Positions 1 through 63,924 of a stretch of DNA of 63,924 nucleotides are shown here, piece after piece. Both the position numbers and the translations under genes were made by a program. The notes under the pieces are model-generated. The model made no database searches, was not told the DNA's origin, and worked only from the letters and a program-made list of their open reading frames with translations. This stretch comes from Limnochordia bacterium (GTDB lineage: Bacteria > Bacillota > Limnochordia > JAAZLZ01), in contig JBMNRY010000001.1 of NCBI GenBank assembly GCA_050944915.1, positions 1-63,924 on the forward strand, in the 5' to 3' direction. Positions within the stretch are counted from its first letter, which is position 1; every line of letters begins with the position of its first letter.

Positions 1-1022
1 GGCTGCCGGGTGGTGGCCCCGATGAGGACGAAGTCGGCCGGAGCTCCCTTTTCAAACAAATGCCTAATATATTTCGGTATATTAGGATCCTCGGGATCAT
101 AATAAGGCGATTCAAAGGTAACCCGTTTATCCTCCAGCACTTTCAGCAGCTTATTCTGCAGAATAGGTTCCAATTCACCGATCTCATCAATAAATAGCAC
201 ACCGCCGTGGGCTTCGGTGACCAAACCTAATTTTGGTTCCGGTATGGCGCCGTCGGCCATTTCCCTTTTGGCCCCTTGGTAAATCGGATCATGGACTGAA
301 CCCAGGAGGGGATTGGTGGCCTCCCGGGGATCCCAACGGATGGTGGTTCCATCGACCTCGACGAAGGGCGCTTCGGGACCGAAGGGCGTATGGGCTAACT
401 GGCGGGCATGTTCTAAAGCCAGGCGAGCCACCGTCGTTTTGCCCACCCCAGGCGGTCCATAGATGAGGATATGTTGGGGGTAGGGAGAAGCCAGCTTGGA
501 CAAGATGGATCGGATGCCTTGCCCCTGGCCGACTACTTCCCCTAGGGAAGCCGGCCGCATCAATTCCAATGCGGAACGGGACAAGCCCCGGGCCTCCAGT
601 TTTTGCAAGTAGGCATACTTCTTTAGTGTATGGGCGTTATCGGGGTTGCCCTCCCGCAGGATTTCTAGAGTCAATTCCTTGACATAATCGGCCTGACGTT
701 CCTGCATCCGCCGGGTGATCTTGGCTTCTAAGCGCTCTTCCAGCTTCCTGCGCACCAGAATTTCGGTGATTTTCTCTTCCAGTTGATCAAGGCGCGCTTG
801 GAGCTCCCCTTGGGATGGGGAATCAAAACCGATTACCTTTTCTAACGCGGCCAAGCGGTCTTCAGGTTGGGATGAACGCATTAAATGCAAGGCCCCGATG
901 CGGCCTGCCTTGGCTTGCAATTCTTCAGGGCCATATGCTTTAGTCAACAGGCCCATCAAGGCATTAACATGCTGTAGCAGGCCGATTTTCTCTGTCGGCT
1001 CCTGGGCCGATAAACCTTTCAT
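1..1022 (-). CDS. Lon-family AAA+ ATP-dependent protease (LonB/LonC-like), N-terminal part; 3' end runs off the window
   Basis: My own minus-strand translation from the ATG at 1022-1020. The frame is open to position 1, so it is absent from the ORF track. Sequence starts MKGLSAQEPTEKIG. Walker A is IYGPPGVGKTT and Walker B is GVLFIDEIGEL. It sits downstream of rplI, as in many endospore formers. Confidence 0.7.
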   Translation of the reverse strand, partial: MKGLSAQEPTEKIGLLQHVNALMGLLTKAYGPEELQAKAGRIGALHLMRSSQPEDRLAALEKVIGFDSPSQGELQARLDQLEEKITEILVRRKLEERLEAKITRRMQERQADYVKELTLEILREGNPDNAHTLKKYAYLQKLEARGLSRSALELMRPASLGEVVGQGQGIRSILSKLASPYPQHILIYGPPGVGKTTVARLALEHARQLAHTPFGPEAPFVEVDGTTIRWDPREATNPLLGSVHDPIYQGAKREMADGAIPEPKLGLVTEAHGGVLFIDEIGELEPILQNKLLKVLEDKRVTFESPYYDPEDPNIPKYIRHLFEKGAPADFVLIGATTRQ

Positions 1023-1060
1023 GAAGCATCCCCTTCCCTACCCGCTCCTCCTTAAGCCTT

Positions 1061-1510
1061 TCATTTAGCTTCCGTGACTTCGACTGTGATGTTTGCTACC
1101 ATTTGCGGATAGAGGCGCACACCGACCTGGTATGTGCCCAGGGCTTTGATGTTTTCGGCCAACTCCACTTTCCGCCGATCTATGTCGATGCCGAACTGTC
1201 CCTTTATCGCATCGGCCACATCTTGGCCGGTGACCGAGCCGAACAGACGGCCCCCTTCACCACATTTAGCGTGTACGATAACCTTACCTCCGTCGAGCTT
1301 TGCCAATACGGCCTCTGCTTCAGCCTTCTCCTTCTCGGCCCGGCGGGCGGCAGCTTTCTTTTGGGTTTGCAGCTGCTTCATCTGCCCTGCAGTAGCTTCG
1401 ACGGCTAATTGGCGGGGAATCAGGTAGTTGCGGGCATAACCATCGTTAACATCCACAACATCACCCTTCTTCCCAATTTTTTTCACGTCTTCCAGCAGTA
1501 TGACGCGCAT
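1061..1510 (-). CDS. rplI: 50S ribosomal protein L9
   Basis: 149-aa ORF starting MRVILLEDVKKIGKKGDVVDVNDGYARNYLIP, a typical L9 N-terminus. Synteny with rpsF-ssb-rpsR. Confidence 0.95.
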   Translation of the reverse strand: MRVILLEDVKKIGKKGDVVDVNDGYARNYLIPRQLAVEATAGQMKQLQTQKKAAARRAEKEKAEAEAVLAKLDGGKVIVHAKCGEGGRLFGSVTGQDVADAIKGQFGIDIDRRKVELAENIKALGTYQVGVRLYPQMVANITVEVTEAK

Positions 1511-1529
1511 CTTTCCCCCTCCTTGTAGA

Positions 1530-2480
1530 CTAATTTTCGGCCCTTTCCAGTTTCCGAAAATCGAACCAGGTATCGAAAAGACCGGCCCAGATGACGAAAA
1601 CGGAAAAGGCTGTCCCTGGAAGCAGGATCAAAAAGAGGATGAACCCCCGCATGAATCCTACTATGTTGTATTTATCTAATAAGAACCACACTAAAGCTAA
1701 ACCCTGGATCAAGAAAAAGTAGGTAAACAGAATCTGCAGATTGCTGGCAATAGTTTGGGCTAGATCACCTTTGGCGACCAACGGTAGGCCTAAACCGAGG
1801 ATGTAACCCCAGGCGGTATACCAGGGAAACTTCCACTGGGCAAAGGGCGGAAACCACCCTATTTCATGGCCTAACCGCCCAAGGATCAATCGGGTGAGCC
1901 AAAAATTGAGGAAGGCCAACAAAAGGGCCGACAACAAGAAGGTGGCCGGCAAGACCCGTTTCATCATGGCCATCATTTCCTGGAGCATTGTCTGGGCTTC
2001 GGCGATTTGGTCGGGTTCCATACCGAGGCCTTCGTAAACCCGGCTAATCTGATCCGCGGAAATCTCGAAGGATTCGAGCAACATCTCCATCACATTGACG
2101 CCGAAGAAGGCTTGGGAAACAAGGATCAATAGAACATAGGCGATTAAGGACGCGCCAACGCCGATGAGCAGCACCCGTGGGGCACTTAAATTCTCGCCCA
2201 TAGCCGCCCCTAAGGCCACCCCTACTAAGCCGAAAACTAAAAGAAGGATGACTGTGGTCGAGATATGGATTAAGATACCAGCCAAAAGGGAAGAGGTGAT
2301 GGCGACTAAAATTCCCTGCCGCAACCCATGACGGTAAACAAGGATAGCTAGGGGGACTGGAACGATGAAGAAGACGTAAGGAAAAACATAGGCCCCTAGT
2401 AGTGATAATAGGACCGTGATGGCCGCTAGCATTGCTCCTTCCGTTAAGGAGCGGGTTTCGTGCCTACCCAAAAACTTCAC
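1530..2480 (-). CDS. YybS-like polytopic membrane protein (DUF2232 family)
   Basis: 316-aa ORF with many hydrophobic helices. It lies between rpsR and rplI, as yybS does in Bacillus. Confidence 0.7.
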   Translation of the reverse strand: MKFLGRHETRSLTEGAMLAAITVLLSLLGAYVFPYVFFIVPVPLAILVYRHGLRQGILVAITSSLLAGILIHISTTVILLLVFGLVGVALGAAMGENLSAPRVLLIGVGASLIAYVLLILVSQAFFGVNVMEMLLESFEISADQISRVYEGLGMEPDQIAEAQTMLQEMMAMMKRVLPATFLLSALLLAFLNFWLTRLILGRLGHEIGWFPPFAQWKFPWYTAWGYILGLGLPLVAKGDLAQTIASNLQILFTYFFLIQGLALVWFLLDKYNIVGFMRGFILFLILLPGTAFSVFVIWAGLFDTWFDFRKLERAEN

Positions 2481-2794
2481 CTCTTATCATTTTCTAGATA
2501 ATGCAACAGAGCGGAAAAATCACCGTACCATTTTTCGATTTCGTGATCCTGCTCGATATTGGCCTTCACCTTGTTTTGTACCTTAGTCCCTAAACGGGAA
2601 AAGGAAATGCCCAGTCGACGGGCCAAGATGTAACTGCCCACCATCAGGTTAGCTAAAGCATCGAGGATCCGTTCCTCGCTATCGCTGAGCAAAGCCTTGA
2701 ACAAGGCCGCTAGACTGCCCAGAAGTTCGACTTTCAGCCACTCGATGGTTCGTAGGTTGCGAGCGATATCGACATCGGGTTTAGAGAGTTCCAC
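2477..2794 (-). CDS. small MazG-like family protein
   Basis: 105-aa helical ORF (IEWLKVELLGSLAALF ... ILARRLGISF) overlapping the next gene by 4 nt. It resembles the short MazG-like proteins found next to rpsR in Clostridia. Assignment is from recall. Confidence 0.5.
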   Translation of the reverse strand: MELSKPDVDIARNLRTIEWLKVELLGSLAALFKALLSDSEERILDALANLMVGSYILARRLGISFSRLGTKVQNKVKANIEQDHEIEKWYGDFSALLHYLENDKR

Positions 2795-2907
2795 CTATCA
2801 TCCCTCCCTGGCCTTTGCGCACCATAATTAGTTCCACGCTCGAAAAACCATCTCCTGCTCCCGACTAGACTGTAATCCCTGGTAAAAAGGTCAATAATAT
2901 GGCGAAG

Positions 2908-2930
2908 AGGTAAACCATGATGGTTTACCT
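2908..2930 (-). terminator. perfect 10-bp stem hairpin between rpsR and the MazG-like gene (attenuator or processing site?)
   Basis: aggtaaacca-tga-tggtttacct read directly from the sequence. No clear U-tract follows on the minus strand. Confidence 0.3.
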
Positions 2931-2959
2931 CCTAAGGAGCCAATTATTCGAAACCAAAA

Positions 2960-3202
2960 TTATTCGACGGTGAAGGGCAGTAATGCTACCTGCCGGGACC
3001 GCTTAATGGCCGTCGTCAGCTGGCGCTGATGGCGGGCACAGTTACCGGAAATGCGGCGTGGTAGGATTTTACCCCGTTCGGTGATAAACCGACGTAATCT
3101 TCCCGTATCTTTATAATCGACCTGGTCGATTTTATCTACGCAGAACACGCAAACCTTGCGTTTTCTACCTCGTCTTTTCCCACGTCTTTCTCGGGTCGCC
3201 AC
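2960..3202 (-). CDS. rpsR: 30S ribosomal protein S18
   Basis: 80-aa ORF with [15 protein letters not shown] ... [13 protein letters not shown], a typical S18 sequence. Confidence 0.95.
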
Positions 3203-3220
3203 CTGCTTCCCTCCTCACAT

Positions 3221-3601
3221 TTAAAAAGGCAGATCATCTTCCATTCCCGGGGGCAGATCCCCCGTATCCCCTTGTTCGCCCGATCTAGGCCAATCAAGGA
3301 AACGAACGGAATCTGCAACGACTTCGGCGACTTGTCTTCTTGAGCCATCTTGGGCTTCGTAGCTACGAATCTGCAGACGTCCATCGACACCGACCAAACG
3401 GCCCTTGCCTAAATTATTGGCACAAATTTCCGCTAGTTTACGCCAAGTGACGATATCGATGAAGTCGGTCTCCCGTTCTCCCTGCTGATTCGTATAAGGC
3501 CGATCCACCGCGATCCGAAAGGTGGTCACGGCAATCCCCGATTGAGTATAACGCAATTGCGGATCGGCCACCAGTCGGCCAATCAAGACGATCCTATTCA
3601 A
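3221..3601 (-). CDS. ssb: single-stranded DNA-binding protein
   Basis: 126-aa OB-fold sequence ([19 protein letters not shown]) with an acidic C-terminal tail ending DDLPF. Lies between rpsF and rpsR. Confidence 0.95.
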
Positions 3602-3620
3602 CAGAGCCGCCTCCTTTGGC

Positions 3621-3914
3621 TCATTTTTCTTCGATTCGCACTAATAAATGGCGAATGATATCCGGTGTGATCCCCACGATACGCTGTAGCTCTTCCACAC
3701 CGGCAGTCCCTACTCGGAACTGCATCACCACATAGAAGCCTTCGGTGAAATCTCTGATTTCATAGGCCAAACGGCGCTTACCCCACTTGTCTAACTTGGT
3801 GATCTCACCACCATCATCGGTGATGATCCCTTGGAGACGCTGCAGGATAGCCTCCATGGCTTCATCCTCGTCTAGTTGCGGGTTGAAAACCAGCATCATT
3901 TCATAAGATTGCAC
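3621..3914 (-). CDS. rpsF: 30S ribosomal protein S6
   Basis: 97-aa ORF with a GTG start ([11 protein letters not shown] ... [10 protein letters not shown]). First gene of the rpsF-ssb-rpsR operon. Confidence 0.95.
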
Positions 3915-3982
3915 CGTAAGCTCACCTCCTCCCCATGGACATAAGGCCCCAACTCGCTGGCTGGAGCAGGGATTGCACGTAC

Positions 3983-4011
3983 ATTATACCACCGGTGCAT
4001 AGCATTCGCAA
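3983..4011 (-). promoter_or_regulatory. sigma-A type promoter of the rpsF operon
   Basis: The minus strand reads TTGCGA-17 nt-TATAAT. On the plus strand this is tcgcaa at 4006-4011 and attata at 3983-3988. Confidence 0.5.
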
Positions 4012-4080
4012 CCTGGCTTTCCTTTACGCCCTCCCGACCAAGGACGGCCCCAGGAGGGAAGAGGAAATTTTTCCCCCATC

Positions 4081-4110
4081 TTGACAAGGGTAGTTGGAGG
4101 AAGTTATCCT
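4081..4110 (+). promoter_or_regulatory. candidate promoter of the ArsR-SdpI operon
   Basis: TTGACA at 4081-4086, an 18-nt spacer, then TATCCT at 4105-4110. Confidence 0.4.
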
Positions 4111-4114
4111 AAGG

Positions 4115-4138
4115 ATAGTTAGATGTTTATCTAACTAT
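4115..4138. promoter_or_regulatory. perfect 10-bp inverted repeat, likely the ArsR-type operator
   Basis: ATAGTTAGAT-gttt-ATCTAACTAT lies just downstream of the candidate -10 and upstream of the regulator gene. Confidence 0.5.
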
Positions 4139-4162
4139 TTAACGAAAGGGGAGGTGGTCCCT

Positions 4163-4456
4163 TTGTCCCCAAGCAATCAGGTATTTAAAGCCCTGGCTGA
4201 TCCGACCAGGCGGCAAATCCTCCGGCTGTTAGCCGATGGGGACCGACCCGCTGGTGAAATCGCAGCCCAATTTTCCATTTCCAAACCAAGTATTTCCCAC
4301 CATCTGAATATCTTAAAACAAGCGGGATTAATCAGCGACGAACGTCAGGGCCAAAATATCTACTACAGCTTGGAAACAACGGTATTCCACGAAGTCATCG
4401 GTTGGTTCTACGATTTTTTAGATAAGAAGGTTCGAAAGGAGGATCGAGATGCTTAA
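4163..4456 (+). CDS. ArsR/SmtB-family HTH transcriptional regulator (SdpR-like)
   Basis: FKALADPTRRQILRLL ... ISKPSISHHLNILKQAGLI. A TTG at 4163 sits 7 nt after GGGGAGG and is preferred over the ORF-track start at 4094. Confidence 0.85.
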   Translation: MSPSNQVFKALADPTRRQILRLLADGDRPAGEIAAQFSISKPSISHHLNILKQAGLISDERQGQNIYYSLETTVFHEVIGWFYDFLDKKVRKEDRDA

Positions 4457-5093
4457 AAGCAAAGGAGATGTTCTCATTCTTCTCTGGATACTGGCCATGC
4501 TGGTTCTCGGGGCCCTTCTCTACCCCCATTTGCCCGAACAGGTTCCCTCCCATTGGAATATCAAGGGGGAAGTCGATGGTTATTCGGGTCCCTTCTGGGG
4601 CGCCTTTGGCCTGCCCTTGCTGACCTTAGCTTGTTATGTAGGTATGGCCCTGCTGCCCCAGATCGATCCCCGCCGGGAAAATTACCGTCGGTTTGCCGCC
4701 AGCTACAACTTGTTTCGCCGGGGAATGGTCCTTTTCTTCTCGGTCATGTACGGGGTGACCCTTTTAGCCGCCTTCGATTACGATGTGAATGTAAGCCTCA
4801 TCATTCAGATTAGCGTAGCCCTGCTGTTTATTTTCATCGGTAACATGATGGGACGGTTCAAGTTTAATTACTTCGTCGGCATCCGCACCCCATGGACCTT
4901 GGCCGACGAAGAAGTATGGCGCCGCACCCACCGGGTGGGCGGGCGGCTGTGGGTCATCGCAGGGTTCATCGGTCTAATCGCTGCCCTTCTGCCCCCGCCG
5001 GCTAATTTCATCCTGCTCATGGGCAGTATCGGACTAGCATCTATCGGTACCATCATCTATTCCTACTACGTGTTCCGAAAAAAGACCGGCTAA
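4449..5093 (+). CDS. SdpI/YhfL-family membrane protein (DUF1648 + SdpI)
   Basis: 214-aa ORF with about 6 TM segments. Contains the LPEQVPSHWNIKGEVDGY motif. Overlaps the ArsR gene by 8 nt. Confidence 0.8.
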   Translation: MLKSKGDVLILLWILAMLVLGALLYPHLPEQVPSHWNIKGEVDGYSGPFWGAFGLPLLTLACYVGMALLPQIDPRRENYRRFAASYNLFRRGMVLFFSVMYGVTLLAAFDYDVNVSLIIQISVALLFIFIGNMMGRFKFNYFVGIRTPWTLADEEVWRRTHRVGGRLWVIAGFIGLIAALLPPPANFILLMGSIGLASIGTIIYSYYVFRKKTG

Positions 5094-5278
5094 TCTCCTG
5101 AAGTAGAAAGGATTTTCCGGACGCCCTTTTCAAACTTGGGCCGGGACAGCATGACAATCCGGCCGCAACCTTGGCATTTGATCCGGAAATCCATGCCCAC
5201 CCGCAAGACTTCCCATTCTTTACTGCCACAGGGATGTTCCTTTTTCATCTCCACGATATCGCCTAAACGGAATTTCAT
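5090..5278 (-). CDS. DUF951-family small protein
   Basis: 62-aa ORF: MKFRLGDIVEMKKEHPCGSKEWEVLRVGMDFRIKCQGCGR, with a CxxC pair. Confidence 0.8.
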   Translation of the reverse strand: MKFRLGDIVEMKKEHPCGSKEWEVLRVGMDFRIKCQGCGRIVMLSRPKFEKGVRKILSTSGD

Positions 5279-5481
5279 GGCTTCCTTTCTGCCAGGCCCA
5301 AGGCCTGGCAGTTACCTTCACCTCCTCAAATCCAATCCATTCCTAACAAATCTTTGCTGTCGACGGAAACCAGTGCCTATGGTATGCTGTACAAAAGATA
5401 TTTTAAGCCTATTATGCCATAACAAGGACGGCCACCGCCAGGGTTCGACCTTAGAGTTGGCCTGTATTAAGGAGGATTTCC

Positions 5482-6165
5482 GTGTCCAAGCTGCCTTTGG
5501 CCATATTCCTGGTGATTCTTTTGACCACTACCAGCTGGGCCCAGCCCCTCCAAGTAAAGACGGAAGTGATCTCCCACGGGGATGATCTAGCCCAAATCCA
5601 ACTCCACCTGCCTGTCATCGAGGGTATCGCCGATGAAGACCTGGCCCGAAGGGTCAACGACCTTCTGCGGGATCCCTTTTTGGCCTGGGCAGAGGAAATC
5701 ACCGCCTTAGGCCACGAGACCTATGAAGAAATGGGCGCTGAATTACCTTGGTTTCCTTATCATCTGGAGGCCGATTATGAGGTGAAATATAACGATGGGC
5801 GTTATTTTTCCTTGACCCAATTGGGTTGGGCATTTACCGGCGGTGCCCATGGCCTGCCGGTCTTATCAAGCTCAAATTTGGATTTAGTCGCCGGCCAGGT
5901 ATTGACCTCTCCCCAGGATTTAGCCTTAAGGCCCGATCATCGAGAGATCATCCTCACCGAAATCAACAGGCAAATAGCGGCCCGTCCGGAAGACTATTTC
6001 GATCCCCAGGTCGATGATTTCCAAGAAGATGCCTTTTATCTAACCCCCGAAGGGTTAGTCATCTACTATCAGCCCTATGAGATCGCCCCCTATGTCACAG
6101 GGATTCCCCAATTCTCCATCCCTTGGGATCTACTGCATCCTCTCCCTGAGGACTTTGGATCCTAA
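5482..6165 (+). CDS. secreted DUF4163/DUF3298 (RsiV-like) domain protein
   Basis: GTG start after AAGGAGG. Signal peptide present. The TGGAHG motif is typical of DUF3298. Confidence 0.7.
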   Translation: MSKLPLAIFLVILLTTTSWAQPLQVKTEVISHGDDLAQIQLHLPVIEGIADEDLARRVNDLLRDPFLAWAEEITALGHETYEEMGAELPWFPYHLEADYEVKYNDGRYFSLTQLGWAFTGGAHGLPVLSSSNLDLVAGQVLTSPQDLALRPDHREIILTEINRQIAARPEDYFDPQVDDFQEDAFYLTPEGLVIYYQPYEIAPYVTGIPQFSIPWDLLHPLPEDFGS

Positions 6166-6286
6166 TCCGATTGAAGCTAACCTTCAAAGGCTTTTTTCTG
6201 CCCATAAGGAATATATGACCAGGAGTTCGACCCTGTGGCGAGAAGATGTTTGGGAAAACCTATAAAGAAAGGAAGATTCCTAATCT

Positions 6287-7228
6287 ATGAATTCCATCTT
6301 CGCTATGGTCCTCAATCTAACGTCCCAACGTAAAGGATTGGTCCTCTTTTTAATGACCGGATTGGTCTTAGGCCTCCTGGCCGGCCATAACCTCCCCGGT
6401 CGAGCCCGGGCTGCCGCCGATGATGTGGTCCTGTTTATCAACGGTGAGCCCATCACCAAGGATGAATTTTACGGACGGCTCGAGCAAGAAGGAGGACAGG
6501 AGATCCTCCAACAAATGATCATGGAAAAGGTAGTCTACCAGGCGGCGGAAGCAGCTGGGATCACCCCCGATCCCGAACAATTGGAAGAAGAATTTCAAAC
6601 CTTTAAGGCCGGTTACTTCTTGGATGAACAGCATTTCCAGATGACTTTGGCCCAATATGGGATTACAGAAGACCAGCTCCGCCGGGAAATGAAGTTGATG
6701 TCCATCTTAGAAGAACTGGCTGCCAAAGATGTGATCATCACCGAGGCCGATATCGAAGCCTATTTCGCCGAAAACAAAACTCGCTTCGATCAGCCAGAAC
6801 AAGTGCGGGCCAGTCATATCCTCGTCGATGATGAAGCGCTAGCAGCAGAAATCCTCGCCCAGCTCCAAGAAGGAGCCGATTTTGCCCAGTTAGCAGCCGA
6901 GCATTCCATCGACCCCGGCAGTAAGGAACGGGGCGGTGATTTAGGATTCTTTACCGAAGACAGGATGGTGCCCGAATTCAGCGCCGCCGCCTTCGCTTTA
7001 GATGTGGGAGAATTAAGTGAAGTCGTTCAATCCACCTACGGCTACCACATCATCCTCGTCACCGACCGGCAGGAAGCAGTGGAAGCTACCTTGGAAAGCA
7101 GCAAAGACCAGATTCAACAGCTGCTGCGGCAAGAAAGGGCCCGCGATGTGAACGAAGTCTTCCAAGAACTGCGCACCGGGGCTAAAATCGAAGTGAAGTG
7201 GGAACAATATGCTCCCTTAGGTCAGTAG
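6287..7228 (+). CDS. peptidyl-prolyl cis-trans isomerase, parvulin type (PrsA/SurA-like)
   Basis: N-terminal anchor, SurA-N-like helical region, and a PpiC domain (VRASHILV ... GGDLGFF ... GYHIILV). Confidence 0.85.
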   Translation: MNSIFAMVLNLTSQRKGLVLFLMTGLVLGLLAGHNLPGRARAAADDVVLFINGEPITKDEFYGRLEQEGGQEILQQMIMEKVVYQAAEAAGITPDPEQLEEEFQTFKAGYFLDEQHFQMTLAQYGITEDQLRREMKLMSILEELAAKDVIITEADIEAYFAENKTRFDQPEQVRASHILVDDEALAAEILAQLQEGADFAQLAAEHSIDPGSKERGGDLGFFTEDRMVPEFSAAAFALDVGELSEVVQSTYGYHIILVTDRQEAVEATLESSKDQIQQLLRQERARDVNEVFQELRTGAKIEVKWEQYAPLGQ

Positions 7229-7240
7229 TAGAAATGGGTA

Positions 7241-7275
7241 GGGTCTATGGACAAACCATAGACCCTCTTTTTTTT
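7241..7275. terminator. bidirectional intrinsic terminator between the PPIase and mscS genes
   Basis: gggtctatgg-acaa-ccatagaccc followed by a T-run. Confidence 0.7.
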
Positions 7276-8164
7276 ATTCCTCTTCACCTTTATTGGCGAT
7301 AACTAAATGATGGCGGGGATACGGTATGACAATACCGGCGGCATCGAAGGCATCTTTGATCCGACGGCGCAGCTCCCTTTCCATACCCCATTGGTTCATG
7401 GGCTTCGTCCGGGCCATGACGGTTAGCTCAACACCCCGCTCGCCCAAATCACTGACGCCGAGCACCCGTGGTTCCTCCACCAAATTGGGAAGGTCCCCTT
7501 GAATATTAGCAAAAAGCTCCTCCAAGACGCCGATGGCTCGATCGAGATTTTCCTCATAGGGGATGGTGACCGTCACCCGGGCCCGCATGGACTGACCCAT
7601 ATGGTTGGTGACCTGGTCGATGGAACCATTGGGGATAATATGCATCTCTCCCCCAAAATTCCGCAGTTTCGTCACCCGCAAACCCATCTCTTCCACCACG
7701 CCGCTGTGACCACCGATGGTTACATAATCACCAACACCAAAATGGTCTTCAAAGAGAATGAAAAAGCCGGTGATCACATCTTTGACCAGGTTTTGGGCCC
7801 CGAAACCGACGGCTAAACCACCGATCCCTGCGGTAGCCAAAATGGTGGCCGTTTGAATTCCCAATTCCCCCAAGAACATGGTGCCGCCGATGAAATAAAT
7901 GACATAACGGGAGATACTCTGGATGATGGTCCTTAAGGTTTTCGACCGGCGGGCATCGATATAGCCTTTGCCCTCTTCGGAAAGATTGAATAGTTTTTCG
8001 ATGAAGGCATCGGAGAAACTAACGGCTAACAGGGTGCCCAACAGGATTAGCCCTAAGCGGGCTAAAGTGCGCAACGCGACAAATACCAGTTCCGGCGAAA
8101 TGATTCCCTGCCAAATATCCATAGATGTCGTCGCCTTTGGTCCATCGGCTAGCGATGGAGCCAC
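7274..8164 (-). CDS. small-conductance mechanosensitive channel (MscS family)
   Basis: 296-aa ORF with TM helices followed by GDYVTIGGHSGVVEEMGLRVTKLRNFGGEMHIIPNG. Confidence 0.85.
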   Translation of the reverse strand: MAPSLADGPKATTSMDIWQGIISPELVFVALRTLARLGLILLGTLLAVSFSDAFIEKLFNLSEEGKGYIDARRSKTLRTIIQSISRYVIYFIGGTMFLGELGIQTATILATAGIGGLAVGFGAQNLVKDVITGFFILFEDHFGVGDYVTIGGHSGVVEEMGLRVTKLRNFGGEMHIIPNGSIDQVTNHMGQSMRARVTVTIPYEENLDRAIGVLEELFANIQGDLPNLVEEPRVLGVSDLGERGVELTVMARTKPMNQWGMERELRRRIKDAFDAAGIVIPYPRHHLVIANKGEEE

Positions 8165-8205
8165 GGCCTACCTCCAATCGGGAAATATTGGTTCTTCCAC
8201 CATTA

Positions 8206-9063
8206 TTATATATCGACGACCTGTTCTTGGCCAGGGTTCTTGCTTCCCGATCGATTGCGAGGGTAGGAACCTAAAACATGGAGTTCCTTACATTGCCTTT
8301 TCACCGCGGCTAGGGCTTCCTTGGCCGGCGAGAGGAGCCGATGTCCGACGAAATCGATGAAGAAACGATATTGGCCCAAATAACGCTTAGTGGGCCGGGA
8401 TTCGATTTTCGTAAGGTTGATCTGCCTGGTGGCGAATTCCGCCAAGATATGGTACAAAACTCCGGGACCTTCCGAAAGGGGAGTAAAGACGATGGATGTG
8501 AGATCATCCCCCGAGGGAGGAGCATCCCCAGAACCGATGACCAAAAACCGGGAAACATTCTCGGGGGCATCTTGGATGCAGGCAGCGACGATGTCCAAAT
8601 CATAAAGGTCGGCCAAAATCCGGGGGCCGATGGCTAACCCTCCAGCATCGACGAGGTTGGCGGCCGCCTCGGCGGTGCTGGCTGCCCACCGCCGCTCAAC
8701 CTGGGGATAATGCTTATCTAAATAACCGCGACATTGGGCTAGGGCCTGGGGGTGGGAACTAATATACTCCACTGGGCCTTGGGCACCCCGAACCCGCAGC
8801 AGATAATGATCGACGGGAATAACTAATTCCCCCTGGACTAAAGGACGGCCAATCTTAGCTAGATCATCGAGGGTTTGGGTCACTGAACCCTGGAGGGAGT
8901 TCTCTACGGGAACGATGCCTTGGCTGATTTCCCTCGCGGCCAGGGCCTCGAAAACACCGCTGATGCTGGGATAGGGTTGGAGCCTTGCGGCATCACCCTC
9001 CACATATTGCAGCGCCGCCTCTTGACTGAAGGTCCCCTGGGGACCTAAATAGCCGACCTTCAC
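8206..9063 (-). CDS. pheA: prephenate dehydratase
   Basis: MKVGYLGPQGTFSQEAA ... TRF ... ESRP, with an ACT domain at the C-terminus. Confidence 0.9.
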   Translation of the reverse strand: MKVGYLGPQGTFSQEAALQYVEGDAARLQPYPSISGVFEALAAREISQGIVPVENSLQGSVTQTLDDLAKIGRPLVQGELVIPVDHYLLRVRGAQGPVEYISSHPQALAQCRGYLDKHYPQVERRWAASTAEAAANLVDAGGLAIGPRILADLYDLDIVAACIQDAPENVSRFLVIGSGDAPPSGDDLTSIVFTPLSEGPGVLYHILAEFATRQINLTKIESRPTKRYLGQYRFFIDFVGHRLLSPAKEALAAVKRQCKELHVLGSYPRNRSGSKNPGQEQVVDI

Positions 9064-9897
9064 TTACATCGCCCTCCTCCTTAAGATCTGGTCCATCCAG
9101 CGTATATCATCCATCAACGCCCTAAACTGCTGGGGGCCCAAAGACTGCTCCCCATCACATAGGGCCTGCTCCGGCTGGGGATGGGTCTCGATCATCAACC
9201 CGTGGGCTCCCACACCCAGGGCCGCCTTGGCTAAGGGCAGCACATATTGGCTGCGGCCGCTGGCATGACTGGGATCGACAATGACGGGAAGATGGGTCAG
9301 CTCCTTCACCGCCACCACTCCGGTGATATCGAGGGTATTGCGGAAAGCCGTCTCATAGGTGCGAATACCCCGCTCGCACAAGATCACCCGCTGGTTACCC
9401 CCCGCCATGATGTATTCAGCGGCCAGGAGCCACTCTTCGATGGTGGCCGCCAAGCCCCTCTTGAGCAACACCGGTTTATCTATGCGACCTAGGGTCTTTA
9501 GCAGGGAGAAGTTCTGCATATTCCGGGAGCCCACCTGAAGGATATCTACATACTGGGCCACCAGCTCCACATCGGCCGCCTCCATAACCTCGGAGATGGT
9601 GGGCAACCCAACCCTAGCCCCCGCTTCCTGAAGGATGGCCAACCCTTCCTCCCCCAGCCCCTGGAAGCTGTAGGGTGATGTGCGGGGCTTAAAGGCACCG
9701 CCCCGTAGGATGGTCCCCCCGGCCTCCCGGACCATTTCCGCGGCGGCAAACATCTGCTCCCGGCTTTCCACCGCGCAAGGCCCAGCGATAATGGTCAAAT
9801 TGTCCCCCCCGACCATGGTCTGACCGACGGAAATGACGGTGTCGGCTCCCTTGCGGGCCACGAGGCTGGCCCCTTCTAAAACTCCCTTTGTCAACAT
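9064..9897 (-). CDS. aroF: 3-deoxy-7-phosphoheptulonate (DAHP) synthase, type I-beta
   Basis: [12 protein letters not shown] ... [17 protein letters not shown] ... DPSH. The ATG at 9897 lies downstream of the T-box terminator and is preferred. The ORF-track start at 10014 would lie inside the leader. Confidence 0.9.
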
Positions 9898-9904
9898 GCT
9901 ATCG

Positions 9905-10205
9905 CCCCCCTGGAAATAAAAAAACTTCCCATCCACTAAGGGACGAGAAGTAAATCTTCCGCGGTACCACCCAAATTGGCTTCCATGAAGCCCACTCCAT
10001 AGGATACCTCTCACTAAGTAAGACCGATATCCCCTTCCCTGATAACGGCGGAAGTCCCGATGGAACCTACTCTCCTTTCAGCTCCACAGCTTCGGAGAGA
10101 ACTTCAGTTAACTACCTGGCACCGGGCTCCCACCTTTCCCCGGCTCTCTGGGCCCATGCGGCTAACCTACTTTTCTCCTGCATCGCTTTTGGTCGATGAT
10201 ATTTG
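9905..10205 (-). promoter_or_regulatory. T-box leader controlling aroF-pheA
   Basis: The minus strand shows an AGTA box, an AGAGAG bulge, and the T-box sequence AATTTGGGTGGTACCGCGGAAG. A terminator follows: cttctcgtccc-ttagt-ggatgggaag plus T7. Confidence 0.85.
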
Positions 10206-10211
10206 ACGCTA

Positions 10212-10240
10212 ATACTAACACAGACATCTCCAAGTTGCAA
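10212..10240 (-). promoter_or_regulatory. candidate promoter of the aroF T-box leader
   Basis: The minus strand reads TTGCAA-17 nt-TAGTAT. Confidence 0.45.
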
Positions 10241-10248
10241 ACCCGTTT

Positions 10249-11115
10249 CTAGGCCTCTATTTGGCTCCTTCCCTTTCTGGGACCAAATTTATTCCACCAA
10301 TCTTGGGCATACTTTCGATTATGGAGCTTTTCGGCCCCTTCCTTCTCTTCAGCCGTCGGCTCCCCGGGCTGGTAGGTAAATCCTAATATTTGGGACCAGG
10401 CTAGGGCCAAGGTGGGCCAAACCCCGTCAAAATCAAGTTCAGGTTGGAAATCCCGCAAAGCCCGGGAGCGCTTCTCCATCATTTTCAGGAAGGCTTGGCG
10501 CCGTTTCTCCGTGGGGAAATGGAGAATCTGGGCTAAGACCTCCCCGGTAGAAACTAAAGGGATGGAGCCGTGTTGCAGGATGGCTCCCCGCCGCCGGGTT
10601 TGGGCGCTGCCCACCAGCTTGGCCCCTTGGGCCACCACTTCGTACCAGCAAGGAGCATCGAAACAAGCGGCCGTATCCCCTAGCCCCCGCCGGTGGCGGC
10701 CTTGGGGCTGGGGAGCCAAATCTACCGGTAGGCCTAGCTTCCTTAGCCCTTCGACGATCCCTTGGGCTAGGACTTTATAAGAGGCCGTCACCCCGGAGGG
10801 CAATCCCGGCCAATCCTCGGGCAGAATCAGACTATAGGTGATCTCCTCCCCGTGGAGGATGGCCCGACCACCGGTGGGCCGCCGTACCACATCGATACCG
10901 AGGCTAGTACAGGCCGACCAATGGATCTCCTCGCTATTTTGAAAATAGCCGATGGTCAAAGTGGTGGGCCGCCACCGATAAAAACGCAAAACCGGGGGGG
11001 CACCGGCGGCGACGCCCTCAAGCAAAGCTTCATCGAGGGCCATATTCCAAAAACCCGTCCGGTGCCCATGGATCATCAGGCGCCATTGTTGGGTCACGAT
11101 GTACCCTTCTTCCAC
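10249..11115 (-). CDS. lipoate-protein ligase / octanoyltransferase family protein (LipM-like)
   Basis: BPL/LPL catalytic-domain motifs ([19 protein letters not shown]; K in GAKLVGSAQ). Last gene of the gcv operon. An alternative GTG start at 11097 would give a GTGA overlap with gcvPB. Confidence 0.8.
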
Positions 11116-12557
11116 CGGAGGTTTAGCTGACGGGCCGCCAAGGTTTCATCCAACCGACCGACATAGGTGGTATAGGGAGCCCCTTGTACCTTTTCCGGTT
11201 CCTCCTCAATTTCCTGGGCGATCTGGATCATCACCTGGGCGAAACCATCGAGGGTTTCCTTGGTTTCTGTTTCCGTCGGTTCGATCATCATCGCCTCATC
11301 GACGATGAGGGGGAAGTAGACCGTAGGAGCGTGGTAACCGAAATCAAGGAGCCTTTTGGCGATATCCAGGGTCCGGACCCCCCGCTCTTTCCGCTGCTTC
11401 TCCGCGGAAAGGACAAATTCGTGTTTACAATACCGGGGATAGGCTACCTCGTAGTAATCCTTCAGAAGATGGAGCAAATAGTTGGCGTTGAGGACTGCAT
11501 CTTCGCTGGCCTGGCGTAGACCTTCTGGACCCATCATCCGGATATAGGTATAAGCCCGGACTAAAACGCCGAAATTTCCGTAGAAACCCTTAATAGGCCC
11601 GATGGATTGGGGCCGATGGTAATCGAAGTAGTACCGACCCTGCCCATCGACGCCGATGGTGGGCGTTGGCAGGAAGGGAGCTAGCTCATCGCTGACCGCG
11701 ATGGGACCTGCCCCCGGTCCGCCGCCACCATGGGGTGTGGAGAAGGTTTTATGGAGGTTGAAATGGACGATATCAAAGCCCATATCCCCCGGTCGACTGA
11801 TGCCTAAGTTGGCATTCATATTGGCCCCATCGTAGTAGAGGAGCCCACCGGCCTCATGGACCAACTGGGTGATCTCCAGGATGTTTTCATCGAAAAGCCC
11901 CAAAGTATTAGGGTTGGTTAGCATCAAACCGGCAGTTTGGGGTCCAAGGAGTTCCCGCAAACGTTCCACATCGACGCCACCCCGTTCATCGGAAGGAACT
12001 TCGACCACGTCATAACCACACATGGCTGCCGTAGCCGGGTTGGTCCCGTGGGCAGCATCGGGAACGATGATCTCCCGCCGTTTTGCGTCGCCCCGGGATT
12101 TATGGTAGGCCTTGATTAACAACAAGCCGACCAATTCTCCATGGGCGCCAGCGGCAGGATGGAGGGTCACATGGGGTAAGCCGGCGATTTCCCCTAAATA
12201 GCCACAGAGGCGGTCCATAAGCTCTAAGGCCCCTTGAACCGTTTCCTCGGGCTGATAGGGATGGAGAAGGGCGAATCCCGGCAACCCAGCGGCATCTTCG
12301 TTGATCCGCGGATTATACTTCATGGTACAGGATCCTAAGGGATAAAAGCCCACATCGACCCCATGGTTGAGCCTAGATAATTGGGTAAAGTGGCGGACGA
12401 CCTCCAGTTCACTGACTTCCGGCAGCTCCGGGGGAGATTCTCGCAAGTACTCAGGGGGGAGCAAATCGGCAACCGGTTTTGTAGGCACATCATTATCCGG
12501 CAACCGGTAACCCCTTCGCCCCGGCGAACCCATGGAAAAAAGCAGGGGTATGGACAT
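11094..12557 (-). CDS. gcvPB: glycine dehydrogenase (decarboxylating) subunit 2
   Basis: 487-aa ORF with the PLP lysine context [17 protein letters not shown]. Confidence 0.95.
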
Positions 12558-12559
12558 GC

Positions 12560-13894
12560 TTACACCTCCCCTAAAACTTCGACCAAACGGTCGATTTCGG
12601 CTTTTGTTCTCGCTTCAGTCACACAGAAGAGGAGGCAGTCATCCAACTGGGGATAAAATCTCCCTAAGGGTAAGCCTCCGATGATTCCAGCCTCGAGGAG
12701 TCGCCCTTCGATGGCTTGGATATCCATCGTTGTGCGGACGACGAACTCTTTGAAAAAGGGCCCCGGTTTGCCGGCCTCAAAACCCGGCAGACTACAGATT
12801 TGTTCCTGGGCGTAATGGGCCTTCTGCAGGGATTGGCGAGCCACTTCCCCTAAACCCTCCGGCCCCAGGAGGGACAAATAAATGGTGGCTACTAGGGCGT
12901 TTAGGGCCTGGTTGGAACAAATATTCGATGTAGCCCTTTCCCGACGGATATGTTGTTCTCTGGCCTGTAAAGTCAAGACAAAGCCCGGCTGTCCCCGGTT
13001 GTCGACGGTAGCCCCTACGATGCGACCAGGCATCCGCCGAACGTACTTATCCCTGGTGGCGAAGAAACCTAAGTAGGGTCCGCCAAAACTGAGGGGATTG
13101 CCTAAGGCTTGCCCTTCTCCGACGACGATATCGGCTCCATAGGATCCTGGGGCTTCGAGGAGCCCTAAGGAGATAGGATCGACACAGGCTACATACAAAG
13201 CTCCCGCTTCATGGATGGGTTCCGCCAGCTCCCGTACCTTCTCCAGACGACCGAAGAAGTTGGGATGTTGAATCAACACACCGGCGGTGTCCCCATCGAG
13301 ATGGGCCCGAAGCACTTCAGGATCTAACCCATCTTCCGCGGGGATCTCCACCAATTCCAAACCGCGGCTTTCCAAGTAGACGGCGGTAATTTGGCGGTAC
13401 AGAGGATGGATGGTGGTCGGCGCCAGGATTTTCCCGCGGCGGGTGATACCGCAGGCCATAATGGCCGCCTCGGCTAGGGCCGTCGGTCCGTCATACATGG
13501 AAGCATTGGCCACATCCATCTCGGTGAGCAAACAGATCATCGTTTGGTATTCGTAGATAGCCTGCAGCACACCCTGGCTGATCTCCGCCTGGTAGGGCGT
13601 ATAAGCGGTCAAAAATTCCCCCCGGCTGATGATATGGCCGATGACCCGCGGGATTAGGTGCTCATAGGCACCAGCCCCTCTAAAACAAACATACTGACCT
13701 AAATGGCCGTTCTTGTTGGCCAGCTCCTGCAGATCCCGCCACACATCCCTTTCCGCTAAGGGTGCGGGTAGATCCAAGGAACCTTGAAACCGGACTTCCT
13801 GAGGGATATCGGCGAAGAGTTCTTCAACGGAATCAAGACCTAAGGCCTCCAACATAGCCCGACGATCGGCTTCGGTAACAGGGGTAAACCCCAT
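12560..13894 (-). CDS. gcvPA: glycine dehydrogenase (decarboxylating) subunit 1
   Basis: 444-aa ORF with [13 protein letters not shown]. Confidence 0.95.
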
Positions 13895-13915
13895 CTTCCC
13901 TCGACCTCCTTTAGC

Positions 13916-14302
13916 CTAGGCTTCGATTTGCTTTTCATACTCCTCGGCGCTGAGCAGACCTTCCATTTCCTTAGGATCGGCCGGCTCTAATACACATAAC
14001 CAACCATCTCCATAGGGATCCTCATTGATCAATTCCGGTTTGTCTTCCAAAGCTTCGTTGACTTCCACTACCCGTCCCCCGATGGGCGCGTAGATATCAG
14101 ACACGGCCTTCACCGATTCCACTACCCCTAAGGTATCCCCCGCCTTAACTTCCGCGTCCAGGGTAGGCAGTTCAACGAAGACCACATCGCCCAACTCCTT
14201 TTGGGCAAAATCGGTGATCCCCACGTAAACCCGCTCCCCGTCCACCTTAAGCCATTCGTGTTCCGCCGTATACTTAAGTTCTTTAGGATTCATGCTCCTC
14301 AT
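13916..14302 (-). CDS. gcvH: glycine cleavage system H protein
   Basis: 128-aa ORF with the lipoyl-lysine motif VESVKAVSDIYAP. Confidence 0.95.
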   Translation of the reverse strand: MRSMNPKELKYTAEHEWLKVDGERVYVGITDFAQKELGDVVFVELPTLDAEVKAGDTLGVVESVKAVSDIYAPIGGRVVEVNEALEDKPELINEDPYGDGWLCVLEPADPKEMEGLLSAEEYEKQIEA

Positions 14303-14317
14303 CCTTTCTCCTGGAGA

Positions 14318-15385
14318 TTAAACGAAGGATCGGCCCACCACCTGGGCCCCATAGGTCTTATTGCGGACCATGACCGTCACTTCCTGTCCCTTCTCCCAAG
14401 CGGGAGGGGCTAAATAGGCCATGGCGATGGGTTTGCCTAAGGTGGGCGACATAGTGCCGCTGGTGATGACCCCGACCTCTTCTTCACCGAAGAAAACTTT
14501 GTAACCTTGCCTGGGGATAGCCCGTTCCAGCATCAAAAGACCGCATAATTTCCGCTCTACCCCCTCCTCCCGCTGTTTAAGCAGGGCTTCCTTACCGATA
14601 AAATGGCCCTTATCCCATTTCACTACCCAACCTAAGCCCGCTTCCAGCGGCGTGGTAGACGAATCGATATCATTGCCGTAAAGGGGGAAGCCCTTTTCCA
14701 AACGCAAGGTATCCCGGGCTCCTAAACCGACGGGCTCCAAAGAATCGCCCCCAACCTCCAGGAGCCGATCCCAAAGCCGGACAGCTTCCCCGGCGGGCAG
14801 ATAGATCTCTAAACCCTTTTCCCCGGTATAACCTGTATGGGATATTAAACACTGGATGCCGTCCATTTCCCCTTCCACATGGGTGAAGGGAGCTAAATTC
14901 CCGAGGGACAAAGGAGTAAGCTTTTGGCAGATTTCCATGGAGAGGGGACCTTGGACTGCGATCAACGCTATGTCCTCGGTCAGATCGGCCATCTCCGCCC
15001 GTCCGTCGTTGATCTCGGTGATCCATTCCCAATCCCGCTCCCGGTTGGCGGCATTGACGACTAATAGATAGTCTTCGGGTCGGCGATAAACGATGATGTC
15101 ATCGATGATGCCCCCCTCCGGATTGCAAAGGAGGGTGTACTGGGCTTGACCGGGCTCCAACTTGGCCACATCGTTGGTCAGCAATTCCTGGAGGACCTCT
15201 AAAGCCTCAGAGCCGCCGACGGCGAATTCCCCCATATGGGATAGATCGAAGATACCGCTTTCCCGGCGAACGGCGTGGTGCTCTTCGATGATCCCCCGGT
15301 AGGAGACAGGCATCTGCCAGCCGGCAAAATCGATCATTTTCGCCCCTAGTTCCACATGTTTGGCATACAACGGCGTTTGTCGCAA
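14318..15385 (-). CDS. gcvT: glycine cleavage system aminomethyltransferase T
   Basis: 355-aa ORF with a TTG start (RQTPLYAKHVELGAKMIDFAGWQMPVSY). Confidence 0.95.
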   Translation of the reverse strand: MRQTPLYAKHVELGAKMIDFAGWQMPVSYRGIIEEHHAVRRESGIFDLSHMGEFAVGGSEALEVLQELLTNDVAKLEPGQAQYTLLCNPEGGIIDDIIVYRRPEDYLLVVNAANRERDWEWITEINDGRAEMADLTEDIALIAVQGPLSMEICQKLTPLSLGNLAPFTHVEGEMDGIQCLISHTGYTGEKGLEIYLPAGEAVRLWDRLLEVGGDSLEPVGLGARDTLRLEKGFPLYGNDIDSSTTPLEAGLGWVVKWDKGHFIGKEALLKQREEGVERKLCGLLMLERAIPRQGYKVFFGEEEVGVITSGTMSPTLGKPIAMAYLAPPAWEKGQEVTVMVRNKTYGAQVVGRSFV

Positions 15386-15581
15386 CTTTCTCCCTTCCTT
15401 TCTCCCCTTTCCCCTTCGGTAACCTCCCGTGGGATTAATTTATATACTAGAAGGAGAACGGTATTTTACCTCCCGGGAAAGGAGGCTTGGCAGTGGAAGC
15501 TTTATTGCGTTGGCTTCTCAACCCCTGGCTGAATTGGCGCAAAAAGACGATGTTAATCGTTTGGAAAAGGAGCAAGTAGGC

Positions 15582-16502
15582 CTACGCCTTATAAACAGGT
15601 GTACACCAATGACGGTATGCCTCCACTTGCCCCTTCACAACTTTAAAGTAGAGTTCTTGGATTTCCTTGCTAATGGGACCGATTTTTCCGTCTCCCAAAG
15701 GCCGCCGATCGATTTCCACCACGGGGCTGACTTGGGCACCGGTGCCGACAAAGAAGGCTTCATCAGCCACATATAATTCCGTCCGGTCGATCTCCCGCTC
15801 CACCACAGGCAAGTCTAATTCGGCCCGAGCCAGTTCGATGATCGTCGCCCTGGTCACCCCTTCTAAGATGTCGGCGGTGACCGGCGTGGTGATCAAGGTG
15901 CCGTTCCGGACGATGAACAGGTTCTCGGCGCTTCCTTCGGAAACATGGCCATCTTTGGTTAGGAAGATGGCTTCATCATAACCATCATCGAGGGCTTCGC
16001 TTTTAGCTAGAGCCGCATTAACATAGGCACCGGTGACTTTGGCCCGCATGGGGATCATATTGTCGCTGATATGGGTCCAGCTGGAGACCCGAGCCCGCAA
16101 CCCTTTGTTCAAGTCTAGATACTCCCCAAAGGGTACGGCAAAAACAAGGAAGCCATCTTCGATACCGGTCAAGCGCACACCGATGGCTTCCGTCTTTTTA
16201 TAAACTACAGGTCTTAGATACATATCCTCTTTTAAACCATCCCGTTTCAATAAATCAACGGTGATCTGACATAACTCCTCGGGGGTATAGCCCATAGACA
16301 TCCCTAAGATCTTGGCCGAATCCTCCAACCGCTGGTAATGTTCCAGCTGGCGGAAAATCAATAATTCCTCTTCTTCCTCGGACCAGTAAGCCCTGATCCC
16401 TTCAAAACAGGCTGTCCCATAGAGAAAGGCATGGGTCATAACGCCGATTTTTGCATCCTCTAAGGGTACAAATTGATCTTCAAAAAAGGCATATAGTTTC
16501 AT
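15582..16502 (-). CDS. ilvE: branched-chain amino acid aminotransferase
   Basis: 306-aa class IV aminotransferase (FEGIRAY ... EGSAENLFIV ... GITR-like). Confidence 0.93.
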   Translation of the reverse strand: MKLYAFFEDQFVPLEDAKIGVMTHAFLYGTACFEGIRAYWSEEEEELLIFRQLEHYQRLEDSAKILGMSMGYTPEELCQITVDLLKRDGLKEDMYLRPVVYKKTEAIGVRLTGIEDGFLVFAVPFGEYLDLNKGLRARVSSWTHISDNMIPMRAKVTGAYVNAALAKSEALDDGYDEAIFLTKDGHVSEGSAENLFIVRNGTLITTPVTADILEGVTRATIIELARAELDLPVVEREIDRTELYVADEAFFVGTGAQVSPVVEIDRRPLGDGKIGPISKEIQELYFKVVKGQVEAYRHWCTPVYKA

Positions 16503-16517
16503 CCATCTAACCTCCTA

Positions 16518-16548
16518 AAAACACTAGGTTGTCCCAAAAGACAGCCTA
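16518..16548 (-). terminator. terminator-like hairpin immediately upstream of the ilvE RBS
   Basis: The minus strand reads aggctgtc-tttt-gggacaacct, then agtgTTTTT, then AGGAGG and the ATG. Confidence 0.5.
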
Positions 16549-16593
16549 TCGTCAGACATCTTAAATGAGCCGACCACCATCTATGGGTAGGCT

Positions 16594-16641
16594 CATTCTT
16601 TGCTTGATGACTCCTTTTTTTCCACCAAAACAACAACCATA
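16594..16641 (-). CDS. candidate 15-aa leader peptide MVVVLVEKKESSSKE
   Basis: A short ORF found by reading the ilvE leader. Codons 2-6 are all Val or Leu. The SD is weak. See the corresponding finding. Confidence 0.3.
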
Positions 16642-16838
16642 GATGGAAGAGGAATATCTTCCTGGCCTGGGCGGCCCTAGTCCCTCCTGTCCACTATTTT
16701 CCGTCCCCATTAGTTATTCCTTTTCTCCCGTTAATCATCCCTCCCAGGAGGGCCAAGGAATCCGATGGCCGATATCCCTCCGGGGCCAACCAGCAATTGT
16801 CTAATTGTTCCACAACAAAAGAAGGAACTCCTCTTTGT

Positions 16839-17831
16839 TCAGGTTTTCGCCAATAACAAGGGGAAAAGAATCAAACCCAGATATCCGTACAGGGGATATA
16901 AAAATCCGATGAGCTGAGCAAAACCCAGGAGAGTCCAAGGTAGAGCGGCCAGACAAAGGAACAAGAACAGCCAATCCCCCCTTGGGCCCGCCAAAGGTTG
17001 TAAGCGGGCTAAGAGGGCATAGCCATTGGCCACCGCGGTGGTAATCATGGCCATCCACAAAACCAGGGAATAGCTGTACTGAAAAAGGAGGCCGCCCCTG
17101 ATGGCCGCCTCGAGAAGGGGCAAATCACCGGTGAGGGGACCTTGGTAGAGGGTATAGCAATTGGCGGCCAAAATGGCCCCTAAACCTAAGCCGCCGGCGA
17201 TGCCGGCCCACAATCCTTGCCGGGAAGATGTAAGCTGGGGTCCTAAGGAAGCCAATACGGCGGTGGCCAAAATCATATTGTAGGATACATACAGGATGGC
17301 CGATCCCCACCAGTGGGGTAAAAGGCCGCCAACCCCGGCCATAACCGGCCTGACTAAGGATAACAGGAAGAGGATCAAGGTGCCCAAGACCAAAGGAGGG
17401 ACTAGATAGAGATTAAGCTTAAGGAGGCCAACAGCCCCCCACTTAAGGATGATGGCGGTACAAAGGGTCATCAACAGGACTCCCCCTAGGGGTGAAATCG
17501 GCAACAACATGGCCAAAGCTTCCCCCCCGCCGGCTAACATTATGGAAAAGCCCCCGAAAAGAAAGAAGGTAATCAAAGGATCGTAAAGGGCCCCTAAGCG
17601 GGGACCACAAAGGTAGACTATTACCTCTTGGTAGGATTGGGCTTCGATTTCCTTAGCGATGAAAAGGAGTTTCCCCCCGGCCCAAGCAAAACCGATGGTG
17701 CTTAGGAGCACCCCCCACAGGCCCAGGGGACCAAAACGGGCGAAAAACTGGAGGATTTCTTGCCCCGAAGCAAATCCCGCCCCCACCACAGAGCCGATAT
17801 AGGTCAAAGCAATGGCCACCACCTGCCGCAC
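16839..17831 (-). CDS. YkvI-family membrane protein (putative transporter)
   Basis: 330-aa ORF with about 10 TM segments. The N-terminus IGSVVGAGFASGQEILQFF is typical of YkvI. Confidence 0.65.
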   Translation of the reverse strand: MRQVVAIALTYIGSVVGAGFASGQEILQFFARFGPLGLWGVLLSTIGFAWAGGKLLFIAKEIEAQSYQEVIVYLCGPRLGALYDPLITFFLFGGFSIMLAGGGEALAMLLPISPLGGVLLMTLCTAIILKWGAVGLLKLNLYLVPPLVLGTLILFLLSLVRPVMAGVGGLLPHWWGSAILYVSYNMILATAVLASLGPQLTSSRQGLWAGIAGGLGLGAILAANCYTLYQGPLTGDLPLLEAAIRGGLLFQYSYSLVLWMAMITTAVANGYALLARLQPLAGPRGDWLFLFLCLAALPWTLLGFAQLIGFLYPLYGYLGLILFPLLLAKT

Positions 17832-17937
17832 TAGAGATCACCTCGCGATCCAAGTCTATGCAGGGGGTGCCCAAACTTGCCTTCCCTTCCAGGGTCAGGT
17901 ATAACAACGGTCCCTTTGGTATATACTTACACCAATA

Positions 17938-18564
17938 ATGAAAGACCCCAGGAGGTGGGACGGCATGGCCGGAGCCAAGAGGCAGCGGGAGACGGAGGGG
18001 CCCTCCCTGCGGATTCACTACACCCATCCCTTTGCCGCCGAGGTCCTTTCCGTCGGTTTGACCCAACAGCTTAACCGTTGTTGTGCCCGCGGGAGGGGCC
18101 AGCCCGTCATCGTTTGTATCGGTACCGATCGGTCTACGGGCGACTCCCTCGGCCCCCTAGTCGGGACCCAGTTGCAACTGCGCCTGCCGGAATTCCCAAT
18201 TTATGGGACTTTAGAAGAACCTGTCCATGCCGCCAACCTGAAGGAATTCATGGGCCAACTGGCCATCAAACATCCCACCAACCCCATTTTGGCCATCGAC
18301 GCTTGTTTGGGCGCCGCGAGTAATATCGGCATGCTCAGCATCAAACCTGGCCCCTTGCGGCCGGGCACCGGTGTTAACAAGGATTTACCCCCCATTGGCC
18401 ATTGCCACCTCATCGGTATCGTCAACGTGGCCGGCTTCATGGAGTATATGGTGCTCCAAAACACCCGGCTAAGCCTCGTCTACAAAATGGCCCAAACCAT
18501 CTGCCAAGGGGTGGCCTTAAGCTTCCAAAATCAAAGTTGGATCCAAGATGCCCAAACGGTATAA
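17938..18564 (+). CDS. yyaC: spore protease YyaC family protein (DUF1256)
   Basis: The VCIGTDRSTGDSLGPLVG motif. Located near spo0J, as in B. subtilis. The exact start is uncertain. Confidence 0.85.
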   Translation: MKDPRRWDGMAGAKRQRETEGPSLRIHYTHPFAAEVLSVGLTQQLNRCCARGRGQPVIVCIGTDRSTGDSLGPLVGTQLQLRLPEFPIYGTLEEPVHAANLKEFMGQLAIKHPTNPILAIDACLGAASNIGMLSIKPGPLRPGTGVNKDLPPIGHCHLIGIVNVAGFMEYMVLQNTRLSLVYKMAQTICQGVALSFQNQSWIQDAQTV

Positions 18565-18617
18565 AGGCGCGCCGAGACTGGCACGCCTAGAGATCAGAAT
18601 CCTATATTGAGGTTGAT

Positions 18618-19016
18618 TTAACCCTTCTTCGAGGCCGGCAATTCCGTTTTACCCCCCGCCGGAGGTTGGCCGAGCATCTCACACTGGCCGTGGAATTGAC
18701 CCCCTTCTTCGACGATCAACAGCTTCATCTTGGCCGAACCCCGCAGGATCCCCTTGGCCGCGATCTCCAATTTCCCCGTTAAATCCACATCGCCCTCCAG
18801 CCGACCGGCTACTAGGAGATCCTTCGCCTTTATTTTCCCCTCTACCTGGGCCTTATCTCCCAGAATAACCGTTCCGCCGGCTTCGATTTCCCCTTGGAAA
18901 CGTCCTTCGATCCGCAAATGGCCTTGGACAACGATGCGGCCTTCCAATTGGCAGTCATCGCCGATGACGGTGGCGATGGGCTGCCCTCGTTCTTCCTGGC
19001 GCACTTTGGCAAACAT
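18618..19016 (-). CDS. bactofilin (polymer-forming cytoskeletal protein, DUF583)
   Basis: 132-aa ORF with repetitive beta-helix windings (GRIVVQGHLRIEGRFQGEIEAGGTVILGDKAQVEGKIKAKDLLVAGRLEGDV). Confidence 0.85.
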   Translation of the reverse strand: MFAKVRQEERGQPIATVIGDDCQLEGRIVVQGHLRIEGRFQGEIEAGGTVILGDKAQVEGKIKAKDLLVAGRLEGDVDLTGKLEIAAKGILRGSAKMKLLIVEEGGQFHGQCEMLGQPPAGGKTELPASKKG

Positions 19017-19074
19017 GACCCTTCCCCCAATTCATAAGCCTGTAGATTGATCGATCAGAAACGAAAACTATAGA

Positions 19075-19998
19075 TCATGGTAGGAAGTGGCGGGGATTCA
19101 CCCGCTGTCCATCTTTAATCACTTCATAATGCAAGTGGGGACCGGTACTATTACCGCTACTACCCACCCGGGCGATAATTTGACCCTTGACGACCCTGGT
19201 GCCCGCCTGAACCTTTAATTGGGAATTGTGGGCATACAGGGTTTCCAAACCATCACCATGGCGAATGATGACGGTGTAGCCATAACCGCTGCGCCAGCCG
19301 GCAAAGGTGACTAAACCCGCAGCACTAGCCCTCACCGCCGTCCCAACCGGCGCGGCGATGTCCAGTCCCCCATGGTGCTGCCGGCGACCGGTCAAGGGAT
19401 GAATGCGCCAACCGTAGTTGGAGCTGATACGCCCCCGCACCGGCCAAAGGCTCGGTGTATGCTCCCGCCGGCGCTCCTCTTCCCGTAGGATTTGCTGGAG
19501 TCTGCTGAGCTGGGCCTTTCGTTGGGGAAGCTCCTCTTCCAATCGAGCTAAAGTTATTTCCACCGGTGGTAGAGGTTCAGCACCCCCCAGATGCATGCCG
19601 CTCAAAGCTAATTCCCTGGTAGATGTACGCCCCTGGGCCAATTGGACAATTTCCCGTCCTAGATAGTCCAGCTGGGCCAGCTGCCGATACATCTCCAGAC
19701 TCTGGGCCGCTAAAGTACTGTATTTATCCTCCAGCAAGGCCTGCTCTCCGACCAAACGCTGATTCTCCTCCCACTGCCTGGCGACGATCCCTTGGTACCC
19801 CTCGATGGTTTGGGCTTGATAGTAACTTTGCAAAGCGAGAAAAATACCAGTACCGATGAACCAACTAAGCAGTACTGGTATCAGAAGTAAACCCCATAGC
19901 GGGAGTTGCCAACTGCGGGTAGCTGCCGCGCTATCGGGGATGATTTGAATGGTGATGTTGGTGCGTAAAAGGGCTTTGCGCCAGCCTTTCCTTTCCAC
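19075..19998 (-). CDS. membrane-anchored coiled-coil M23 (LytM-type) peptidase
   Basis: HGGLDIAAPVGT ... GSSGNSTGPHLHYEV. A GTG at 19998 follows GGGAGGGGG and is preferred. The ORF-track extension to 20136 overlaps larC. Confidence 0.85.
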   Translation of the reverse strand: MERKGWRKALLRTNITIQIIPDSAAATRSWQLPLWGLLLIPVLLSWFIGTGIFLALQSYYQAQTIEGYQGIVARQWEENQRLVGEQALLEDKYSTLAAQSLEMYRQLAQLDYLGREIVQLAQGRTSTRELALSGMHLGGAEPLPPVEITLARLEEELPQRKAQLSRLQQILREEERRREHTPSLWPVRGRISSNYGWRIHPLTGRRQHHGGLDIAAPVGTAVRASAAGLVTFAGWRSGYGYTVIIRHGDGLETLYAHNSQLKVQAGTRVVKGQIIARVGSSGNSTGPHLHYEVIKDGQRVNPRHFLP

Positions 19999-20030
19999 CC
20001 TTGCCCCCTCCCGAATCCTTTTCTTAGCCT

Positions 20031-21211
20031 CTAGGATTCGGCACCTTCGGACAGATTTCCTGCCTGGCAAGCGGCCAAGACTGCGGCATAGACCTCTTTT
20101 AAGGGGATGGAGCGCTCTTGGGCTACCCGCCGGCAAGACTCGTATTCAGGAGCATAATTCACACCCTGGGAAGTATAGGCCATTTTGACAGCGATGGGTC
20201 CGTATTTGGTCTCCACCAGCTTGATCTCCCGAGGCAGTTTCTCCCGGAAGACTTCGCTACGGCGCAGCCCAATGGTCGTCGTCTCCCGGAACAAACATTC
20301 TTTTATTGATTCTTCATCTTCCTCCCGACACAACACCGATAAGATCACACCGGGACGGGATTTTTTCATGATGATGGGAGTGAGATAAACATCGAGGGCC
20401 CCGAGGGCAAAGAGCCGTTCCATAACGTATTCGTAAATCTCCGGATTTAGATCATCCAAATTGGTCTCTAGGAGCAGGACCATATCCCTGGAGTTTTTTT
20501 TTGCCGACCGACCACAACCCGCAGCAGATTGGGGATGGGCAATTCGGCCTTGCCGACACCATAACCGACCCCTTCGATCTCCATGGCCGGGTATGGTCCG
20601 AAACCATCGGCCAAAGCCCCTACCAGCGCCGCCCCCGTTGGGGTAACTAGCTCCCCTTGAATGCCCGTCGAATAGACGGGGATACCCTTGAGAAGTTCCA
20701 AGGTTGCCGGAGCAGGCACAGGGATGGTGCCATGTTGACAGCGAACAAAACCGCTTCCTAAATGGAGGGGTGAACAATAGAGGGCCTCGATGCCTAAAAG
20801 CCGCAAACCAATGACGGCTCCAGCGATGTCGACGATGGAGTCAACTGCCCCAACTTCATGGAAGTGGACATGATGGCTGCTTTCGCCGTGAACCCGGGCT
20901 TCTCCCTCGGCCAAAAACCCAAAGACCTTGGTGATCCGTTCTCGATCTTCCGAGGGCAGGCTGCTGGCCTCGATGATCTCCAGGATATCATCGAGATGGC
21001 GATGGGGATGATCTTCTCCCACCTCCACCTGGCAACGGGTACCAGCTAAACCGTTGCGTTTCTCGGATACAAAGCTAATCTCGTAACCCTCTAAGGGAAT
21101 CTTCCCTAACTCAACTTTAAGTTCTTCGGGATCGACTCCAGCATCGACCAGGGCCCCCAGGGTCATATCACCGCTGATACCGCTATAACAATGGAAATAG
21201 GCTATGCGCAT
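20031..21211 (-). CDS. larC: nickel-pincer cofactor nickel insertase LarC (DUF111), split into two frames at an A9 run
   Basis: N-terminal frame (20468..21211) starts MRIAYFHCYSGISGDMTLGALVDAGV. C-terminal frame (20031..about 20500) reads LLETNLDDLNPEIYEYVMERLFALGALDVYLTPIIMKKSRPG. The frames join after a -1 slip or one extra A at 20494-20502. Confidence 0.8.
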
Positions 21212-21990
21212 TATTCGACGACTCCTTTACCGAACTGGTTAACTAAGCGATTGATGGTCGCCGCCATGTAGCCGGCACCAAAACCATTATCGATATTGAC
21301 CACCGCCACCCCCGAAGCGCAGGTGTTAAGCATACTCAATAGGGCGGCTAGGCCTTGGAAATGGGCCCCATAACCGATGCTGGTAGGCACCGCGATGACC
21401 GGCTTATCGACTAAACCGCCGACGACGCTGGCCAGGGCCCCTTCCATCCCGGCGACGACGATAATCACATGGGCTTGGTTTAATCTTTCCCGGTGTTCCA
21501 AAAGACGGTGCATCCCGGCTACACCCACATCGTAAATCCGCTCCACCCGATGGCCCATGGCCCGGGCCGTTAGACAGGCCTCTTCTGCGACGGGAATATC
21601 GGCCGTCCCCGCGGAGAGGACAACGATGGTTCCCTGGTATTCGACGGGCGGCTCCGATCCGATCTGGATGATCCGAGCTTGAGGATGGTAACTGGCCTCG
21701 GGGATTGCCTCCTTCACCCGTTCCCAAAGGGAACTTTCGGCTCTGGTGGCTAAAACCAAGGGATGTTGAGCCTTGAGGCGGCGGCAGATCTCCACTACTT
21801 GCTCAGGGGTTTTCCCTTGACAAAAAACAACCTCGGGGAATCCCTTTCGTAACGCCCGATGGTGATCGATTTTCGCGTATTCTAATTCTTCGTAGGATAG
21901 ATCCTTTAATTTTCCAAAGGCTTCCTCCACTGGCACAGAACCAGCTTGGACAGCCTTTAACAACGATCGCAGACTTTTTTCATCCATCAA
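21211..21990 (-). CDS. larB: nickel-pincer cofactor biosynthesis protein LarB (PurE-like carboxylase/hydrolase)
   Basis: 259-aa ORF with an N-terminal helical extension and a PurE-like core (IVVLSAGTADIPVAEEA ... VIIVVAGMEGALASVVGG). Adjacent to larC, with start and stop codons overlapping by 1 nt (shared position 21211). Confidence 0.85.
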   Translation of the reverse strand: MMDEKSLRSLLKAVQAGSVPVEEAFGKLKDLSYEELEYAKIDHHRALRKGFPEVVFCQGKTPEQVVEICRRLKAQHPLVLATRAESSLWERVKEAIPEASYHPQARIIQIGSEPPVEYQGTIVVLSAGTADIPVAEEACLTARAMGHRVERIYDVGVAGMHRLLEHRERLNQAHVIIVVAGMEGALASVVGGLVDKPVIAVPTSIGYGAHFQGLAALLSMLNTCASGVAVVNIDNGFGAGYMAATINRLVNQFGKGVVE

Positions 21991-22057
21991 CCTAGACAGT
22001 CCCTGGTCAAGGACCGTCCTCCTCTCCTCCCTCGGTTTGAAAAATCCAGCTATCGCC

Positions 22058-23194
22058 CTATTTCCCCCAGCGCCGCAGGGGCCGGCTTAATTTGGCCAGC
22101 AGGCTCGGCACTTCGGCGGTGTCTTCTCCTCCGATGTTTTGAGCTAGGCTTTGCAAGGCCTGGGCGGCCCGGCAGCTGGGGTAGGCCGTCAATAAGTCTA
22201 CTTGGCGGCGCACAGCCCGGAGCACATAGGGATCCAGGGGCAGACAACCTATGTAATCTAGATTATAATCTAAGAACTGGCGGGCGGCAAAAATTATTTT
22301 CCCCGCGGTTTCCTGCCCGTCCCTTTCCCCATCGACCATATTCACCAACAGTTGCAAAGGACCTCCATAACCCCAGGCATTGAGGACTTTAATCATGGTG
22401 TAGAGATCGGTGATGGCATGGGGCTCCGGGGTCGTTACCAGTATACCCCGGGTCACATAAGACATCAGGGTCAAAAGACTGACATCGATGCGGGAGCCCG
22501 TATCGATGATCACATAGTCGAATTGACCGTCCAAGGCCAGTAAGCCCCGACCAAGGAGATCTATTTGTTCTTGTCCCAAATATCCCCCTGCTGGGGTGCC
22601 GGTGAGACCAGGCAGCACCTGGATCCCCCCAGGACCGGGACAAAGCAAGTCGGTGATTGTCCGCTCCCCATTCCAGAGGTGACCCAAATTGTAGGGACTT
22701 TGGAGATTGAGAAGGATGTGTAGATTAGCCATCCCGAAATCTCCATCGATCAGACAGACCCTGCGGCCCATAAGGCCCAAGGCTACAGCCAAGTTAAGGG
22801 CCAAAACCGATTTACCCACCCCACCTTTACCGCTGATGAAGGCCAAGACTTTGGTCTTCTCCCAACCTCCCCTGGCTTGCCTGGTGACCAGCTTTTTCGG
22901 ATGGGCTAGGACCAAGTAGGGATCGGTGCCCCCCTGACGCTGGAGGACAAGGCTGGGAAAGGAGGTTACAGCCCCCGGTTCTTGGACTTCGATTTTAAGC
23001 TCGGTGCCCACCGGCAACAAGACTACTTGACCGCCCTCCATGGGCATGCTGATCCGCAAGGTCTCCTCCTCGACGGCCAGGATAGTCGCTAGATAACGAC
23101 CCCGGTATAAAGGCGACTGGGTCCGAATGCGGATCTTCCATCGGGGTTGTAAACGGTCGAAGACATCGGGCAGGTTGGACAATAGACTCCCCAC
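22058..23194 (-). CDS. PilZ-like beta-barrel domain fused to a MinD/ParA-type P-loop ATPase
   Basis: N-terminal part: RLQPR (an RxxxR motif) ... ILAVEEETLRISMPMEGGQVVLLPVGTELKIEV. Then the deviant Walker A SGKGGVGKS and DGDFGMANL ... DYVIIDTG. Confidence 0.7.
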   Translation of the reverse strand: MGSLLSNLPDVFDRLQPRWKIRIRTQSPLYRGRYLATILAVEEETLRISMPMEGGQVVLLPVGTELKIEVQEPGAVTSFPSLVLQRQGGTDPYLVLAHPKKLVTRQARGGWEKTKVLAFISGKGGVGKSVLALNLAVALGLMGRRVCLIDGDFGMANLHILLNLQSPYNLGHLWNGERTITDLLCPGPGGIQVLPGLTGTPAGGYLGQEQIDLLGRGLLALDGQFDYVIIDTGSRIDVSLLTLMSYVTRGILVTTPEPHAITDLYTMIKVLNAWGYGGPLQLLVNMVDGERDGQETAGKIIFAARQFLDYNLDYIGCLPLDPYVLRAVRRQVDLLTAYPSCRAAQALQSLAQNIGGEDTAEVPSLLAKLSRPLRRWGK

Positions 23195-23244
23195 CTCAAA
23201 AGTATCCTTAGTCCCCGTAGTCTCCCACAGGGACTGAGTGCTTT

Positions 23245-23260
23245 TGTTCCACGTGGAACC
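23245..23260. promoter_or_regulatory. parS centromere-like site (copy 1, intergenic)
   Basis: TGTTCCACGTGGAACC against the Firmicute consensus TGTTNCACGTGAAACA. The 14-bp core is a perfect palindrome. Confidence 0.8.
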
Positions 23261-23266
23261 CTCTCT

Positions 23267-24118
23267 CTAATGACCGACGAGAGCTTCGATAATCCGATCG
23301 ATATCATCGATACTATAATACTCAATCTCGATCCGGCCGGCTGCTCGACCCCGGGGTTTGATTCGCACCTTGGTCCCTAAAGCCCGCTGCAGCTGATCTT
23401 CCACATCTATTAACTGGGGATCTCTGACCTTAGGGGCCCCTTTTGTTCCACGTGGAACCTTTTTACCCCGACTGGCCACCAGCTTTTCCGTATCGCGAAC
23501 CGATAAACCGCCCTCCACTACCTGTTGGGCGAGGGCCATTTGTTCCTCCCCCTGGAGGGCTAAGAGAACCTTAGCGTGTCCAGCGCTCAATTTCCCCTCC
23601 AAAAGCAGCTTCTGGACGGGAGCCGTTAAACTAAGTAACCGCAGGGCGTTGGCCACCGTAGGCCGCTTTTTGCCTACCATTTCCGCCACTTGCTCCTGGG
23701 TTAGACTCCCTGCTTCCATCAGACGGCGGTAGGCCTCAGCCTCTTCCAAAGGGTTTAGATCCTCCCTCTGGATATTCTCCACCAAGGCCTGGATCATCAT
23801 CTGGGAGTCGCTGACTTGCCGGACGATGACGGGCATCTTCTTCAAACCGGCCCGCTGGGCCGCCCGCCAACGGCGTTCCCCCACGATGAGGGTATACCCA
23901 TCCCCTTCCTTGCGCACCAACACCGGCTGGAGGACCCCTTGGCGGCCGATGGATTCCGCCAATTCCTCCAAAGCCTCCTCATCATAGGTGCGACGGGGTT
24001 GGTAAGGATTAGGTTTAATGGCACCTATATCTACTTCCCGGACTTCCTCGCCGGCAGGGATGGGACCTTCCGAGGGCATTAGGGCTCGCAATCCCTTACC
24101 GAGGACTTGTCGACTCAT
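23267..24118 (-). CDS. spo0J: chromosome partitioning protein ParB/Spo0J
   Basis: IKPNPYQPRRTYD ... GERRWRAA ... GKKRPTVANALRLL ... GHAKVLLAL. Confidence 0.95.
   Translation of the reverse strand: MSRQVLGKGLRALMPSEGPIPAGEEVREVDIGAIKPNPYQPRRTYDEEALEELAESIGRQGVLQPVLVRKEGDGYTLIVGERRWRAAQRAGLKKMPVIVRQVSDSQMMIQALVENIQREDLNPLEEAEAYRRLMEAGSLTQEQVAEMVGKKRPTVANALRLLSLTAPVQKLLLEGKLSAGHAKVLLALQGEEQMALAQQVVEGGLSVRDTEKLVASRGKKVPRGTKGAPKVRDPQLIDVEDQLQRALGTKVRIKPRGRAAGRIEIEYYSIDDIDRIIEALVGH
23444..23459. promoter_or_regulatory. parS centromere-like site (copy 2, inside spo0J)
   Basis: The 20-mer cttttgttccacgtggaacc is identical to the one at copy 1. Confidence 0.8.
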
Positions 24119-24873
24119 CTAGCCATCACTTCCTCTGCTAATTGCTCGTAGGCTTGGGCTCCCTTCGACTTAGGGTCGTAGTTGAGGATGGGCAAGCCAA
24201 AGCTGGGCGCCTCGCTGAGGCGGACGTTTCTGGGAATGACCGTCTGGTAAACCACATCACCGAAGACGCTGCGGACTTCTTCCACAACCTGTTGGGAAAG
24301 ATTGGTTCGGGCATCGTACATGGTCATCAAAACACCTTCGATAATGAGTTCAGGATTGAGATGTTCCCGCACCAAATCGATGGTCCGCATCAGTTGACTT
24401 AAACCTTCTAAGGCGTAATATTCACACTGGATAGGGACTAAAACGCCATCGGCCGCGGTCAACCCGTTGATGGTCAGCAGGCCCAAAGATGGCGGCGCAT
24501 CAATGAAAATAAATTCATAATCACTTTTCACCGCTTCCAAGGCTCGGCGTAAGCGAAACTCCCGGGAAATAACGGAAACTAGTTCCACCTCCGCTCCTGC
24601 CAACTCAATGGTCGCCGGCGCGACCTCTAAGTTCTCCACAGCGGTGGTCCGGATAATATTCCTTAAAGGTTGTCCCTCGATAAGAACCGAATACAGACAA
24701 CCTTCTAGCTCCCCTTTATCGATCCCCAAACCGCTGGATGCATTTCCCTGGGGATCCCCATCGATCAACAAAACCTTGGCACCTTTATGGGCCAGATAGG
24801 CACCGAGATTCACAGCCGTGGTACTTTTACCCACTCCACCCTTTTGATTAACGACAGCAAGTACTTTTCCCAT
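24115..24873 (-). CDS. soj: chromosome partitioning ATPase ParA/Soj
   Basis: VVNQKGGVGKSTTAVNLGAYLA, 252 aa, with a 4-nt overlap with spo0J. Confidence 0.95.
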   Translation of the reverse strand: MGKVLAVVNQKGGVGKSTTAVNLGAYLAHKGAKVLLIDGDPQGNASSGLGIDKGELEGCLYSVLIEGQPLRNIIRTTAVENLEVAPATIELAGAEVELVSVISREFRLRRALEAVKSDYEFIFIDAPPSLGLLTINGLTAADGVLVPIQCEYYALEGLSQLMRTIDLVREHLNPELIIEGVLMTMYDARTNLSQQVVEEVRSVFGDVVYQTVIPRNVRLSEAPSFGLPILNYDPKSKGAQAYEQLAEEVMAR

Positions 24874-24880
24874 CTAACCA

Positions 24881-25768
24881 CTACCCTTCTGTCTGACCCT
24901 TTTTGGCTTTGGCGATATGGATTTCGATGACCAGTTCATCTTCCCCTTCACTCCGCTGCCGCACATCGACGGCCAGGCCTGTCCTCTTTAGGCCCTCCGT
25001 TAACTTGTGTAAACTGTTCAAAAAGGGTCGGGTATCTTTGATGATCCCCACCCAGCTTTGTTTTCCTCGGGGTCTTTTCTCCCCTTCCAGGATGGTTTTC
25101 ACCATTCTTTCCGTGGCCTTTACACTAAGACCCTCCCCGATGATCCTCTCGAGGACCGCCATTTGCATTTCCCCGTCGGGTAGTCGCAGTAAAGCCCGGG
25201 CATGCCGTTCAGAAATCATTTCCCGGGAAATAATTTCTTGAATCTCCGGCGGCAACCGCAACAAACGCAGCCGATTGGCGATGGTCGATTGGGCACAGCC
25301 GATCCGTCGCGCTAACTCTTCTTGGGTAAATCCAAATTCCTCGATTAGCCGACGGTAGCCCTCTGCTTCCTCGAAAACATCCAGATCTTTGCGCTGAATG
25401 TTCTCGATTAGGGCCAACTCCGCAGTCGTTTGGTCGTCCATTTCCCGGACGATGGCGGGGATCCGCTCCCAACCGAGAGTTTGGCAAGCTCGCAGACGCC
25501 GTTCCCCGGCCACCAGCTGATACCCGTGGGGCACAGGCCGGACGACGATGGGGTGAAGGAGCCCGTGCTCCTCAATGGAGGCCGCCAATTCCGCCAACTC
25601 CGTCGGTTGGATCCGCCGCCGAGGTTGATAAGGGTTGGGTTCGATCTCGGCCGTGGGCAGAGATTCGACGCCCTCCCCATCGATATCGGCCCCTAGGTCA
25701 AGTTCCAGAGCCGAGGCCAACTCTTCCTCTCCTTTGGCCCGGGCCCGTAAGATATCTGTAAGTTTCAC
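24881..25768 (-). CDS. noc: nucleoid occlusion protein Noc (ParB paralog)
   Basis: IEPNPYQPRR ... GERRLRA ... QSTIANRLRLLRLPPEIQEII ... ISERHARALL, a Noc-type HTH signature. It lies between rsmG and soj. Confidence 0.85.
   Translation of the reverse strand: MKLTDILRARAKGEEELASALELDLGADIDGEGVESLPTAEIEPNPYQPRRRIQPTELAELAASIEEHGLLHPIVVRPVPHGYQLVAGERRLRACQTLGWERIPAIVREMDDQTTAELALIENIQRKDLDVFEEAEGYRRLIEEFGFTQEELARRIGCAQSTIANRLRLLRLPPEIQEIISREMISERHARALLRLPDGEMQMAVLERIIGEGLSVKATERMVKTILEGEKRPRGKQSWVGIIKDTRPFLNSLHKLTEGLKRTGLAVDVRQRSEGEDELVIEIHIAKAKKGQTEG
25218..25231. promoter_or_regulatory. perfect match to the Noc-binding-site palindrome
   Basis: ATTTCCCGGGAAAT read directly from the sequence, inside noc. 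Confidence 0.6.
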
Positions 25769-25957
25769 TGCTGGCGCAGAAATGGCCCCTCAGCCCTTCT
25801 GCTCCCTCCCTTTCCTTATGTACCGCTTTAGGTTGTACTTTCGGTTTCCACCAGCGTTTTCCTGCCCCCCGTGTTTCTTAGGCCGGGAGGATTAAGGCCC
25901 CAAACCTCTAGAAGGATTATTTTCTTTCTTTTCGGATTTTTCTAATCAAAAGGCCCC

Positions 25958-26683
25958 CTAGAGAGGCCTTTTCCGGGGAGCGCCCGGGCGGCGGGGGTAG
26001 TTAGGGGGTGTGGGTTTCATCTTGCCGACGAAGATTAGGGTCCGCCCTCCCCCACCAAAGGGCAACTGAACCCCTTTAATCTCCCGGATTTCTCCCCCCA
26101 GGATCTCGAGAGCCCTTTGAGCTGCGACCACCTCTTCTTGGGCTTCGGGGCCTTTAAGGGCGATAAAGGCTCCGCCCACCTTGACCAAAGGCAGACAGTA
26201 TTCCAAGAGCACCGGCAGGGAGGCTACGGCCCGGGCCACGACAAGATCGAAGTTGTCCCGGCAATCTTCCCGTTGACCCAGCTCTTCTGCCCGACCCCAA
26301 TGGACTTGGATCCCCTTCAGGCCCAGCTTAGTGATGGCCCCCTGGAGAAATTCCGTCTTCTTACCGACAGAATCAAGGAGGGTGACTTCCAACTCCGGCC
26401 GCCAAATCTTCAACGGTACCCCGGGAAAGCCGGCACCGGTGCCTACATCTAACAGGGTAACCGGGGATAGACCCTGGATTAGTGGAGCCACCGCGAGGGA
26501 ATCGAGGAAGTGTTTGACCGCCATCTCCTCCCAGTCGGTGATGGCTGTTAGATTCAGCTCTTCGTTCCCCTCTCTGACCAAACGGGCCCAAGCGACGCAT
26601 TGTTCCAGTTGTTCCTCGTCTAAAGTAAATCCCCACTGATCAAGACCGATCTGTAAAATATTTCGGAAGGCTTGCTCACCCAC
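25958..26683 (-). CDS. rsmG: 16S rRNA (guanine527-N7)-methyltransferase
   Basis: 241-aa ORF with the SAM motif LLDVGTGAGFPGVPLKI. Canonical gidB position. Confidence 0.95.
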   Translation of the reverse strand: MGEQAFRNILQIGLDQWGFTLDEEQLEQCVAWARLVREGNEELNLTAITDWEEMAVKHFLDSLAVAPLIQGLSPVTLLDVGTGAGFPGVPLKIWRPELEVTLLDSVGKKTEFLQGAITKLGLKGIQVHWGRAEELGQREDCRDNFDLVVARAVASLPVLLEYCLPLVKVGGAFIALKGPEAQEEVVAAQRALEILGGEIREIKGVQLPFGGGGRTLIFVGKMKPTPPNYPRRPGAPRKRPL

Positions 26684-28544
26684 CGACTTGCCGCCTCCTT
26701 TTTTCCAGGGCCACCATCAAGACGCTGATATCCGCGGGATTTACGCCGCTGATCCGGGAGGCCTGGCCTAAAGAATAGGGTCGAATAGCATTGAGCTTTT
26801 CTACTGCCTCGGTGCTCAAACCCGACACTTGACTGTAGTCCCAATCCTCCGGTAGCAAAATATTTTCCAAGTGCCGAAACCGCTGGACTAGCTGTTCCTC
26901 CTTAGCCAAGTAACCGGCGTACTTCACTTCTACCTCCAGAAGGGGTACCAACTCCTCCGGGAGGGGTTCCCCTCCTAAAAGGGGTGCAATATCCCCGTAG
27001 GCTACCTCCGGCCGCCGCAGCAGATGAGCTGCCGAAAGGGGACGTTTTAAGGGGGTTGATCCAATCTTTTCCATAAGCCTTTGGACATGGGCTTCGGGAT
27101 AGATTTGCTCTTCTTCCAGCTGCCTTTGGGTCCTTTTAATCTGTTCCCAACGGCGGCACATCCGATCATAATCGGCTGTATCCACTAAGCCGATCTCCCG
27201 GCCCAAAGCCATCAGTCGATAATCGGCATTATCTTGGCGTAAAGACAGGCGATATTCCACCCGGGAAGTCAGCATCCGGTAAGGCTCAGTGGTGCCTTTG
27301 GTGACTAAATCATCGATAAGCACCCCGATATAACCTTGATCCCGTCCCAGGACGATCCCTTCTTGGCCCCGATGTTTGCGAGCCACGTTGATACCCACCA
27401 ACAAGCCTTGAACTGCCGCTTCTTCATATCCGGAACTACCGTTAATTTGACCGGCAAAATAAAGACCGTCGATGGTTTTGCTTTCTAAAGTAGGTTTTAG
27501 ATAAGTGCTATCGATGGCATCATATTCAATGGCATAGCCGGGACGGGTAATCTCCGCCTTTTCCAAACCGGGGATGGAATGGATCATCTCCCATTGCACA
27601 TCTTCCGGCAGACTGGTAGCCACTCCCGCCAGGTAGACTTCCCTGGTATCCCGCCCATCGGGCTCCACAAAGACTTGGTGGATCCGACCGGGGAAGCGAT
27701 CGACCTTGGCTTCGATGGAAGGACAATACCGGGGACCGACACCGATGATCAGGCCTGAAAACATAGCCGCCCGTTGAATATTGCCCGCCACGATCTCTTC
27801 GGTGACCGGAGTGGTGAGGGTCAAATAACAAGGGGTTTGCTCCCTCAAAGCTAAGGGATGGCGGAAGGAAAAGCCCTCCGTCAGCTCGTCCCCCGGCTGA
27901 AGCTCCATTTTGCTGTAATCGATGGTCCGGCCATCGACCCGGGGGGAAGTGCCCGTTTTCAGCCTGATGATGGGATACTCCAACTCCTGGAGTTGTTCCG
28001 TCAAGGCACCGGAGCTCACCTGTCCGTTGGGCCCCGAGGGCCACTGGGCATCGCCGATGGAAATCGCGCCTCCTAAATAGGTGCCCGTCGCGAGTAAGAC
28101 CTGGGGAGCCCGCCAAATCTGGCCGCTGGCGGTGACTACACCTTGGACCCTCTGGCCTTTGATCAACAGGCGTTTGACCATCCCTTCCCGCAGATCTAAA
28201 AGGTCTTGGTTTTCCAACACCCGCTGCATCCGCCGTTGATAGGCCCGTCGATCCCCTTGGGCCCGCAGAGCCCTTACCGCCGGCCCTTTCCCTTTATTTA
28301 ACACCCGTATCTGAAGGGCGGTGGCATCGATGTTGATGGCCATTTCTCCCCCGAGGGCATCCAGTTCTCGGACCAGTTGGGCCTTGCCGGGACCACCGAT
28401 ACTGGGGTTGCAGTCCATAAAGGCCACCTTATCTAAATTTAGGGTCAACAACAGGGTGCGCAGGCCCAGCCGAGCCGCAGCCAAGGCTGCTTCACAACCG
28501 GCATGACCACCGCCGATGACGATGAAATCGTAATCCATGAGCAT
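26676..28544 (-). CDS. mnmG: MnmG/GidA paralog 2 (full length, diverged)
   Basis: An ATG at 28544 forms a TAATG overlap with the upstream copy. Sequence: [20 protein letters not shown] ... GPRYCPSIE ... GQINGSSGYEEAA ... EPYRMLTSR. The 707-aa ORF-track version is a stop-free upstream extension. Confidence 0.9.
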   Translation of the reverse strand: MLMDYDFIVIGGGHAGCEAALAAARLGLRTLLLTLNLDKVAFMDCNPSIGGPGKAQLVRELDALGGEMAINIDATALQIRVLNKGKGPAVRALRAQGDRRAYQRRMQRVLENQDLLDLREGMVKRLLIKGQRVQGVVTASGQIWRAPQVLLATGTYLGGAISIGDAQWPSGPNGQVSSGALTEQLQELEYPIIRLKTGTSPRVDGRTIDYSKMELQPGDELTEGFSFRHPLALREQTPCYLTLTTPVTEEIVAGNIQRAAMFSGLIIGVGPRYCPSIEAKVDRFPGRIHQVFVEPDGRDTREVYLAGVATSLPEDVQWEMIHSIPGLEKAEITRPGYAIEYDAIDSTYLKPTLESKTIDGLYFAGQINGSSGYEEAAVQGLLVGINVARKHRGQEGIVLGRDQGYIGVLIDDLVTKGTTEPYRMLTSRVEYRLSLRQDNADYRLMALGREIGLVDTADYDRMCRRWEQIKRTQRQLEEEQIYPEAHVQRLMEKIGSTPLKRPLSAAHLLRRPEVAYGDIAPLLGGEPLPEELVPLLEVEVKYAGYLAKEEQLVQRFRHLENILLPEDWDYSQVSGLSTEAVEKLNAIRPYSLGQASRISGVNPADISVLMVALEKRRRQVGG

Positions 28545-30427
28545 TAGCCTTCGCCCCCTGCCGCTTTCCGTTGGATCCCTTGGACGTAGACCGCCAAGAG
28601 GGAAACATCGGCCGGGGATACCCCTGCTACTCGGCTGGCCTGGCCGATGGAGCGAGGTTGAATCCGTTGGAGCTGTTCCCGGGCTTGGTTGCCTAAACCC
28701 CTGATGTGGCTGTAATCCATATCCGCGGGGATCCGCAGGGCTTCCAACTCCCGGAATTTGGCGATCTGTTTTTCTTGCCGGGAAATATAGCCGCTGCATT
28801 TCACTTCGATTTCGATTTCCTGTTCCAAAGCTTCATCATAGCGGGGAACTTCGGGCACGATACGGGGCAGATGGGCATAACTAATTTCCGGTCGCTGCAG
28901 GATGGCCGTTAAGGGCACCGGTTTAGCCAAATTCCCTGTCCCCAATTCCTTTAAGACATCCAAGACTCCTTCCGTAGGAGTCACTTGGATGCTTTCCAAG
29001 ATTTTTCGGGCTTCCTTGATGGTTTTTTCTTTTTTCCGGACCTTTTCATAGGCTTCTTCCGAAACTAAACCTAGTTTATATCCGATGGGGGTTAAACGGC
29101 GGTCCGCGTTATCCTGCCGCAAGAGCAAACGATACTCGGCCCGGGAGGTGAGCATGCGGTAGGGTTCATCGACACCTTTAGTGACTAGGTCATCGATTAA
29201 GACTCCGATGTAACCTTGGGAGCGATCGATGATGAAAGGCTCTTGACCTGCCACCTTCCGAGCGGCGTTAATACCGGCGATTAAACCTTGGGCCGCCGCC
29301 TCCTCATAACCGGAGGTACCGTTGATCTGGCCGGCGGTGAACAAACCGGAACAAACCTTGGTTTCCAAGGCCAAGGTTAACTGACTAGGATCGATGAAAT
29401 CGTATTCCACGGCGTAACCAGGGCGCATCATCCGGGCCCGCTGCAGCCCGGGAATAGTCCTGATGATCTCCTCTTGGACCCCTTCGGGCATGGCCGTGGT
29501 AAGACCCAAGAGATACATTTCCGTCGTGTATTCCCCTTCCGGCTCCACAAAAATTTGGTGGTCGACCTTGTCGGGGAAGCGGATCACCTTCCGGTCGATG
29601 GAGGGACAATGCCGGGGACCTTGACCGACAACGGAACCCATTTGGATGGGGGAAACCTCCAAGTACTTCCGCACCAGCTCGATGGTTTCTTCGGTAGTCC
29701 TAGTCAACCAACAGGGTAATTGCCGGTGGCGAATTTCCGGACTGTTGAAAGAAAAGGGTATGGGATGGGGACTGCCCTTTTGCTCCTGCATTTGACTAAA
29801 ATCGATGGTGCGGGCATCAACCCGAGGAGGTGTAGCCGTCTGAAAGCGGCGTAGTTCTAAGCCCAATCCTTCTAAAGAGGTCGATAGGGCTTCCGCGGCG
29901 ATCTCTCCTTGGCGCCCCCCGGGATAGCGGATCCGACCATTGACTAAGATCCCCCGCAAGAAGGTCCCTGGAGCTAAAACCACAGTCCGACAGGGGTAAA
30001 CCTGGCCGTTGATCGTTTTCACACCGCAAATGCGGCCTCCTTCCGTCAACAGCTCGGTGATCTGGCCCTGTTTGACCTCCAGATTTGGTTCCCTTTCTAA
30101 GACTAACGTCATTTCCCGCTGGTAGATGAGTTTATCGGCTTGAGCCCGCAAGGCCCACACCGCCGGTCCCCGGGATTTGTTTAAGATCCGTACGTTCAAA
30201 TAGGAACGGTCGATGACCTTACCCATTTCGCCCCCTAAGGCATCGATTTCCCGCACCAGGTGGCTTTTAGCCTGGGGTCCACCGATGGCCGGGTTACAAG
30301 ACATCCGGGCAATATTATCGATATTTATGGTAAAAATGGCTGTTCGACATCCCAGACGGGCGGCAGCCAGGGCCGCTTCACAACCGGCATGTCCCGCGCC
30401 GATGACGATGACATCATAGATTTCCAT
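28544..30427 (-). CDS. mnmG: tRNA uridine 5-carboxymethylaminomethyl modification enzyme MnmG/GidA (copy adjacent to mnmE)
   Basis: An ATG at 30427 sits 4 nt after GGGGGGAAGG. Sequence: [19 protein letters not shown] ... GPRHCPSID ... [13 protein letters not shown]. Confidence 0.93.
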
Positions 30428-30441
30428 GGAACCTTCCCCCC

Positions 30442-31806
30442 TCACTTACCGATACAAAACCGACTGAAGATTTCATCTAAAACTCCTTCTTGCACCGTTT
30501 CGCCGGTGATCTCTCCTAGGGATTCTAAGGCTTCCCGCAGATCAATACAGATGAAATCCTCGGCCCAGCCTTCCGCCACAGAGCGGCGGCTATCCTTGAT
30601 GGCCCCAAGGGCCCTTTCTAAAGCTTGGGCATGGCGGATATTCGTCACTAAAGCACCTTCCATCCCTAGACCCTTGGTGCCGAATTTATCGACGATGATT
30701 TCTTCCAGCCCTTCAAGACCCCAACCTTCCTTCAGGCTCATGGTCAATATGGGGCCAAGGCCCTGTTCTCGGAGCCTCTTTGGATCTATTTTAACATCTA
30801 AATCGGCCTTATTGATAATGGTAATAACCTCACGGCCGACCACTTTCTCAATCAATTGCCATTCATCAGGCCCCAATTCTTGGGAGCCGTCTAGGACTAG
30901 GAGGACCAAATCGGCCCGTTCAAGATAGGCGATACTCCGTTCCACCCCCAGCTGCTCCACCACATCGGAGGTAGCCCGCACCCCGGCGGTATCCGCCAGG
31001 CGCAAGGTGACACCACCGATATTGACCATCTCTTCGATGACATCTCTGGTGGTACCGGGAATGGCGGTGACGATGGCCCGCTCTTCCTGGAGAAGGGTGT
31101 TTAATAAAGTGGATTTGCCCACATTGGGGGGACCGATGATGACGGTGTAAACACCTTCCCGCAGCACCCGGCCCCGGCTGGCTCCTTCTAAAAGGCGGGC
31201 CACCTTCTTTTCGGCTCGGGAGAGAATTTCATCGATGGCTTCTCGCTCCATACCGGGGATATCATCTTCGGGAAAGTCCAAGAGGGCTTCTAGCTGGGCC
31301 AAAAGTTCGATCAATTCCCTTCGGATCTCGCCCATGTATTTGCCCAAGCCACCTTGTAATTGGGTCACCGCGGCCCGCATCCCTTGGTCGCTATGGGAGC
31401 GGATGATATCCAGGACTGCTTCCGCTTGGGTTAAATCGAGGCGACCGTTAAGAAAGGCTCGTTTGGTGAATTCCCCCGGTTCCGCCATCCGGACTCCCCG
31501 GGCTAAGACCAATTCTAAAATCCGCCGCACGGGGAGGCTTCCTCCATGGCAGTGGATTTCCACCACATCTTCCCGGGTGTAACTATGGGGGGCCCGCATG
31601 GCCACCACTAAGACTTCATCGATAGGATTTTCCCCATCATAAATATGGCCGTAGGCCATTTGGTGGCTTTTCAGCTTGGAAAGGGGGGTTTTTCCCCGGA
31701 ATATTTCTTCCACGATCCCGATCCCGTCCGGTCCACTGACCCGGATAATCCCGATTCCCCCCTCACCGGGGGCTGTGGCTATGGCCGCAATGGTATCCAG
31801 TTCCAT
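30442..31806 (-). CDS. mnmE: tRNA modification GTPase MnmE/TrmE
   Basis: [25 protein letters not shown] ... [12 protein letters not shown] ... C-terminal FCIGK. An alternative start 8 codons upstream lies at 31830. Confidence 0.95.
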
Positions 31807-31844
31807 CTTTCCCACCCTTTCCTTTCCCATCCTTTTTCACATGG

Positions 31845-31872
31845 AAAAAGCACGTGTCCGCAGACACCGTGC
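31845..31872 (-). terminator. intrinsic terminator-like hairpin between jag and mnmE
   Basis: The minus strand reads gcacggtgtc-tgcg-gacacgtgc followed by TTTTT. Confidence 0.5.
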
Positions 31873-31906
31873 CTTATTCTTGTCCAATTAGTTTTTGTCC
31901 TGACCT

Positions 31907-32533
31907 TTATTTAGGTGCGATGATCACCCGGCGATAGGGATCCGTTCCTTCACTATAGGTATCCACATTGCCTTGGTCTTGAAGGGCCAAATGGATGATC
32001 CGCCGTTCATGGGCATTCATCGGCTCTAAGATCACCCGCCGACCGTTGCGCACCGCCTTGTCCGCCAAGCGCTGGGCTAAGCCCCGCAAGGATTCTTCCC
32101 GCCGGCGGCGATAATTTTCCGCATCTAAAAGAACCCGGTTCCAGGGACCTTCACCCCGGTTAGCCACCAGAGAAGTCAGATACTGTAAGGCATCGAGGGT
32201 TTGTCCCCTTTTGCCGATGACTAATCCCAGACTTTGGCCGATAATATCCAGCCTAATCACATCATCCTCTAAGGACCAATGGACCTGGGCTTCGATGCCC
32301 ATTTTCTCCAGCAGCTCCTGGAGCCATTGGGCGGCTCGCTGGGCTTTATGATCAAGGGTTGGTTTAACCGATACCCGCACCCGGGCTTGTTTGGTACCGA
32401 TGATGCCAAAAAGTCCTTTGGCGCCACTATCGATTACTTCCACTTCCACCTGTTCCCGGGGTACTTCCAATTCTTCCAAGGCAGCCTCGATGGCTTCCTC
32501 TACAGTTCTACCGGTCTTTTCCACCATCAGCAT
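31907..32533 (-). CDS. jag: RNA-binding protein Jag (KH + R3H domains)
   Basis: 208-aa ORF: GRTVEEAIEAALEEL ... IGKRGQTLDALQYL ... ERRIIHLAL. Confidence 0.9.
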   Translation of the reverse strand: MLMVEKTGRTVEEAIEAALEELEVPREQVEVEVIDSGAKGLFGIIGTKQARVRVSVKPTLDHKAQRAAQWLQELLEKMGIEAQVHWSLEDDVIRLDIIGQSLGLVIGKRGQTLDALQYLTSLVANRGEGPWNRVLLDAENYRRRREESLRGLAQRLADKAVRNGRRVILEPMNAHERRIIHLALQDQGNVDTYSEGTDPYRRVIIAPK

Positions 32534-33182
32534 CTTCCTGGCCCCCTTTTTTCAGGCCCGCATTCCGCCTAGTCATCAGATATTGCTGTCCCATACTAAA
32601 GAGGTTGCTGACAACCCAGTATAAAACCAAACCCGATGGAAAGTTTATACTGATCCAGCCGATAAAGGCGGGCATGACCATCATCATGGTCCGTTGTGAT
32701 GGATCGGTACTCGTTTGTGTCATCTGTAAATAAGTGGTTAGCGCGGAGAGCAAGGGGAGGATGTAAAAGGGATCTGGCTGTCCTAAGCCCCCCCGCAACC
32801 ATAGAAAAGCTTGATCGCCAAAATCAAAGGAACGCAAAACGCGAAAAAGTGCCCATAGAAATGGCAGTTGTACTAACATCGGTAGACAACCGCCTAGAGG
32901 ATTGATCTTATATTCTTGATATAATTGCATAACCCGCCGTTGGTATTCTTCCGGGTTATTCTTATATTTCGCCTGTATTTCCTGCAGCTTTGGTTGCATT
33001 TCCCGCATGACGACCATATTCTTAGTCTGGCTGGCAAAGAGCGGGTACATGACGATACGAATCAAGAGCGTCAATAAAATGATGGCCACACCGTGATTAC
33101 CAGTCAGTTGCGCGAAATATACTAATAAGGCCTCGAGGCCCTCGGCGAGAAAACCGAAAACCTGCAATCTGTCCGCCTCCAT
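32508..33182 (-). CDS. yidC: membrane protein insertase YidC/SpoIIIJ
   Basis: 224-aa ORF: GVAIILLTLLIRIVMYPL ... NPLGGCLPMLVQLPF. Confidence 0.9.
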   Translation of the reverse strand: MEADRLQVFGFLAEGLEALLVYFAQLTGNHGVAIILLTLLIRIVMYPLFASQTKNMVVMREMQPKLQEIQAKYKNNPEEYQRRVMQLYQEYKINPLGGCLPMLVQLPFLWALFRVLRSFDFGDQAFLWLRGGLGQPDPFYILPLLSALTTYLQMTQTSTDPSQRTMMMVMPAFIGWISINFPSGLVLYWVVSNLFSMGQQYLMTRRNAGLKKGGQEDADGGKDR

Positions 33183-33201
33183 TCCACCCCTGCCCTACCG
33201 T

Positions 33202-33465
33202 CTAATTAAGGGGATCGTATCCACCCGGGTGCCAAGGATGACATTTTCTTAGTCTTTTCCATGTTAAAACTAAACCCTGCCAGGGACCGTATTTGATTAC
33301 TGCTTGTCGAGCGTATTCAGAACAAGTTGGATAAAAACGGCAGGTACGTGGTTTTAAAGGGGAAAGACAATGACGGTAAATCCAAATTAAGCCGAGGAAC
33401 AACCTTTGGACCCCATTCCTCAGCATATTCCCCATACCGATTTCTGATACCCTAAAATTATTCAC
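33202..33465 (-). CDS. yidD: membrane protein insertion efficiency factor YidD
   Basis: [27 protein letters not shown] ... HPGGYDP. The start is uncertain: candidates are ATGs at 33435 or 33426, or a GTG at 33465. Confidence 0.88.
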
Positions 33466-33805
33466 AATTTAGCAACCCCACACCCCGGAGTAACTCCCTT
33501 AGACTACGGTAGAGCCCCTGGTAACTGGCCTTAGCGGCCTGAACCCGGGCGGAGATCACTACATCGCAATCGGTCTGCAATCTGGGGGCCAAATCCCGCC
33601 ATGCCTCTTGTAAGCGTCGCCTTACCTTATTCCTCGTTACCGCCTTGCCAACCCGCTTACTAACCGCTAAGCCCAAACGTCTGCCTTGGCCGCCATTTTC
33701 CAATGCATGAAGAACTAATAATCGATCGGCCCGACGTCGCCCTTGGGCAAAGACCTGTTTAAACTGATGAGATCGGCGCAACCGCGCTGCCGCAGGTAGG
33801 CCCAC
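33458..33805 (-). CDS. rnpA: ribonuclease P protein component
   Basis: 115-aa basic protein ([22 protein letters not shown]) directly downstream of rpmH. Confidence 0.9.
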
Positions 33806-33807
33806 TC

Positions 33808-33942
33808 TTAAGCAGACACCCGCTTGCGACCCTTAGCCCTTCTGCGGCTAACGACCCGGCGGCCCCCTGGGCTAGACATCCGGGCTAAGAATCCGTGTGT
33901 TCGTTTCCGTTTTAATACCTTGGGCTGGAACGTCCTCTTCAC
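33808..33942 (-). CDS. rpmH: 50S ribosomal protein L34
   Basis: Not in the ORF track. My own translation from a GTG start: [44 protein letters not shown], then stop. AGGAGG lies upstream. Confidence 0.95.
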
Positions 33943-33991
33943 CCGCCATTACCTCCTTTATGCGACAATTAGTCCATTAAACACCACTAAG

Positions 33992-34021
33992 ATTATAGCC
34001 CAAGGCCAAATAACCTGTCAA
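33992..34021 (-). promoter_or_regulatory. rpmH promoter
   Basis: The minus strand reads TTGACA-18 nt-TATAAT. Confidence 0.6.
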
Positions 34022-34141
34022 GCAATCGGCCTTTTCCTCCTCTTTTTTCTTCTTTTGGCCCTTCTTTCGTCGCTGCAAAAGGACTGTTCCAGCCCACTTA
34101 TCCTTGACGTTGTTGAAAAATCATAGTACGATCAAATCGCG

Positions 34142-34601
34142 TGTGGATAACTCCACCAGAATTTCTTTTTTCCAGAGGGGTTTCCACCGATGACCACAAC
34201 CTTAGAGGAATTATCCACAGATTGTGTAAAGTAGTGTGGATAACACCTAATTTGCCTTTAGAACTAACTTTTACCCTGTGGATAATTTTTATACACAGCC
34301 TTTCTGTGGGTTTTCAGTTATTTACCGTGCATTAGTCGCCCTCCAAAATCGCTATAAAGTGCCACAGCATGGGCCAAGGGGCAGGATCGAAGTCCTTGTG
34401 GATTTCCCTTGGCCTTTTCGTCCCCCACCACCAGGACTAAAAAGAGGGTAGGGGTTGTGGAAAACCTGTGCAAACTGTGAATTATCGACGGGAACCCGTT
34501 GTTGATAACTACTTGTACTTATGAACTTTGATCCTATGTAAAGTTGCTATTATTCGGGGGTTTTGCGGTTTTCCACAAGGATGAGTTCTGCCTGTGGATA
34601 A
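34142..34601. other. oriC DnaA-box cluster 1 (between rpmH and dnaA)
   Basis: Perfect TTATCCACA/TGTGGATAA boxes at 34142, 34211, 34235, 34277 and 34593. One-mismatch boxes at 34289, 34456, 34500 and 34569. Confidence 0.85.
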
Positions 34602-34675
34602 CCATTAGATTTCCCGGACCCCCCTTTTCCTTAGAGAATCAATTTTTCCCACCCACCAGGAGAGTAGGTAGATTC

Positions 34676-35506
34676 ATGGGTATATTTTCCCGGTTCTTCG
34701 GTCCAAAAAAAGAGCAAGGGGAGCCTGCGGCCCAGGAAGTTGAAGCCAGGATTGCCATTTACGACTCTCCCGGCGTCAGTCCCCGGCTAGTCTATGTCCA
34801 AGGGACCGATCCCGCATCCTTCATGGATGAAATCGCCTCTACCACCTATAATCTAGCCAAGGAAAAGGGCGGCCAGATACCTTTCACCGCCTTGAAAGAA
34901 ATCGCCGAAAACCTAATCCACGCCGACTTTTCCGAAGTGGTAATCACCATTTCCACCGATGGAAATACCATTACTTTTTCCGATAAAGGAAAAGGCATCG
35001 CCGATAAGGAAAAAGCTTTGTATCCCGGTTATTCCAGCGCCGATGGGAAGATCAAAGCCTACATCAAAGGTGTCGGTTCCGGATTACCGGTGGCCAAAGA
35101 AGCAGTAGCAGGCCTTGGTGGAAAACTCCTTTTAGATGATAATCTCCAAGGAGGGGCTGTGGTTACCCTCACCATCCCTGACCAGGAAGGGGAGGTGGCA
35201 GCCGATCTAGATCTAGATGAAGAGCAGCCCCAAACCCTCAGCGCCGATTCACCGCCTATCCATCCTGCGGCCCAAAATGCCGGCTTATCCCGGCGGCAAG
35301 AGACTATCTTCTTCCTTTTGGCCGACCATGGCGAAATAGGGCCTTCGGCGGTAGCCCGTCAGGCGGGGATCAGCCTTAGTACAGCTTATCGTGACCTGGT
35401 CTTTTTAGAACAACTAGGTTTACTAGAAGCAAAGGCTAACGGCAAAAGGGTAGTGACAGCCCAAGGACAAGCTTTGTTAAAGAAGATGCGGGCCCAGCAC
35501 CGCTAG
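34676..35506 (+). CDS. uncharacterised GHKL (histidine-kinase-like) ATPase domain protein with a C-terminal winged-HTH
   Basis: N-box EIAENLIHA, G1 SDKGKGI, G2 GVGSGLPVAKE, an acidic linker, and the HTH segment IGPSAVARQAGISLSTAYRDLVFLEQLGLL. The ATG at 34676 is preferred over the ORF-track start at 34544. Confidence 0.6.
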   Translation: MGIFSRFFGPKKEQGEPAAQEVEARIAIYDSPGVSPRLVYVQGTDPASFMDEIASTTYNLAKEKGGQIPFTALKEIAENLIHADFSEVVITISTDGNTITFSDKGKGIADKEKALYPGYSSADGKIKAYIKGVGSGLPVAKEAVAGLGGKLLLDDNLQGGAVVTLTIPDQEGEVAADLDLDEEQPQTLSADSPPIHPAAQNAGLSRRQETIFFLLADHGEIGPSAVARQAGISLSTAYRDLVFLEQLGLLEAKANGKRVVTAQGQALLKKMRAQHR

Positions 35507-35536
35507 CGATGACCACTGACCCGGGAGGCAGCGACC

Positions 35537-36874
35537 ATGACCGACCAATTGAAAATCATCTGGGACCAAACCTTGAACATCATAAAACAGGAGTTGACTA
35601 AACCTAGTTTCGATACCTGGCTGAAGGATACCAAGGCTGTATCCTATGCCGATAATTGTTTAGTCGTGACCAGTCCCAATGAATTCGCCCGGGACTGGGT
35701 GGAAGCCCGTTACAAAGAATCATTAGAAGAAGCCCTCCACCAGGTAGTGGGAGATCAATGGCAGATTTCCTTCGTCGTTCCCGATGAGGGCCAACCGATG
35801 GATAAGCTTCCTTCCAAACCGCCAAAACCAAAGGAAGAGCCCCATGCCGCCAATCTTAATCCCCGGTATACCTTCGATACCTTCGTCGTCGGCAGCAGTA
35901 ACCGCTTCGCCCATGCGGCTTCTTTAGCGGTGGCGGAAGCACCGGCCCGAGCCTACAACCCCCTGTTCATCTACGGAGGTGTCGGTTTGGGTAAAACCCA
36001 TTTAATGCAAGCCATCGGCCATTACGGACTGGAACATCATCCCGGCATCCGGGTCGTCTACGTCTCTTCAGAGACTTTTACCAACGATTTGATCGCCGCC
36101 ATCGGCCGCAAAGCGATGAATGAGTTTCGGGCGAAATACCGTAATGCCGATATCCTCCTCATCGACGATATCCAATTCGTCGCCGGGAAAGAATCGACCC
36201 AAGAGGAGTTTTTCCACACCTTTAACTCCCTCTATGAGGCTAATAAGCAGATCGTCATTTCCAGTGATCGGCCGCCGAAGGAAATACCAACTTTGGAAGA
36301 ACGGTTGCGTTCCCGTTTCGAATGGGGACTCACCGCCGATATCCAAGTTCCCGATGTGGAAACGAGGATCGCTATCCTCCAGCGAAAGGCTAAAGACGAT
36401 GGATTGAATATCGATGATGAGATCCTTTCTTATATTGCTGAGCAGGTGGAATCCAATATTAGAGAATTGGAAGGGGCCCTAAATAAAGTGGTCGCCTATG
36501 CCTCCCTGCAAGGACGGAATATCACCATCAACTTAGCCTCCGAAGCTTTGAAAGATATGTTGGCGGCCAATCGCAAAAAACCCATCGATATTAAAATGAT
36601 CCAAGAAATCGTCGCCGATTATTATGGGATTAATATCAGTGATATGTCCACCAGAAAGCGGACTAAAGCCATCGTCCTGCCTCGGCAGGTGGCCATGTAT
36701 CTTTCCCGGGATCTCACCGATGCCTCGCTGCCAAAAATCGGCGAAGCCTTCGGCGGTCGAGACCATAGTACCGTCATCCACGCTTGTGAAAAGGTGGCTA
36801 ATGATATGGCTAAAGACCCGGCCTTTTTTCGCGAGATCGAAGAGATCACCGAACAAATAAAACAACGAACTTAG
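35537..36874 (+). CDS. dnaA: chromosomal replication initiator protein DnaA
   Basis: 445-aa ORF: NPRYTFDTFVVGSSNRFAHAA ... GGVGLGKTHLMQAIG ... LLIDDIQF ... DHSTVIHA. Confidence 0.98.
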   Translation: MTDQLKIIWDQTLNIIKQELTKPSFDTWLKDTKAVSYADNCLVVTSPNEFARDWVEARYKESLEEALHQVVGDQWQISFVVPDEGQPMDKLPSKPPKPKEEPHAANLNPRYTFDTFVVGSSNRFAHAASLAVAEAPARAYNPLFIYGGVGLGKTHLMQAIGHYGLEHHPGIRVVYVSSETFTNDLIAAIGRKAMNEFRAKYRNADILLIDDIQFVAGKESTQEEFFHTFNSLYEANKQIVISSDRPPKEIPTLEERLRSRFEWGLTADIQVPDVETRIAILQRKAKDDGLNIDDEILSYIAEQVESNIRELEGALNKVVAYASLQGRNITINLASEALKDMLAANRKKPIDIKMIQEIVADYYGINISDMSTRKRTKAIVLPRQVAMYLSRDLTDASLPKIGEAFGGRDHSTVIHACEKVANDMAKDPAFFREIEEITEQIKQRT

Positions 36875-36879
36875 GTTGG

Positions 36880-37109
36880 GGAAAAGCTGTGGACGAGCTG
36901 TGGAGGAGTTGTGGACCAATTTGGCTCCCCTAAACTTCTGTGGAAGCTGTCGATAACTAAGGACTTTCTTCCACAAGCCTATCGACAGACCCAAAGGCGT
37001 CTAGAAGGGGAATTGCCCCCCTTTTCCACAGATCCACAGGCTATACTACTACGGCGACTACATTTAAATCTATTTAAAGGCATTTTGACTAATTTTTACC
37101 GATTGTGGA
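36880..37109. other. oriC part 2: degenerate DnaA boxes, trio-like repeats and an AT-rich unwinding region (dnaA-dnaN spacer)
   Basis: One-mismatch boxes at 36948 (TGTCGATAA) and 37022 (TTTTCCACA), plus several two-mismatch boxes. The AT-rich stretch catttaaatctatttaaaggcattttgactaattttt is also present. Confidence 0.65.
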
Positions 37110-37127
37110 TTGAGGGAGGTTATCGAG

Positions 37128-38237
37128 GTGGAATTACGCTGTGAACAAAACCTTTTATTAAAGGCGGTCACTGCTGTGGAACGGGCGGTCGCCCAAAGGG
37201 ATGTGAAACCGATCCTCACCGGGATCCTCCTGGAAGCTAGGAATGGTGAACTGTATTTGGCTGCTTCCGATTTGGAAATGCGGATCGAAGGGACCATCCC
37301 CGTGGAAACCATTCAGGAAGGCCAAGCGGTCGTTGAAGGAAAATATTTTGCACCCATCGTGCGCAAACTCCCAGGGGGAGATGTCTTCCTCCGCTATGAT
37401 GAAGGGAATAATTCCGTCAGCCTGCGGGCTGGTCGGGCCCACTTTAGTTTGCCAACTATAGCTGGGGAAGCCTTTCCACCGGCGCCAGTAATGGAGGAAG
37501 GTTCCTTTAGCTGCTCCATCGCTGAGGAGCTATTCAAAGGAATGTTGCGGCAAACGGTTTTCGCGGCGGCACCACCCGATGAAATCCGGCCCTTTCTAAA
37601 AGGCATCTATTTGGCCGGTCGGGAAGGGGAGCTCCATATGGTGGCTACTGATAGCAGCCGCTTAGCCATTCGGAAAAAAGACGCCCTTTCCCTAGGGGAG
37701 TTTAAGGCCTTGGTGCCGGCCCGAAGCATGCAAGAGTTAGCCCGTTTGCTCCCGGGAGAGGAAGAAGGAGAACTCCGGGTGCAGTTAGGCAGCAACCAGA
37801 TTCTCTTCCACGTCGGCGGGTTTAAGTTCTATTCCCGCTTAATCGAGTCGGAATTTCCCGATTATCTGCGGGTGATCCCCCAAGGGGAGCCTACCTGTAA
37901 GGTGATCTGTTCCCGCTCCCAATTGGAAGAAGCCATCGATCGGGTCTCTTTGTTAGTCCGTTCCGGTCCGGCCTTGATCGATTTCAAGATTGAAGAGGGA
38001 GTCTTAGGCTTGTCTTTGCGCTCCAGCACCGCCGGTGCCGCCTGGGAAGAGCTCGATGTGACCCAAGAAGGCGATGGATTGCAGATCTGCCTCCAAGCCC
38101 GTTATCTGTTGGAAGGGCTGCGGGTCGCCGAGGGGGAAGAGGTAACCATGGCCTTTTATGGTGATAATGGACCGATGGTCTTCACCCCCCGGGAAGGGAC
38201 TGACTTTACCTATCTGGTGATGCCTGTGCGGACATAA
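37128..38237 (+). CDS. dnaN: DNA polymerase III beta sliding clamp
   Basis: A GTG at 37128 follows GGGAGG. Sequence: ELRCEQNLLLKAVTAVERAV ... ILTGILLEA ... C-terminal YLVMPVR. Confidence 0.97.
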   Translation: MELRCEQNLLLKAVTAVERAVAQRDVKPILTGILLEARNGELYLAASDLEMRIEGTIPVETIQEGQAVVEGKYFAPIVRKLPGGDVFLRYDEGNNSVSLRAGRAHFSLPTIAGEAFPPAPVMEEGSFSCSIAEELFKGMLRQTVFAAAPPDEIRPFLKGIYLAGREGELHMVATDSSRLAIRKKDALSLGEFKALVPARSMQELARLLPGEEEGELRVQLGSNQILFHVGGFKFYSRLIESEFPDYLRVIPQGEPTCKVICSRSQLEEAIDRVSLLVRSGPALIDFKIEEGVLGLSLRSSTAGAAWEELDVTQEGDGLQICLQARYLLEGLRVAEGEEVTMAFYGDNGPMVFTPREGTDFTYLVMPVRT

Positions 38238-38249
38238 GGAGGAACTACT

Positions 38250-38480
38250 TTGGAAAAATTAGCCATCACCACCCCCTATATCACCTTGCAGCAAGTTCTC
38301 AAATGGGCGGGGATCGCCAATACCGGCGGCGAGGCCAAGGAACTAATCGCTGGGGGTTCCATCACCATCAACGGTGAAGTAGAAACTAGACGGGGGCGGA
38401 AACTATACCCGGGGGATCGGTTGGTTCTGGCCGATGGTAGGGAGTTTATCATCACCGGGGAGGATAGGGTGTGTACCTAA
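38250..38480 (+). CDS. yaaA: S4-domain RNA-binding protein YaaA/RlbA-like
   Basis: 76-aa ORF: ITLQQVLKWAGIANTGGEAKELI ... INGEVETRRGRKL. Lies between dnaN and recF. Confidence 0.85.
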   Translation: MEKLAITTPYITLQQVLKWAGIANTGGEAKELIAGGSITINGEVETRRGRKLYPGDRLVLADGREFIITGEDRVCT

Positions 38481-39568
38481 ACACCATTTTACTCCACAAT
38501 TTCCGCAACTACGAACATTTGGAACTGAGCCTTTCGCCCCGGATTAATTTTTTTGTCGGCCATAATGCCCAGGGCAAGACTAATTTCCTGGAGGCCTTGA
38601 CCTTTTTGGCCACCGGCCGCTCCCATCGGACCCATAAAGATGGAGAAATGATCCGCTGGGGGCAAGGAAAATCTTACTTAAAAACCGAAATACAAGTAGG
38701 CCCCACGAAAAGAATTTTAGCCGCAGAGCTGCCCCGCCAAGGGCGAAAAAGTTTTCAGGTCAACGGGATGCCGATCCGAAGATTAAGCGATCTGTTTGGA
38801 CTGTTACAGGTAGTCCTCTTTACTCCCGATGATCTCCAGTTGATCAAAGGATCTCCCGCCCTGCGGCGGCGGTATTTAGATTTGCAGATTTGCCAAATCA
38901 ACGGCCCTTACCGCCATTATTTGACCAGGTATAATCAGGTCTTGAAACAGCGGAATACCCTTTTAGAGTTAGGTGATGCCGAAAGCCTAGCCCCTTGGGA
39001 TGAACAGCTGTGCACCTTGGGCAGCAAATTGATCTATCAGCGCTTGCAAAGCCTAGCCTATTTGGCCCCTAAGGCCCAAAGCTATCACCGCCTAATCAGC
39101 GGAGGTCAAGAGGAGCTGCAAATCAGCTATCAACCCTTTTGGTCCGCTCCTGTACCGTCGACGGAAGAAGAGATCCATGCCTGTTTTTGGCGAGCCCTCC
39201 AGGCCGCCCGTCCAGGGGAGTTACGGCGCAGGCAAAGCCTTATCGGTCCCCAACGGGATGATTTGCTCTTTGTAATCGATGGCAAGGATGCCCGCAAATA
39301 CGCGTCCCAGGGCCAACAAAGGAGCGCGGTGCTGGCTTGTAAATTAGCGGAACTGGATTACATGCACTGGGAAAGCAGCCATTATCCTTTGCTCCTTCTA
39401 GATGATGTGGCCTCGGAACTAGATGTCCAGCGACGGCATCTATTTCTGGAGAATATTTCTTCTCAGGTGCAGATTTATTTGACGACAACGGGTATTCAAC
39501 CCTTTTCCCAAGAGATGCTGTCCCAGGGGCTAGTATTTCAGGTCGAAAAGGGGAAAATTAGTCTTTAG
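38471..39568 (+). CDS. recF: DNA replication and repair protein RecF
   Basis: NFRNYEHLEL ... GHNAQGKTNFLEA ... GSPALRRRYLD ... LLLDDVASELD. Confidence 0.95.
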   Translation: MYLNTILLHNFRNYEHLELSLSPRINFFVGHNAQGKTNFLEALTFLATGRSHRTHKDGEMIRWGQGKSYLKTEIQVGPTKRILAAELPRQGRKSFQVNGMPIRRLSDLFGLLQVVLFTPDDLQLIKGSPALRRRYLDLQICQINGPYRHYLTRYNQVLKQRNTLLELGDAESLAPWDEQLCTLGSKLIYQRLQSLAYLAPKAQSYHRLISGGQEELQISYQPFWSAPVPSTEEEIHACFWRALQAARPGELRRRQSLIGPQRDDLLFVIDGKDARKYASQGQQRSAVLACKLAELDYMHWESSHYPLLLLDDVASELDVQRRHLFLENISSQVQIYLTTTGIQPFSQEMLSQGLVFQVEKGKISL

Positions 39569-39585
39569 TGGAAGGAGGTCACCCC

Positions 39586-39843
39586 TTGTTCTTGCATTTA
39601 GGACGTGAAATTATGATTCCTATTCGGGATGTGATCGCCATTTGTCCCCTACTTCCTCCAGGAAAGGCTAAGGATAACGATGCCTTTTTGCAAACTGCCC
39701 AGGAGGAAGGTTTCTTAACCGATGTGGCCGGGGGAAAACCCCATTCCTTTGTGGTCACGGCCGAAGGTGTTTACCTATCTTCCATTTCCTCGACTACCTT
39801 GGCCAAAAGGGCCGATAAATTGCGGAGTCAAATCCCCATCTAA
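39586..39843 (+). CDS. DUF370 protein (YaaB/RemB-like)
   Basis: LFLHLGREIMIPIRDVIAI. A TTG at 39586 sits 7 nt after GGAGG. Canonical position between recF and gyrB. Confidence 0.75.
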   Translation: MFLHLGREIMIPIRDVIAICPLLPPGKAKDNDAFLQTAQEEGFLTDVAGGKPHSFVVTAEGVYLSSISSTTLAKRADKLRSQIPI

Positions 39844-39906
39844 CCCCTTTTTAGATTAGCTGGGGGGAGTTGGCAGAATTTGACATCATCCCCAAGGCTA
39901 TACTAA

Positions 39907-42873
<2,967 letters not shown>

Positions 42874-42890
42874 AGATAGAAGGTGGGTAA

Positions 42891-45371
42891 ATGCCACTCG
42901 ATTTTGGACAGAGTAAAGTTGTACCGATGGCCATCGAAGAGGAGATGCGCCGCTCCTATTTGACCTACGCCATGAGCGTCATTGTGGAGCGAGCCCTGCC
43001 CGATGTGCGGGATGGTCTCAAACCTGTTCAGCGGCGGATCCTCTACAGTATGAGCGAGTTGGGCCTAATGCCCAATCGACCCCATCGCAAATCGGCCCGG
43101 ATCGTGGGGGAAGTCATGGGGAAGTATCACCCCCATGGGGACTCGGCCATTTATGATGCTATGGTGCGCCTCGCCCAAGATTTTTCCATGCGTTATCCCT
43201 TGGTGGATGGCCATGGAAACTTCGGCTCCGTCGACGGCGATCCGCCGGCAGCGATGCGCTATACCGAAGCCCGTTTAGCCCCCATCGCCATGGAGTTGCT
43301 CCGGGAAATCGATAAGGATACCGTCGATTTTGTCCCCAACTTCGATGAATCCCTGGAACAACCGGCGGTCCTGCCGGCTCGCTTTCCCAATTTGTTGGTC
43401 AACGGAGCGGCGGGGATCGCGGTGGGGATGGCGACGAATATACCGCCCCATAATTTGGGGGAAGTCATCGATGCCATCGATGCCCTCATCGAAAACCCCG
43501 AGATTACCGTGGAAGAACTAAATCGGATCATCAAAGGACCCGATTTTCCCACCGGGGGGATCATCCTCGGTCGGGAAGGGATCCGGGAAGCTTATCGAAC
43601 AGGGCGGGGCCGCATCCGCATTAGGGCCAAGGTCCATTTCGAAGAAATGGCCCACGGAAAGACCCGAATTGTGGTCACCGAGCTGCCCTACCAGGTTAAT
43701 AAGGCCAATTTGATCGAAAATATCGCTGCTTTGGTCCGGGACAAAAAGCTCGATGGATTGACGGATCTGCGGGATGAATCGGACCGGCAGGGGATGCGCA
43801 TCGTCATCGAACTGCGGCGGGATGTAGTCCCCCAGGTGATCCTAAATCGGTTATACAAACACACCAAACTGGAAGATACCTTCGGGGTCATCCTCTTAGC
43901 CTTAGTAGACGGACAACCCCGGGTGATGAATCTCAAAACAGCCCTGGAGCATTATCTCGATCACCAGCGGGAAGTAATCATCCGCCGGAGTCGATTCGAT
44001 TTGGCCAAGGCGGAAGCCCGGGCCCATATCGTCGAAGGACTTCGCATCGCCCTCGATCATATCGATGAGATCATCGAGTTGATCAAGGCCGCCCCCAATG
44101 ACCGGGTAGCGAAGGAACAACTCATGGAACGCTTCGCCTTATCGGAGCGGCAGGCGGTAGCCATTTTAGATATGCAGCTGCGGCGCCTAACAGGCCTGGA
44201 GCAGGAGAAATTGGCCGCCGAATACAAGGAACTGCAGGAAACTATCGCCTATCTGCGGGGAGTCTTGGCCGATGTTGGTAAAGTCTATGCCATCATTCGG
44301 GAAGAGTTAGGGGCTATCCGGGAAAAATATGCCGATGAGCGGCGGACGGAAATCACCGCCAGCGCCGAAGAAATCGATATCGAAGATCTCATCCCCGAGG
44401 AAGATGTCATCATCACCGTCACCCACCAGGGTTATATCAAGCGTCTTCCCTTAACATCCTACCGTAGTCAACATCGGGGCGGTAAAGGGATCATGGCCCT
44501 CAATACCCGGGATGACGATTTTGTGGAACATCTCTTCGTTACCAATACCCACTCCTATATCCTCTTTTTTACCAACAGGGGTCGGGTTTACCGCTTGAAG
44601 GGCCATCAAATACCCCAGATGGGACGGCAAGCCCGGGGAACGGCTTTGACGGGCCTGTTACAATTCGAATCGGGAGAATGGATCCAAACGGCTTTAGCGG
44701 TCACCGATTTCGATGATAACCATTATGTAGCTATGGCTACGAAACAGGGGATCATCAAAAAGGTCCGGCTGAAGGATCTAGAAAGCAATCGAGCCAGCCT
44801 CATCTGTATCGATTTAGGGGAAGACGATGAGATGGTGGGGGCCAAGCTGACCGATGGCAAGAAGGAAATCCTATTAGCCACCGAGCGGGGCCAAGCCATC
44901 CGGTTTGCCGAAACCGATGTGCGGCCCATGGGACGCACCGCCCGGGGTGTAAAGGGCATTACCTTAGAGCCCGGGGATCATGTAGTCGGTATGGTCGTCG
45001 TCGACCCCGAAGCCGATTTGTTGGTGGTGAGCAGTAACGGCTTAGGCAAGCGCACACCCCTTGCTGAGTACCGCCAGACCCGTCGGGGAGGCAAAGGGAT
45101 CATCACCATGCGCTTGACGGAACGCTCCGGTTTGATCGTCGGCATCAAAGTCGTTTCGCCCGACGATGAAATCGTCCTTATCTCCCAGGAGGGGATCATG
45201 ATCCGCATGCCCGTGGCTGGTATTTCCCAGTTGGGACGGAATACCCAAGGGGTACTGTTGATGCGACTAGAAGAAGATCAACAGGTGATGGCCGTCGGTT
45301 TGCTGGTCGCCTCCGAGGAGAAATCGTCCCCCGATGAATCACAAGGAAATTTGTTCCCTGAAGAAGAATAA
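42891..45371 (+). CDS. gyrA: DNA gyrase subunit A
   Basis: 826-aa ORF: [29 protein letters not shown] ... AAMRYTE (catalytic Tyr), with beta-pinwheel repeats at the C-terminus. Confidence 0.97.
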
Positions 45372-45380
45372 AAGGATTAA

Positions 45381-45412
45381 GATTCCCCCCTGGCACCAGG
45401 GGGGAATCCTTT
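45381..45412 (+). terminator. hairpin after gyrA
   Basis: gattcccccctgg-ca-ccaggggggaatc, followed by ctttcc (a weak U-tract). Confidence 0.5.
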
Positions 45413-45507
45413 CCGGGGATTTTTCCCCAAAGGCATCCTCTGCCCGAAGGTCACATAAACTGATGACGATGGCTCCATAGGGCATCAGGTGTGGGAGGTT
45501 TGGAAAG

Positions 45508-45906
45508 ATGCGGGATATGATCTTGGAGAAGGCAAAGGAATTAGGTCGGTTGTTGATCACCAGCAGTGAACATAAACGATTGGAGAAGGCCCGGGCGGAA
45601 ATAGAAGAGCATGAAGCGGCGAAATTAATGCTGCGGGATCTGCAAGAAAAACAAGAAAAACTCCGCCAGGAGATTATGGCTGGCCAAGATACGGCTACGG
45701 CCCAAGGGGAACTGCAGCATGCTTACGCCGTCGCCAGCTATAATCCCTACGTTCGGGAATATCTAGAGGCAGAATTTAGCTTTGCCCAACTGGTCATAGA
45801 AGTCCAAGAAGCCCTAGGAAAGGCCCTCGCTCCCGAAGATGATGAAGGCCAGGACCCGGGGGAAGAAGAGCCGAGAAGCAGGTTGTGGGTTCCCGGCCGA
45901 GATTAA
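45508..45906 (+). CDS. YlbF/YmcA-family regulatory protein
   Basis: 132-aa helical ORF (ILEKAKELGRLLITSSEHKRLEKA ... YNPYVREYLEAE). Confidence 0.7.
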   Translation: MRDMILEKAKELGRLLITSSEHKRLEKARAEIEEHEAAKLMLRDLQEKQEKLRQEIMAGQDTATAQGELQHAYAVASYNPYVREYLEAEFSFAQLVIEVQEALGKALAPEDDEGQDPGEEEPRSRLWVPGRD

Positions 45907-46172
45907 CGGCGGACACCAATAAAGATAAGTAGGACCCCGAAAACAACGATCAGATAACGATCTAAAGATATCTTCCCCGTCAGTCCGGCTAGGCCTAAGG
46001 CGCTGACTAGCAGGAGGATGGTAGGGCCGATGGCTCCCAAGAGGCTGTTGATTCGTAACGCGGTGTCGACCCGCCCAAAACGGAGCATGAGCAGGGCCGC
46101 ACAGATTTCGATGGTCCCTGCTAGAACCCGTAAACCGGCCATTCCATGGAGAAGTTTTTGCTCGTCGAACAT
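45903..46172 (-). CDS. small membrane protein, YqhV/DUF2619-like
   Basis: 89-aa ORF with 3 TM segments (MAGLRVLAGTIEICAALLMLRF). Family assignment is from recall. Confidence 0.5.
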   Translation of the reverse strand: MFDEQKLLHGMAGLRVLAGTIEICAALLMLRFGRVDTALRINSLLGAIGPTILLLVSALGLAGLTGKISLDRYLIVVFGVLLIFIGVRR

Positions 46173-46311
46173 CGGCCGACTCCCTCCCCTGTAAACTAGG
46201 GATTCCAGTTAAATGGGTATGAAATTAAGGGGAAGAAAAGACCTGGGCAGGAGATCTTCCCCTGGCGACGAATAATGGTTTTCATATTCTCTTTAGAGGA
46301 GTTGAGCTGAG

Positions 46312-47664
46312 ATGAGTCAAAAGAAAATTTTCCTCCCCGAGACCGAGATTCCCCGCCAATGGTACAACATCCAAGCCGATATGGGCACAAAACCCCCACC
46401 ACCCCTTCATCCAGGTACGAAAAAACCGGTTACCCCCGAGGACTTTGGGCCTTTGTTTCCCGAGAGTCTCATCGAACAGGAAATGACGGATCAAAGGTGG
46501 ATCGATATCCCGGAGCCGGTTTTAGAAGCCTACCGGATTTGGAGACCCTCACCCCTGGTGCGGGCGGTGAGTTTAGAGCGGGCCTTAAAGACACCGGCCC
46601 GGATCTATTTCAAAAACGAAGGGGTTAGCCCCGCCGGTTCCCATAAGGTCAATACCTCGGTACCCCAAGCCTACTACAACAAAGAGGCGGGGGTTAGAAG
46701 GTTGAGCACCGAAACGGGTGCTGGTCAGTGGGGAAGTGCTCTAAGTTTTGCTACAGGGCTGTTCGGTTTGGCTTGTACCGTGTATATGGTGCGGGTTAGC
46801 TACGAACAAAAACCCTATCGCCGCTCCTTGATGGAAGTATGGGGTGGGGAAGTCATCCCTAGTCCCTCACCGAAAACCCAAGCGGGGCGGGAGATCCTCC
46901 TTAAAAATCCCGACTCGCCAGGCAGTCTCGGCATCGCCATCAGCGAAGCGGTGGAAGATGCTGTAGGCCATGATGATACCCGGTATGCCTTAGGCAGTGT
47001 GTTAAACCACGTCTTGCTCCATCAAACCATCATCGGCCTGGAAGCGAAAAAGCAGTTGGCCTTAGTTGATGATTATCCCGATATCGTCATCGCCAGCTGT
47101 GGTGGAGGCAGTAATTTTGCCGGTTTGGCCTTCCCCTTCTTGGCCGACAAGTTCGCCGGGAAAGAAGTGCGGGCCATCGCGGTGGAACCGGCAGCGTGTC
47201 CCACCTTGACTAAGGGCAAATACGCCTATGATTACGGCGATACCGCCGGGTTAACCCCCATTTTGAGCATGTATACCCTAGGCCATTCCTTCATGCCTCC
47301 CGGTATCCATGCCGGTGGGTTGCGCTACCACGGCCAGGCTCCTTTAGTGAGCCAGCTTTACCGGGACGGCCTCATCGAAGCTCGGGCCTATGGGCAGCAG
47401 GAAATCTTCGCCAGCGCCCTTCTCTTTAGCCGAACCGAGGGTATCCTACCGGCACCTGAGTCGGCCCACGCTATCCACGGCGCCATCGAAGAGGCCCGGG
47501 AGTGTGCCCGTACCGGCCAAGCCAAGACTATCCTCTTTAACTTAAGCGGCCACGGACATTTCGATTTGGCGGCCTATGATACCTACTTAGCCGGTCGTTT
47601 GGAAAATGTCCAGTACTCAGAAGCCCAGCTGGAAGCGGCCATGGAAGATTTGCCCCAGATTTAA
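46312..47664 (+). CDS. trpB: TrpB-like PLP-dependent enzyme (tryptophan synthase beta chain 2, TrpB2 type)
   Basis: 450-aa ORF with the long N-terminal extension typical of TrpB2 ([12 protein letters not shown]). Motifs [13 protein letters not shown] and [11 protein letters not shown]. Confidence 0.88.
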
Positions 47665-47683
47665 CGGTAACGCTGAACCAATA

Positions 47684-47716
47684 AAGGGGGTAGCCAACCC
47701 CCTTTTTTCTTTTTTG
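47684..47716 (+). terminator. intrinsic terminator after trpB2
   Basis: aaggggg-tagccaa-ccccctt followed by a T-run. Confidence 0.7.
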
Positions 47717-47861
47717 TAGCCATTGTGGGATAGGAATCATAGTGGTGATGTCGAAGGGATTTATCTGCTGATTTTTGCCCAGGGGGGATGCTGGTGTTGA
47801 CCTTCAGTGGGTGGGGAAGAATAGGTCCACGGTTTATGATGGGCGGAAGGGAGAGAAATAG

Positions 47862-49112
47862 ATGTATGATTTAGTACGTCAAGTAGATCCAGAGGTAGGG
47901 GAAGCCCTTGTGGCGGAACTGGAAAGACAGCGGGGGAAGATCGAGCTAATCGCCTCGGAGAACTTCGTCAGTCCCGCGGTCATGCAGGCCCAGGGCTCGG
48001 TACTTACCAACAAATATGCGGAAGGATATCCCGCCCGCCGCTATTACGGCGGATGTGAATATGTGGATATCCCCGAAACTCTAGCTAAAGAGCGGGCTTG
48101 TGGGCTCTTTGGAGCAGATCATGCCAATGTCCAGCCCCATTCGGGAGCCCAAGCTAACATGGCTGTCTATTACGCGATGCTCAAGCCGGGGGATACCGTT
48201 TTAGGGATGAGCTTATCCCATGGGGGCCATTTAACCCACGGCAGTCCCGTCAATTTCTCCGGTACTTGGTTTAACTTCGTCCATTACGGAGTAGACCCAG
48301 ATACAGAAGTGATAGATTACGATCAAGTGGCGGAATTGGCCCGCCAGCACCGGCCGAAACTCTTGGTGGCCGGGGCTAGCGCCTATCCCCGGATCATTGA
48401 TTTTGCCCGGTTGGCGGAGATCGCCAAGGAAGTAGGCGCCTACTTCATGGTCGATATGGCCCATATCGCCGGCTTGGTCGCGGCGGGACTCCATCCTTCG
48501 CCTGTCCCCCATGCCGATTTCGTGACGACGACGACCCATAAAACCCTCCGGGGTCCCCGGGGTGGTTTGATCCTCTGTCGAGAAGAATACGCCAAAGCCA
48601 TCGATAAAGCTATTTTCCCCGGGATTCAAGGGGGACCCCTCATGCATGTCATCGCCGCGAAGGCGGTGGCCTTGAAGGAAGCCCAAGGGGAGGCCTTTAA
48701 GGAATACCAACGGCAGATTATCGCCAATGCCCAAGCTTTAGCCCAAGGTTTGCTAGACCGGGGTTTTAAGCTGGTCTCCGGCGGTACCGATAATCATCTA
48801 TTGTTGGTTAACGTGAAGGCTAAGGGTTTAACGGGGAAAGAAGCGGAAGAAGTCCTCGATGATGTGGGGATTACCGTCAATAAGAATACCATCCCCTTCG
48901 ATGAAGAAAGTCCCTTTATCACCAGCGGCATTCGCCTGGGGACACCGGCGGTGACCACCAGGGGCATGGATGAAGGGGCCATGGTAGAAATTGCCAAGAT
49001 CATAGATCTAGTCCTCAGTTCCCCGGCAGATGAAGGGGTACGGGCTCAAGGTCGGGAGTTGGTGGCCCAATTATGTGCCCAATTCCCCTTGTATGCCGAT
49101 CTGGTCGATTAG
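47862..49112 (+). CDS. glyA: serine hydroxymethyltransferase
   Basis: [11 protein letters not shown] ... TNKYAEGYP ... [14 protein letters not shown]. Confidence 0.97.
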
Positions 49113-49164
49113 GCAAGCTATAGGATGTTACGGTAACTATCGCAGGCCGAAAGGAGGAAACTAG

Positions 49165-49791
49165 ATGCTTGAGGTCCGCTGGCATGGTCGTGGCGGTCAA
49201 GGGGCCAAAACGGCGGCCCTCCTCCTGGGGGAGGCGGCCGCGGCAGCGGGAAAGAAGATTCAGGCATTTCCAGAGTACGGGCCGGAACGGATGGGTGCAC
49301 CGGTAACATCCTATAATCGCATCAGCGACGGGGAGATCACCCTCCATTGTGGGGTGACTAATCCCAATTTTGTCGTGGTCCTCGATGGGTCTTTGATCAA
49401 CACCGGGAATGTGACGGAAGGCATGGCCTCCGATGGGGTCATCGTAGTCAACAGCAGCCAAAGTCCGGAGGAAATCCGGGAAAAACTGGGGCTGGGACCG
49501 GAAAGCCAAGTCCGGGTCTACACCGTCGATGCCAACACCATTGCCCAAGAAACCATCGGCCGGGCCATCCCCAACACCCCGATGTTGGGCGCTTTGATAA
49601 GAACTACGGGTGTCTTGGAACTGGATGAACTATTAAGGGATACCCAGGAGAAGCTGGAGAAGAAGTTTCGGGATAAACCGGAGATCGTCCAGGGCAATTT
49701 AGCTGCCATCCGCCGAGCCTACGATGAAGTGCGGGGAGATGGCCAAGGAAGCCAACTTCCCCACCAGAAGGAGGGATCGGCTAATGGCTAA
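49165..49791 (+). CDS. 2-oxoacid (pyruvate/ketoisovalerate):ferredoxin oxidoreductase gamma subunit
   Basis: EVRWHGRGGQGAKTAALLLGEAA ... AFPEYGPERMGAPV. Confidence 0.85.
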   Translation: MLEVRWHGRGGQGAKTAALLLGEAAAAAGKKIQAFPEYGPERMGAPVTSYNRISDGEITLHCGVTNPNFVVVLDGSLINTGNVTEGMASDGVIVVNSSQSPEEIREKLGLGPESQVRVYTVDANTIAQETIGRAIPNTPMLGALIRTTGVLELDELLRDTQEKLEKKFRDKPEIVQGNLAAIRRAYDEVRGDGQGSQLPHQKEGSANG

Positions 49792-50977
49792 TGCCCTTGT
49801 ACAAGATGTGGCTTTAACTGGTAACGAAGCGGTGGCCCAAGCGATGCGCCAGGTTCATCCCGATGTGGTGGCGGCCTATCCCATCACGCCCCAGACGGAG
49901 ATCGTTCAGATCTTTTCCACCTTCGTCGCCGATGGGTTGGTCGAGACGGAATATGTGCCGGTGGAAAGCGAGCATTCAGCCATGAGCGCCACCGTCGGCG
50001 CCGCGGCCGCCGGGGCCCGGGCCATGACGGCCACATCGGCCAATGGCTTGGCGTTGATGTGGGAGGTTGTCAACATCGCGGCCGGGCTGCGGCTGCCCAT
50101 CGTCATGCCGGTGGTCAACAGGGCCATCTCCGCGCCCATTAACATCCATTGTGACCATAGCGACAGTATGGGTGTGCGGGATGCCGGCTGGATCCAGCTT
50201 TTTTCCGAGAATGCCCAGGAAGCTTATGATAATCTGATCCAGGCGGTGAAGATCGCCGAAGATCCCGCCTGTCAACTGCCGGTGATGGTGACCATGGATG
50301 GCTTCATCATCAGCCATGGTATGGAAAACGTTTCCTTGCTGTCCGATAGGGAAGTGGAAGATTTCGTCGGGCAACGGCAGCCCCAATATACCCTTTTGGA
50401 TGCCGATAATCCAACAACGGTGGGAGCCTTAGATCTCCAAGATTTCTATTTCGAACATCGTCGCCAATTGGCGGAAGCCGTCTTCAACGCCGATGCCATC
50501 GTGGCTAAAGTAGGCGCCGAGTTTGGCCAGCGATTTGGTCGAAGCTATGAATTTATTGAAACCTACCAGATGGATGATGCCCAACTGGCCATCGTCGTCC
50601 TCGGTTCAACAGCGGGGACGACCAAGCATGTGGTGGGACAATTGCGGGAGTCGGGGATCAAGGCAGGACTTGTTAAGATCAGGATGTATCGGCCCTTCCC
50701 CGTCCAGGCCCTGCGGGAAGCTTTAGCGGGGGTTGAGGCAGTAGCCGTCCTCGATCGCTCCGACGGCCTAGCGGCCATGGGCGGACCGGTCTTCAACGAT
50801 GTGCGGGCAAGCCTTTATTCAGCTTCCCAGCGGCCCCTACTGGTCAATTACATCTATGGTCTCGGCGGTCGGGATATTAACCTAGATCAGATCCACTGGG
50901 TCTATAGGGAATTGGGGCGGATCAGGGAAGCCGGTAGTGTAGAGCGAGAGGTTAATTATCTCGGCGTCCGTGAATAA
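49784..50977 (+). CDS. 2-oxoacid:ferredoxin oxidoreductase alpha subunit
   Basis: An ATG at 49784 overlaps the gamma-subunit stop. Sequence: LTGNEAVAQAM ... AAYPITPQTEIV ... VESEHSAMSA ... DHSDSMGVRDAGWIQ. Confidence 0.85.
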   Translation: MANALVQDVALTGNEAVAQAMRQVHPDVVAAYPITPQTEIVQIFSTFVADGLVETEYVPVESEHSAMSATVGAAAAGARAMTATSANGLALMWEVVNIAAGLRLPIVMPVVNRAISAPINIHCDHSDSMGVRDAGWIQLFSENAQEAYDNLIQAVKIAEDPACQLPVMVTMDGFIISHGMENVSLLSDREVEDFVGQRQPQYTLLDADNPTTVGALDLQDFYFEHRRQLAEAVFNADAIVAKVGAEFGQRFGRSYEFIETYQMDDAQLAIVVLGSTAGTTKHVVGQLRESGIKAGLVKIRMYRPFPVQALREALAGVEAVAVLDRSDGLAAMGGPVFNDVRASLYSASQRPLLVNYIYGLGGRDINLDQIHWVYRELGRIREAGSVEREVNYLGVRE

Positions 50978-51003
50978 GGAAACTAGAGTCTTCCATTTAG
51001 CCC

Positions 51004-51032
51004 TTGCCGGAAAGGCAGAGGTGTAATATACT
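51004..51032 (+). promoter_or_regulatory. candidate promoter of the serS leader
   Basis: TTGCCG-17 nt-TATACT. Confidence 0.45.
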
Positions 51033-51039
51033 TAAGTTG

Positions 51040-51258
51040 GTAAAAGGTGATGCAGGAACGGGGACAATCCCTCCTTCCCCCAGAGAGCCGGGTCGCTGGA
51101 AACCGGTGGAAGAGTTTGTCCTTTCCATTCCGAAGACCGACAGTGAAAGCTGTTCCGGTTAACACCCGTTAACGTGTTCTCGAGAGGATCACTGCGGTGA
51201 TCAAGCGGGGTGGCAACGCGGGAATAGATCTCGTCCTCGAAGGAGGACGAGATTTTTT
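51040..51258 (+). promoter_or_regulatory. T-box leader controlling serS
   Basis: An AGAGAG bulge, UCC triplets on the 3' side of stem I, and the T-box AAGCGGGGTGGCAACGCGGG. Terminator: ctcgtcctc-gaa-ggaggacgag plus T6. Confidence 0.85.
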
Positions 51259-51292
51259 AATTGGAGATAATAGGAGATGGAGGAGGAGACAG

Positions 51293-52570
51293 ATGCTTGA
51301 TCTGAAATTCATCAGGGCTAATCCCGAGTTAGTCGCGGAAGCCATGGCCAATCGGGGGGAAGAGGTACCCCTGGAGCGATTGCTGGAGTTAGATGAGATC
51401 AGAAGGAAGAACCTTCAGGAAGTGGAAGCCCTCAAAGCCCGGCGGAATAAGGTGTCTTTGGAAATCGCTACCGCCAAAAGGGAAGGGCGAGCTGTCGATG
51501 GGATCATGGAGGAAATGAAGGAGGTCTCCGGTCAGATCAAAGATCTGGACAACCGGATCCGGGAACTCGATGGGGAGATCGAAGGGATCCTGCTCACCAT
51601 CCCCAATATTCCCCATCCATCGATCCCTGTGGGCAGCAGTGAAGACGATAACGTGGAGATTCGCCGTTGGGGCGAAATCCCCCAATTTGATTTTCCCATC
51701 CAAGCCCATTGGGATCTAGGGGAAGCCTTAGGGATCCTGGATTTTGAACGGGGCAGTAAGGTGGCGGGAGCCCGCTTTACCTTCTTGAAGGGTTTAGGTT
51801 CCCGGTTGGAACGGGCCCTGATCAACTTCATGTTGGATCTCCATACCCAAGAACATGGTTATACAGAGCTTTTCCCGCCGGTGTTGGCCAATGGGACTAG
51901 TATGATCGGCACCGGACAGCTGCCGAAATTCAGCGAGGATATGTTCAAATGCGAAGGCCTTGATTATTATCTGATCCCCACCGCGGAGGTACCGGTCACC
52001 AATTACCACCGGGATGAAATCTTGGAAGCCGACCAACTACCTTTGTACTATGTGGCCTATTCCCCCTGTTTCCGGGCGGAAGCGGGAGCCCACGGTCGGG
52101 ATACTAGGGGTTTGATCCGCCAGCATCAGTTCAACAAGGTGGAGTTGGTCAAATTCGTCCATCCCGATGAATCCGATAACGAGTTGGAAAAATTGGTCGC
52201 CAACGCGGAAACGGTCCTGCAAAAGCTAAAGCTGCCTTACCGGGTAGTGATGATGTGTACCGCTGATGTGGGCTTTACCGCGGCGAAGAAATACGACCCC
52301 GAGGTTTGGATGCCTAGCTACAATCGCTATGTGGAAATCTCCTCCTGCAGTAATTTCACCGATTTCCAAGCCCGGCGGGCTAATGTCCGCTTCCGGCCCG
52401 GCCCTGGTCAAAAACCGGAGTATGTCCATACCTTAAACGGTTCCGGTTTAGCCATCGGCCGCACCGTGGCTGCTATCTTGGAAAACTATCAGCAGCCCGA
52501 CGGTTCGGTAGTCATCCCCGAGGTCTTGCGTCCCTACATGGGCGGCTTGGAACGGATTGAAAAGCCCTAA
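51293..52570 (+). CDS. serS: seryl-tRNA synthetase
   Basis: An ATG at 51293 lies after the T-box terminator. Sequence: [14 protein letters not shown] ... FRAEAG ... [11 protein letters not shown]. Confidence 0.97.
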
Positions 52571-52585
52571 ACCCTATGATATAAT
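52557..52585 (+). promoter_or_regulatory. promoter of tRNA-Ser(UGA), overlapping the serS 3' end
   Basis: TTGAAA-17 nt-TATAAT, with an extended -10 TG. Confidence 0.55.
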
Positions 52586-52594
52586 GACCCGGTA

Positions 52595-52684
52595 GGAAGG
52601 GTGCCGGAGTGGACGATCGGAGCGGTCTTGAAAACCGTCGAGGGTTTGCGCCTTCCGTGGGTTCGAATCCCACCCCTTCCGCCA
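52595..52684 (+). tRNA. tRNA-Ser (anticodon UGA)
   Basis: Cloverleaf folded by hand: acceptor ggaaggg/cccttcc, anticodon loop cuUGAaa, long variable arm, T-loop ttcgaat, encoded CCA. Confidence 0.93.
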
Positions 52685-52694
52685 TAGAACTTTA

Positions 52695-52723
52695 AGCATC
52701 GATTTCGGTCGATGCTTTTTTTC
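52695..52723 (+). terminator. intrinsic terminator after tRNA-Ser
   Basis: agcatcga-tttcgg-tcgatgct plus T7. Confidence 0.75.
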
Positions 52724-52890
52724 TTCGGTGGTCAACCATAACTTGTTTTTTACTTAGCAACGGGGTAAAATATAGGGAGTCAGGAGGTTATTGACATTCC
52801 AGGGGACAGATCTTCCCATAACAATGGTGTTTAGGTTGCTTGGAATTGACTGACGGGCAGCTTTTTCTTTTATGCCGAGGAGGTAAGGCT

Positions 52891-53775
52891 ATGCTGGAAA
52901 AGGATACTCTGCGAATTAAAACAGGAGCAGCCGATAAGTTCAAAGGTGGGGTAATCATGGATGTTACCACACCGGAGCAGGCGAAAATAGCTGAAAAGGC
53001 TGGGGCGGTGGCGGTGATGGCCCTAGAGAAGGTGCCAGCCGATATCAGAGCCGCCGGAGGCATTGCCCGCATGGCCGATCCGACGGTGGTTTTGCGAATC
53101 CTAGACGCCGTTTCCATCCCGGTGATGGCTAAGGTGCGCATCGGCCATTTTGTCGAAGCCCAGATTTTAGAAGCCCTAGGAGTAGATTTTATCGATGAAT
53201 CGGAGGTTTTGACCCCTGCCGATGATCGTTATCATATCAATAAGTTTGATTTTGAGGTCCCCTTCGTTTGTGGAGCCCGGGATTTAGGGGAGGCCCTGCG
53301 GCGGATCGGGGAAGGTGCCGCCATGGTGCGCACCAAGGGAGAGCCTGGTACCGGTAATGTGGTGGAAGCCGTTCGTCATGCCCGCCGGGTCTTGGGGGAC
53401 ATCCGCCATTTGAGCAGTCTGCCGGTGGAAGAGTTGATGACCTATGCCAAAGAGATCGGCGCTCCCTATGAATTGGTCCGCCTGGTGGCCGAATCGGGTC
53501 GTTTACCCGTGGTCAACTTCGCTGCGGGGGGAATCGCTACTCCCGCCGATGCTGCTTTGATGATGCAGATCGGTGTCGACGGCATCTTCGTCGGCTCCGG
53601 TATTTTCAAATCGGGAGATCCCGTCCGCCGGGCTGAGGCCATCGTCGCCGCTACCCGTCATTACAACGATCCCCAAGTTCTAGCCGAAGTCTCCAAGGAT
53701 TTGGGAGAACCGATGGTGGGGATTAATATCGACGATCTTCCTCCGCAAGCGCGGATGCAGGAACGGGGTTGGTAA
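52891..53775 (+). CDS. pdxS: pyridoxal 5'-phosphate synthase lyase subunit PdxS
   Basis: An ATG at 52891 follows GAGGAGG. Sequence: [47 protein letters not shown]. No pdxT gene is adjacent. Confidence 0.95.
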
Positions 53776-53807
53776 ATTTGTTTAAGGCTAGTCTGAGAAG
53801 GGAATAT

Positions 53808-54215
53808 CTACCCCTTCAGGCTCAGCATATTATGGGGGTTTTCCCCAAAGGTTTTCATAAGGACCATCTTTCCCGTTGAACAACGGGTGGAAAACCCACA
53901 GATCTGTGGGTTTTCTGTTCCCCAGGAAGAGAGATCGATTTCCCGGATGAATTGGGCGTAGGCAGTGTTTTCCACCACGGAGATCACCCGGTATAATCGA
54001 TTTTGACGGGTAATTAGCTCATCACCCACGTTGACCGGTACACTAGATATGTAGGCGAGGGGAGTATTGGTTTCCACATCGACGATGACATAATAGGGAT
54101 GGGTATCATCGCGATGCTCTTCTCCGGGCAGTCGCGGGCCGACGACCAAGGCGATGGTCATTGTTAAACTGGCCAGAGCGGTCAAGAGTAAGAAGAAAAC
54201 CGTTTTCCTAAGCAA
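53808..54215 (-). CDS. hypothetical membrane-anchored protein (possible gene remnant)
   Basis: 135-aa ORF with an N-terminal TM segment. Its 3' part reads through a perfect 26-bp palindrome at 53890-53915. Confidence 0.35.
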   Translation of the reverse strand: MLRKTVFFLLLTALASLTMTIALVVGPRLPGEEHRDDTHPYYVIVDVETNTPLAYISSVPVNVGDELITRQNRLYRVISVVENTAYAQFIREIDLSSWGTENPQICGFSTRCSTGKMVLMKTFGENPHNMLSLKG

Positions 54216-54354
54216 AGGGGGTCCCTACTTTTCTCGTGTTGAGTCTATTGTTTTCCAGGGGAAGTTTTTTCATGCCTACCGGAAGTAAGGGATAAGTAGC
54301 CTTTTCGAGTTTGAAAAAATGAAAGGATGAAGGAATAATTAGGGGGCGGGCTTC

Positions 54355-54798
54355 ATGGAGATTACCCGCAAGGCGGAATATGCCATTTCCGCTTTAGTGG
54401 ATTTAGCCTTACAGGAAAAGGGAAAATATGTGTTGTCACGGGAAATCGCCGAGCGGCAGAATATTCCGACGAATTTTATTCCCCAAATCATGGCCATTTT
54501 AAGTCGGTCGGGACTGGTGGAAGGGATTAGGGGCTCCCGGGGAGGGGTCCGCTTGCGGGTCGATCCCGCCAAGATCACCGTAGCCCAGGTGGTGGAATTG
54601 ATCGAAGGGCCCATCGCGATCAATAAATGTCTCCTTCCCGAAGGCGGTTGTCGCAACATCGATACTTGTCCCCTCCATAGTGTCTGGGTTAAGGCCCAAG
54701 ACCAGCTGATGGAAGTTTTGGAACAAACGACCATCGCCGATGTTGTCCAGACGAAAATGGAGATCGATGCTAAGCAAAAGCCGACTAAGGGTGAGTAA
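54355..54798 (+). CDS. Rrf2-family transcriptional regulator
   Basis: MEITRKAEYAISALVDLAL ... SREIAERQNIP ... ILSRSGLVEGIRGSRGG, with 3 Cys in the C-terminal half. Confidence 0.9.
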   Translation: MEITRKAEYAISALVDLALQEKGKYVLSREIAERQNIPTNFIPQIMAILSRSGLVEGIRGSRGGVRLRVDPAKITVAQVVELIEGPIAINKCLLPEGGCRNIDTCPLHSVWVKAQDQLMEVLEQTTIADVVQTKMEIDAKQKPTKGE

Positions 54799-54893
54799 GC
54801 CCATCGATAGTCCCGACCCGAGGGGATTGCTTCCCCATTGAGGGGCCTTTCTGATCTTAGAAAGGTCCTCCTAGGGGTTTTTGTCGACGACGA

Positions 54894-54922
54894 TTGACAG
54901 CCCTTTAACCCTATGTTATAAT
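54894..54922 (+). promoter_or_regulatory. consensus sigma-A promoter of tRNA-Ser(GCU)
   Basis: TTGACA-17 nt-TATAAT, with an extended -10 (TGTTATAAT). Confidence 0.7.
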
Positions 54923-54941
54923 TCCCTTGTCAGTTGGATGC

Positions 54942-55033
54942 GGAGGGATACCCAAGTCGGCTGAAGGGGACGGTTTGCTAAACCGTTAGTAGGGGCAACT
55001 CTAGCGCGGGTTCGAATCCCGCTCCCTCCGCCA
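54942..55033 (+). tRNA. tRNA-Ser (anticodon GCU)
   Basis: Acceptor ggaggga/tccctcc, anticodon loop uuGCUaa, long variable arm, T-loop ttcgaat, encoded CCA. Confidence 0.9.
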
Positions 55034-55046
55034 TGAGATAAGGATT

Positions 55047-55072
55047 ACGGGTTGAGCAAACCCGCTTTTTCT
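55047..55072 (+). terminator. terminator after tRNA-Ser(GCU)
   Basis: cgggtt-gagca-aacccg followed by cTTTTT. Confidence 0.6.
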
Positions 55073-55097
55073 TTCTCCGGCAGAATCACCAGCTCCC

Positions 55098-55126
55098 TTG
55101 ACAAAGGCCTTGGGATATGGTATTCT
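55098..55126 (+). promoter_or_regulatory. candidate promoter of tRNA-Arg(GCG)
   Basis: TTGACA-17 nt-TATTCT. Confidence 0.45.
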
Positions 55127-55147
55127 AGCATACGATCAGAATAGTGT

Positions 55148-55224
55148 GCGCCCGTAGCTCAGTTGGATAGAGCGTTGGTTTGCGGAGCCAAAGGTCAGAG
55201 GTTCGAGCCCTCTCGGGCGTGCCA
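55148..55224 (+). tRNA. tRNA-Arg (anticodon GCG as read)
   Basis: 77 nt. Acceptor gcgcccg/cgggcgt, D-arm gctc-agttggata-gagc, anticodon loop uuGCGga, T-loop ttcgagc, encoded CCA. Confidence 0.88.
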
Positions 55225-55232
55225 TGGAAATT

Positions 55233-55266
55233 AACTCCCCTATGTCATATAGTGGGAGTTTTTTTA
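55233..55266 (+). terminator. terminator after tRNA-Arg(GCG)
   Basis: aactccc-(14 nt)-gggagtt followed by T6. Confidence 0.65.
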
Positions 55267-55285
55267 TTGGGGACCGTTAGGTCCC

Positions 55286-55996
55286 CTAAATTTCAAATTG
55301 GATCTCTACTTGGCTGGTGACCACCACCGGCCCCAGTTTGATGGGGGCCATCCCGTCGGCGACGAAGAAGTTGACACCTTGGATCTGGGAGTGATCGGCC
55401 ACCGAATGGATACCTTTGATTTCAATCCCTAAGGCATTAGCGATGGCTTCTCCCTTTTCATGGGCCTTTTGGACGGCTAAATCCAGGGCCTGTAGTTCCC
55501 AATCGGGCACATCTTCCACCGTCAATTCGATACTACTAATGGTATTAGCCCCGGCTTTGACTGCTGTATCGAGGATCAAACCGATGGCATCTAATTCATC
55601 GGTGGTAATGGTTACTTCATTGATCACCCGGTAACCGACGATACCTTCGTATTCCGGACCATATTGTCCTTGGGGTTGCACTTCGAAACGGGAGGTGCGC
55701 ACTGCATCTTCGGGGATTCCTAAACGGCTTAATTCCCCTAGGACCCGGCCCATGATGCGGCTGTTTTCTTCTTGGGCTTCCTGGGCCACGGAGTGGTGGG
55801 TTTCCACACCGAGGCGGATCATGGCCCCATCGGGTTCTACTTCCAGTTGGGCCTGGCCGGTGACGATGATTTGCCGTACATCGGTAGCTTGACCCCGGAC
55901 GACAGGACGGCTGGACCAGCCGAATAAGAGGAGGAGGAGAATCAGGGAAAGGAGGGCCATCCGGCCTAACCAATTGGTGCTCTGCAATCGAATCAC
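55286..55996 (-). CDS. SIMPL/DUF541-domain secreted protein
   Basis: 236-aa ORF with a signal anchor. Sequence: IIVTGQAQLEVEPDGAMIRLGVET ... RTSRFEVQPQ. Confidence 0.8.
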   Translation of the reverse strand: MIRLQSTNWLGRMALLSLILLLLLFGWSSRPVVRGQATDVRQIIVTGQAQLEVEPDGAMIRLGVETHHSVAQEAQEENSRIMGRVLGELSRLGIPEDAVRTSRFEVQPQGQYGPEYEGIVGYRVINEVTITTDELDAIGLILDTAVKAGANTISSIELTVEDVPDWELQALDLAVQKAHEKGEAIANALGIEIKGIHSVADHSQIQGVNFFVADGMAPIKLGPVVVTSQVEIQFEI

Positions 55997-56177
55997 CCCT
56001 TGGGATTTAGATAAAGATCACTTCGATGCGGGAAAGGCCGATCCCTAGCCCGGAGAAACTGCTAGTCTTGACTATTGGCGGGAAGTTCCACAAGGATTTG
56101 GCAGGACTGGAATGACTATGTAACGAATTATGGGGAAGATATGGGTCCACGCCCAGGGATTAGGGGAGGCCTGCCTA

Positions 56178-58901
56178 GTGAGTAAGAAAATACTATTGCT
56201 CATCGCCGCCATCGGGTTACCTATGCTCTTGGCGCCGTTGGTCTTCGCGGAGACGGTCACGGTGGAGACGGAGCATTTTTATATACACCATCCTGTCGAT
56301 GCCCCAAGGGGTGCTCAAGAGGCCGCCCTTTGGGCCGAGTATTTTTTTGAACAACTTACGGAATTAGGAGCGCCGCCACCTGCCGATAAAACCCATTTAG
56401 TCCTAATCGATGAGGGGGATCAGCCTGATGGCTATGCGTCCCCCTATTTGCTTAATGTCATGGGCGTCAGCCTGGTTGGCCCCAAGGATCGCTCGGAGTT
56501 ATACCCTGTTGGTCAAAGCTGGCTGGCCCTAGTCATCTCCCACGAGCTCACCCATATTTTCCAGATGAATATGAGCGGGGGGCAGGCCGATAGCCTTCGC
56601 AGCGCCTTCGGTCGGGTACCTATTTTAACTAGCCCCAATGCCTTACTGCCCGGTTGGTTTGTGGAAGGGGCCGCCGTTTATTACGAGAGCCTGTTAACCG
56701 ATGCCGGTCGGGCGACCAGTGGTATTTATGATATGTATTTGCGGATGCTGGCCCTAGAAGATGACTTCTACACCAGCCATCAGGTAGCCAATGATTATCT
56801 CTTAGATACATGGCCTGGTCCCCAAAGGATTTATATTTACGGTTTGAGTCTCGTCCGATATCTAGTGGAAACCTTTGGCGAAGATGTGGTTTGGCAGATC
56901 AGCGCCGCCTATGCCGAAGCACCCCTAGCTGGATTTGAAGAGGTAGTAGAAGAAACCCTGGAAATACCCTTTGCTGAGCTTTGGGCAGGGTGGCAGGCTT
57001 GGTTGAAGGAGCAAAGCCTTGCTACTGCCGAGGCCATAAAGGAGCGGGGTCTCATAGAAGGGGAGCAAATCACTTCTTACGGATTCCATATGGGCCCCCC
57101 AGCCCTTTCCTCCGGGGGAAGTTTAGCCTTTGCCCGCTACGGCCAAGGAATTCCCGGCCTGTGGTTACGGGATGGGCAAGGCCGAGATAAATTGATCGCC
57201 AAAGGCCTCATTGGGATGACGGGGAAGTATAGTTTTCATCCCCGGGAGGAGATCCTTGTTTATCCCCAACTGGTGGAACATCAGGGTAAGTTGATAAATG
57301 ATCTCTTTCTTTATGATCTGAAGAAAGGCCAAACCCGCCGGTTGACCTATGGTCGACGGGCCGATGATCCAGCATGGGACCCCGCCGGGGAATGGCTGGG
57401 CTTCATCGCCCGCAGCGGTGACGGCAGCCCCCAAATGGTCCTTCGCCATAGAAGCAGCGGTGAAGAGAAGATCATCTTGTCCACCAATCAAGAGACCATC
57501 CTCTCGGGGTTAAGCTGGTCCTCCGATGGTACTCGATTGTTGACGACGGTCTGGCAGCAAACGGGCGGCGGCCTTTTAATCTATGATCTGGCCACATCCC
57601 AGTGGCAGCTTTTCACCGGGGAACATCATCCCCTCGGTGCCGTATGGTTCGGAGACGAACAGGTGATTTATAGTTCTGCCCCCACAGGTATCTTTAATCT
57701 TTATGCGTTAGAGCTGGCCACAGGCCAGGTTTACCAGCTGACCAACACCATCGGTGGTGCCTTCCATCCCGCGGTTGATGCCCAGACCGGTGATCTTTAT
57801 TACCTGGGTTACCACGCCGGTGGCTATGATATTTATCATCTAGAAAAGGATAATCTAGCCTGGTGGGAGATCGGTCAGCTCGCCGTCCAAGTCGGTCGTG
57901 ATTGGCCGGAGGATGGGCCTATGGAGATGGCTTTGGATTCCCGGGGCTATAACCCTTGGGAATGGATGGGTCCTGTCTATTGGTGGCCCACCATCGGGGA
58001 AGGTAGTGATGGCCAACGGGTTGGTTTGGGGACTAGCGCCATGGATCCCTTAGGCAGACAGCAATATGCCCTCGACGTCTTTTTCGGGATCGGCGATGCC
58101 CCCAGCGGTTATCGGCTCCAATACCTTCACCGCTTCGGTCCCGATGGAGGTACCGCGGTGGGATTGAGTCTGCAGGAGGAATTGTCTGCCTTAACCAGTA
58201 ACCAAGCTTTTCGGGAGCGGCAATGGAGCCTCGACTTAGAACTGCCCGTCAGCAGTGGACCGCTACACCGGCAGAGTCTGTTGTTGTCGGGACGGGTGAT
58301 CCAAGATTTAACTGCTTCCGGTCAGACTAGTTACCTAGCCCTAGGCGGTTGGACGGGGCAGAATTTAGCCGCCGGTGGTCCCCGGTGGACCTATCGCCAA
58401 GGAGCGCAAATCTACGGTGGTTCTCTGTGGGAAGAGGAGGGGACCATCTTCGGTCGGGGAGAGTATAAAGGTTATTTAGAACTACCTCGGGGGGCGGCCT
58501 TGGCTCTACGGGTTAGCGGCGGAATGGCCGAGGAGGAGGATTTCTTCAGCCTCGGCGGTGCTGCGGAACACTATCTTGGAAACTTTTCCCTGCGGGCTTA
58601 TCCCCAGGATTATGCCTATGGTGCCAAAGCCTTCCGGGCCACCTTGGAGTACCGTCAGCTTCTATGGGCTATCCACCAAGGTATCTGGGATCGTTTAACC
58701 CTGGTCCTTTACGGCGAAGGGGGCGATGTGTGGAACCAAGGGGAGGAGATGGAGCTGCTCCGTTCCGCGGGTGTCGAGTTGGTCTTGCGGCAGGTATGGT
58801 ATCATCGCTTCCCCAGCCAATGGCGGGTAGGAGTAGCCCGGGCCTTCGATCATCCCGATGAGGCATGGCGGGCTTATCTAGGGACGGGCTTCGCCTTTTA
58901 G
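56178..58901 (+). CDS. secreted multidomain protein: Peptidase_MA-like HExxH domain + PD40/TolB-type beta-propeller + Omp85-like C-terminal beta-barrel
   Basis: A GTG at 56178 sits 7 nt after GGGGAGG. Signal peptide KKILLLIAAIGLPMLLAPLVFA. Motif HELTHIF ... WFVEGAAVYYE. Repeated PD40-like blocks are present. The C-terminus reads SLRAYP ... LYGEGGDVWN ... AGVELVLR ... YLGTGFAF. Confidence 0.6.
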   Translation: MSKKILLLIAAIGLPMLLAPLVFAETVTVETEHFYIHHPVDAPRGAQEAALWAEYFFEQLTELGAPPPADKTHLVLIDEGDQPDGYASPYLLNVMGVSLVGPKDRSELYPVGQSWLALVISHELTHIFQMNMSGGQADSLRSAFGRVPILTSPNALLPGWFVEGAAVYYESLLTDAGRATSGIYDMYLRMLALEDDFYTSHQVANDYLLDTWPGPQRIYIYGLSLVRYLVETFGEDVVWQISAAYAEAPLAGFEEVVEETLEIPFAELWAGWQAWLKEQSLATAEAIKERGLIEGEQITSYGFHMGPPALSSGGSLAFARYGQGIPGLWLRDGQGRDKLIAKGLIGMTGKYSFHPREEILVYPQLVEHQGKLINDLFLYDLKKGQTRRLTYGRRADDPAWDPAGEWLGFIARSGDGSPQMVLRHRSSGEEKIILSTNQETILSGLSWSSDGTRLLTTVWQQTGGGLLIYDLATSQWQLFTGEHHPLGAVWFGDEQVIYSSAPTGIFNLYALELATGQVYQLTNTIGGAFHPAVDAQTGDLYYLGYHAGGYDIYHLEKDNLAWWEIGQLAVQVGRDWPEDGPMEMALDSRGYNPWEWMGPVYWWPTIGEGSDGQRVGLGTSAMDPLGRQQYALDVFFGIGDAPSGYRLQYLHRFGPDGGTAVGLSLQEELSALTSNQAFRERQWSLDLELPVSSGPLHRQSLLLSGRVIQDLTASGQTSYLALGGWTGQNLAAGGPRWTYRQGAQIYGGSLWEEEGTIFGRGEYKGYLELPRGAALALRVSGGMAEEEDFFSLGGAAEHYLGNFSLRAYPQDYAYGAKAFRATLEYRQLLWAIHQGIWDRLTLVLYGEGGDVWNQGEEMELLRSAGVELVLRQVWYHRFPSQWRVGVARAFDHPDEAWRAYLGTGFAF

Positions 58902-58906
58902 AGAAC

Positions 58907-58936
58907 TTGACGGATGGAAGCCGATCATGATAAACT
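58907..58936 (+). promoter_or_regulatory. candidate promoter of tRNA-Arg(CCU)
   Basis: TTGACG-18 nt-TAAACT, preceded by TG. Confidence 0.4.
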
Positions 58937-58949
58937 GATCGGGAAATGT

Positions 58950-59024
58950 GCCCCCGTAGTTCAATGGATAGAACACGGACCTCCTAAGTCCGGAGTATAG
59001 GTTCGATTCCTATCGGGGGCACCA
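58950..59024 (+). tRNA. tRNA-Arg (anticodon CCU)
   Basis: 75 nt. Acceptor gcccccg/cgggggc, anticodon loop cuCCUaa, T-loop ttcgatt, encoded CCA. Confidence 0.92.
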
Positions 59025-59033
59025 TTTTTTTAA

Positions 59034-59055
59034 CCCTCAGCCGAGGGCTTTTTTT
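59034..59055 (+). terminator. terminator after tRNA-Arg(CCU)
   Basis: ccctc-agcc-gaggg followed by cT7. Confidence 0.7.
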
Positions 59056-59212
59056 ATTCCTTACTTGAGCCACTTCTGGGAACCTTTGGCAGAAAACAAT
59101 GGGGCATTCCATTGGAGGTAATTTTTATCTAAACTAGAATTATTGAACTACTAATGAGACCCATGGAAGAGCCTGTCTATGAGAGGGCCGATGATCGGGG
59201 AGGAGTGTTCTT

Positions 59213-60373
59213 TTGCATCGTCGTCGTTGGAGTAGGGTAATACTTAGCGGGATCCTTTTGACCTTCATCATCGCCTTCGCTTTGCGGATCAAAGATCAGC
59301 CGCGGGAAATCCCCCAAGCTCGACCGGCCATGGGGCCCCGGCTGGAGCGGATCACCGTCCAGGTGGAAGCAGTAGGCCGGGGAGATGTGGAAGAAATCGC
59401 CGTTTTATCGGGGACCCTAGAGCCCCAGTTTCAAGTAGATATCCATCCCCGTCTTGCTGGTCCCCTGGCCCAGTTGGCTGTGGAAGTCGGTCAGCGGGTG
59501 GAAGCGGGGGATCTCATCGGGGTTATTGATAATACCGATTTAGCCGCCAGTCGGGCTGGGTATCGCCGCAGCCAAAGTCAAGTGGAGCGGTTGCGGGAAG
59601 ATTATGAGCGGACGAAGGAATTATACCAACGGCGGGCCGCCACCCAACAGGAACTGGAGCAGAAGGCTAATCAGCTCAAAGAAGGGGAAATCCAGCTGGA
59701 GATCGCCGGGGCCCAACTGGAGCAGGCCGAGGCCAACTTCGCCTTGGTGGAGTTACAGCTAGATCGGGTGCGGGTCACCACCCCTGTCGCGGGGGTGGTC
59801 ATGGAGACGGGGGCCCTGCCCGGCGCCAATGTGGGCACAGGGACGGCTTTAGCTACCGTGGCCGCCATCGATCCCATCGATGTGGTCTTTAGCATCCCCG
59901 AAAGGCAGATCCAGAGGATCGCTTTAGATCAGGAGTTGACTATCCAGTTCGATGCCTATCCCGGGGAGTTTTTCCCCGGCCGGGTTACTAGACTTGGCAG
60001 CAGCATCGATCCCCGCACCAGGACCCTGACGGTGCGGGCCGCGATCCCCAATCCCCAGCTTCGCTTGCGTCCCGGGATGTTTGCCCGGGTGGAGCTAGTC
60101 ATGGAGAGGCGGGAAGATGTGATCACCATCCCCACGGAAGCCGTTTTAACGAGAACTACCGGCCAGTATGTTTTCCTGGCCGAAGATAATATGGCCCTAT
60201 TGCGCCCTGTGACCTTAGGGGTGCAAGGTCGGGAGCGGGTGGAGATTACCGCCGGTCTAGTTGAGGGTGAATTAGTTGTCACCGTCGGTCAACAGCAACT
60301 GCGGGAAGGACAGCCGGTGGAAGCCATCACTGAATATGTACTGCCGGAAGGGATCGGGGGGAATGGCCGATGA
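59213..60373 (+). CDS. efflux RND periplasmic adaptor (membrane fusion protein, HlyD family)
   Basis: N-terminal TM segment, lipoyl-like and coiled-coil hairpin (QQELEQKANQLKEGEIQLEIAGAQLEQAEAN), then beta-barrel. Forms an ATGA overlap with the pump gene. Confidence 0.9.
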   Translation: MHRRRWSRVILSGILLTFIIAFALRIKDQPREIPQARPAMGPRLERITVQVEAVGRGDVEEIAVLSGTLEPQFQVDIHPRLAGPLAQLAVEVGQRVEAGDLIGVIDNTDLAASRAGYRRSQSQVERLREDYERTKELYQRRAATQQELEQKANQLKEGEIQLEIAGAQLEQAEANFALVELQLDRVRVTTPVAGVVMETGALPGANVGTGTALATVAAIDPIDVVFSIPERQIQRIALDQELTIQFDAYPGEFFPGRVTRLGSSIDPRTRTLTVRAAIPNPQLRLRPGMFARVELVMERREDVITIPTEAVLTRTTGQYVFLAEDNMALLRPVTLGVQGRERVEITAGLVEGELVVTVGQQQLREGQPVEAITEYVLPEGIGGNGR

Positions 60374-63300
60374 ATATCCCGTCTTTCGCGGTCCGGCGGC
60401 CGGTGACTACCGCCATGTTTTTCATCGCCCTTACCCTCTTGGGCCTCTTTTCATTGAGTCGTCTGGCTATCGATCTCATCCCCGAGTTAGCCTTTCCCTC
60501 CCTGTCCATTTCCACATCCTATTCCGGTGCGGCGCCGGAAGAGGTCGAACGGCTGATCACCATCCCTATCGAACAAAGCGTCAGCACCGTCAGCGGTGTG
60601 GTCGGCATGAGTTCCCTTTCCCGGGAGGGCAGTTCCCGGGTAACCCTCCAATTCGATTGGGGAACGGATTTAGATATGCTGATCAATGAAGTACAGGCCC
60701 AGGTCGATCGGGTCCGTTCCCGTCTGCCCGAAGGGGCCAGCGCTCCCCGGGTGGGCCGCTTTGATCCTTCCCAAATGCCCATCATGACCATCGGCATCAG
60801 CGGGGATTTAGATCTGGCGGAATTGCGCCGTCTGGCCGAAGAGGAGATGACCTATTACTTAGAACGCTTAGAAGGGGTGGGCTCCGTCACCGTTCAGGGC
60901 GGTCGTAACCGGGAGATCCGGGTGGAGTTAGATCCGCTACGGCTCCAGGCCCACGGCTTGACCATCGATCAAGTGGCGGGAAGTATCCGGGGCGAAAACC
61001 TCAATGTTCCCGCAGGTCGGATGGTGGTGGGCCAAAGCCAGTTTACCTTACGGACCTTAGGGGAACTCACCGCGGTCGAGGAATTGGCGGGGATCTTGGT
61101 GGCCAACCGGGATGGAGCCCCGACCTTTTTGGGTGATATTGCGGAGATTCAGCCCATCAGCGATGATTTAGGGACTATCGTCCGGGTTGATGGTCGCCCG
61201 GGTGTGGTGGTCTCGATTCAAAAACAATCGGGGGCGAACACTGTCCAGGTAGCCGATGCCATATTGCAGACTTTAGAGGAACTAAAACTTCGCTATCCCG
61301 ATTTGGGCATCCGAGCCCTAAATGACTCATCGATTTTCATCAGGCAAACAATCAAGAACGTCATCGATGCCGGCCTTTTAGGAGGGGTATTGGCTGCGAT
61401 TATCCTGTTGATTTTTGTCCGCAGCTTGCGGGCCACCATCATCATCTGTCTAGCCATCCCCGTATCCATCATCAGTTCTTTCATTTTAATCGAACGGGCG
61501 GGAATGACCTTAAACACCATGTCCCTAGGTGGTTTAGCCCTAGGGATCGGGATGTTGGTCGATAACTCCATCGTGGTCTTGGAGAATATCGATCGTCATC
61601 TGCAAGGGGGCAAGGAAGCAGGCCAAGCGGCCATCGATGGTACCGGGGAGATCATCAGTGCGGTGGTGGCCTCGACCCTAACGACGGTAGCCGTTTTCTT
61701 GCCTATGTTGTTCGTCCGGGGGATGACGGGGATCCTCTTTCAACAATTATCCTTGATGGTAGCCTTCTCTTTAAGCTGTTCCTTAGTGGTGGCTTTAGCC
61801 TTGGTGCCTATGCTGGCTTCCCGTTTGTTGACAAAGGGAGTAGCTAATCCTTGGTCCGCGGCAACCGAAAGGTTTTTCCTCCAGGGGGAGCGGAGATTCA
61901 GTCGGTTGGTCGGTCGGGCCATGCATCATCCCGGTTTGGTGATCTTGGGATCCGCCGTCCTGTTGGTAGGCAGTTTGGCTCTCGTGCCCTATCTAGGCAC
62001 CGAGTTGATGACAAGCCCCGATGAAGGGGAGATATCCATCAGCATCAGCTTACCGACGGGCACCCGCCTGGAGGTCACCGATGGGATGATCAGGTATGTG
62101 GAAGATTTGGTGCGGACCCATGTGCCGGAACTGGCGGCCATGGAAAGCCAGGCTGGGGGATCTTCCACCGATCGGGGCAGCCTTACCTTAAGGTTGGTGG
62201 GCCGGGGCCAACGGGAGCGTTCCACCGAAGAAATCGTCAATGATTTGCGGACGAGACTTAATGCTATCCCCGGGGTGAGCTCTCGCATTTGGGCGCGGAG
62301 TAATTTTGCCGAACGGCTGATGTCGGGAAGTATCGGGGGAGGCAGTGAGCGGATTTCCCTCAACGTCCAGGGGTATGACCGGGAGTTGATCCGCCAGACC
62401 GCAGAAGGCCTCCGGGGAATCATTGAAGGGATCCCGGGGGTAGTCAACGTGGGCTTAAGTCGGGATGCCGGCCAGCCGGAATTCGTCATCGAGGTCGATC
62501 GCCAACGGGCCGCCGATTTGGGCCTGACCGCGAGCCAAGTGGCCCAAAGCGTCCAGGCCGCGGTCCAAGGTCGGGTGGCGACCCAACTGCGGGTCGGTGG
62601 ACGGGAATATAGTGTGCGGGTGGCAACTGCCGATCCGAAGGGGCTAACACCCCAGGAAGTGGAGATGATTCCCATTCCCATCGGCGGTGGCTCCTTCGTA
62701 CCTTTAGCGAGCGTGGGGAACCTGGTCCAACGGGAGAGCCCGGTGGCCATCGAACGGTTAAACCAACAGCGGACCATCAGGGTCACCGCCTCTACCGAAG
62801 GGCGGGATTTAGGAAGTGTCGTCGCCGATATTCGGGAAGGGGTGGCTAACTATCCTCTACCCGATGGGGTCCACGTCCATTTCGGCGGGGAATATGAGGA
62901 GCAGCAGCGGGCCTTCCGGGAACTGGTGATGGTTTTCCTCTTGGCTATATCGTTAGTTTATATCGTTATGGCTTCCCAGTTCGAATCCCTCTTGGAACCT
63001 TTTATCGTCATGTTTTCCGTTCCCTTCGCCTTGGTGGGGGTCATCTTGACTTTGTTTTTGACTAAGACGCCCCTGACTACCCAAGCCTTTATGGGCCTCA
63101 TCGTCCTCGGAGGGATCGTGGTGAATAATGCCATCGTGTTGATTACCTATATGCAGATGCTTCGGGAGCGGGGGATGGACTTGGAACAAGCGGTGATCAC
63201 CGCGGCGGAAAGGAGACTGCGACCTATTTTGATGACGACGGCGACCACCGTCCTGGGCCTAGTTCCCTTGGCCTTAGAGTTGGGGGAAGGCACCGAGCTG

Positions 63301-63423
63301 CAGGCACCTTTAGCTAGGACAGTCATTGGAGGTCTTGTGGCTTCGACCTTCGTCACCCTCTTTTTAATCCCCACCTTGTACTGCTGGATCTACCGCCGGC
63401 GTTTGTACCCTGTCGGTAGAGTC
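60370..63423 (+). CDS. RND-family efflux permease (AcrB/CzcA type); no stop codon before the next gene
   Basis: My own translation (absent from the ORF track because the frame stays open to the window end): MNIPSFAVRRPVTTAMFFIALTLLGLFSL ... 12-TM pattern ... LFLIPTLYCWIYRRR. Length is 1018 codons. Confidence 0.9.
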
Positions 63424-63924
63424 ATGGGATCCATCATCTTGGTTTTGCTCCTGGCTTCGGCGACGACCCAAGCGGGGGAATTAACCCTTCAGCAGGCCTG
63501 GTCGGAAGGTTTGCAAGGACATCCCTCGGTCCTTGATGCCCAGCGGGATTTAGCGGCAGCCGAATCCCGGCTGCGGCAGCTGGAAGCTACATACGGCTTG
63601 CAGTTAGACTTAGATTATCAGCTGGATCTGGGGGGAGAGCTGGTTAGCCTTGAGCATCGGGGCGGCAGCATTATACTCAACGCCAGCCAGGTTCTGCTGG
63701 TCCCGGGGGAAAATTTAGCCTTGCGGGCTGCCCGTTTGAGGGTGGAGGAAGGGTTGGCCGCTTTGGCCTCCGCGAAGGAAGGGGCGAAGCTAGAGATCCT
63801 AGCCGCTTACCTTGAACTTTGGCAGGCCCAGGGGGAGCTAGCCGCGGCGGAGTTGGCCCTAGAACGGCTGGAAGGGACAGCCCAAGCTGTGGAGCAAAGG
63901 TTTGAGCGGGCCATGGCCGGGGAG
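63424..63924 (+). CDS. TolC-like outer membrane efflux factor, N-terminal part (in frame with the RND ORF; runs off the window)
   Basis: MGSIILVLLLASATTQAGELTLQQAWSEGLQGHPSVLDAQRDLAAAESRL. This is a signal peptide plus a typical OEP/TolC N-terminal helix repeat. Confidence 0.7.
   Translation, partial: MGSIILVLLLASATTQAGELTLQQAWSEGLQGHPSVLDAQRDLAAAESRLRQLEATYGLQLDLDYQLDLGGELVSLEHRGGSIILNASQVLLVPGENLALRAARLRVEEGLAALASAKEGAKLEILAAYLELWQAQGELAAAELALERLEGTAQAVEQRFERAMAGE

Follow-up and report, generated by a model that had tools for sequence, protein, structure and literature searches.

A GHKL-winged-helix gene directly before dnaA in uncultured Bacillota and Actinomycetota: a candidate regulator of replication initiation

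The rpmH-dnaA-dnaN locus

The window analysed here is a stretch of 63,924 nt from a Limnochordia bacterium (contig JBMNRY010000001.1), and all positions are counted within it. The gene for ribosomal protein L34, rpmH (33808..33942, minus strand, from the ORF listing), lies upstream of and divergent from dnaA (35537..36874, plus strand, from the ORF listing; P0273, named DnaA), which is followed by dnaN (37110..38237, plus strand, from its ORF and from matches of Pfam DNA_pol3_beta to its orthologues). Between rpmH and dnaA lies an 831-nt open reading frame on the plus strand (34676..35506), here called X, described by its ORF, profile matches, an AF2 model and alignment as encoding a 276-residue GHKL-winged-helix protein. 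Its TAG stop codon occupies 35504-35506 and the dnaA ATG stands at 35537, leaving a gap of 30 nt (35507..35536, plus strand) that holds the dnaA ribosome-binding site GGGAGG at 35523-35528; both the frame and its distance from dnaA are thus as given in an earlier, sequence-only reading of the window. The ATG start of X is backed by an AGGAGAG/AGG ribosome-binding site, and also by an M-x-x-F N-terminus that is common to its homologues. A longer, TTG-initiated frame (34544..35506, 320 residues) was dropped as a gene model because DnaA boxes lie inside it and the alignment of homologues begins with the 34676 ATG. We conclude that 34676..35506 is a real gene.

The stretch upstream of X (34142..34601) carries a cluster of DnaA boxes, which comparison with relatives (below) identifies as the dnaA leader. 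Perfect boxes (TTATCCACA) start at 34142 (minus), 34211 (plus), 34235 (minus), 34277 (minus) and 34593 (minus), and are the sole perfect boxes in the 64-kb window; one-mismatch boxes start at 34289 (plus), 34456 (minus), 34500 (minus) and 34569 (plus). The perfect boxes are where the sequence-only reading had placed them. Over the whole window, 24 sites match the box perfectly or with one mismatch; shuffled sequence gives 11.05 +/- 3.04. The sign of the GC skew switches at about 34-36 kb, consistent with an origin.

The dnaA-dnaN spacer (36875..37109) makes up the downstream part of a bipartite origin and contains TGTGGA repeats (36888-36915), box-like sites at 36948 (minus) and 37022 (plus) followed by an ATCCACA repeat (37032-37038), a trio-like CTATACTACTACGGCGACTAC at 37041-37061, and a stretch of 75-80% AT (37055-37105) that is likely the unwinding element, which would hence lie in this spacer. 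Trio-like words (TACTACTA or TAGTAG) occur in 15 of 45 related dnaA-dnaN spacers, whereas shuffling gave no more than 5. Flanked by box clusters up- and downstream of dnaA, and with trio-like repeats, an AT-rich element and a GC-skew switch, the locus has the layout of a Bacillus-type bipartite oriC. The description of X as embedded in oriC has to be qualified: X has the upstream box cluster on one side and dnaA on the other, and the likely unwinding element is in the dnaA-dnaN spacer.

A scan of the plus strand found no terminator-like site in the X-dnaA gap, as had been claimed, and no sigma-70-like site between 34287 and 35536, so none inside X. The site predicted as the promoter of an X-dnaA operon, TTGACG-17-TACGAT (34104..34132, plus strand, 9 of 12 matches to consensus), lies directly 5' of the first DnaA box, and the block CCTTGAC...ATCATAGTACGAT is kept in the three Limnochordia loci (A3). 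The rpmH gene has a promoter-like site of its own, TTGACA-18-TATAAT (33992..34021, minus strand, 12 of 12 matches), and its -35 and -10 words (TTGACAC, ATTATACATT) recur in related loci 30-130 nt from the rpmH start. When all loci were scanned for sigma-70 promoters, the predicted positions were inconsistent between clades, a conserved candidate being found only in the Limnochordia clade. A search of the leader against Rfam gave no match.

Domains, fold and family of the X protein

Pfam, AF2 and alignment divide X into four parts: a family-specific beta-hairpin and helix (residues 1-69), a histidine-kinase-type Bergerat ATP-binding domain (70-170), an acidic, disordered linker (171-196) whose length varies between family members, and a winged helix (197-276). 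Pfam HATPase_c (PF02518) matches residues 71-170 with 42.3 bits (cut-off 26.4), and matches 118 of 118 family members. The N box (E75..N79..H82, nt 34898-34924), the G1 box (D103-G-x-G107, nt 34982-34996) and the G2 box (G132-V-G-S-G-L137, nt 35069-35086), all read on the plus strand, had been recognised in the sequence-only reading, and the family bears them out: E75, N79, H82, D103, G105, G107 and the whole of G132-V-G-S-G-L137 are invariant in the 118 members. In the C-terminal part, R207, G222-P223, R239, L241 and R258 are likewise invariant; HTH_IclR matches X with 24.7 bits (cut-off 22), and IclR, TrmB or HVO_A0261_N profiles match 86-101 of the 118.

In the AF2 model (pLDDT 86) the Bergerat fold extends to about residue 166; residues 175-187 are disordered and residues 197-273 form a winged helix, in agreement with the acidic linker and winged-helix C-terminus of the sequence-only reading. 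The winged helix is modelled as helices 206-218, 223-230 and 234-246, strands 250-252 and 258-260, and a final helix 262-273, and this H-H-H-beta-beta (wing) topology, taken with the profile matches, is that of the MarR/TrmB/IclR type. Foldseek returns a probability of 1.00 to the catalytic domains of histidine kinases and to PDK and BCK, which identifies the fold as the Bergerat alpha/beta sandwich. Thus, at the level of sequence and predicted structure, X is shown to combine a histidine-kinase-type ATP-binding domain, a flexible linker and a MarR/TrmB-like winged helix.

The best matches of X in the PDB by sequence are KinB, YycG and CheA; by structure they are histidine kinase catalytic domains (EnvZ, CpxA and HK853 among them), the Ser-kinases PDK and BCK, and one GHKL-winged-helix protein, 3lmm. 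With the histidine kinase CA domain (HATPase_c; KinB 3d36, HK853, CpxA, EnvZ) X shares the Bergerat fold and the N, G1 and G2 boxes, but it is no sensor histidine kinase: its neighbours are rpmH and dnaA rather than a response-regulator partner, it lacks the DHp/HisKA phospho-acceptor histidine and any sensor or transmembrane region, and it carries a C-terminal winged helix instead. No HisKA match to X was found even at E <= 1, and HisKA-type profiles match none of the 118 members at E <= 0.01; the sole histidine invariant in the family is H82, within the N box. We take X to have no transmembrane segment because its maximum Kyte-Doolittle hydropathy over 19 residues is 0.92. The sequence-only reading had likewise noted neither a DHp region nor a transmembrane segment.

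The protein 3lmm, DIP2311 of Corynebacterium diphtheriae, of COG2865 type with AlbA_2, HATPase_c_4 and a winged helix, is the top Foldseek match (E 7.7e-8, about 278 aligned columns, 15% identity). The two would share the domain order of a GHKL-like domain followed by a winged helix, because this is the only top match long enough to include the winged helix. However, AlbA_2 and HATPase_c_4 match none of the 118 X members, the genomic contexts differ, and 3lmm is itself without an assigned function.

The X family comprises no fewer than 2056 clusters at the 90% identity level and 396 at the 50% level. Those of its members that bear taxon labels are Bacillota and Actinomycetota MAGs; a cultured host and further taxon labels were sought, and MAG labels only were found. 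By homology, then, the X-dnaA arrangement spans thousands of uncultured Bacillota and Actinomycetota. The GC content of X is native to its genome, searches of plasmids and phages gave no match, and PADLOC matches the winged helix only, with none to the GHKL part; a defence or mobile-element reading was rejected on these grounds. X is previously undescribed, with no account of it in a curated family, a solved structure or a paper: the earlier remark that no origin-linked regulator of this architecture was known is upheld, none being found in the literature, Pfam, NCBIfam, PADLOC or the PDB.

Linkage to dnaA, and relatives that lack X

X lies immediately 5' of dnaA, in the same orientation, in all 78 metagenomic loci with enough sequence and in all seven contig look-ups of homologues at 38-61% identity. 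The X-dnaA gap ranges from about -32 to +95 nt (median 30), and in one locus (L005) the two genes overlap by 4 nt. L34 is encoded divergently upstream in 60 of the 64 related loci with enough upstream sequence, and the X-dnaA pair persists in three loci that no longer have rpmH upstream. Pairwise divergence of X tracks that of DnaA (Pearson 0.82; Mantel 0/999). With mean distances of 0.49 for X and 0.48 for DnaA across 11 deep clades, whose GC content runs from 27% to 71%, X is as constrained as DnaA.

The gene is not universal. Of the four closest DnaA relatives that were checked, three lack X in a locus that is otherwise identical; X is dispensable for origin function. In close relatives without X, DnaA boxes stand 271, 213/214 and 193/194 nt from the dnaA ATG; in X-bearing relatives the same distances are measured to the X ATG, and the leaders of both groups, including the upstream cluster of the window, align collinearly. 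Because relatives without X keep the same DnaA-box leader directly before dnaA, X can be placed as the first cistron behind the dnaA leader. The comparative data thus support the reading of X as first gene of the dnaA operon, already proposed from the window, more strongly than a single sequence could. X is accessory, some lineages keeping it strictly and close relatives doing without it.

From this arrangement we infer co-transcription of X and dnaA, control through the DnaA boxes and an effect on replication. Of these, co-transcription is backed indirectly, by the short or overlapping gaps, by a scan that found no terminator- or promoter-like site, and by the collinear leader.

Signature residues in DnaA were sought by comparing 65 sequences from X-carrying lineages with 116 presumed to lack X (three of them checked), and no distinctive residues were found; two weak positions did appear, and these are not shared by the window's own DnaA. 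The comparison gives no evidence of an adaptation of DnaA to X. A k-mer enrichment in 58 non-redundant rpmH-X and 45 dnaA-dnaN spacers, with DnaA boxes masked, revealed no conserved operator motif for the winged helix, the only enriched words being those of the rpmH promoter, a plus-strand CTTGAAA about 450 nt upstream, degenerate boxes and trio-like repeats. That the flanking spacers offer no operator candidate counts against a regulator acting at the origin.

Possible roles of X

The proteins that regulate DnaA and oriC differ between bacterial groups; they include Spo0A, CtrA, MtrA, ArcA, HP1021 and AdpA, as well as YabA, SirA, Soj, Hda, SeqA and DiaA/HobA. X would share their presumed site of action; among them are phosphorelay output domains that bind DNA and occupy oriC. 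We know of none in this list that has a GHKL domain fused to a DNA-binding domain, nor of any encoded as a conserved first cistron in the dnaA operon, and X has no Pfam or NCBIfam match to them. To our knowledge, no DnaA or oriC regulator has been recognised in Limnochordia, in Coriobacteriia-related lineages or in the other uncultured lineages seen here.

X is a strong candidate for a new replication regulator because ATP-binding and DNA-binding domains are fused in a protein encoded directly before dnaA and behind its control region. Our preferred reading, which we consider about as probable as all else together, is that X is an ATP-dependent, DNA-binding regulator of dnaA expression and/or replication initiation. 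X would be the promoter-proximal cistron of the dnaA operon, transcribed from the leader that contains the DnaA boxes and therefore presumably made together with DnaA. It would bind ATP through its histidine-kinase-type Bergerat fold and DNA through its MarR/TrmB-like winged helix, and may act in the dnaA control region or at the origin to tune dnaA expression and/or initiation. Such a protein might be a one-component counterpart of the oriC-binding response regulators of other bacteria, and would form an accessory layer of control.

Observations that speak for this regulator reading are the linkage to dnaA, the place behind the leader, co-inheritance, the invariant functional residues and the non-mobile nature of the gene. 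Against it speak the absence of X from three of four close DnaA relatives, the lack of distinctive DnaA residues and the promoter predictions that disagree between clades; furthermore, histidine-kinase-type catalytic domains that lack a transducer domain belong more typically to kinases than to ATP-driven clamps, and DNA-directed regulation is only one way to read X.

A bolder form, which we entertain only tentatively, would make X a new class of initiation controller, a GHKL kinase or an ATP-gated switch whose direct target is DnaA or the DNA of the origin. X might then phosphorylate or sequester DnaA, or occupy the dnaA leader or oriC in an ATP-dependent manner. If true, this would couple initiation to the cellular ATP or energy state in many lineages of Bacillota and Actinomycetota that have no recognised regulator of initiation.

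The main rival to the regulator reading is a kinase role. X would be a protein kinase or partner-switching factor from the kinase branch of the GHKL proteins (SpoIIAB/RsbW-, PDK/BCK- or CapK-like), with DnaA or some other protein of initiation as its substrate or partner and with a winged helix that serves only as a tether near the origin; we think this rather unlikely. The domain is of the histidine kinase catalytic type, with the best matches given above, and GHL ATPases need a transducer domain of a kind that X does not have. The tight and sometimes overlapping arrangement of X and dnaA points to co-production in stoichiometric amounts, as seen for kinases and their substrates, and the automatic names that JGI gives to family members include 'anti-sigma regulatory factor (Ser/Thr protein kinase)'. 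Like SpoIIAB and RsbW, X has a small GHKL domain without DHp, and its G1-lid stretch resembles that of SpoIIAB. However, SpoIIAB-type models fail on X (TIGR01925, 17.1 bits against a cut-off of 135; HATPase_c_2, 0 of 118 members), no STAS or sigma-factor partner gene occurs at any locus with listed gene content, and X differs in its DNA-binding domain and its family-specific N-terminal beta-hairpin. The distinction can be seen at a true spoIIAA-spoIIAB-sigF locus (L001), the sole return of a contig search with the single X protein, which was caught by a degenerate peptide pattern because the word KGIADKEK is shared with X; it was rejected as a family member.

The only mechanistic precedent for X that we found in the literature would be CapK/CapS. 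This pair controls adjacent immune operons, with ssDNA as the DNA cue to which CapK responds; the domains of CapK run HTH-STAS-GHKL, and capS (STAS-wHTH) always comes next (PMC13373217). CapK resembles X in being an HTH-containing GHKL kinase at the head of an operon under its own control, and so lends the kinase reading an example of such a protein able to control the adjacent operon (PMC13373217). X differs from CapK in its order of GHKL, linker and winged helix, in having no STAS domain, in being followed by dnaA, and in that PADLOC does not match its GHKL part. Two further points count against a kinase: DnaA of X-carrying lineages has no distinctive conserved Ser, Thr or His, and the invariant residues of the recognition helix and wing argue for selection on specific DNA binding itself.

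It is improbable, in our view, that X is an architectural protein of the origin, in which ATP-driven GHKL dimers bridge or compact DNA without setting the frequency of initiation, for example by looping the two DnaA-box clusters together or by organising the origin for segregation. GHKL domains of the GyrB, MutL, Hsp90 and MORC type dimerise in an ATP-dependent manner, a long and flexible linker of variable length would suit bridging, and the origin is bipartite, with box clusters flanking X-dnaA on both sides. X is nevertheless nearer to histidine kinase catalytic domains than to GHL or MORC proteins, HATPase_c_3 giving weak matches to only 15 of 118 members, and neither spacer holds a repeated site other than the DnaA box.

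We hold it to be just as doubtful that X is a transcription factor whose regulon is unrelated, the dnaA leader serving simply to couple expression of X to growth rate or gene dosage. The patchy distribution, with close relatives lacking X, would fit this, as would the finding of no target site near the origin. However, a linkage of 78 in 78 over 11 deep clades, kept despite rearrangement on the rpmH side, together with the co-divergence of X and DnaA, is difficult to account for if X has no functional tie to dnaA. Finally, we give practically no credence to X being a chance ORF or pseudogene in the rpmH-dnaA spacer, for which only the unusual location speaks, since it is refuted by at least 2056 homologous clusters at E <= 1e-40, by the invariance of catalytic and DNA-binding residues and by the confident AF2 fold.

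Returning to the regulator reading, X ranks among the strongest candidates for a new regulator of initiation that rest on genomic evidence alone, and it offers a testable way into the coupling between the start of replication and physiology in these phyla. The protein is defined, as are the residues to mutate (N79, D103 and G132/G134 in the ATP site; R239 and K257/R258 in the winged helix) and the stretches of DNA concerned. The X-dnaA arrangement is also a widespread, overlooked variant of the 'universal' rpmH-dnaA junction, a point of relevance to tools that use the rpmH-dnaA spacer to predict oriC.

Gene X and its family

Gene X (34676..35506, + strand, 276 residues) has an ATG start with an AGGAGAG/AGG ribosome-binding site and ends in a TAG at 35504-35506, leaving a gap of 30 nt, containing GGGAGG, before the dnaA ATG at 35537. 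Consensus scans of the + strand found no terminator-like site in this gap, as the sequence-only reading had claimed, and no sigma-70-like site in 34287-35536. Residues 71-170 score 42.3 bits with Pfam HATPase_c, above its cut-off of 26.4, and the HTH_IclR, DeoR and TrmB models match residues ~200-260; HisKA-type models give no match even at E <= 1, and the protein has no hydrophobic segment. NCBIfam matches are sub-threshold only, to histidine-kinase catalytic ends, a Csa3-type winged helix-turn-helix (wHTH) and, weakly, SpoIIAB. The AF2 model, built from 118 homologues (mean pLDDT 86), predicts a beta-hairpin (22-43), a helix (46-63), and a Bergerat fold ending near residue 166; the acidic linker (175-187) is disordered and leads into a winged helix (197-273). 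Foldseek against the PDB places DIP2311 of Corynebacterium diphtheriae first (3lmm, ~278 columns), the only top match whose alignment is long enough for both the winged helix and the GHKL domain, followed by histidine-kinase catalytic domains (EnvZ chimera, CpxA, HK853, YycG) and the GHKL Ser-kinases PDK and BCK. A profile search of PDB sequences yielded KinB as its best match, at only 4e-8, and no solved structure of a close relative. Pfam, AF2 and Foldseek thus bear out a GHKL ATPase joined by an acidic linker to a wHTH, without DHp region or TM segment, as first proposed.

Searched by profile, 1.84 billion representatives gave 396 clusters (50% identity) at E <= 1e-30, rising to 609 at E <= 1e-10; the generic HATPase background appears only at E <= 1e-3 (22,126 matches), and the family of X is therefore discrete. 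A single-sequence search found 311 relatives, the best 120 of the 311 all scoring above 200 bits, and a further search that started from an Anaerosomatales member reached 2056 clusters (90% identity) at E <= 1e-40. HATPase_c is matched by 118/118 members, and HisKA, HATPase_c_2 (SpoIIAB type) and HATPase_c_4 (3lmm type) by none of them. Invariant throughout the 118 are E75, N79, H82, D103, G105, G107 and G132-V-G-S-G-L137 in the ATP site, and R207, G222-P223, R239, L241 and R258 in the wHTH; the N-terminal motif A-R-I-A-V-Y-D...P-R-V is family-specific and nearly invariant. Linker length is highly variable. In some lineages the linker has grown by tens to more than 150 residues, giving proteins of 340-490 aa (homologues P0010, P0068 and P0071, and many profile-search matches with two matched stretches), and the gene for P0071 still lies directly 5' of dnaA.

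Carriers of X are labelled Limnochordia, Clostridia, Firmicutes or Bacillota, Anaerosomatales, Coriobacteriia and Actinomycetota, according to sources and exact L34 look-ups in which all labelled members are MAGs; one clade's 90%-identity L34 cluster is additionally labelled Armatimonadota and GAL15. Searches gave no plasmid or phage match to X, PADLOC matched its wHTH only, and its composition is native. At the domain level X combines HATPase_c with the MarR/TrmB/IclR-type wHTH group, and by their defining tests it is neither a sensor histidine kinase nor a member of SpoIIAB/RsbW, CapK or the 3lmm/COG2865 family. The sole 'relative' from a genome-contig scan (L001, 6001..6180) was rejected: it is a spoIIAA-spoIIAB-sigF operon, matched by chance through the G1-lid peptide DSGKGIADKEK, and reflects the similarity of the ATP-lid region of SpoIIAB to that of X. 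Neither Pfam nor NCBIfam has a curated family for X, and a full-text literature search found no description of an rpmH-dnaA gene of this architecture, in agreement, together with the PDB, with the sequence-only reading, which knew of no described origin-linked regulator so built. We rate X as a putative origin- or dnaA-linked regulator of known domains, whose architecture and operon position appear new to the literature.

The origin region and the linkage of X to dnaA

The window has a gene order of the Gram-positive origin type, with noc-like parB, parA, parB, mnmG, trmE, jag, yidC, yidD, rnpA and rpmH leftward and X, dnaA, dnaN, yaaA, recF, a remA-like gene, gyrB and gyrA rightward; GC skew switches sign at ~34-36 kb, and the source database labels the contig a Limnochordia MAG. 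The perfect DnaA box TTATCCACA occurs five times in the 64-kb window, each time, as the sequence-only reading had it, 5' of X within 34142-34601 (the dnaA leader), where four one-mismatch boxes also lie. Sites with at most one mismatch number 24 over the whole window, against 11.05 +/- 3.04 in shuffles. Rfam has no match in 33800-37200. Directly 5' of the first box is a candidate promoter, CCTTGAC-N17-TACGAT (34103-34132, + strand), conserved within the Limnochordia clade; if it is a promoter, the transcript would have a leader of ~540 nt bearing all the boxes, a layout that would permit DnaA autoregulation. A recurring box triplet, TTxTCCACA-N2-TGTGGAAAG-N4-TGTGGATAA, is found in 45/86 loci, and since X-less relatives have a similar triplet it belongs to the origin region and not specifically to X. 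A further block, GGGGTTTTT(C/G)CGG(C/T)TTTT (34556..34575, + strand, ~100-120 nt 5' of the X ATG), is kept in three X-carrying Limnochordia loci (the window, L002 and L094) and is not evident in the three X-less relatives; it may be an operator, or its conservation may be simply clade-specific. In L013/L018 (an Actinomycetota MAG, 968-kb contig) the rpmH-X spacer holds a single site within one mismatch of TTATCCACA, and this lineage may have a divergent box consensus or boxes placed elsewhere.

The spacer (36875..37109) between dnaA (35537..36874, + strand) and dnaN begins with TGTGGA repeats; after these come box-like sites at 36948 and 37022, then an ATCCACA repeat, then CTATACTACTACGGCGACTAC, and last a 75-80% AT stretch (37055-37105). 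The arrangement is like the box / DnaA-trio / AT-rich unwinding module that Richardson et al. (2016) and Pelliciari et al. (2021) are reported to have described for Bacillus subtilis and many other bacteria, and TACTACTA/TAGTAG words are enriched in related dnaA-dnaN spacers (15/45, against a shuffle maximum of 5). The origin is thus bipartite. X was described as embedded in oriC, which holds in that it lies, with dnaA, between two box clusters, and is accurate only in this bipartite sense, the candidate unwinding module being in the dnaA-dnaN spacer. A short hairpin, GGGG-AATTG-CCCC followed by CCTTTT (37007..37025, + strand), abuts the box at 37022 and is perhaps a weak terminator of dnaA; its stem is below the threshold of the terminator scan, which did not list it.

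Seven homologues were looked up (38-61% identity, one of them a 424-aa long-linker variant), and every one sits on the dnaA strand with rpmH/rnpA on one side and dnaA on the other. Scanning metagenome contigs under guidance of a profile gave 568 relatives, from which 80 loci were kept, and in a tblastn census dnaA directly follows X in 78/78 non-duplicate loci with at least 300 nt downstream. The X-dnaA gap is estimated at -32 to +95 nt (median 30), with a 4-nt overlap in one locus. Divergent rpmH lies upstream in 60 of the 64 loci with enough upstream sequence, across a spacer of 356-873 nt (median 664). One exception keeps rnpA, yidD and yidC, and its L34 was therefore merely missed. The other three (L037, L067 and L092) have other upstream genes with X-dnaA intact, so that the left origin flank is rearranged, the linkage is kept, and the conserved unit is X-dnaA. 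In L037 a Ddl-like ORF stands where rpmH/rnpA is expected. The loci span 11 deep DnaA clades, GC contents of 27% to 71% and differing genes 3' of dnaN. Pairwise divergence of X tracks that of DnaA over 65 loci (Pearson 0.82; Mantel 0/999), with equal mean distances (0.49 and 0.48).

Of the DnaA relatives, the closest (70% identity, Limnochordia) carries X. Three others (L095, L096 and L097; 60-63% DnaA identity) do not, with the same flanking synteny (rnpA-rpmH, then dnaA-dnaN-yaaA-recF-remA-gyrB). Their boxes lie 271, 214, 194, 104 and 54 nt 5' of the dnaA ATG, while those of the X-carrying relative lie 271, 213, 193, 91 and 66 nt 5' of the X ATG, and leaders with and without X align collinearly. 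The event that added or removed X thus fell precisely at the junction of the dnaA leader with the dnaA start codon.

A possible role for X

Sequence and predicted structure show that X has an intact ATP site of the histidine-kinase type, kept by selection, and a wHTH that is likewise under selection, its recognition-helix and wing residues being invariant. A flexible linker joins the two, and the gene is obligately linked to dnaA, downstream of the dnaA leader. The sequence-only interpretation is supported, and considerably strengthened by comparative genomics; as to function, we infer that X would be co-transcribed with dnaA under DnaA-box control, and would act either on DnaA itself or on DNA of the origin or of the dnaA control region.

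We favour, at about an even chance, X being an ATP-dependent DNA-binding regulator, both because the ATP-site and DNA-reading residues are alike invariant and because phosphorelay output domains are known to occupy oriC (Spo0A, CtrA, MtrA, ArcA and HP1021). The main rival, which we think unlikely, would make X a GHKL protein kinase or partner-switch with DnaA as its target; its catalytic domain is of the kinase branch, without a transducer domain, and CapK, an HTH-STAS-GHKL kinase controlling its neighbouring operon, is a precedent for a kinase regulating an adjacent operon (PMC13373217). Counting against any specific model, that of an ATP-dependent DNA-binding regulator included, no operator for the winged helix was found in the flanking spacers, X-carrying lineages show no DnaA signature, and X is dispensable in close relatives.

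Other features of the window

The product of gyrB (39946..42873, + strand) is interrupted by an intein, which Pfam Intein_splicing places at residues 555-837, after the Toprim and before the C-terminal domain, and gyrB of the related locus L002 has an intein too; the listed Pfam matches for gyrB of L095 and L097 include no intein. Two ParB-family genes within 23267..25768 (- strand) flank parA (24115..24873), of which 24881..25768 is noc-like with no ParB_C match and 23267..24118 has ParB_C. Adjoining these parA-parB genes near the origin, 22058..23194 (- strand) encodes a 378-aa protein with an N-terminal PilZNR (YcgR-like) domain and a ParA/MinD-type ATPase.

Follow-up and report, generated by a model that had tools for sequence, protein, structure and literature searches.

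A WD40-Omp85 protein from a Limnochordia bacterium that joins a predicted gluzincin peptidase and a TolB-like propeller to an Omp85-type barrel

What kind of envelope protein is encoded by a 907-residue reading frame that NCBI lists, at 100% identity, as 'hypothetical protein ACOYD6_00315 [Limnochordia bacterium]', and in which a first-pass annotation saw a chimera of peptidase, propeller and outer-membrane barrel? The gene lies on the forward strand of the window, by which we mean the whole 63,924-nucleotide stretch analysed here, which derives from a Limnochordia MAG. The frame is open from 56130 to 58901, with the stop codon at 58899-58901. The most plausible start codon is GTG at 56178, which matches the N-termini of homologs and is preferred to the ATG at 56130 because a GGGGAGG Shine-Dalgarno sequence stands 8 nt upstream of it; internal stops are absent over the resulting 2,724 nt, and the product has the length of about 907 residues that had been given for it. 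The features of the gene and its surroundings are collected in Table 1.

Table 1. Features of the 907-residue reading frame and its flanks (nucleotide positions in the window; aa, residue numbers)
Feature	Position	Strand	Basis or remark
SIMPL/DUF541 gene, N-terminal hydrophobic leader	55286..55996	-	Pfam SIMPL 7e-42; divergently transcribed
Shine-Dalgarno-like GGGGAGG	56163..56169	+	Read from sequence; 8 nt upstream of GTG start
Predicted Sec signal peptide, aa 1-24, MSKKILLLIAAIGLPMLLAPLVFA followed by ETV	56178..56249	+	Translation
Predicted clan MA gluzincin (thermolysin-like) peptidase domain, aa 25-292	56250..57053	+	N-domain model, Foldseek, Pfam on homologs
Predicted HExxH zinc-binding/catalytic motif HELTH (H122, E123, H126), aa 122-126	56541..56555	+	Conservation
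WFVEGAAVYYE, aa 160-170	56655..56687	+	E163, G164, A166 invariant in alignment
Y219 (Y-x-x-G)	56832..56834	+	Y219 and G222 invariant; Y219 aligns with PYvKG tyrosine of 3cia
TolB/PD40-type beta-propeller, aa 297-574, about six blades	57066..57899	+	NCBIfam, PDB, profile, Foldseek, DSSP
Pro/Trp-rich junction YNPWEWMGPVYWWPT	57948..57992	+	Before and into barrel strand 1; Y591, P593, P599 conserved
16-stranded Omp85-type barrel, aa 603-907	57984..58898	+	AF2 model, Foldseek, profile, PF01103
Extracellular loop 6, aa 785-816, between strands 11 and 12	58530..58625	+	DSSP; carries LRAY, aa 805-808
YGEGG on strand 13	58710..58724	+	Variant of FxDxG, Asp to Glu; family alignment and strand assignment
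C-terminal beta-signal GTGFAF, aa 902-907	58881..58898	+	Terminal F invariant in alignment
tRNA-Arg(CCT)	58950-59024	+	ARAGORN
Hairpin and T-run	59034-59056	+	Terminator scan

The protein begins with the Sec-type leader that the first-pass annotation had proposed. No lipobox Cys is present in it, the VFA-E pattern probably marks its cleavage site, and the AF2 model has a low-confidence helix at residues 2-18. The domain that follows had been assigned to the Peptidase_MA-type gluzincins, and its AF2 model (pLDDT 85) bears this out: Foldseek matches it to the peptidase domains of M9 collagenases (5e-06, TM 0.56), among them 4ar1 (ColH), and to M1 enzymes (ERAP1/IRAP, 3e-05), with M30 lugdulysin also matched, while Pfam finds Peptidase_MA_2 in three of 18 homologs (best E 4e-07). 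The HELTH motif is present as described; all 18 homologs keep E123 and H126 and 17 keep H122, and each of 147 further representatives carries HExxH. WFVEGAAVYYE, expected about 30 residues further on, stands 33 residues after H126, and WLNEGFTSYVE in 3cia, an M1 aminopeptidase, aligns with it in register, a comparison that holds at the level of the motif only because its E value is 0.56. From the alignment with the M1 WLNEG motif, E163 would be the third zinc ligand, and Y219 may stabilise the transition state. Across the 18 homologs (19-48% identity) the invariant residues are E123, H126, E163, G164, A166, Y219, G222 and F907, so the motifs go beyond chance resemblance.

The combination of HExxH with a downstream glutamate, Glu163, on a thermolysin-like fold, as seen in the sequence and the predicted model, places the domain in clan MA(E). 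A spacer of 36 residues separates H126 from E163, longer than the roughly 18-30 of M1, M4 and M9, and this counts against the function proposed below. The presence of HExxH in 147/147 representatives, together with retention of the fusion in 96/97, suggests nevertheless that catalysis in the fused protein is under purifying selection, and judging by this conservation peptidase activity is likely to be retained. The closest named families do not accommodate the domain. It shares with M9, M1 and M30 the catalytic fold and the HExxH motif with downstream Glu and Tyr, but its spacer is longer than theirs, it has no collagenase activator domain, and as a single sequence it falls below the Pfam family thresholds (Peptidase_M9, E 0.078; Peptidase_MA_2, E 0.11). 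Family M1 is marked by GxMEN upstream of HExxH and by HExxH-X18-E spacing; with the spacing found here, and with the exopeptidase motif GxMEN absent, the equivalent strand conserved in the family being [ND]-G-[YF]-A-[ST]-P, which has no Glu, membership of M1 (aminopeptidase N type) was rejected.

The middle of the protein had been read as a run of TolB/PD40-like propeller blades, and NCBIfam, PDB, profile and Foldseek comparisons all lead to TolB. The similarity is significant for the single sequence (NCBIfam 7e-14, PDB 1e-08) and rises to 3.5e-55 when the family profile is compared with TolB in the PDB; Foldseek gives 1.5e-08. DSSP assigns 26 strand segments to this part of the model, and the blades number about six. 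The blade motifs singled out earlier lie at residues 389-416 (LTYGRR...SGDG), 445-455 (LSWSSDGTRLL) and 529-545 (FHPAVDAQTGDLYYLGY). PD40 is recognised by Pfam in 16 of 18 family members, whereas the repeats of this protein remain below threshold. Only a linker of about 28 residues stands between propeller and barrel; in its junction sequence P599 is invariant and Y591 nearly so across the family alignment, and P593 is invariant in an eight-sequence subset. The proposal that a protease and a propeller take the place of POTRA domains is upheld by Pfam, in which POTRA (PF07244) is absent from the protein at E<=1 and from 18 homologs at E<=0.01.

The C-terminal region had been suspected to be an Omp85-like barrel, with the possibility that it would turn out to be no membrane barrel at all. 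In the full-length AF2 model (pLDDT 83, pTM 0.85) DSSP assigns 16 strands of at least 6 residues between residues 603 and 903, and Foldseek matches the model to TamA (8us3, 1.5e-07; also 4c00) and to the BamA proteins of D. radiodurans (8xnb, 1.2e-06, TM 0.55) and F. johnsoniae. The family profile detects the POTRA-domain Omp85 protein 9ccg (9.7e-06) and TamA (1e-04), and PF01103 (Omp85) is found in five of 18 homologs, the best at 7e-13. Model, structural matches and homolog HMMs therefore all predict an Omp85 barrel. The segments quoted in support of it, SLRAYP (residues 804-809), LYGEGGDVWN (844-853) and AGVELVLR (864-871), are all present, as is the ending, ...YLGTGFAF, with its terminal aromatic residue; F closes 80 of 96 full-length representatives. 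In Omp85 proteins the lid-lock pairs (L/M/V)RG(W/Y/F) of extracellular loop 6 with FxDxG of strand 13 (PMC11358297). The family consensus is canonical in both respects (VRGYP, with VRGY, VRGF or LRGY in individual members, and LFxDxGxAW), whereas LRAY, in which the Gly is replaced by Ala, and YGEGG are degenerate, non-canonical variants that stand at the right topological positions and keep the Arg and its acidic partner. Searched with the single sequence, Pfam reached no gathering threshold; the peptidase and Omp85 signals are significant only through homologs, profiles and structure. On these, the predicted architecture of signal peptide, gluzincin domain, propeller and 16-strand Omp85 barrel without POTRA is confirmed.

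This architecture had been presented as if it were new. A 'WD40-Omp85' subfamily of the Omp85 superfamily was in fact defined in 2014, with members that include H1XQ58 and D0MEQ5 and with Phyre2 matches, in Table S3 of that work, to BamA/TamA, TolB and aminopeptidase (templates 1z5h, 4kxd, 4fgm and 4ar1; Heinz & Lithgow, 2014, PMC4104836), and it was restated in 2024 as having "divergent WD40 and peptidase domains" (PMC11358297). The protein described here has the TolB-like propeller before a barrel without POTRA and, in addition, an N-terminal gluzincin region; by identical architecture and by the phyla shared among homologs we assign it to WD40-Omp85 as a genuine member. As elsewhere in the subfamily, POTRA is missing, the N-terminal region gives M1/M9-type peptidase matches, the propeller is TolB-like and the 16-strand barrel resembles those of BamA/TamA; the order of the domains is also the same. 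What sets it apart from its relatives are the sub-threshold PD40 repeats, the degenerate lid-lock motifs and a barrel of 333 residues, compared with 351-417 in all but one relative outside its clade; discussion of Limnochordia (Bacillota) was not found in the 2014 paper (PMC4104836).

The subfamily is also very large. At E<=1e-30 a profile of the N-terminal domain gathers 4,332 clusters formed at 50% identity, at least 318 species genomes encode the architecture, and 96 of 97 full-length representatives contain all three modules in colinear order, which is why the frame cannot be taken for an assembly fusion of separate genes. The label 'chimeric' is misleading because the architecture is ancient, fixed and widespread. 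Few relatives were found within the Bacillota, and identity to members from other phyla is 23-31%. The literature searched yielded no experimental study of a family member.

How does the protein compare with better-known systems? With BamA and TamA it shares the 16 strands, the loop-6 Arg-x-aromatic, the acidic strand-13 residue and the C-terminal aromatic residue with Gly three residues before it; BamA and TamA have POTRA domains, whereas here the N-terminal, predicted-periplasmic part consists of an enzyme and a propeller, and for the NCBIfam BamA (Deinococcus) model, whose cutoff is 1050 bits, the protein reaches 15.9. A POTRA-bearing Omp85 protein of the BamA, TamA or TpsB kind was rejected on the missing PF07244 match and the shortness of the linker before the barrel. 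With TolB of the Tol-Pal system it shares the propeller fold and PD40 repeats, but its propeller is fused to peptidase and barrel, and the N-terminal domain of TolB is unmatched because all matches fall within TolB residues about 145-400, that is, the propeller only; with 51.5 bits for TIGR02800 against a cutoff of 343.15, the protein was rejected as a TolB equivalog. PlpD and other type Vd patatin-Omp85 proteins likewise carry an enzyme domain N-terminal to the barrel, but they keep POTRA and secrete a lipase passenger, whereas this protein has a different enzyme, an added propeller and no POTRA. The likeness to BepA, a periplasmic HExxH zinc protease that has a protein-interaction domain and serves outer-membrane protein (OMP) quality control at an Omp85 barrel (PMC13067283), is a functional analogy only: BepA belongs to family M48, has TPR rather than propeller repeats and is a separate soluble protein not fused to a barrel, and no homology between BepA and this protein was detected.

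Since an outer-membrane protein presupposes an outer membrane, the first-pass annotation would have failed in a monoderm organism. Limnochordia are documented diderms, by transmission electron microscopy (TEM) and outer-membrane marker genes (PMC11456536), and from the host class and the signal peptide we infer an outer-membrane location. The gene is chromosomal and native, as it has dnaA/dnaN/gyrBA some 20 kb away, matches its surroundings in G+C content and stands in synteny with SerS, Rrf2 and SIMPL that is kept in relatives at 47% identity. SIMPL, which adjoins divergently in all five Bacillota-type loci (the window, L002 and L081-L083), is a clade-specific conserved neighbour. Rrf2, tRNAs and an efflux pump complete the neighbourhood in the window; tRNA-Arg(CCT) and a hairpin with T-run lie between the gene and the HlyD/RND efflux operon that follows it. 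No cross-phylum conserved gene partner that might hint at the substrate emerged among the neighbourhoods compared.

Collectively these results lead us to propose, with a probability of about 0.55, that the protein works as an outer-membrane-anchored, periplasm-facing metallopeptidase in envelope protein quality control or processing. It would first be exported by Sec, and in this Firmicute, a diderm, BAM would then place the barrel in the outer membrane. Both barrel termini are periplasmic in all Omp85 proteins, and therefore peptidase and propeller should hang in the periplasm under the barrel, an orientation that we assume by analogy. There the protein, tethered to the membrane, would work as a zinc endo- or oligopeptidase, and the propeller would be a platform for substrate binding or for gating, a part that propellers play in tricorn and S9 peptidases; for the barrel we envisage the function of an anchor and perhaps also that of a lateral-gate docking site. 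At the inner face of the outer membrane the protein would most likely take part in the quality control of envelope proteins or in their processing. BepA, BamB and BamA are separate proteins in E. coli, and their roles would here be merged in one polypeptide. BepA itself offers the precedent for a BAM-linked zinc protease (PMC13067283).

A more ambitious version, which we put forward tentatively and consider unlikely, is that the barrel is a working lateral gate passing stalled or misfolded OMPs, or a dedicated client, to the gluzincin in cis, with the propeller as sensor, so that BamA, BamB and BepA are combined in a self-contained insertase and quality-control protease. Such an insertase-protease could matter especially in Terrabacteria-type diderms such as Limnochordia, on the assumption that the proteobacterial accessory factors are missing there. 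If, on the other hand, the peptidase-like domain were not proteolytic, it and a BamB-like propeller might form a docking scaffold that replaces POTRA in a BamA/TamA-like insertase. Heinz & Lithgow (2014) explicitly proposed a 'BamA-BamB fusion' (PMC4104836), and the 16 strands, the loop-6 and strand-13 motifs, the G-x-x-F C-terminus and the structural matches to the insertases BamA and TamA are all in keeping with it; conservation of all five catalytic residues (H, E, H, E and Y) in very divergent members is, however, hard to explain for a pure scaffold, and the propeller is of the TolB/PD40 type with about six blades, whereas BamB is eight-bladed, so that we regard this non-proteolytic reading as distinctly improbable. 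Assembly-factor function as such is compatible with proteolysis.

The barrel could instead export its own peptidase and propeller, in the manner of type Vd PlpD, to yield a surface-displayed or secreted protease for nutrition or for S-layer or surface remodelling. This was raised for enzymatic N-terminal domains by analogy with patatin-like PlpD (Heinz & Lithgow, 2014; PMC4104836), and it would suit both the best structural matches of the N-terminal domain, which are secreted M9 collagenases, and the description of Limnochordia as degraders of complex organic matter (PMC11456536). We nevertheless think it quite unlikely, given that PlpD-type proteins keep POTRA between passenger and barrel (PMC11358297) and none is detectable here, that the propeller-barrel linker is so short, that the conserved loop-6/strand-13 lid-lock suggests a closed pore, that a compact propeller with a 270-residue helical domain makes a large passenger, and that nothing indicates a cleavage site or the release of a passenger. 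The Gemmatimonadota loci direct attention to the cell wall, with homologs neighboured by AnmK (10 loci), a MurQ-like SIS protein (18) and an M20 peptidase (16), which we take to be peptidoglycan-recycling genes. The propeller might then bind a peptidoglycan-associated partner or muropeptides while the gluzincin trims stem peptides or tethers between outer membrane and peptidoglycan, and TolB indeed partners the peptidoglycan-binding lipoprotein Pal and was once suggested to have a peptidoglycan-recycling role (cited in PMC4104836). That synteny is limited to one phylum, being absent from the window and from Nitrospirota loci, and the N-terminal domain resembles the protein- and peptide-cleaving families M9, M1 and M30, unlike known peptidoglycan peptidases, which renders a cell-wall-linked peptidase very improbable. 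The MAG source and the lack of a significant match in the single-sequence Pfam scan might raise the suspicion of an artefact, in which assembly or annotation has run separate genes together or the beta-rich C-terminus is soluble. Such an artefact is effectively refuted by the same colinear architecture in independent assemblies (P0002 on 4 contigs), by its breadth across species genomes and full-length representatives, by the uninterrupted frame and by the confidently modelled barrel that matches TamA and BamA.

By itself the gene changes little, because it is an ordinary member of a catalogued Omp85 subfamily. That subfamily, with at least 4,300 clusters and near-always the complete fusion, is among the bigger uncharacterised classes of outer-membrane proteins, a standing that follows from its very large size, near-complete retention of the fusion and conserved catalytic residues in a family for which no experimental study was found. 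The profile, models and motif map supply targets for mutagenesis, namely E123, H122/H126, E163, Y219, R806/E846 and F907. The Limnochordia lineage is central to the debate on outer-membrane loss in monoderm Firmicutes, and the occurrence of the protein there, in a native chromosomal setting near oriC with SIMPL as a clade-specific partner, adds a non-BamA Omp85 protein to the outer-membrane inventory of diderm Firmicutes.

The 907-aa product of the Omp85-peptidase gene belongs, as a divergent member from the Limnochordia lineage, to the 'WD40-Omp85' cluster, one of the subfamilies into which Heinz and Lithgow divided the Omp85/TpsB superfamily in 2014 (PMC4104836). The propeller of this cluster is closest in similarity to TolB, and architectures combining PF01103 with PF07676 are given in their Table S2. 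Table S3 reports three kinds of template for each member examined, namely BamA or TamA for the barrel (4k3b, 4c00), TolB (2w8b, 2ivz) and, with a confidence of at least 99%, a 'best aminopeptidase hit' (1z5h, 4kxd, 4fgm, as well as 4ar1, a collagenase) (PMC4104836). The first-pass annotation, which proposed a chimera of peptidase, propeller and Omp85 barrel, read the sequence correctly, and all of the peptides that it quoted are found at the expected places in the product. It erred in treating a peptidase and propeller in the place of POTRA domains as unprecedented, since WD40-Omp85 proteins had already been catalogued (PMC4104836).

The open frame extends from 56130 to 58901 on the + strand. 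As a start codon, GTG at 56178 has the best support: a Shine-Dalgarno sequence (GGGGAGG) lies 8 nt upstream, the N-termini of homologs line up with the resulting product, and this product is identical to the NCBI entry 'hypothetical protein ACOYD6_00315 [Limnochordia bacterium]'. The product begins with a typical Sec signal peptide, MSKKILLLIAAIGLPMLLAPLVFA|ETV, which lacks a lipobox.

The window covers the chromosomal origin region (parB, parA, rsmG, two mnmG, mnmE, jag, yidC, dnaA, dnaN, recF, gyrB and gyrA), and the GC skew switches sign at ~34-36 kb. The probable replication origin lies between yidC/jag/mnmE on the - strand and dnaA, dnaN, recF, gyrB and gyrA on the + strand, and the ORF directly upstream of dnaA has HATPase_c as its sole domain. 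Several other features of this region deserve mention. In the 975-aa gyrB product an intein (Pfam Intein_splicing 1e-15, aa 555-837) separates the Toprim domain from the C-terminal GyrB domain. The mnmG/gidA gene is present as two full-length paralogs in tandem next to mnmE and rsmG, both with GIDA, GIDA_C_1st and SAM_GIDA_C (E-values 1e-150 and 1e-154); the true start of the downstream copy is probably internal because its listed start overlaps the upstream copy. A ParA gene stands between two ParB-family genes, one of them probably Noc-like, and a further ParA/MinD-like ATPase carries a PilZ-related domain at its N-terminus. Transfer RNA genes bracket the Omp85-peptidase gene and its divergent SIMPL/DUF541 neighbour. 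There are no signs of an island, and a mobile or recently acquired gene can be rejected on its G+C content, which is that of its surroundings, its location in the core oriC region and the conservation of the gene pair in relatives at 47% identity. An ancient transfer into Limnochordia remains conceivable.

Coordinates of features in the window, in the 907-aa protein and in related loci
Feature	Position	Strand	Remark
ParA/MinD-like ATPase, PilZ-related domain	22058-23194	-	
ParA gene, two ParB-family genes and the ParA/MinD-like ATPase	22058-25768	-	ParB-family genes at 23267-24118 and 24881-25768
Two mnmG/gidA paralogs	26676-30445	-	
Replication origin (probable)	~33200-35500		
HATPase_c ORF	34544-35506		
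dnaA	35537-36874	+	
gyrB with intein	39946-42873	+	
tRNA-Ser(GCT), tRNA-Arg(GCG)	54942-55224		upstream side of the SIMPL/Omp85-peptidase pair
SIMPL/DUF541 gene	55286-55996	-	upstream, divergent
Omp85-peptidase gene	56178-58901	+	907 aa
tRNA-Arg(CCT)	58950-59024		49 nt past the Omp85-peptidase stop codon
Mixed alpha/beta then helical domain	aa 25-292		AlphaFold2 model
All-beta region	aa 297-574		26 strand segments, AlphaFold2 model
Junction, propeller to barrel	28 residues		AlphaFold2 model
Sixteen long strands	aa 603-903		AlphaFold2 model
SIMPL/DUF541 partners in relatives	L081 1422-2303; L082 7100-7981; L083 1636-2517		also in L002
Genes downstream of the L081 homolog	5217-9869	-	closest relative, biogas metagenome
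Gemmatimonadota/Longimicrobiales loci (L013-L079), examples	L079 2309-3493; L042 4750-5721; L071 161-1351; L030 8982-11588		

The propeller is the sole module that is statistically detectable from the single sequence (NCBIfam TolB 7e-14, PDB TolB 1e-08). The only matches in the NCBIfam scan, TolB and BamA (Deinococcus), are both sub-threshold, and the protein is therefore an equivalog of neither. Because a Pfam scan of the single sequence gave nothing significant (Peptidase_M9 0.078, Peptidase_MA_2 0.11, PD40 0.87), homologs were collected and aligned (18 sequences, 19-48% identity). Across these, Pfam detects PD40 in 16 of 18, Omp85 (PF01103) in five (best 7e-13) and Peptidase_MA_2 in three (best 4e-07), and it took homologs, profiles and structure together to establish the modules; no POTRA domain was detected by Pfam in the protein or in any of the 18 homologs. 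The family profile matches solved structures of TolB (3.5e-55), TamA (1e-04) and the POTRA-domain Omp85 protein 9ccg (9.7e-06, over the C-terminal barrel of 9ccg), as well as tricorn protease and S9 oligopeptidases. Eleven alignment columns show no variation (E123, H126, E163, G164, A166, Y219, G222, R394, P599, G865 and the C-terminal residue F907), and H122 is conserved in 17 of the 18 homologs.

The full-length AlphaFold2 model built from this alignment is confident (pLDDT 83.2, pTM 0.85) and bears out the predicted barrel with 16 strands. Foldseek matches it in the PDB to TolB (1.5e-08), Pseudomonas aeruginosa TamA (1.5e-07) and Deinococcus radiodurans BamA (1.2e-06, TM 0.55 on the target), and also to Flavobacterium johnsoniae BamA and E. 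coli TamA. Judged from DSSP strand counts, the modelled propeller would have about six four-stranded blades. The long loop between strands 11 and 12 (aa 785-816) occupies the position of extracellular loop 6 and carries VRGY, VRGF or LRGY in most members of the family and LRAY in the Limnochordia clade, while strand 13 has the family motif F-x-(D/E)-x-G-x-A-W, represented here by YGEGGDVW. The family motifs correspond to the 'lid-lock' motifs of Omp85 barrels, (L/M)RG(W/Y) and FxDxG (PMC11358297), of which this protein has conservative but non-canonical variants, with the Arg retained and the Asp replaced by Glu.

Modelled separately (pLDDT 85), the N-domain matches the peptidase domains that clostridial collagenases of family M9 carry (5e-06, TM about 0.56), the M1 aminopeptidases ERAP1, ERAP2 and IRAP (about 3e-05) and M30 lugdulysin. 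The collagenase structure 4ar1 is common to these top matches and to the WD40-Omp85 templates of Table S3. Significance for the predicted peptidase fold comes from this fold search, with motif-level support from the N-domain sequence profile, which has no significant match among PDB sequences. Its best hit, the M1 aminopeptidase 3cia (E 0.56), is informative for register only, placing HELAH, WLNEGFTSYVE and PYVKG against the family's HELTH, WxxEGxAxYxE and Y219-x-x-G. This register makes E163 the likely third zinc ligand and Y219 the likely transition-state tyrosine. The protein is not called an aminopeptidase because, in the family alignment, the GxMEN exopeptidase motif of M1 is absent and a conserved strand reading N-G-[YF]-A-[ST]-P is found instead.

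A search of 1.84 billion representatives with the N-domain profile matched 12,382 proteins at E<=1e-3 and 4,332 at E<=1e-30. HExxH is kept in all 147 new top representatives, and 96 of the 97 that reach 850 aa or more contain all three modules, with a terminal Phe in 80 of these 96. The shorter ones show the continuous spread of lengths expected of truncated metagenomic fragments. An assembly artefact joining separate genes, which the first-pass annotation had named as a possible refutation, is effectively excluded. With an 8-sequence subset of the alignment as query, at least 318 species-representative genomes were found to encode a relative. The best 80 of these belong mostly to Gemmatimonadota/Longimicrobiales, Nitrospirota, Acidiferrobacterales, Anaeromyxobacter, Sericytochromatia, Acidobacteriota, Rokubacteria and Atribacteria, and include one further Bacillota MAG (L002; 51% identity, partial). 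Few members of the Limnochordia-type clade are present in the databases, namely L002 and two proteins from biogas and digester metagenomes (P0002 and P0003; 46-47% identity), and the clade is only 23-31% identical to the remaining family members.

In 84 loci no gene partner is conserved from one phylum to another, and synteny is lineage-specific only. The divergent SIMPL/Omp85-peptidase pair is kept in all five Bacillota-type loci, with SerS and Rrf2 also conserved nearby, and is absent from every other phylum sampled, a pattern that points to co-regulation peculiar to the clade or to a functional connection of two envelope proteins. The gene is unlikely to be co-transcribed with the HlyD/RND efflux operon downstream, because tRNA-Arg(CCT) and a hairpin resembling a terminator intervene. 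In L081, by contrast, the gene is followed by four genes, for DUF1302 (a weak hit), a TP_0789 protein resembling LolA, an MMPL/RND exporter and a TetR regulator, an arrangement that resembles a cassette for exporting envelope lipids or lipoproteins and differs from the pump found in the window.

Computation establishes the domain architecture, the conservation of catalytic residues, the Omp85 barrel topology and the obligate fusion. Limnochordia are diderm Firmicutes, with an outer membrane visible by TEM in cultured strains and outer-membrane marker clusters in 46 of 46 UBA genomes analysed by Taib et al. (as reported in PMC11456536), so that the objection of a monoderm host fails. The barrel would be inserted into the outer membrane by BAM and, since an Omp85 barrel has its two ends in the periplasm, the peptidase and propeller would lie on that side. 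The predicted gluzincin is probably active, and the propeller may recruit or filter substrates, by analogy with tricorn protease and S9 oligopeptidases. The most economical role would be a proteolytic one on the inner side of the outer membrane, in the quality control or processing of envelope proteins. BepA offers a functional parallel: this zinc metalloprotease, which has a protein-interaction domain, docks on BAM and breaks down stalled substrates (PMC13067283).

Three other readings remain in contention. Heinz and Lithgow proposed type Vd-like surface display for enzyme-bearing Omp85 proteins (PMC4104836), in which case the peptidase and propeller would be exposed outside the cell rather than held in the periplasm. 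For the WD40-Omp85 cluster their own suggestion was a non-catalytic assembly factor resembling BamA-BamB (PMC4104836), a reading that is weakened here by the invariant catalytic set. A role in handling cell-wall peptides has its sole hint in Gemmatimonadota, where homologs lie within a conserved block encoding AnmK, a MurQ-like SIS protein, a peptidase of family M20 and a large unannotated multi-pass membrane protein of 579 aa, with a class II RNR downstream; AnmK and the MurQ-like protein give this block the look of a neighbourhood for peptidoglycan recycling.

In the literature searched, WD40-Omp85 or TolB-like Omp85 proteins appear only in the 2014 census and in passing mentions, with no functional work, and the name of the subfamily is used in just two papers. 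The value of this gene lies in the complete experimental neglect of the family, in the family's size and in its presence in a diderm Firmicute.
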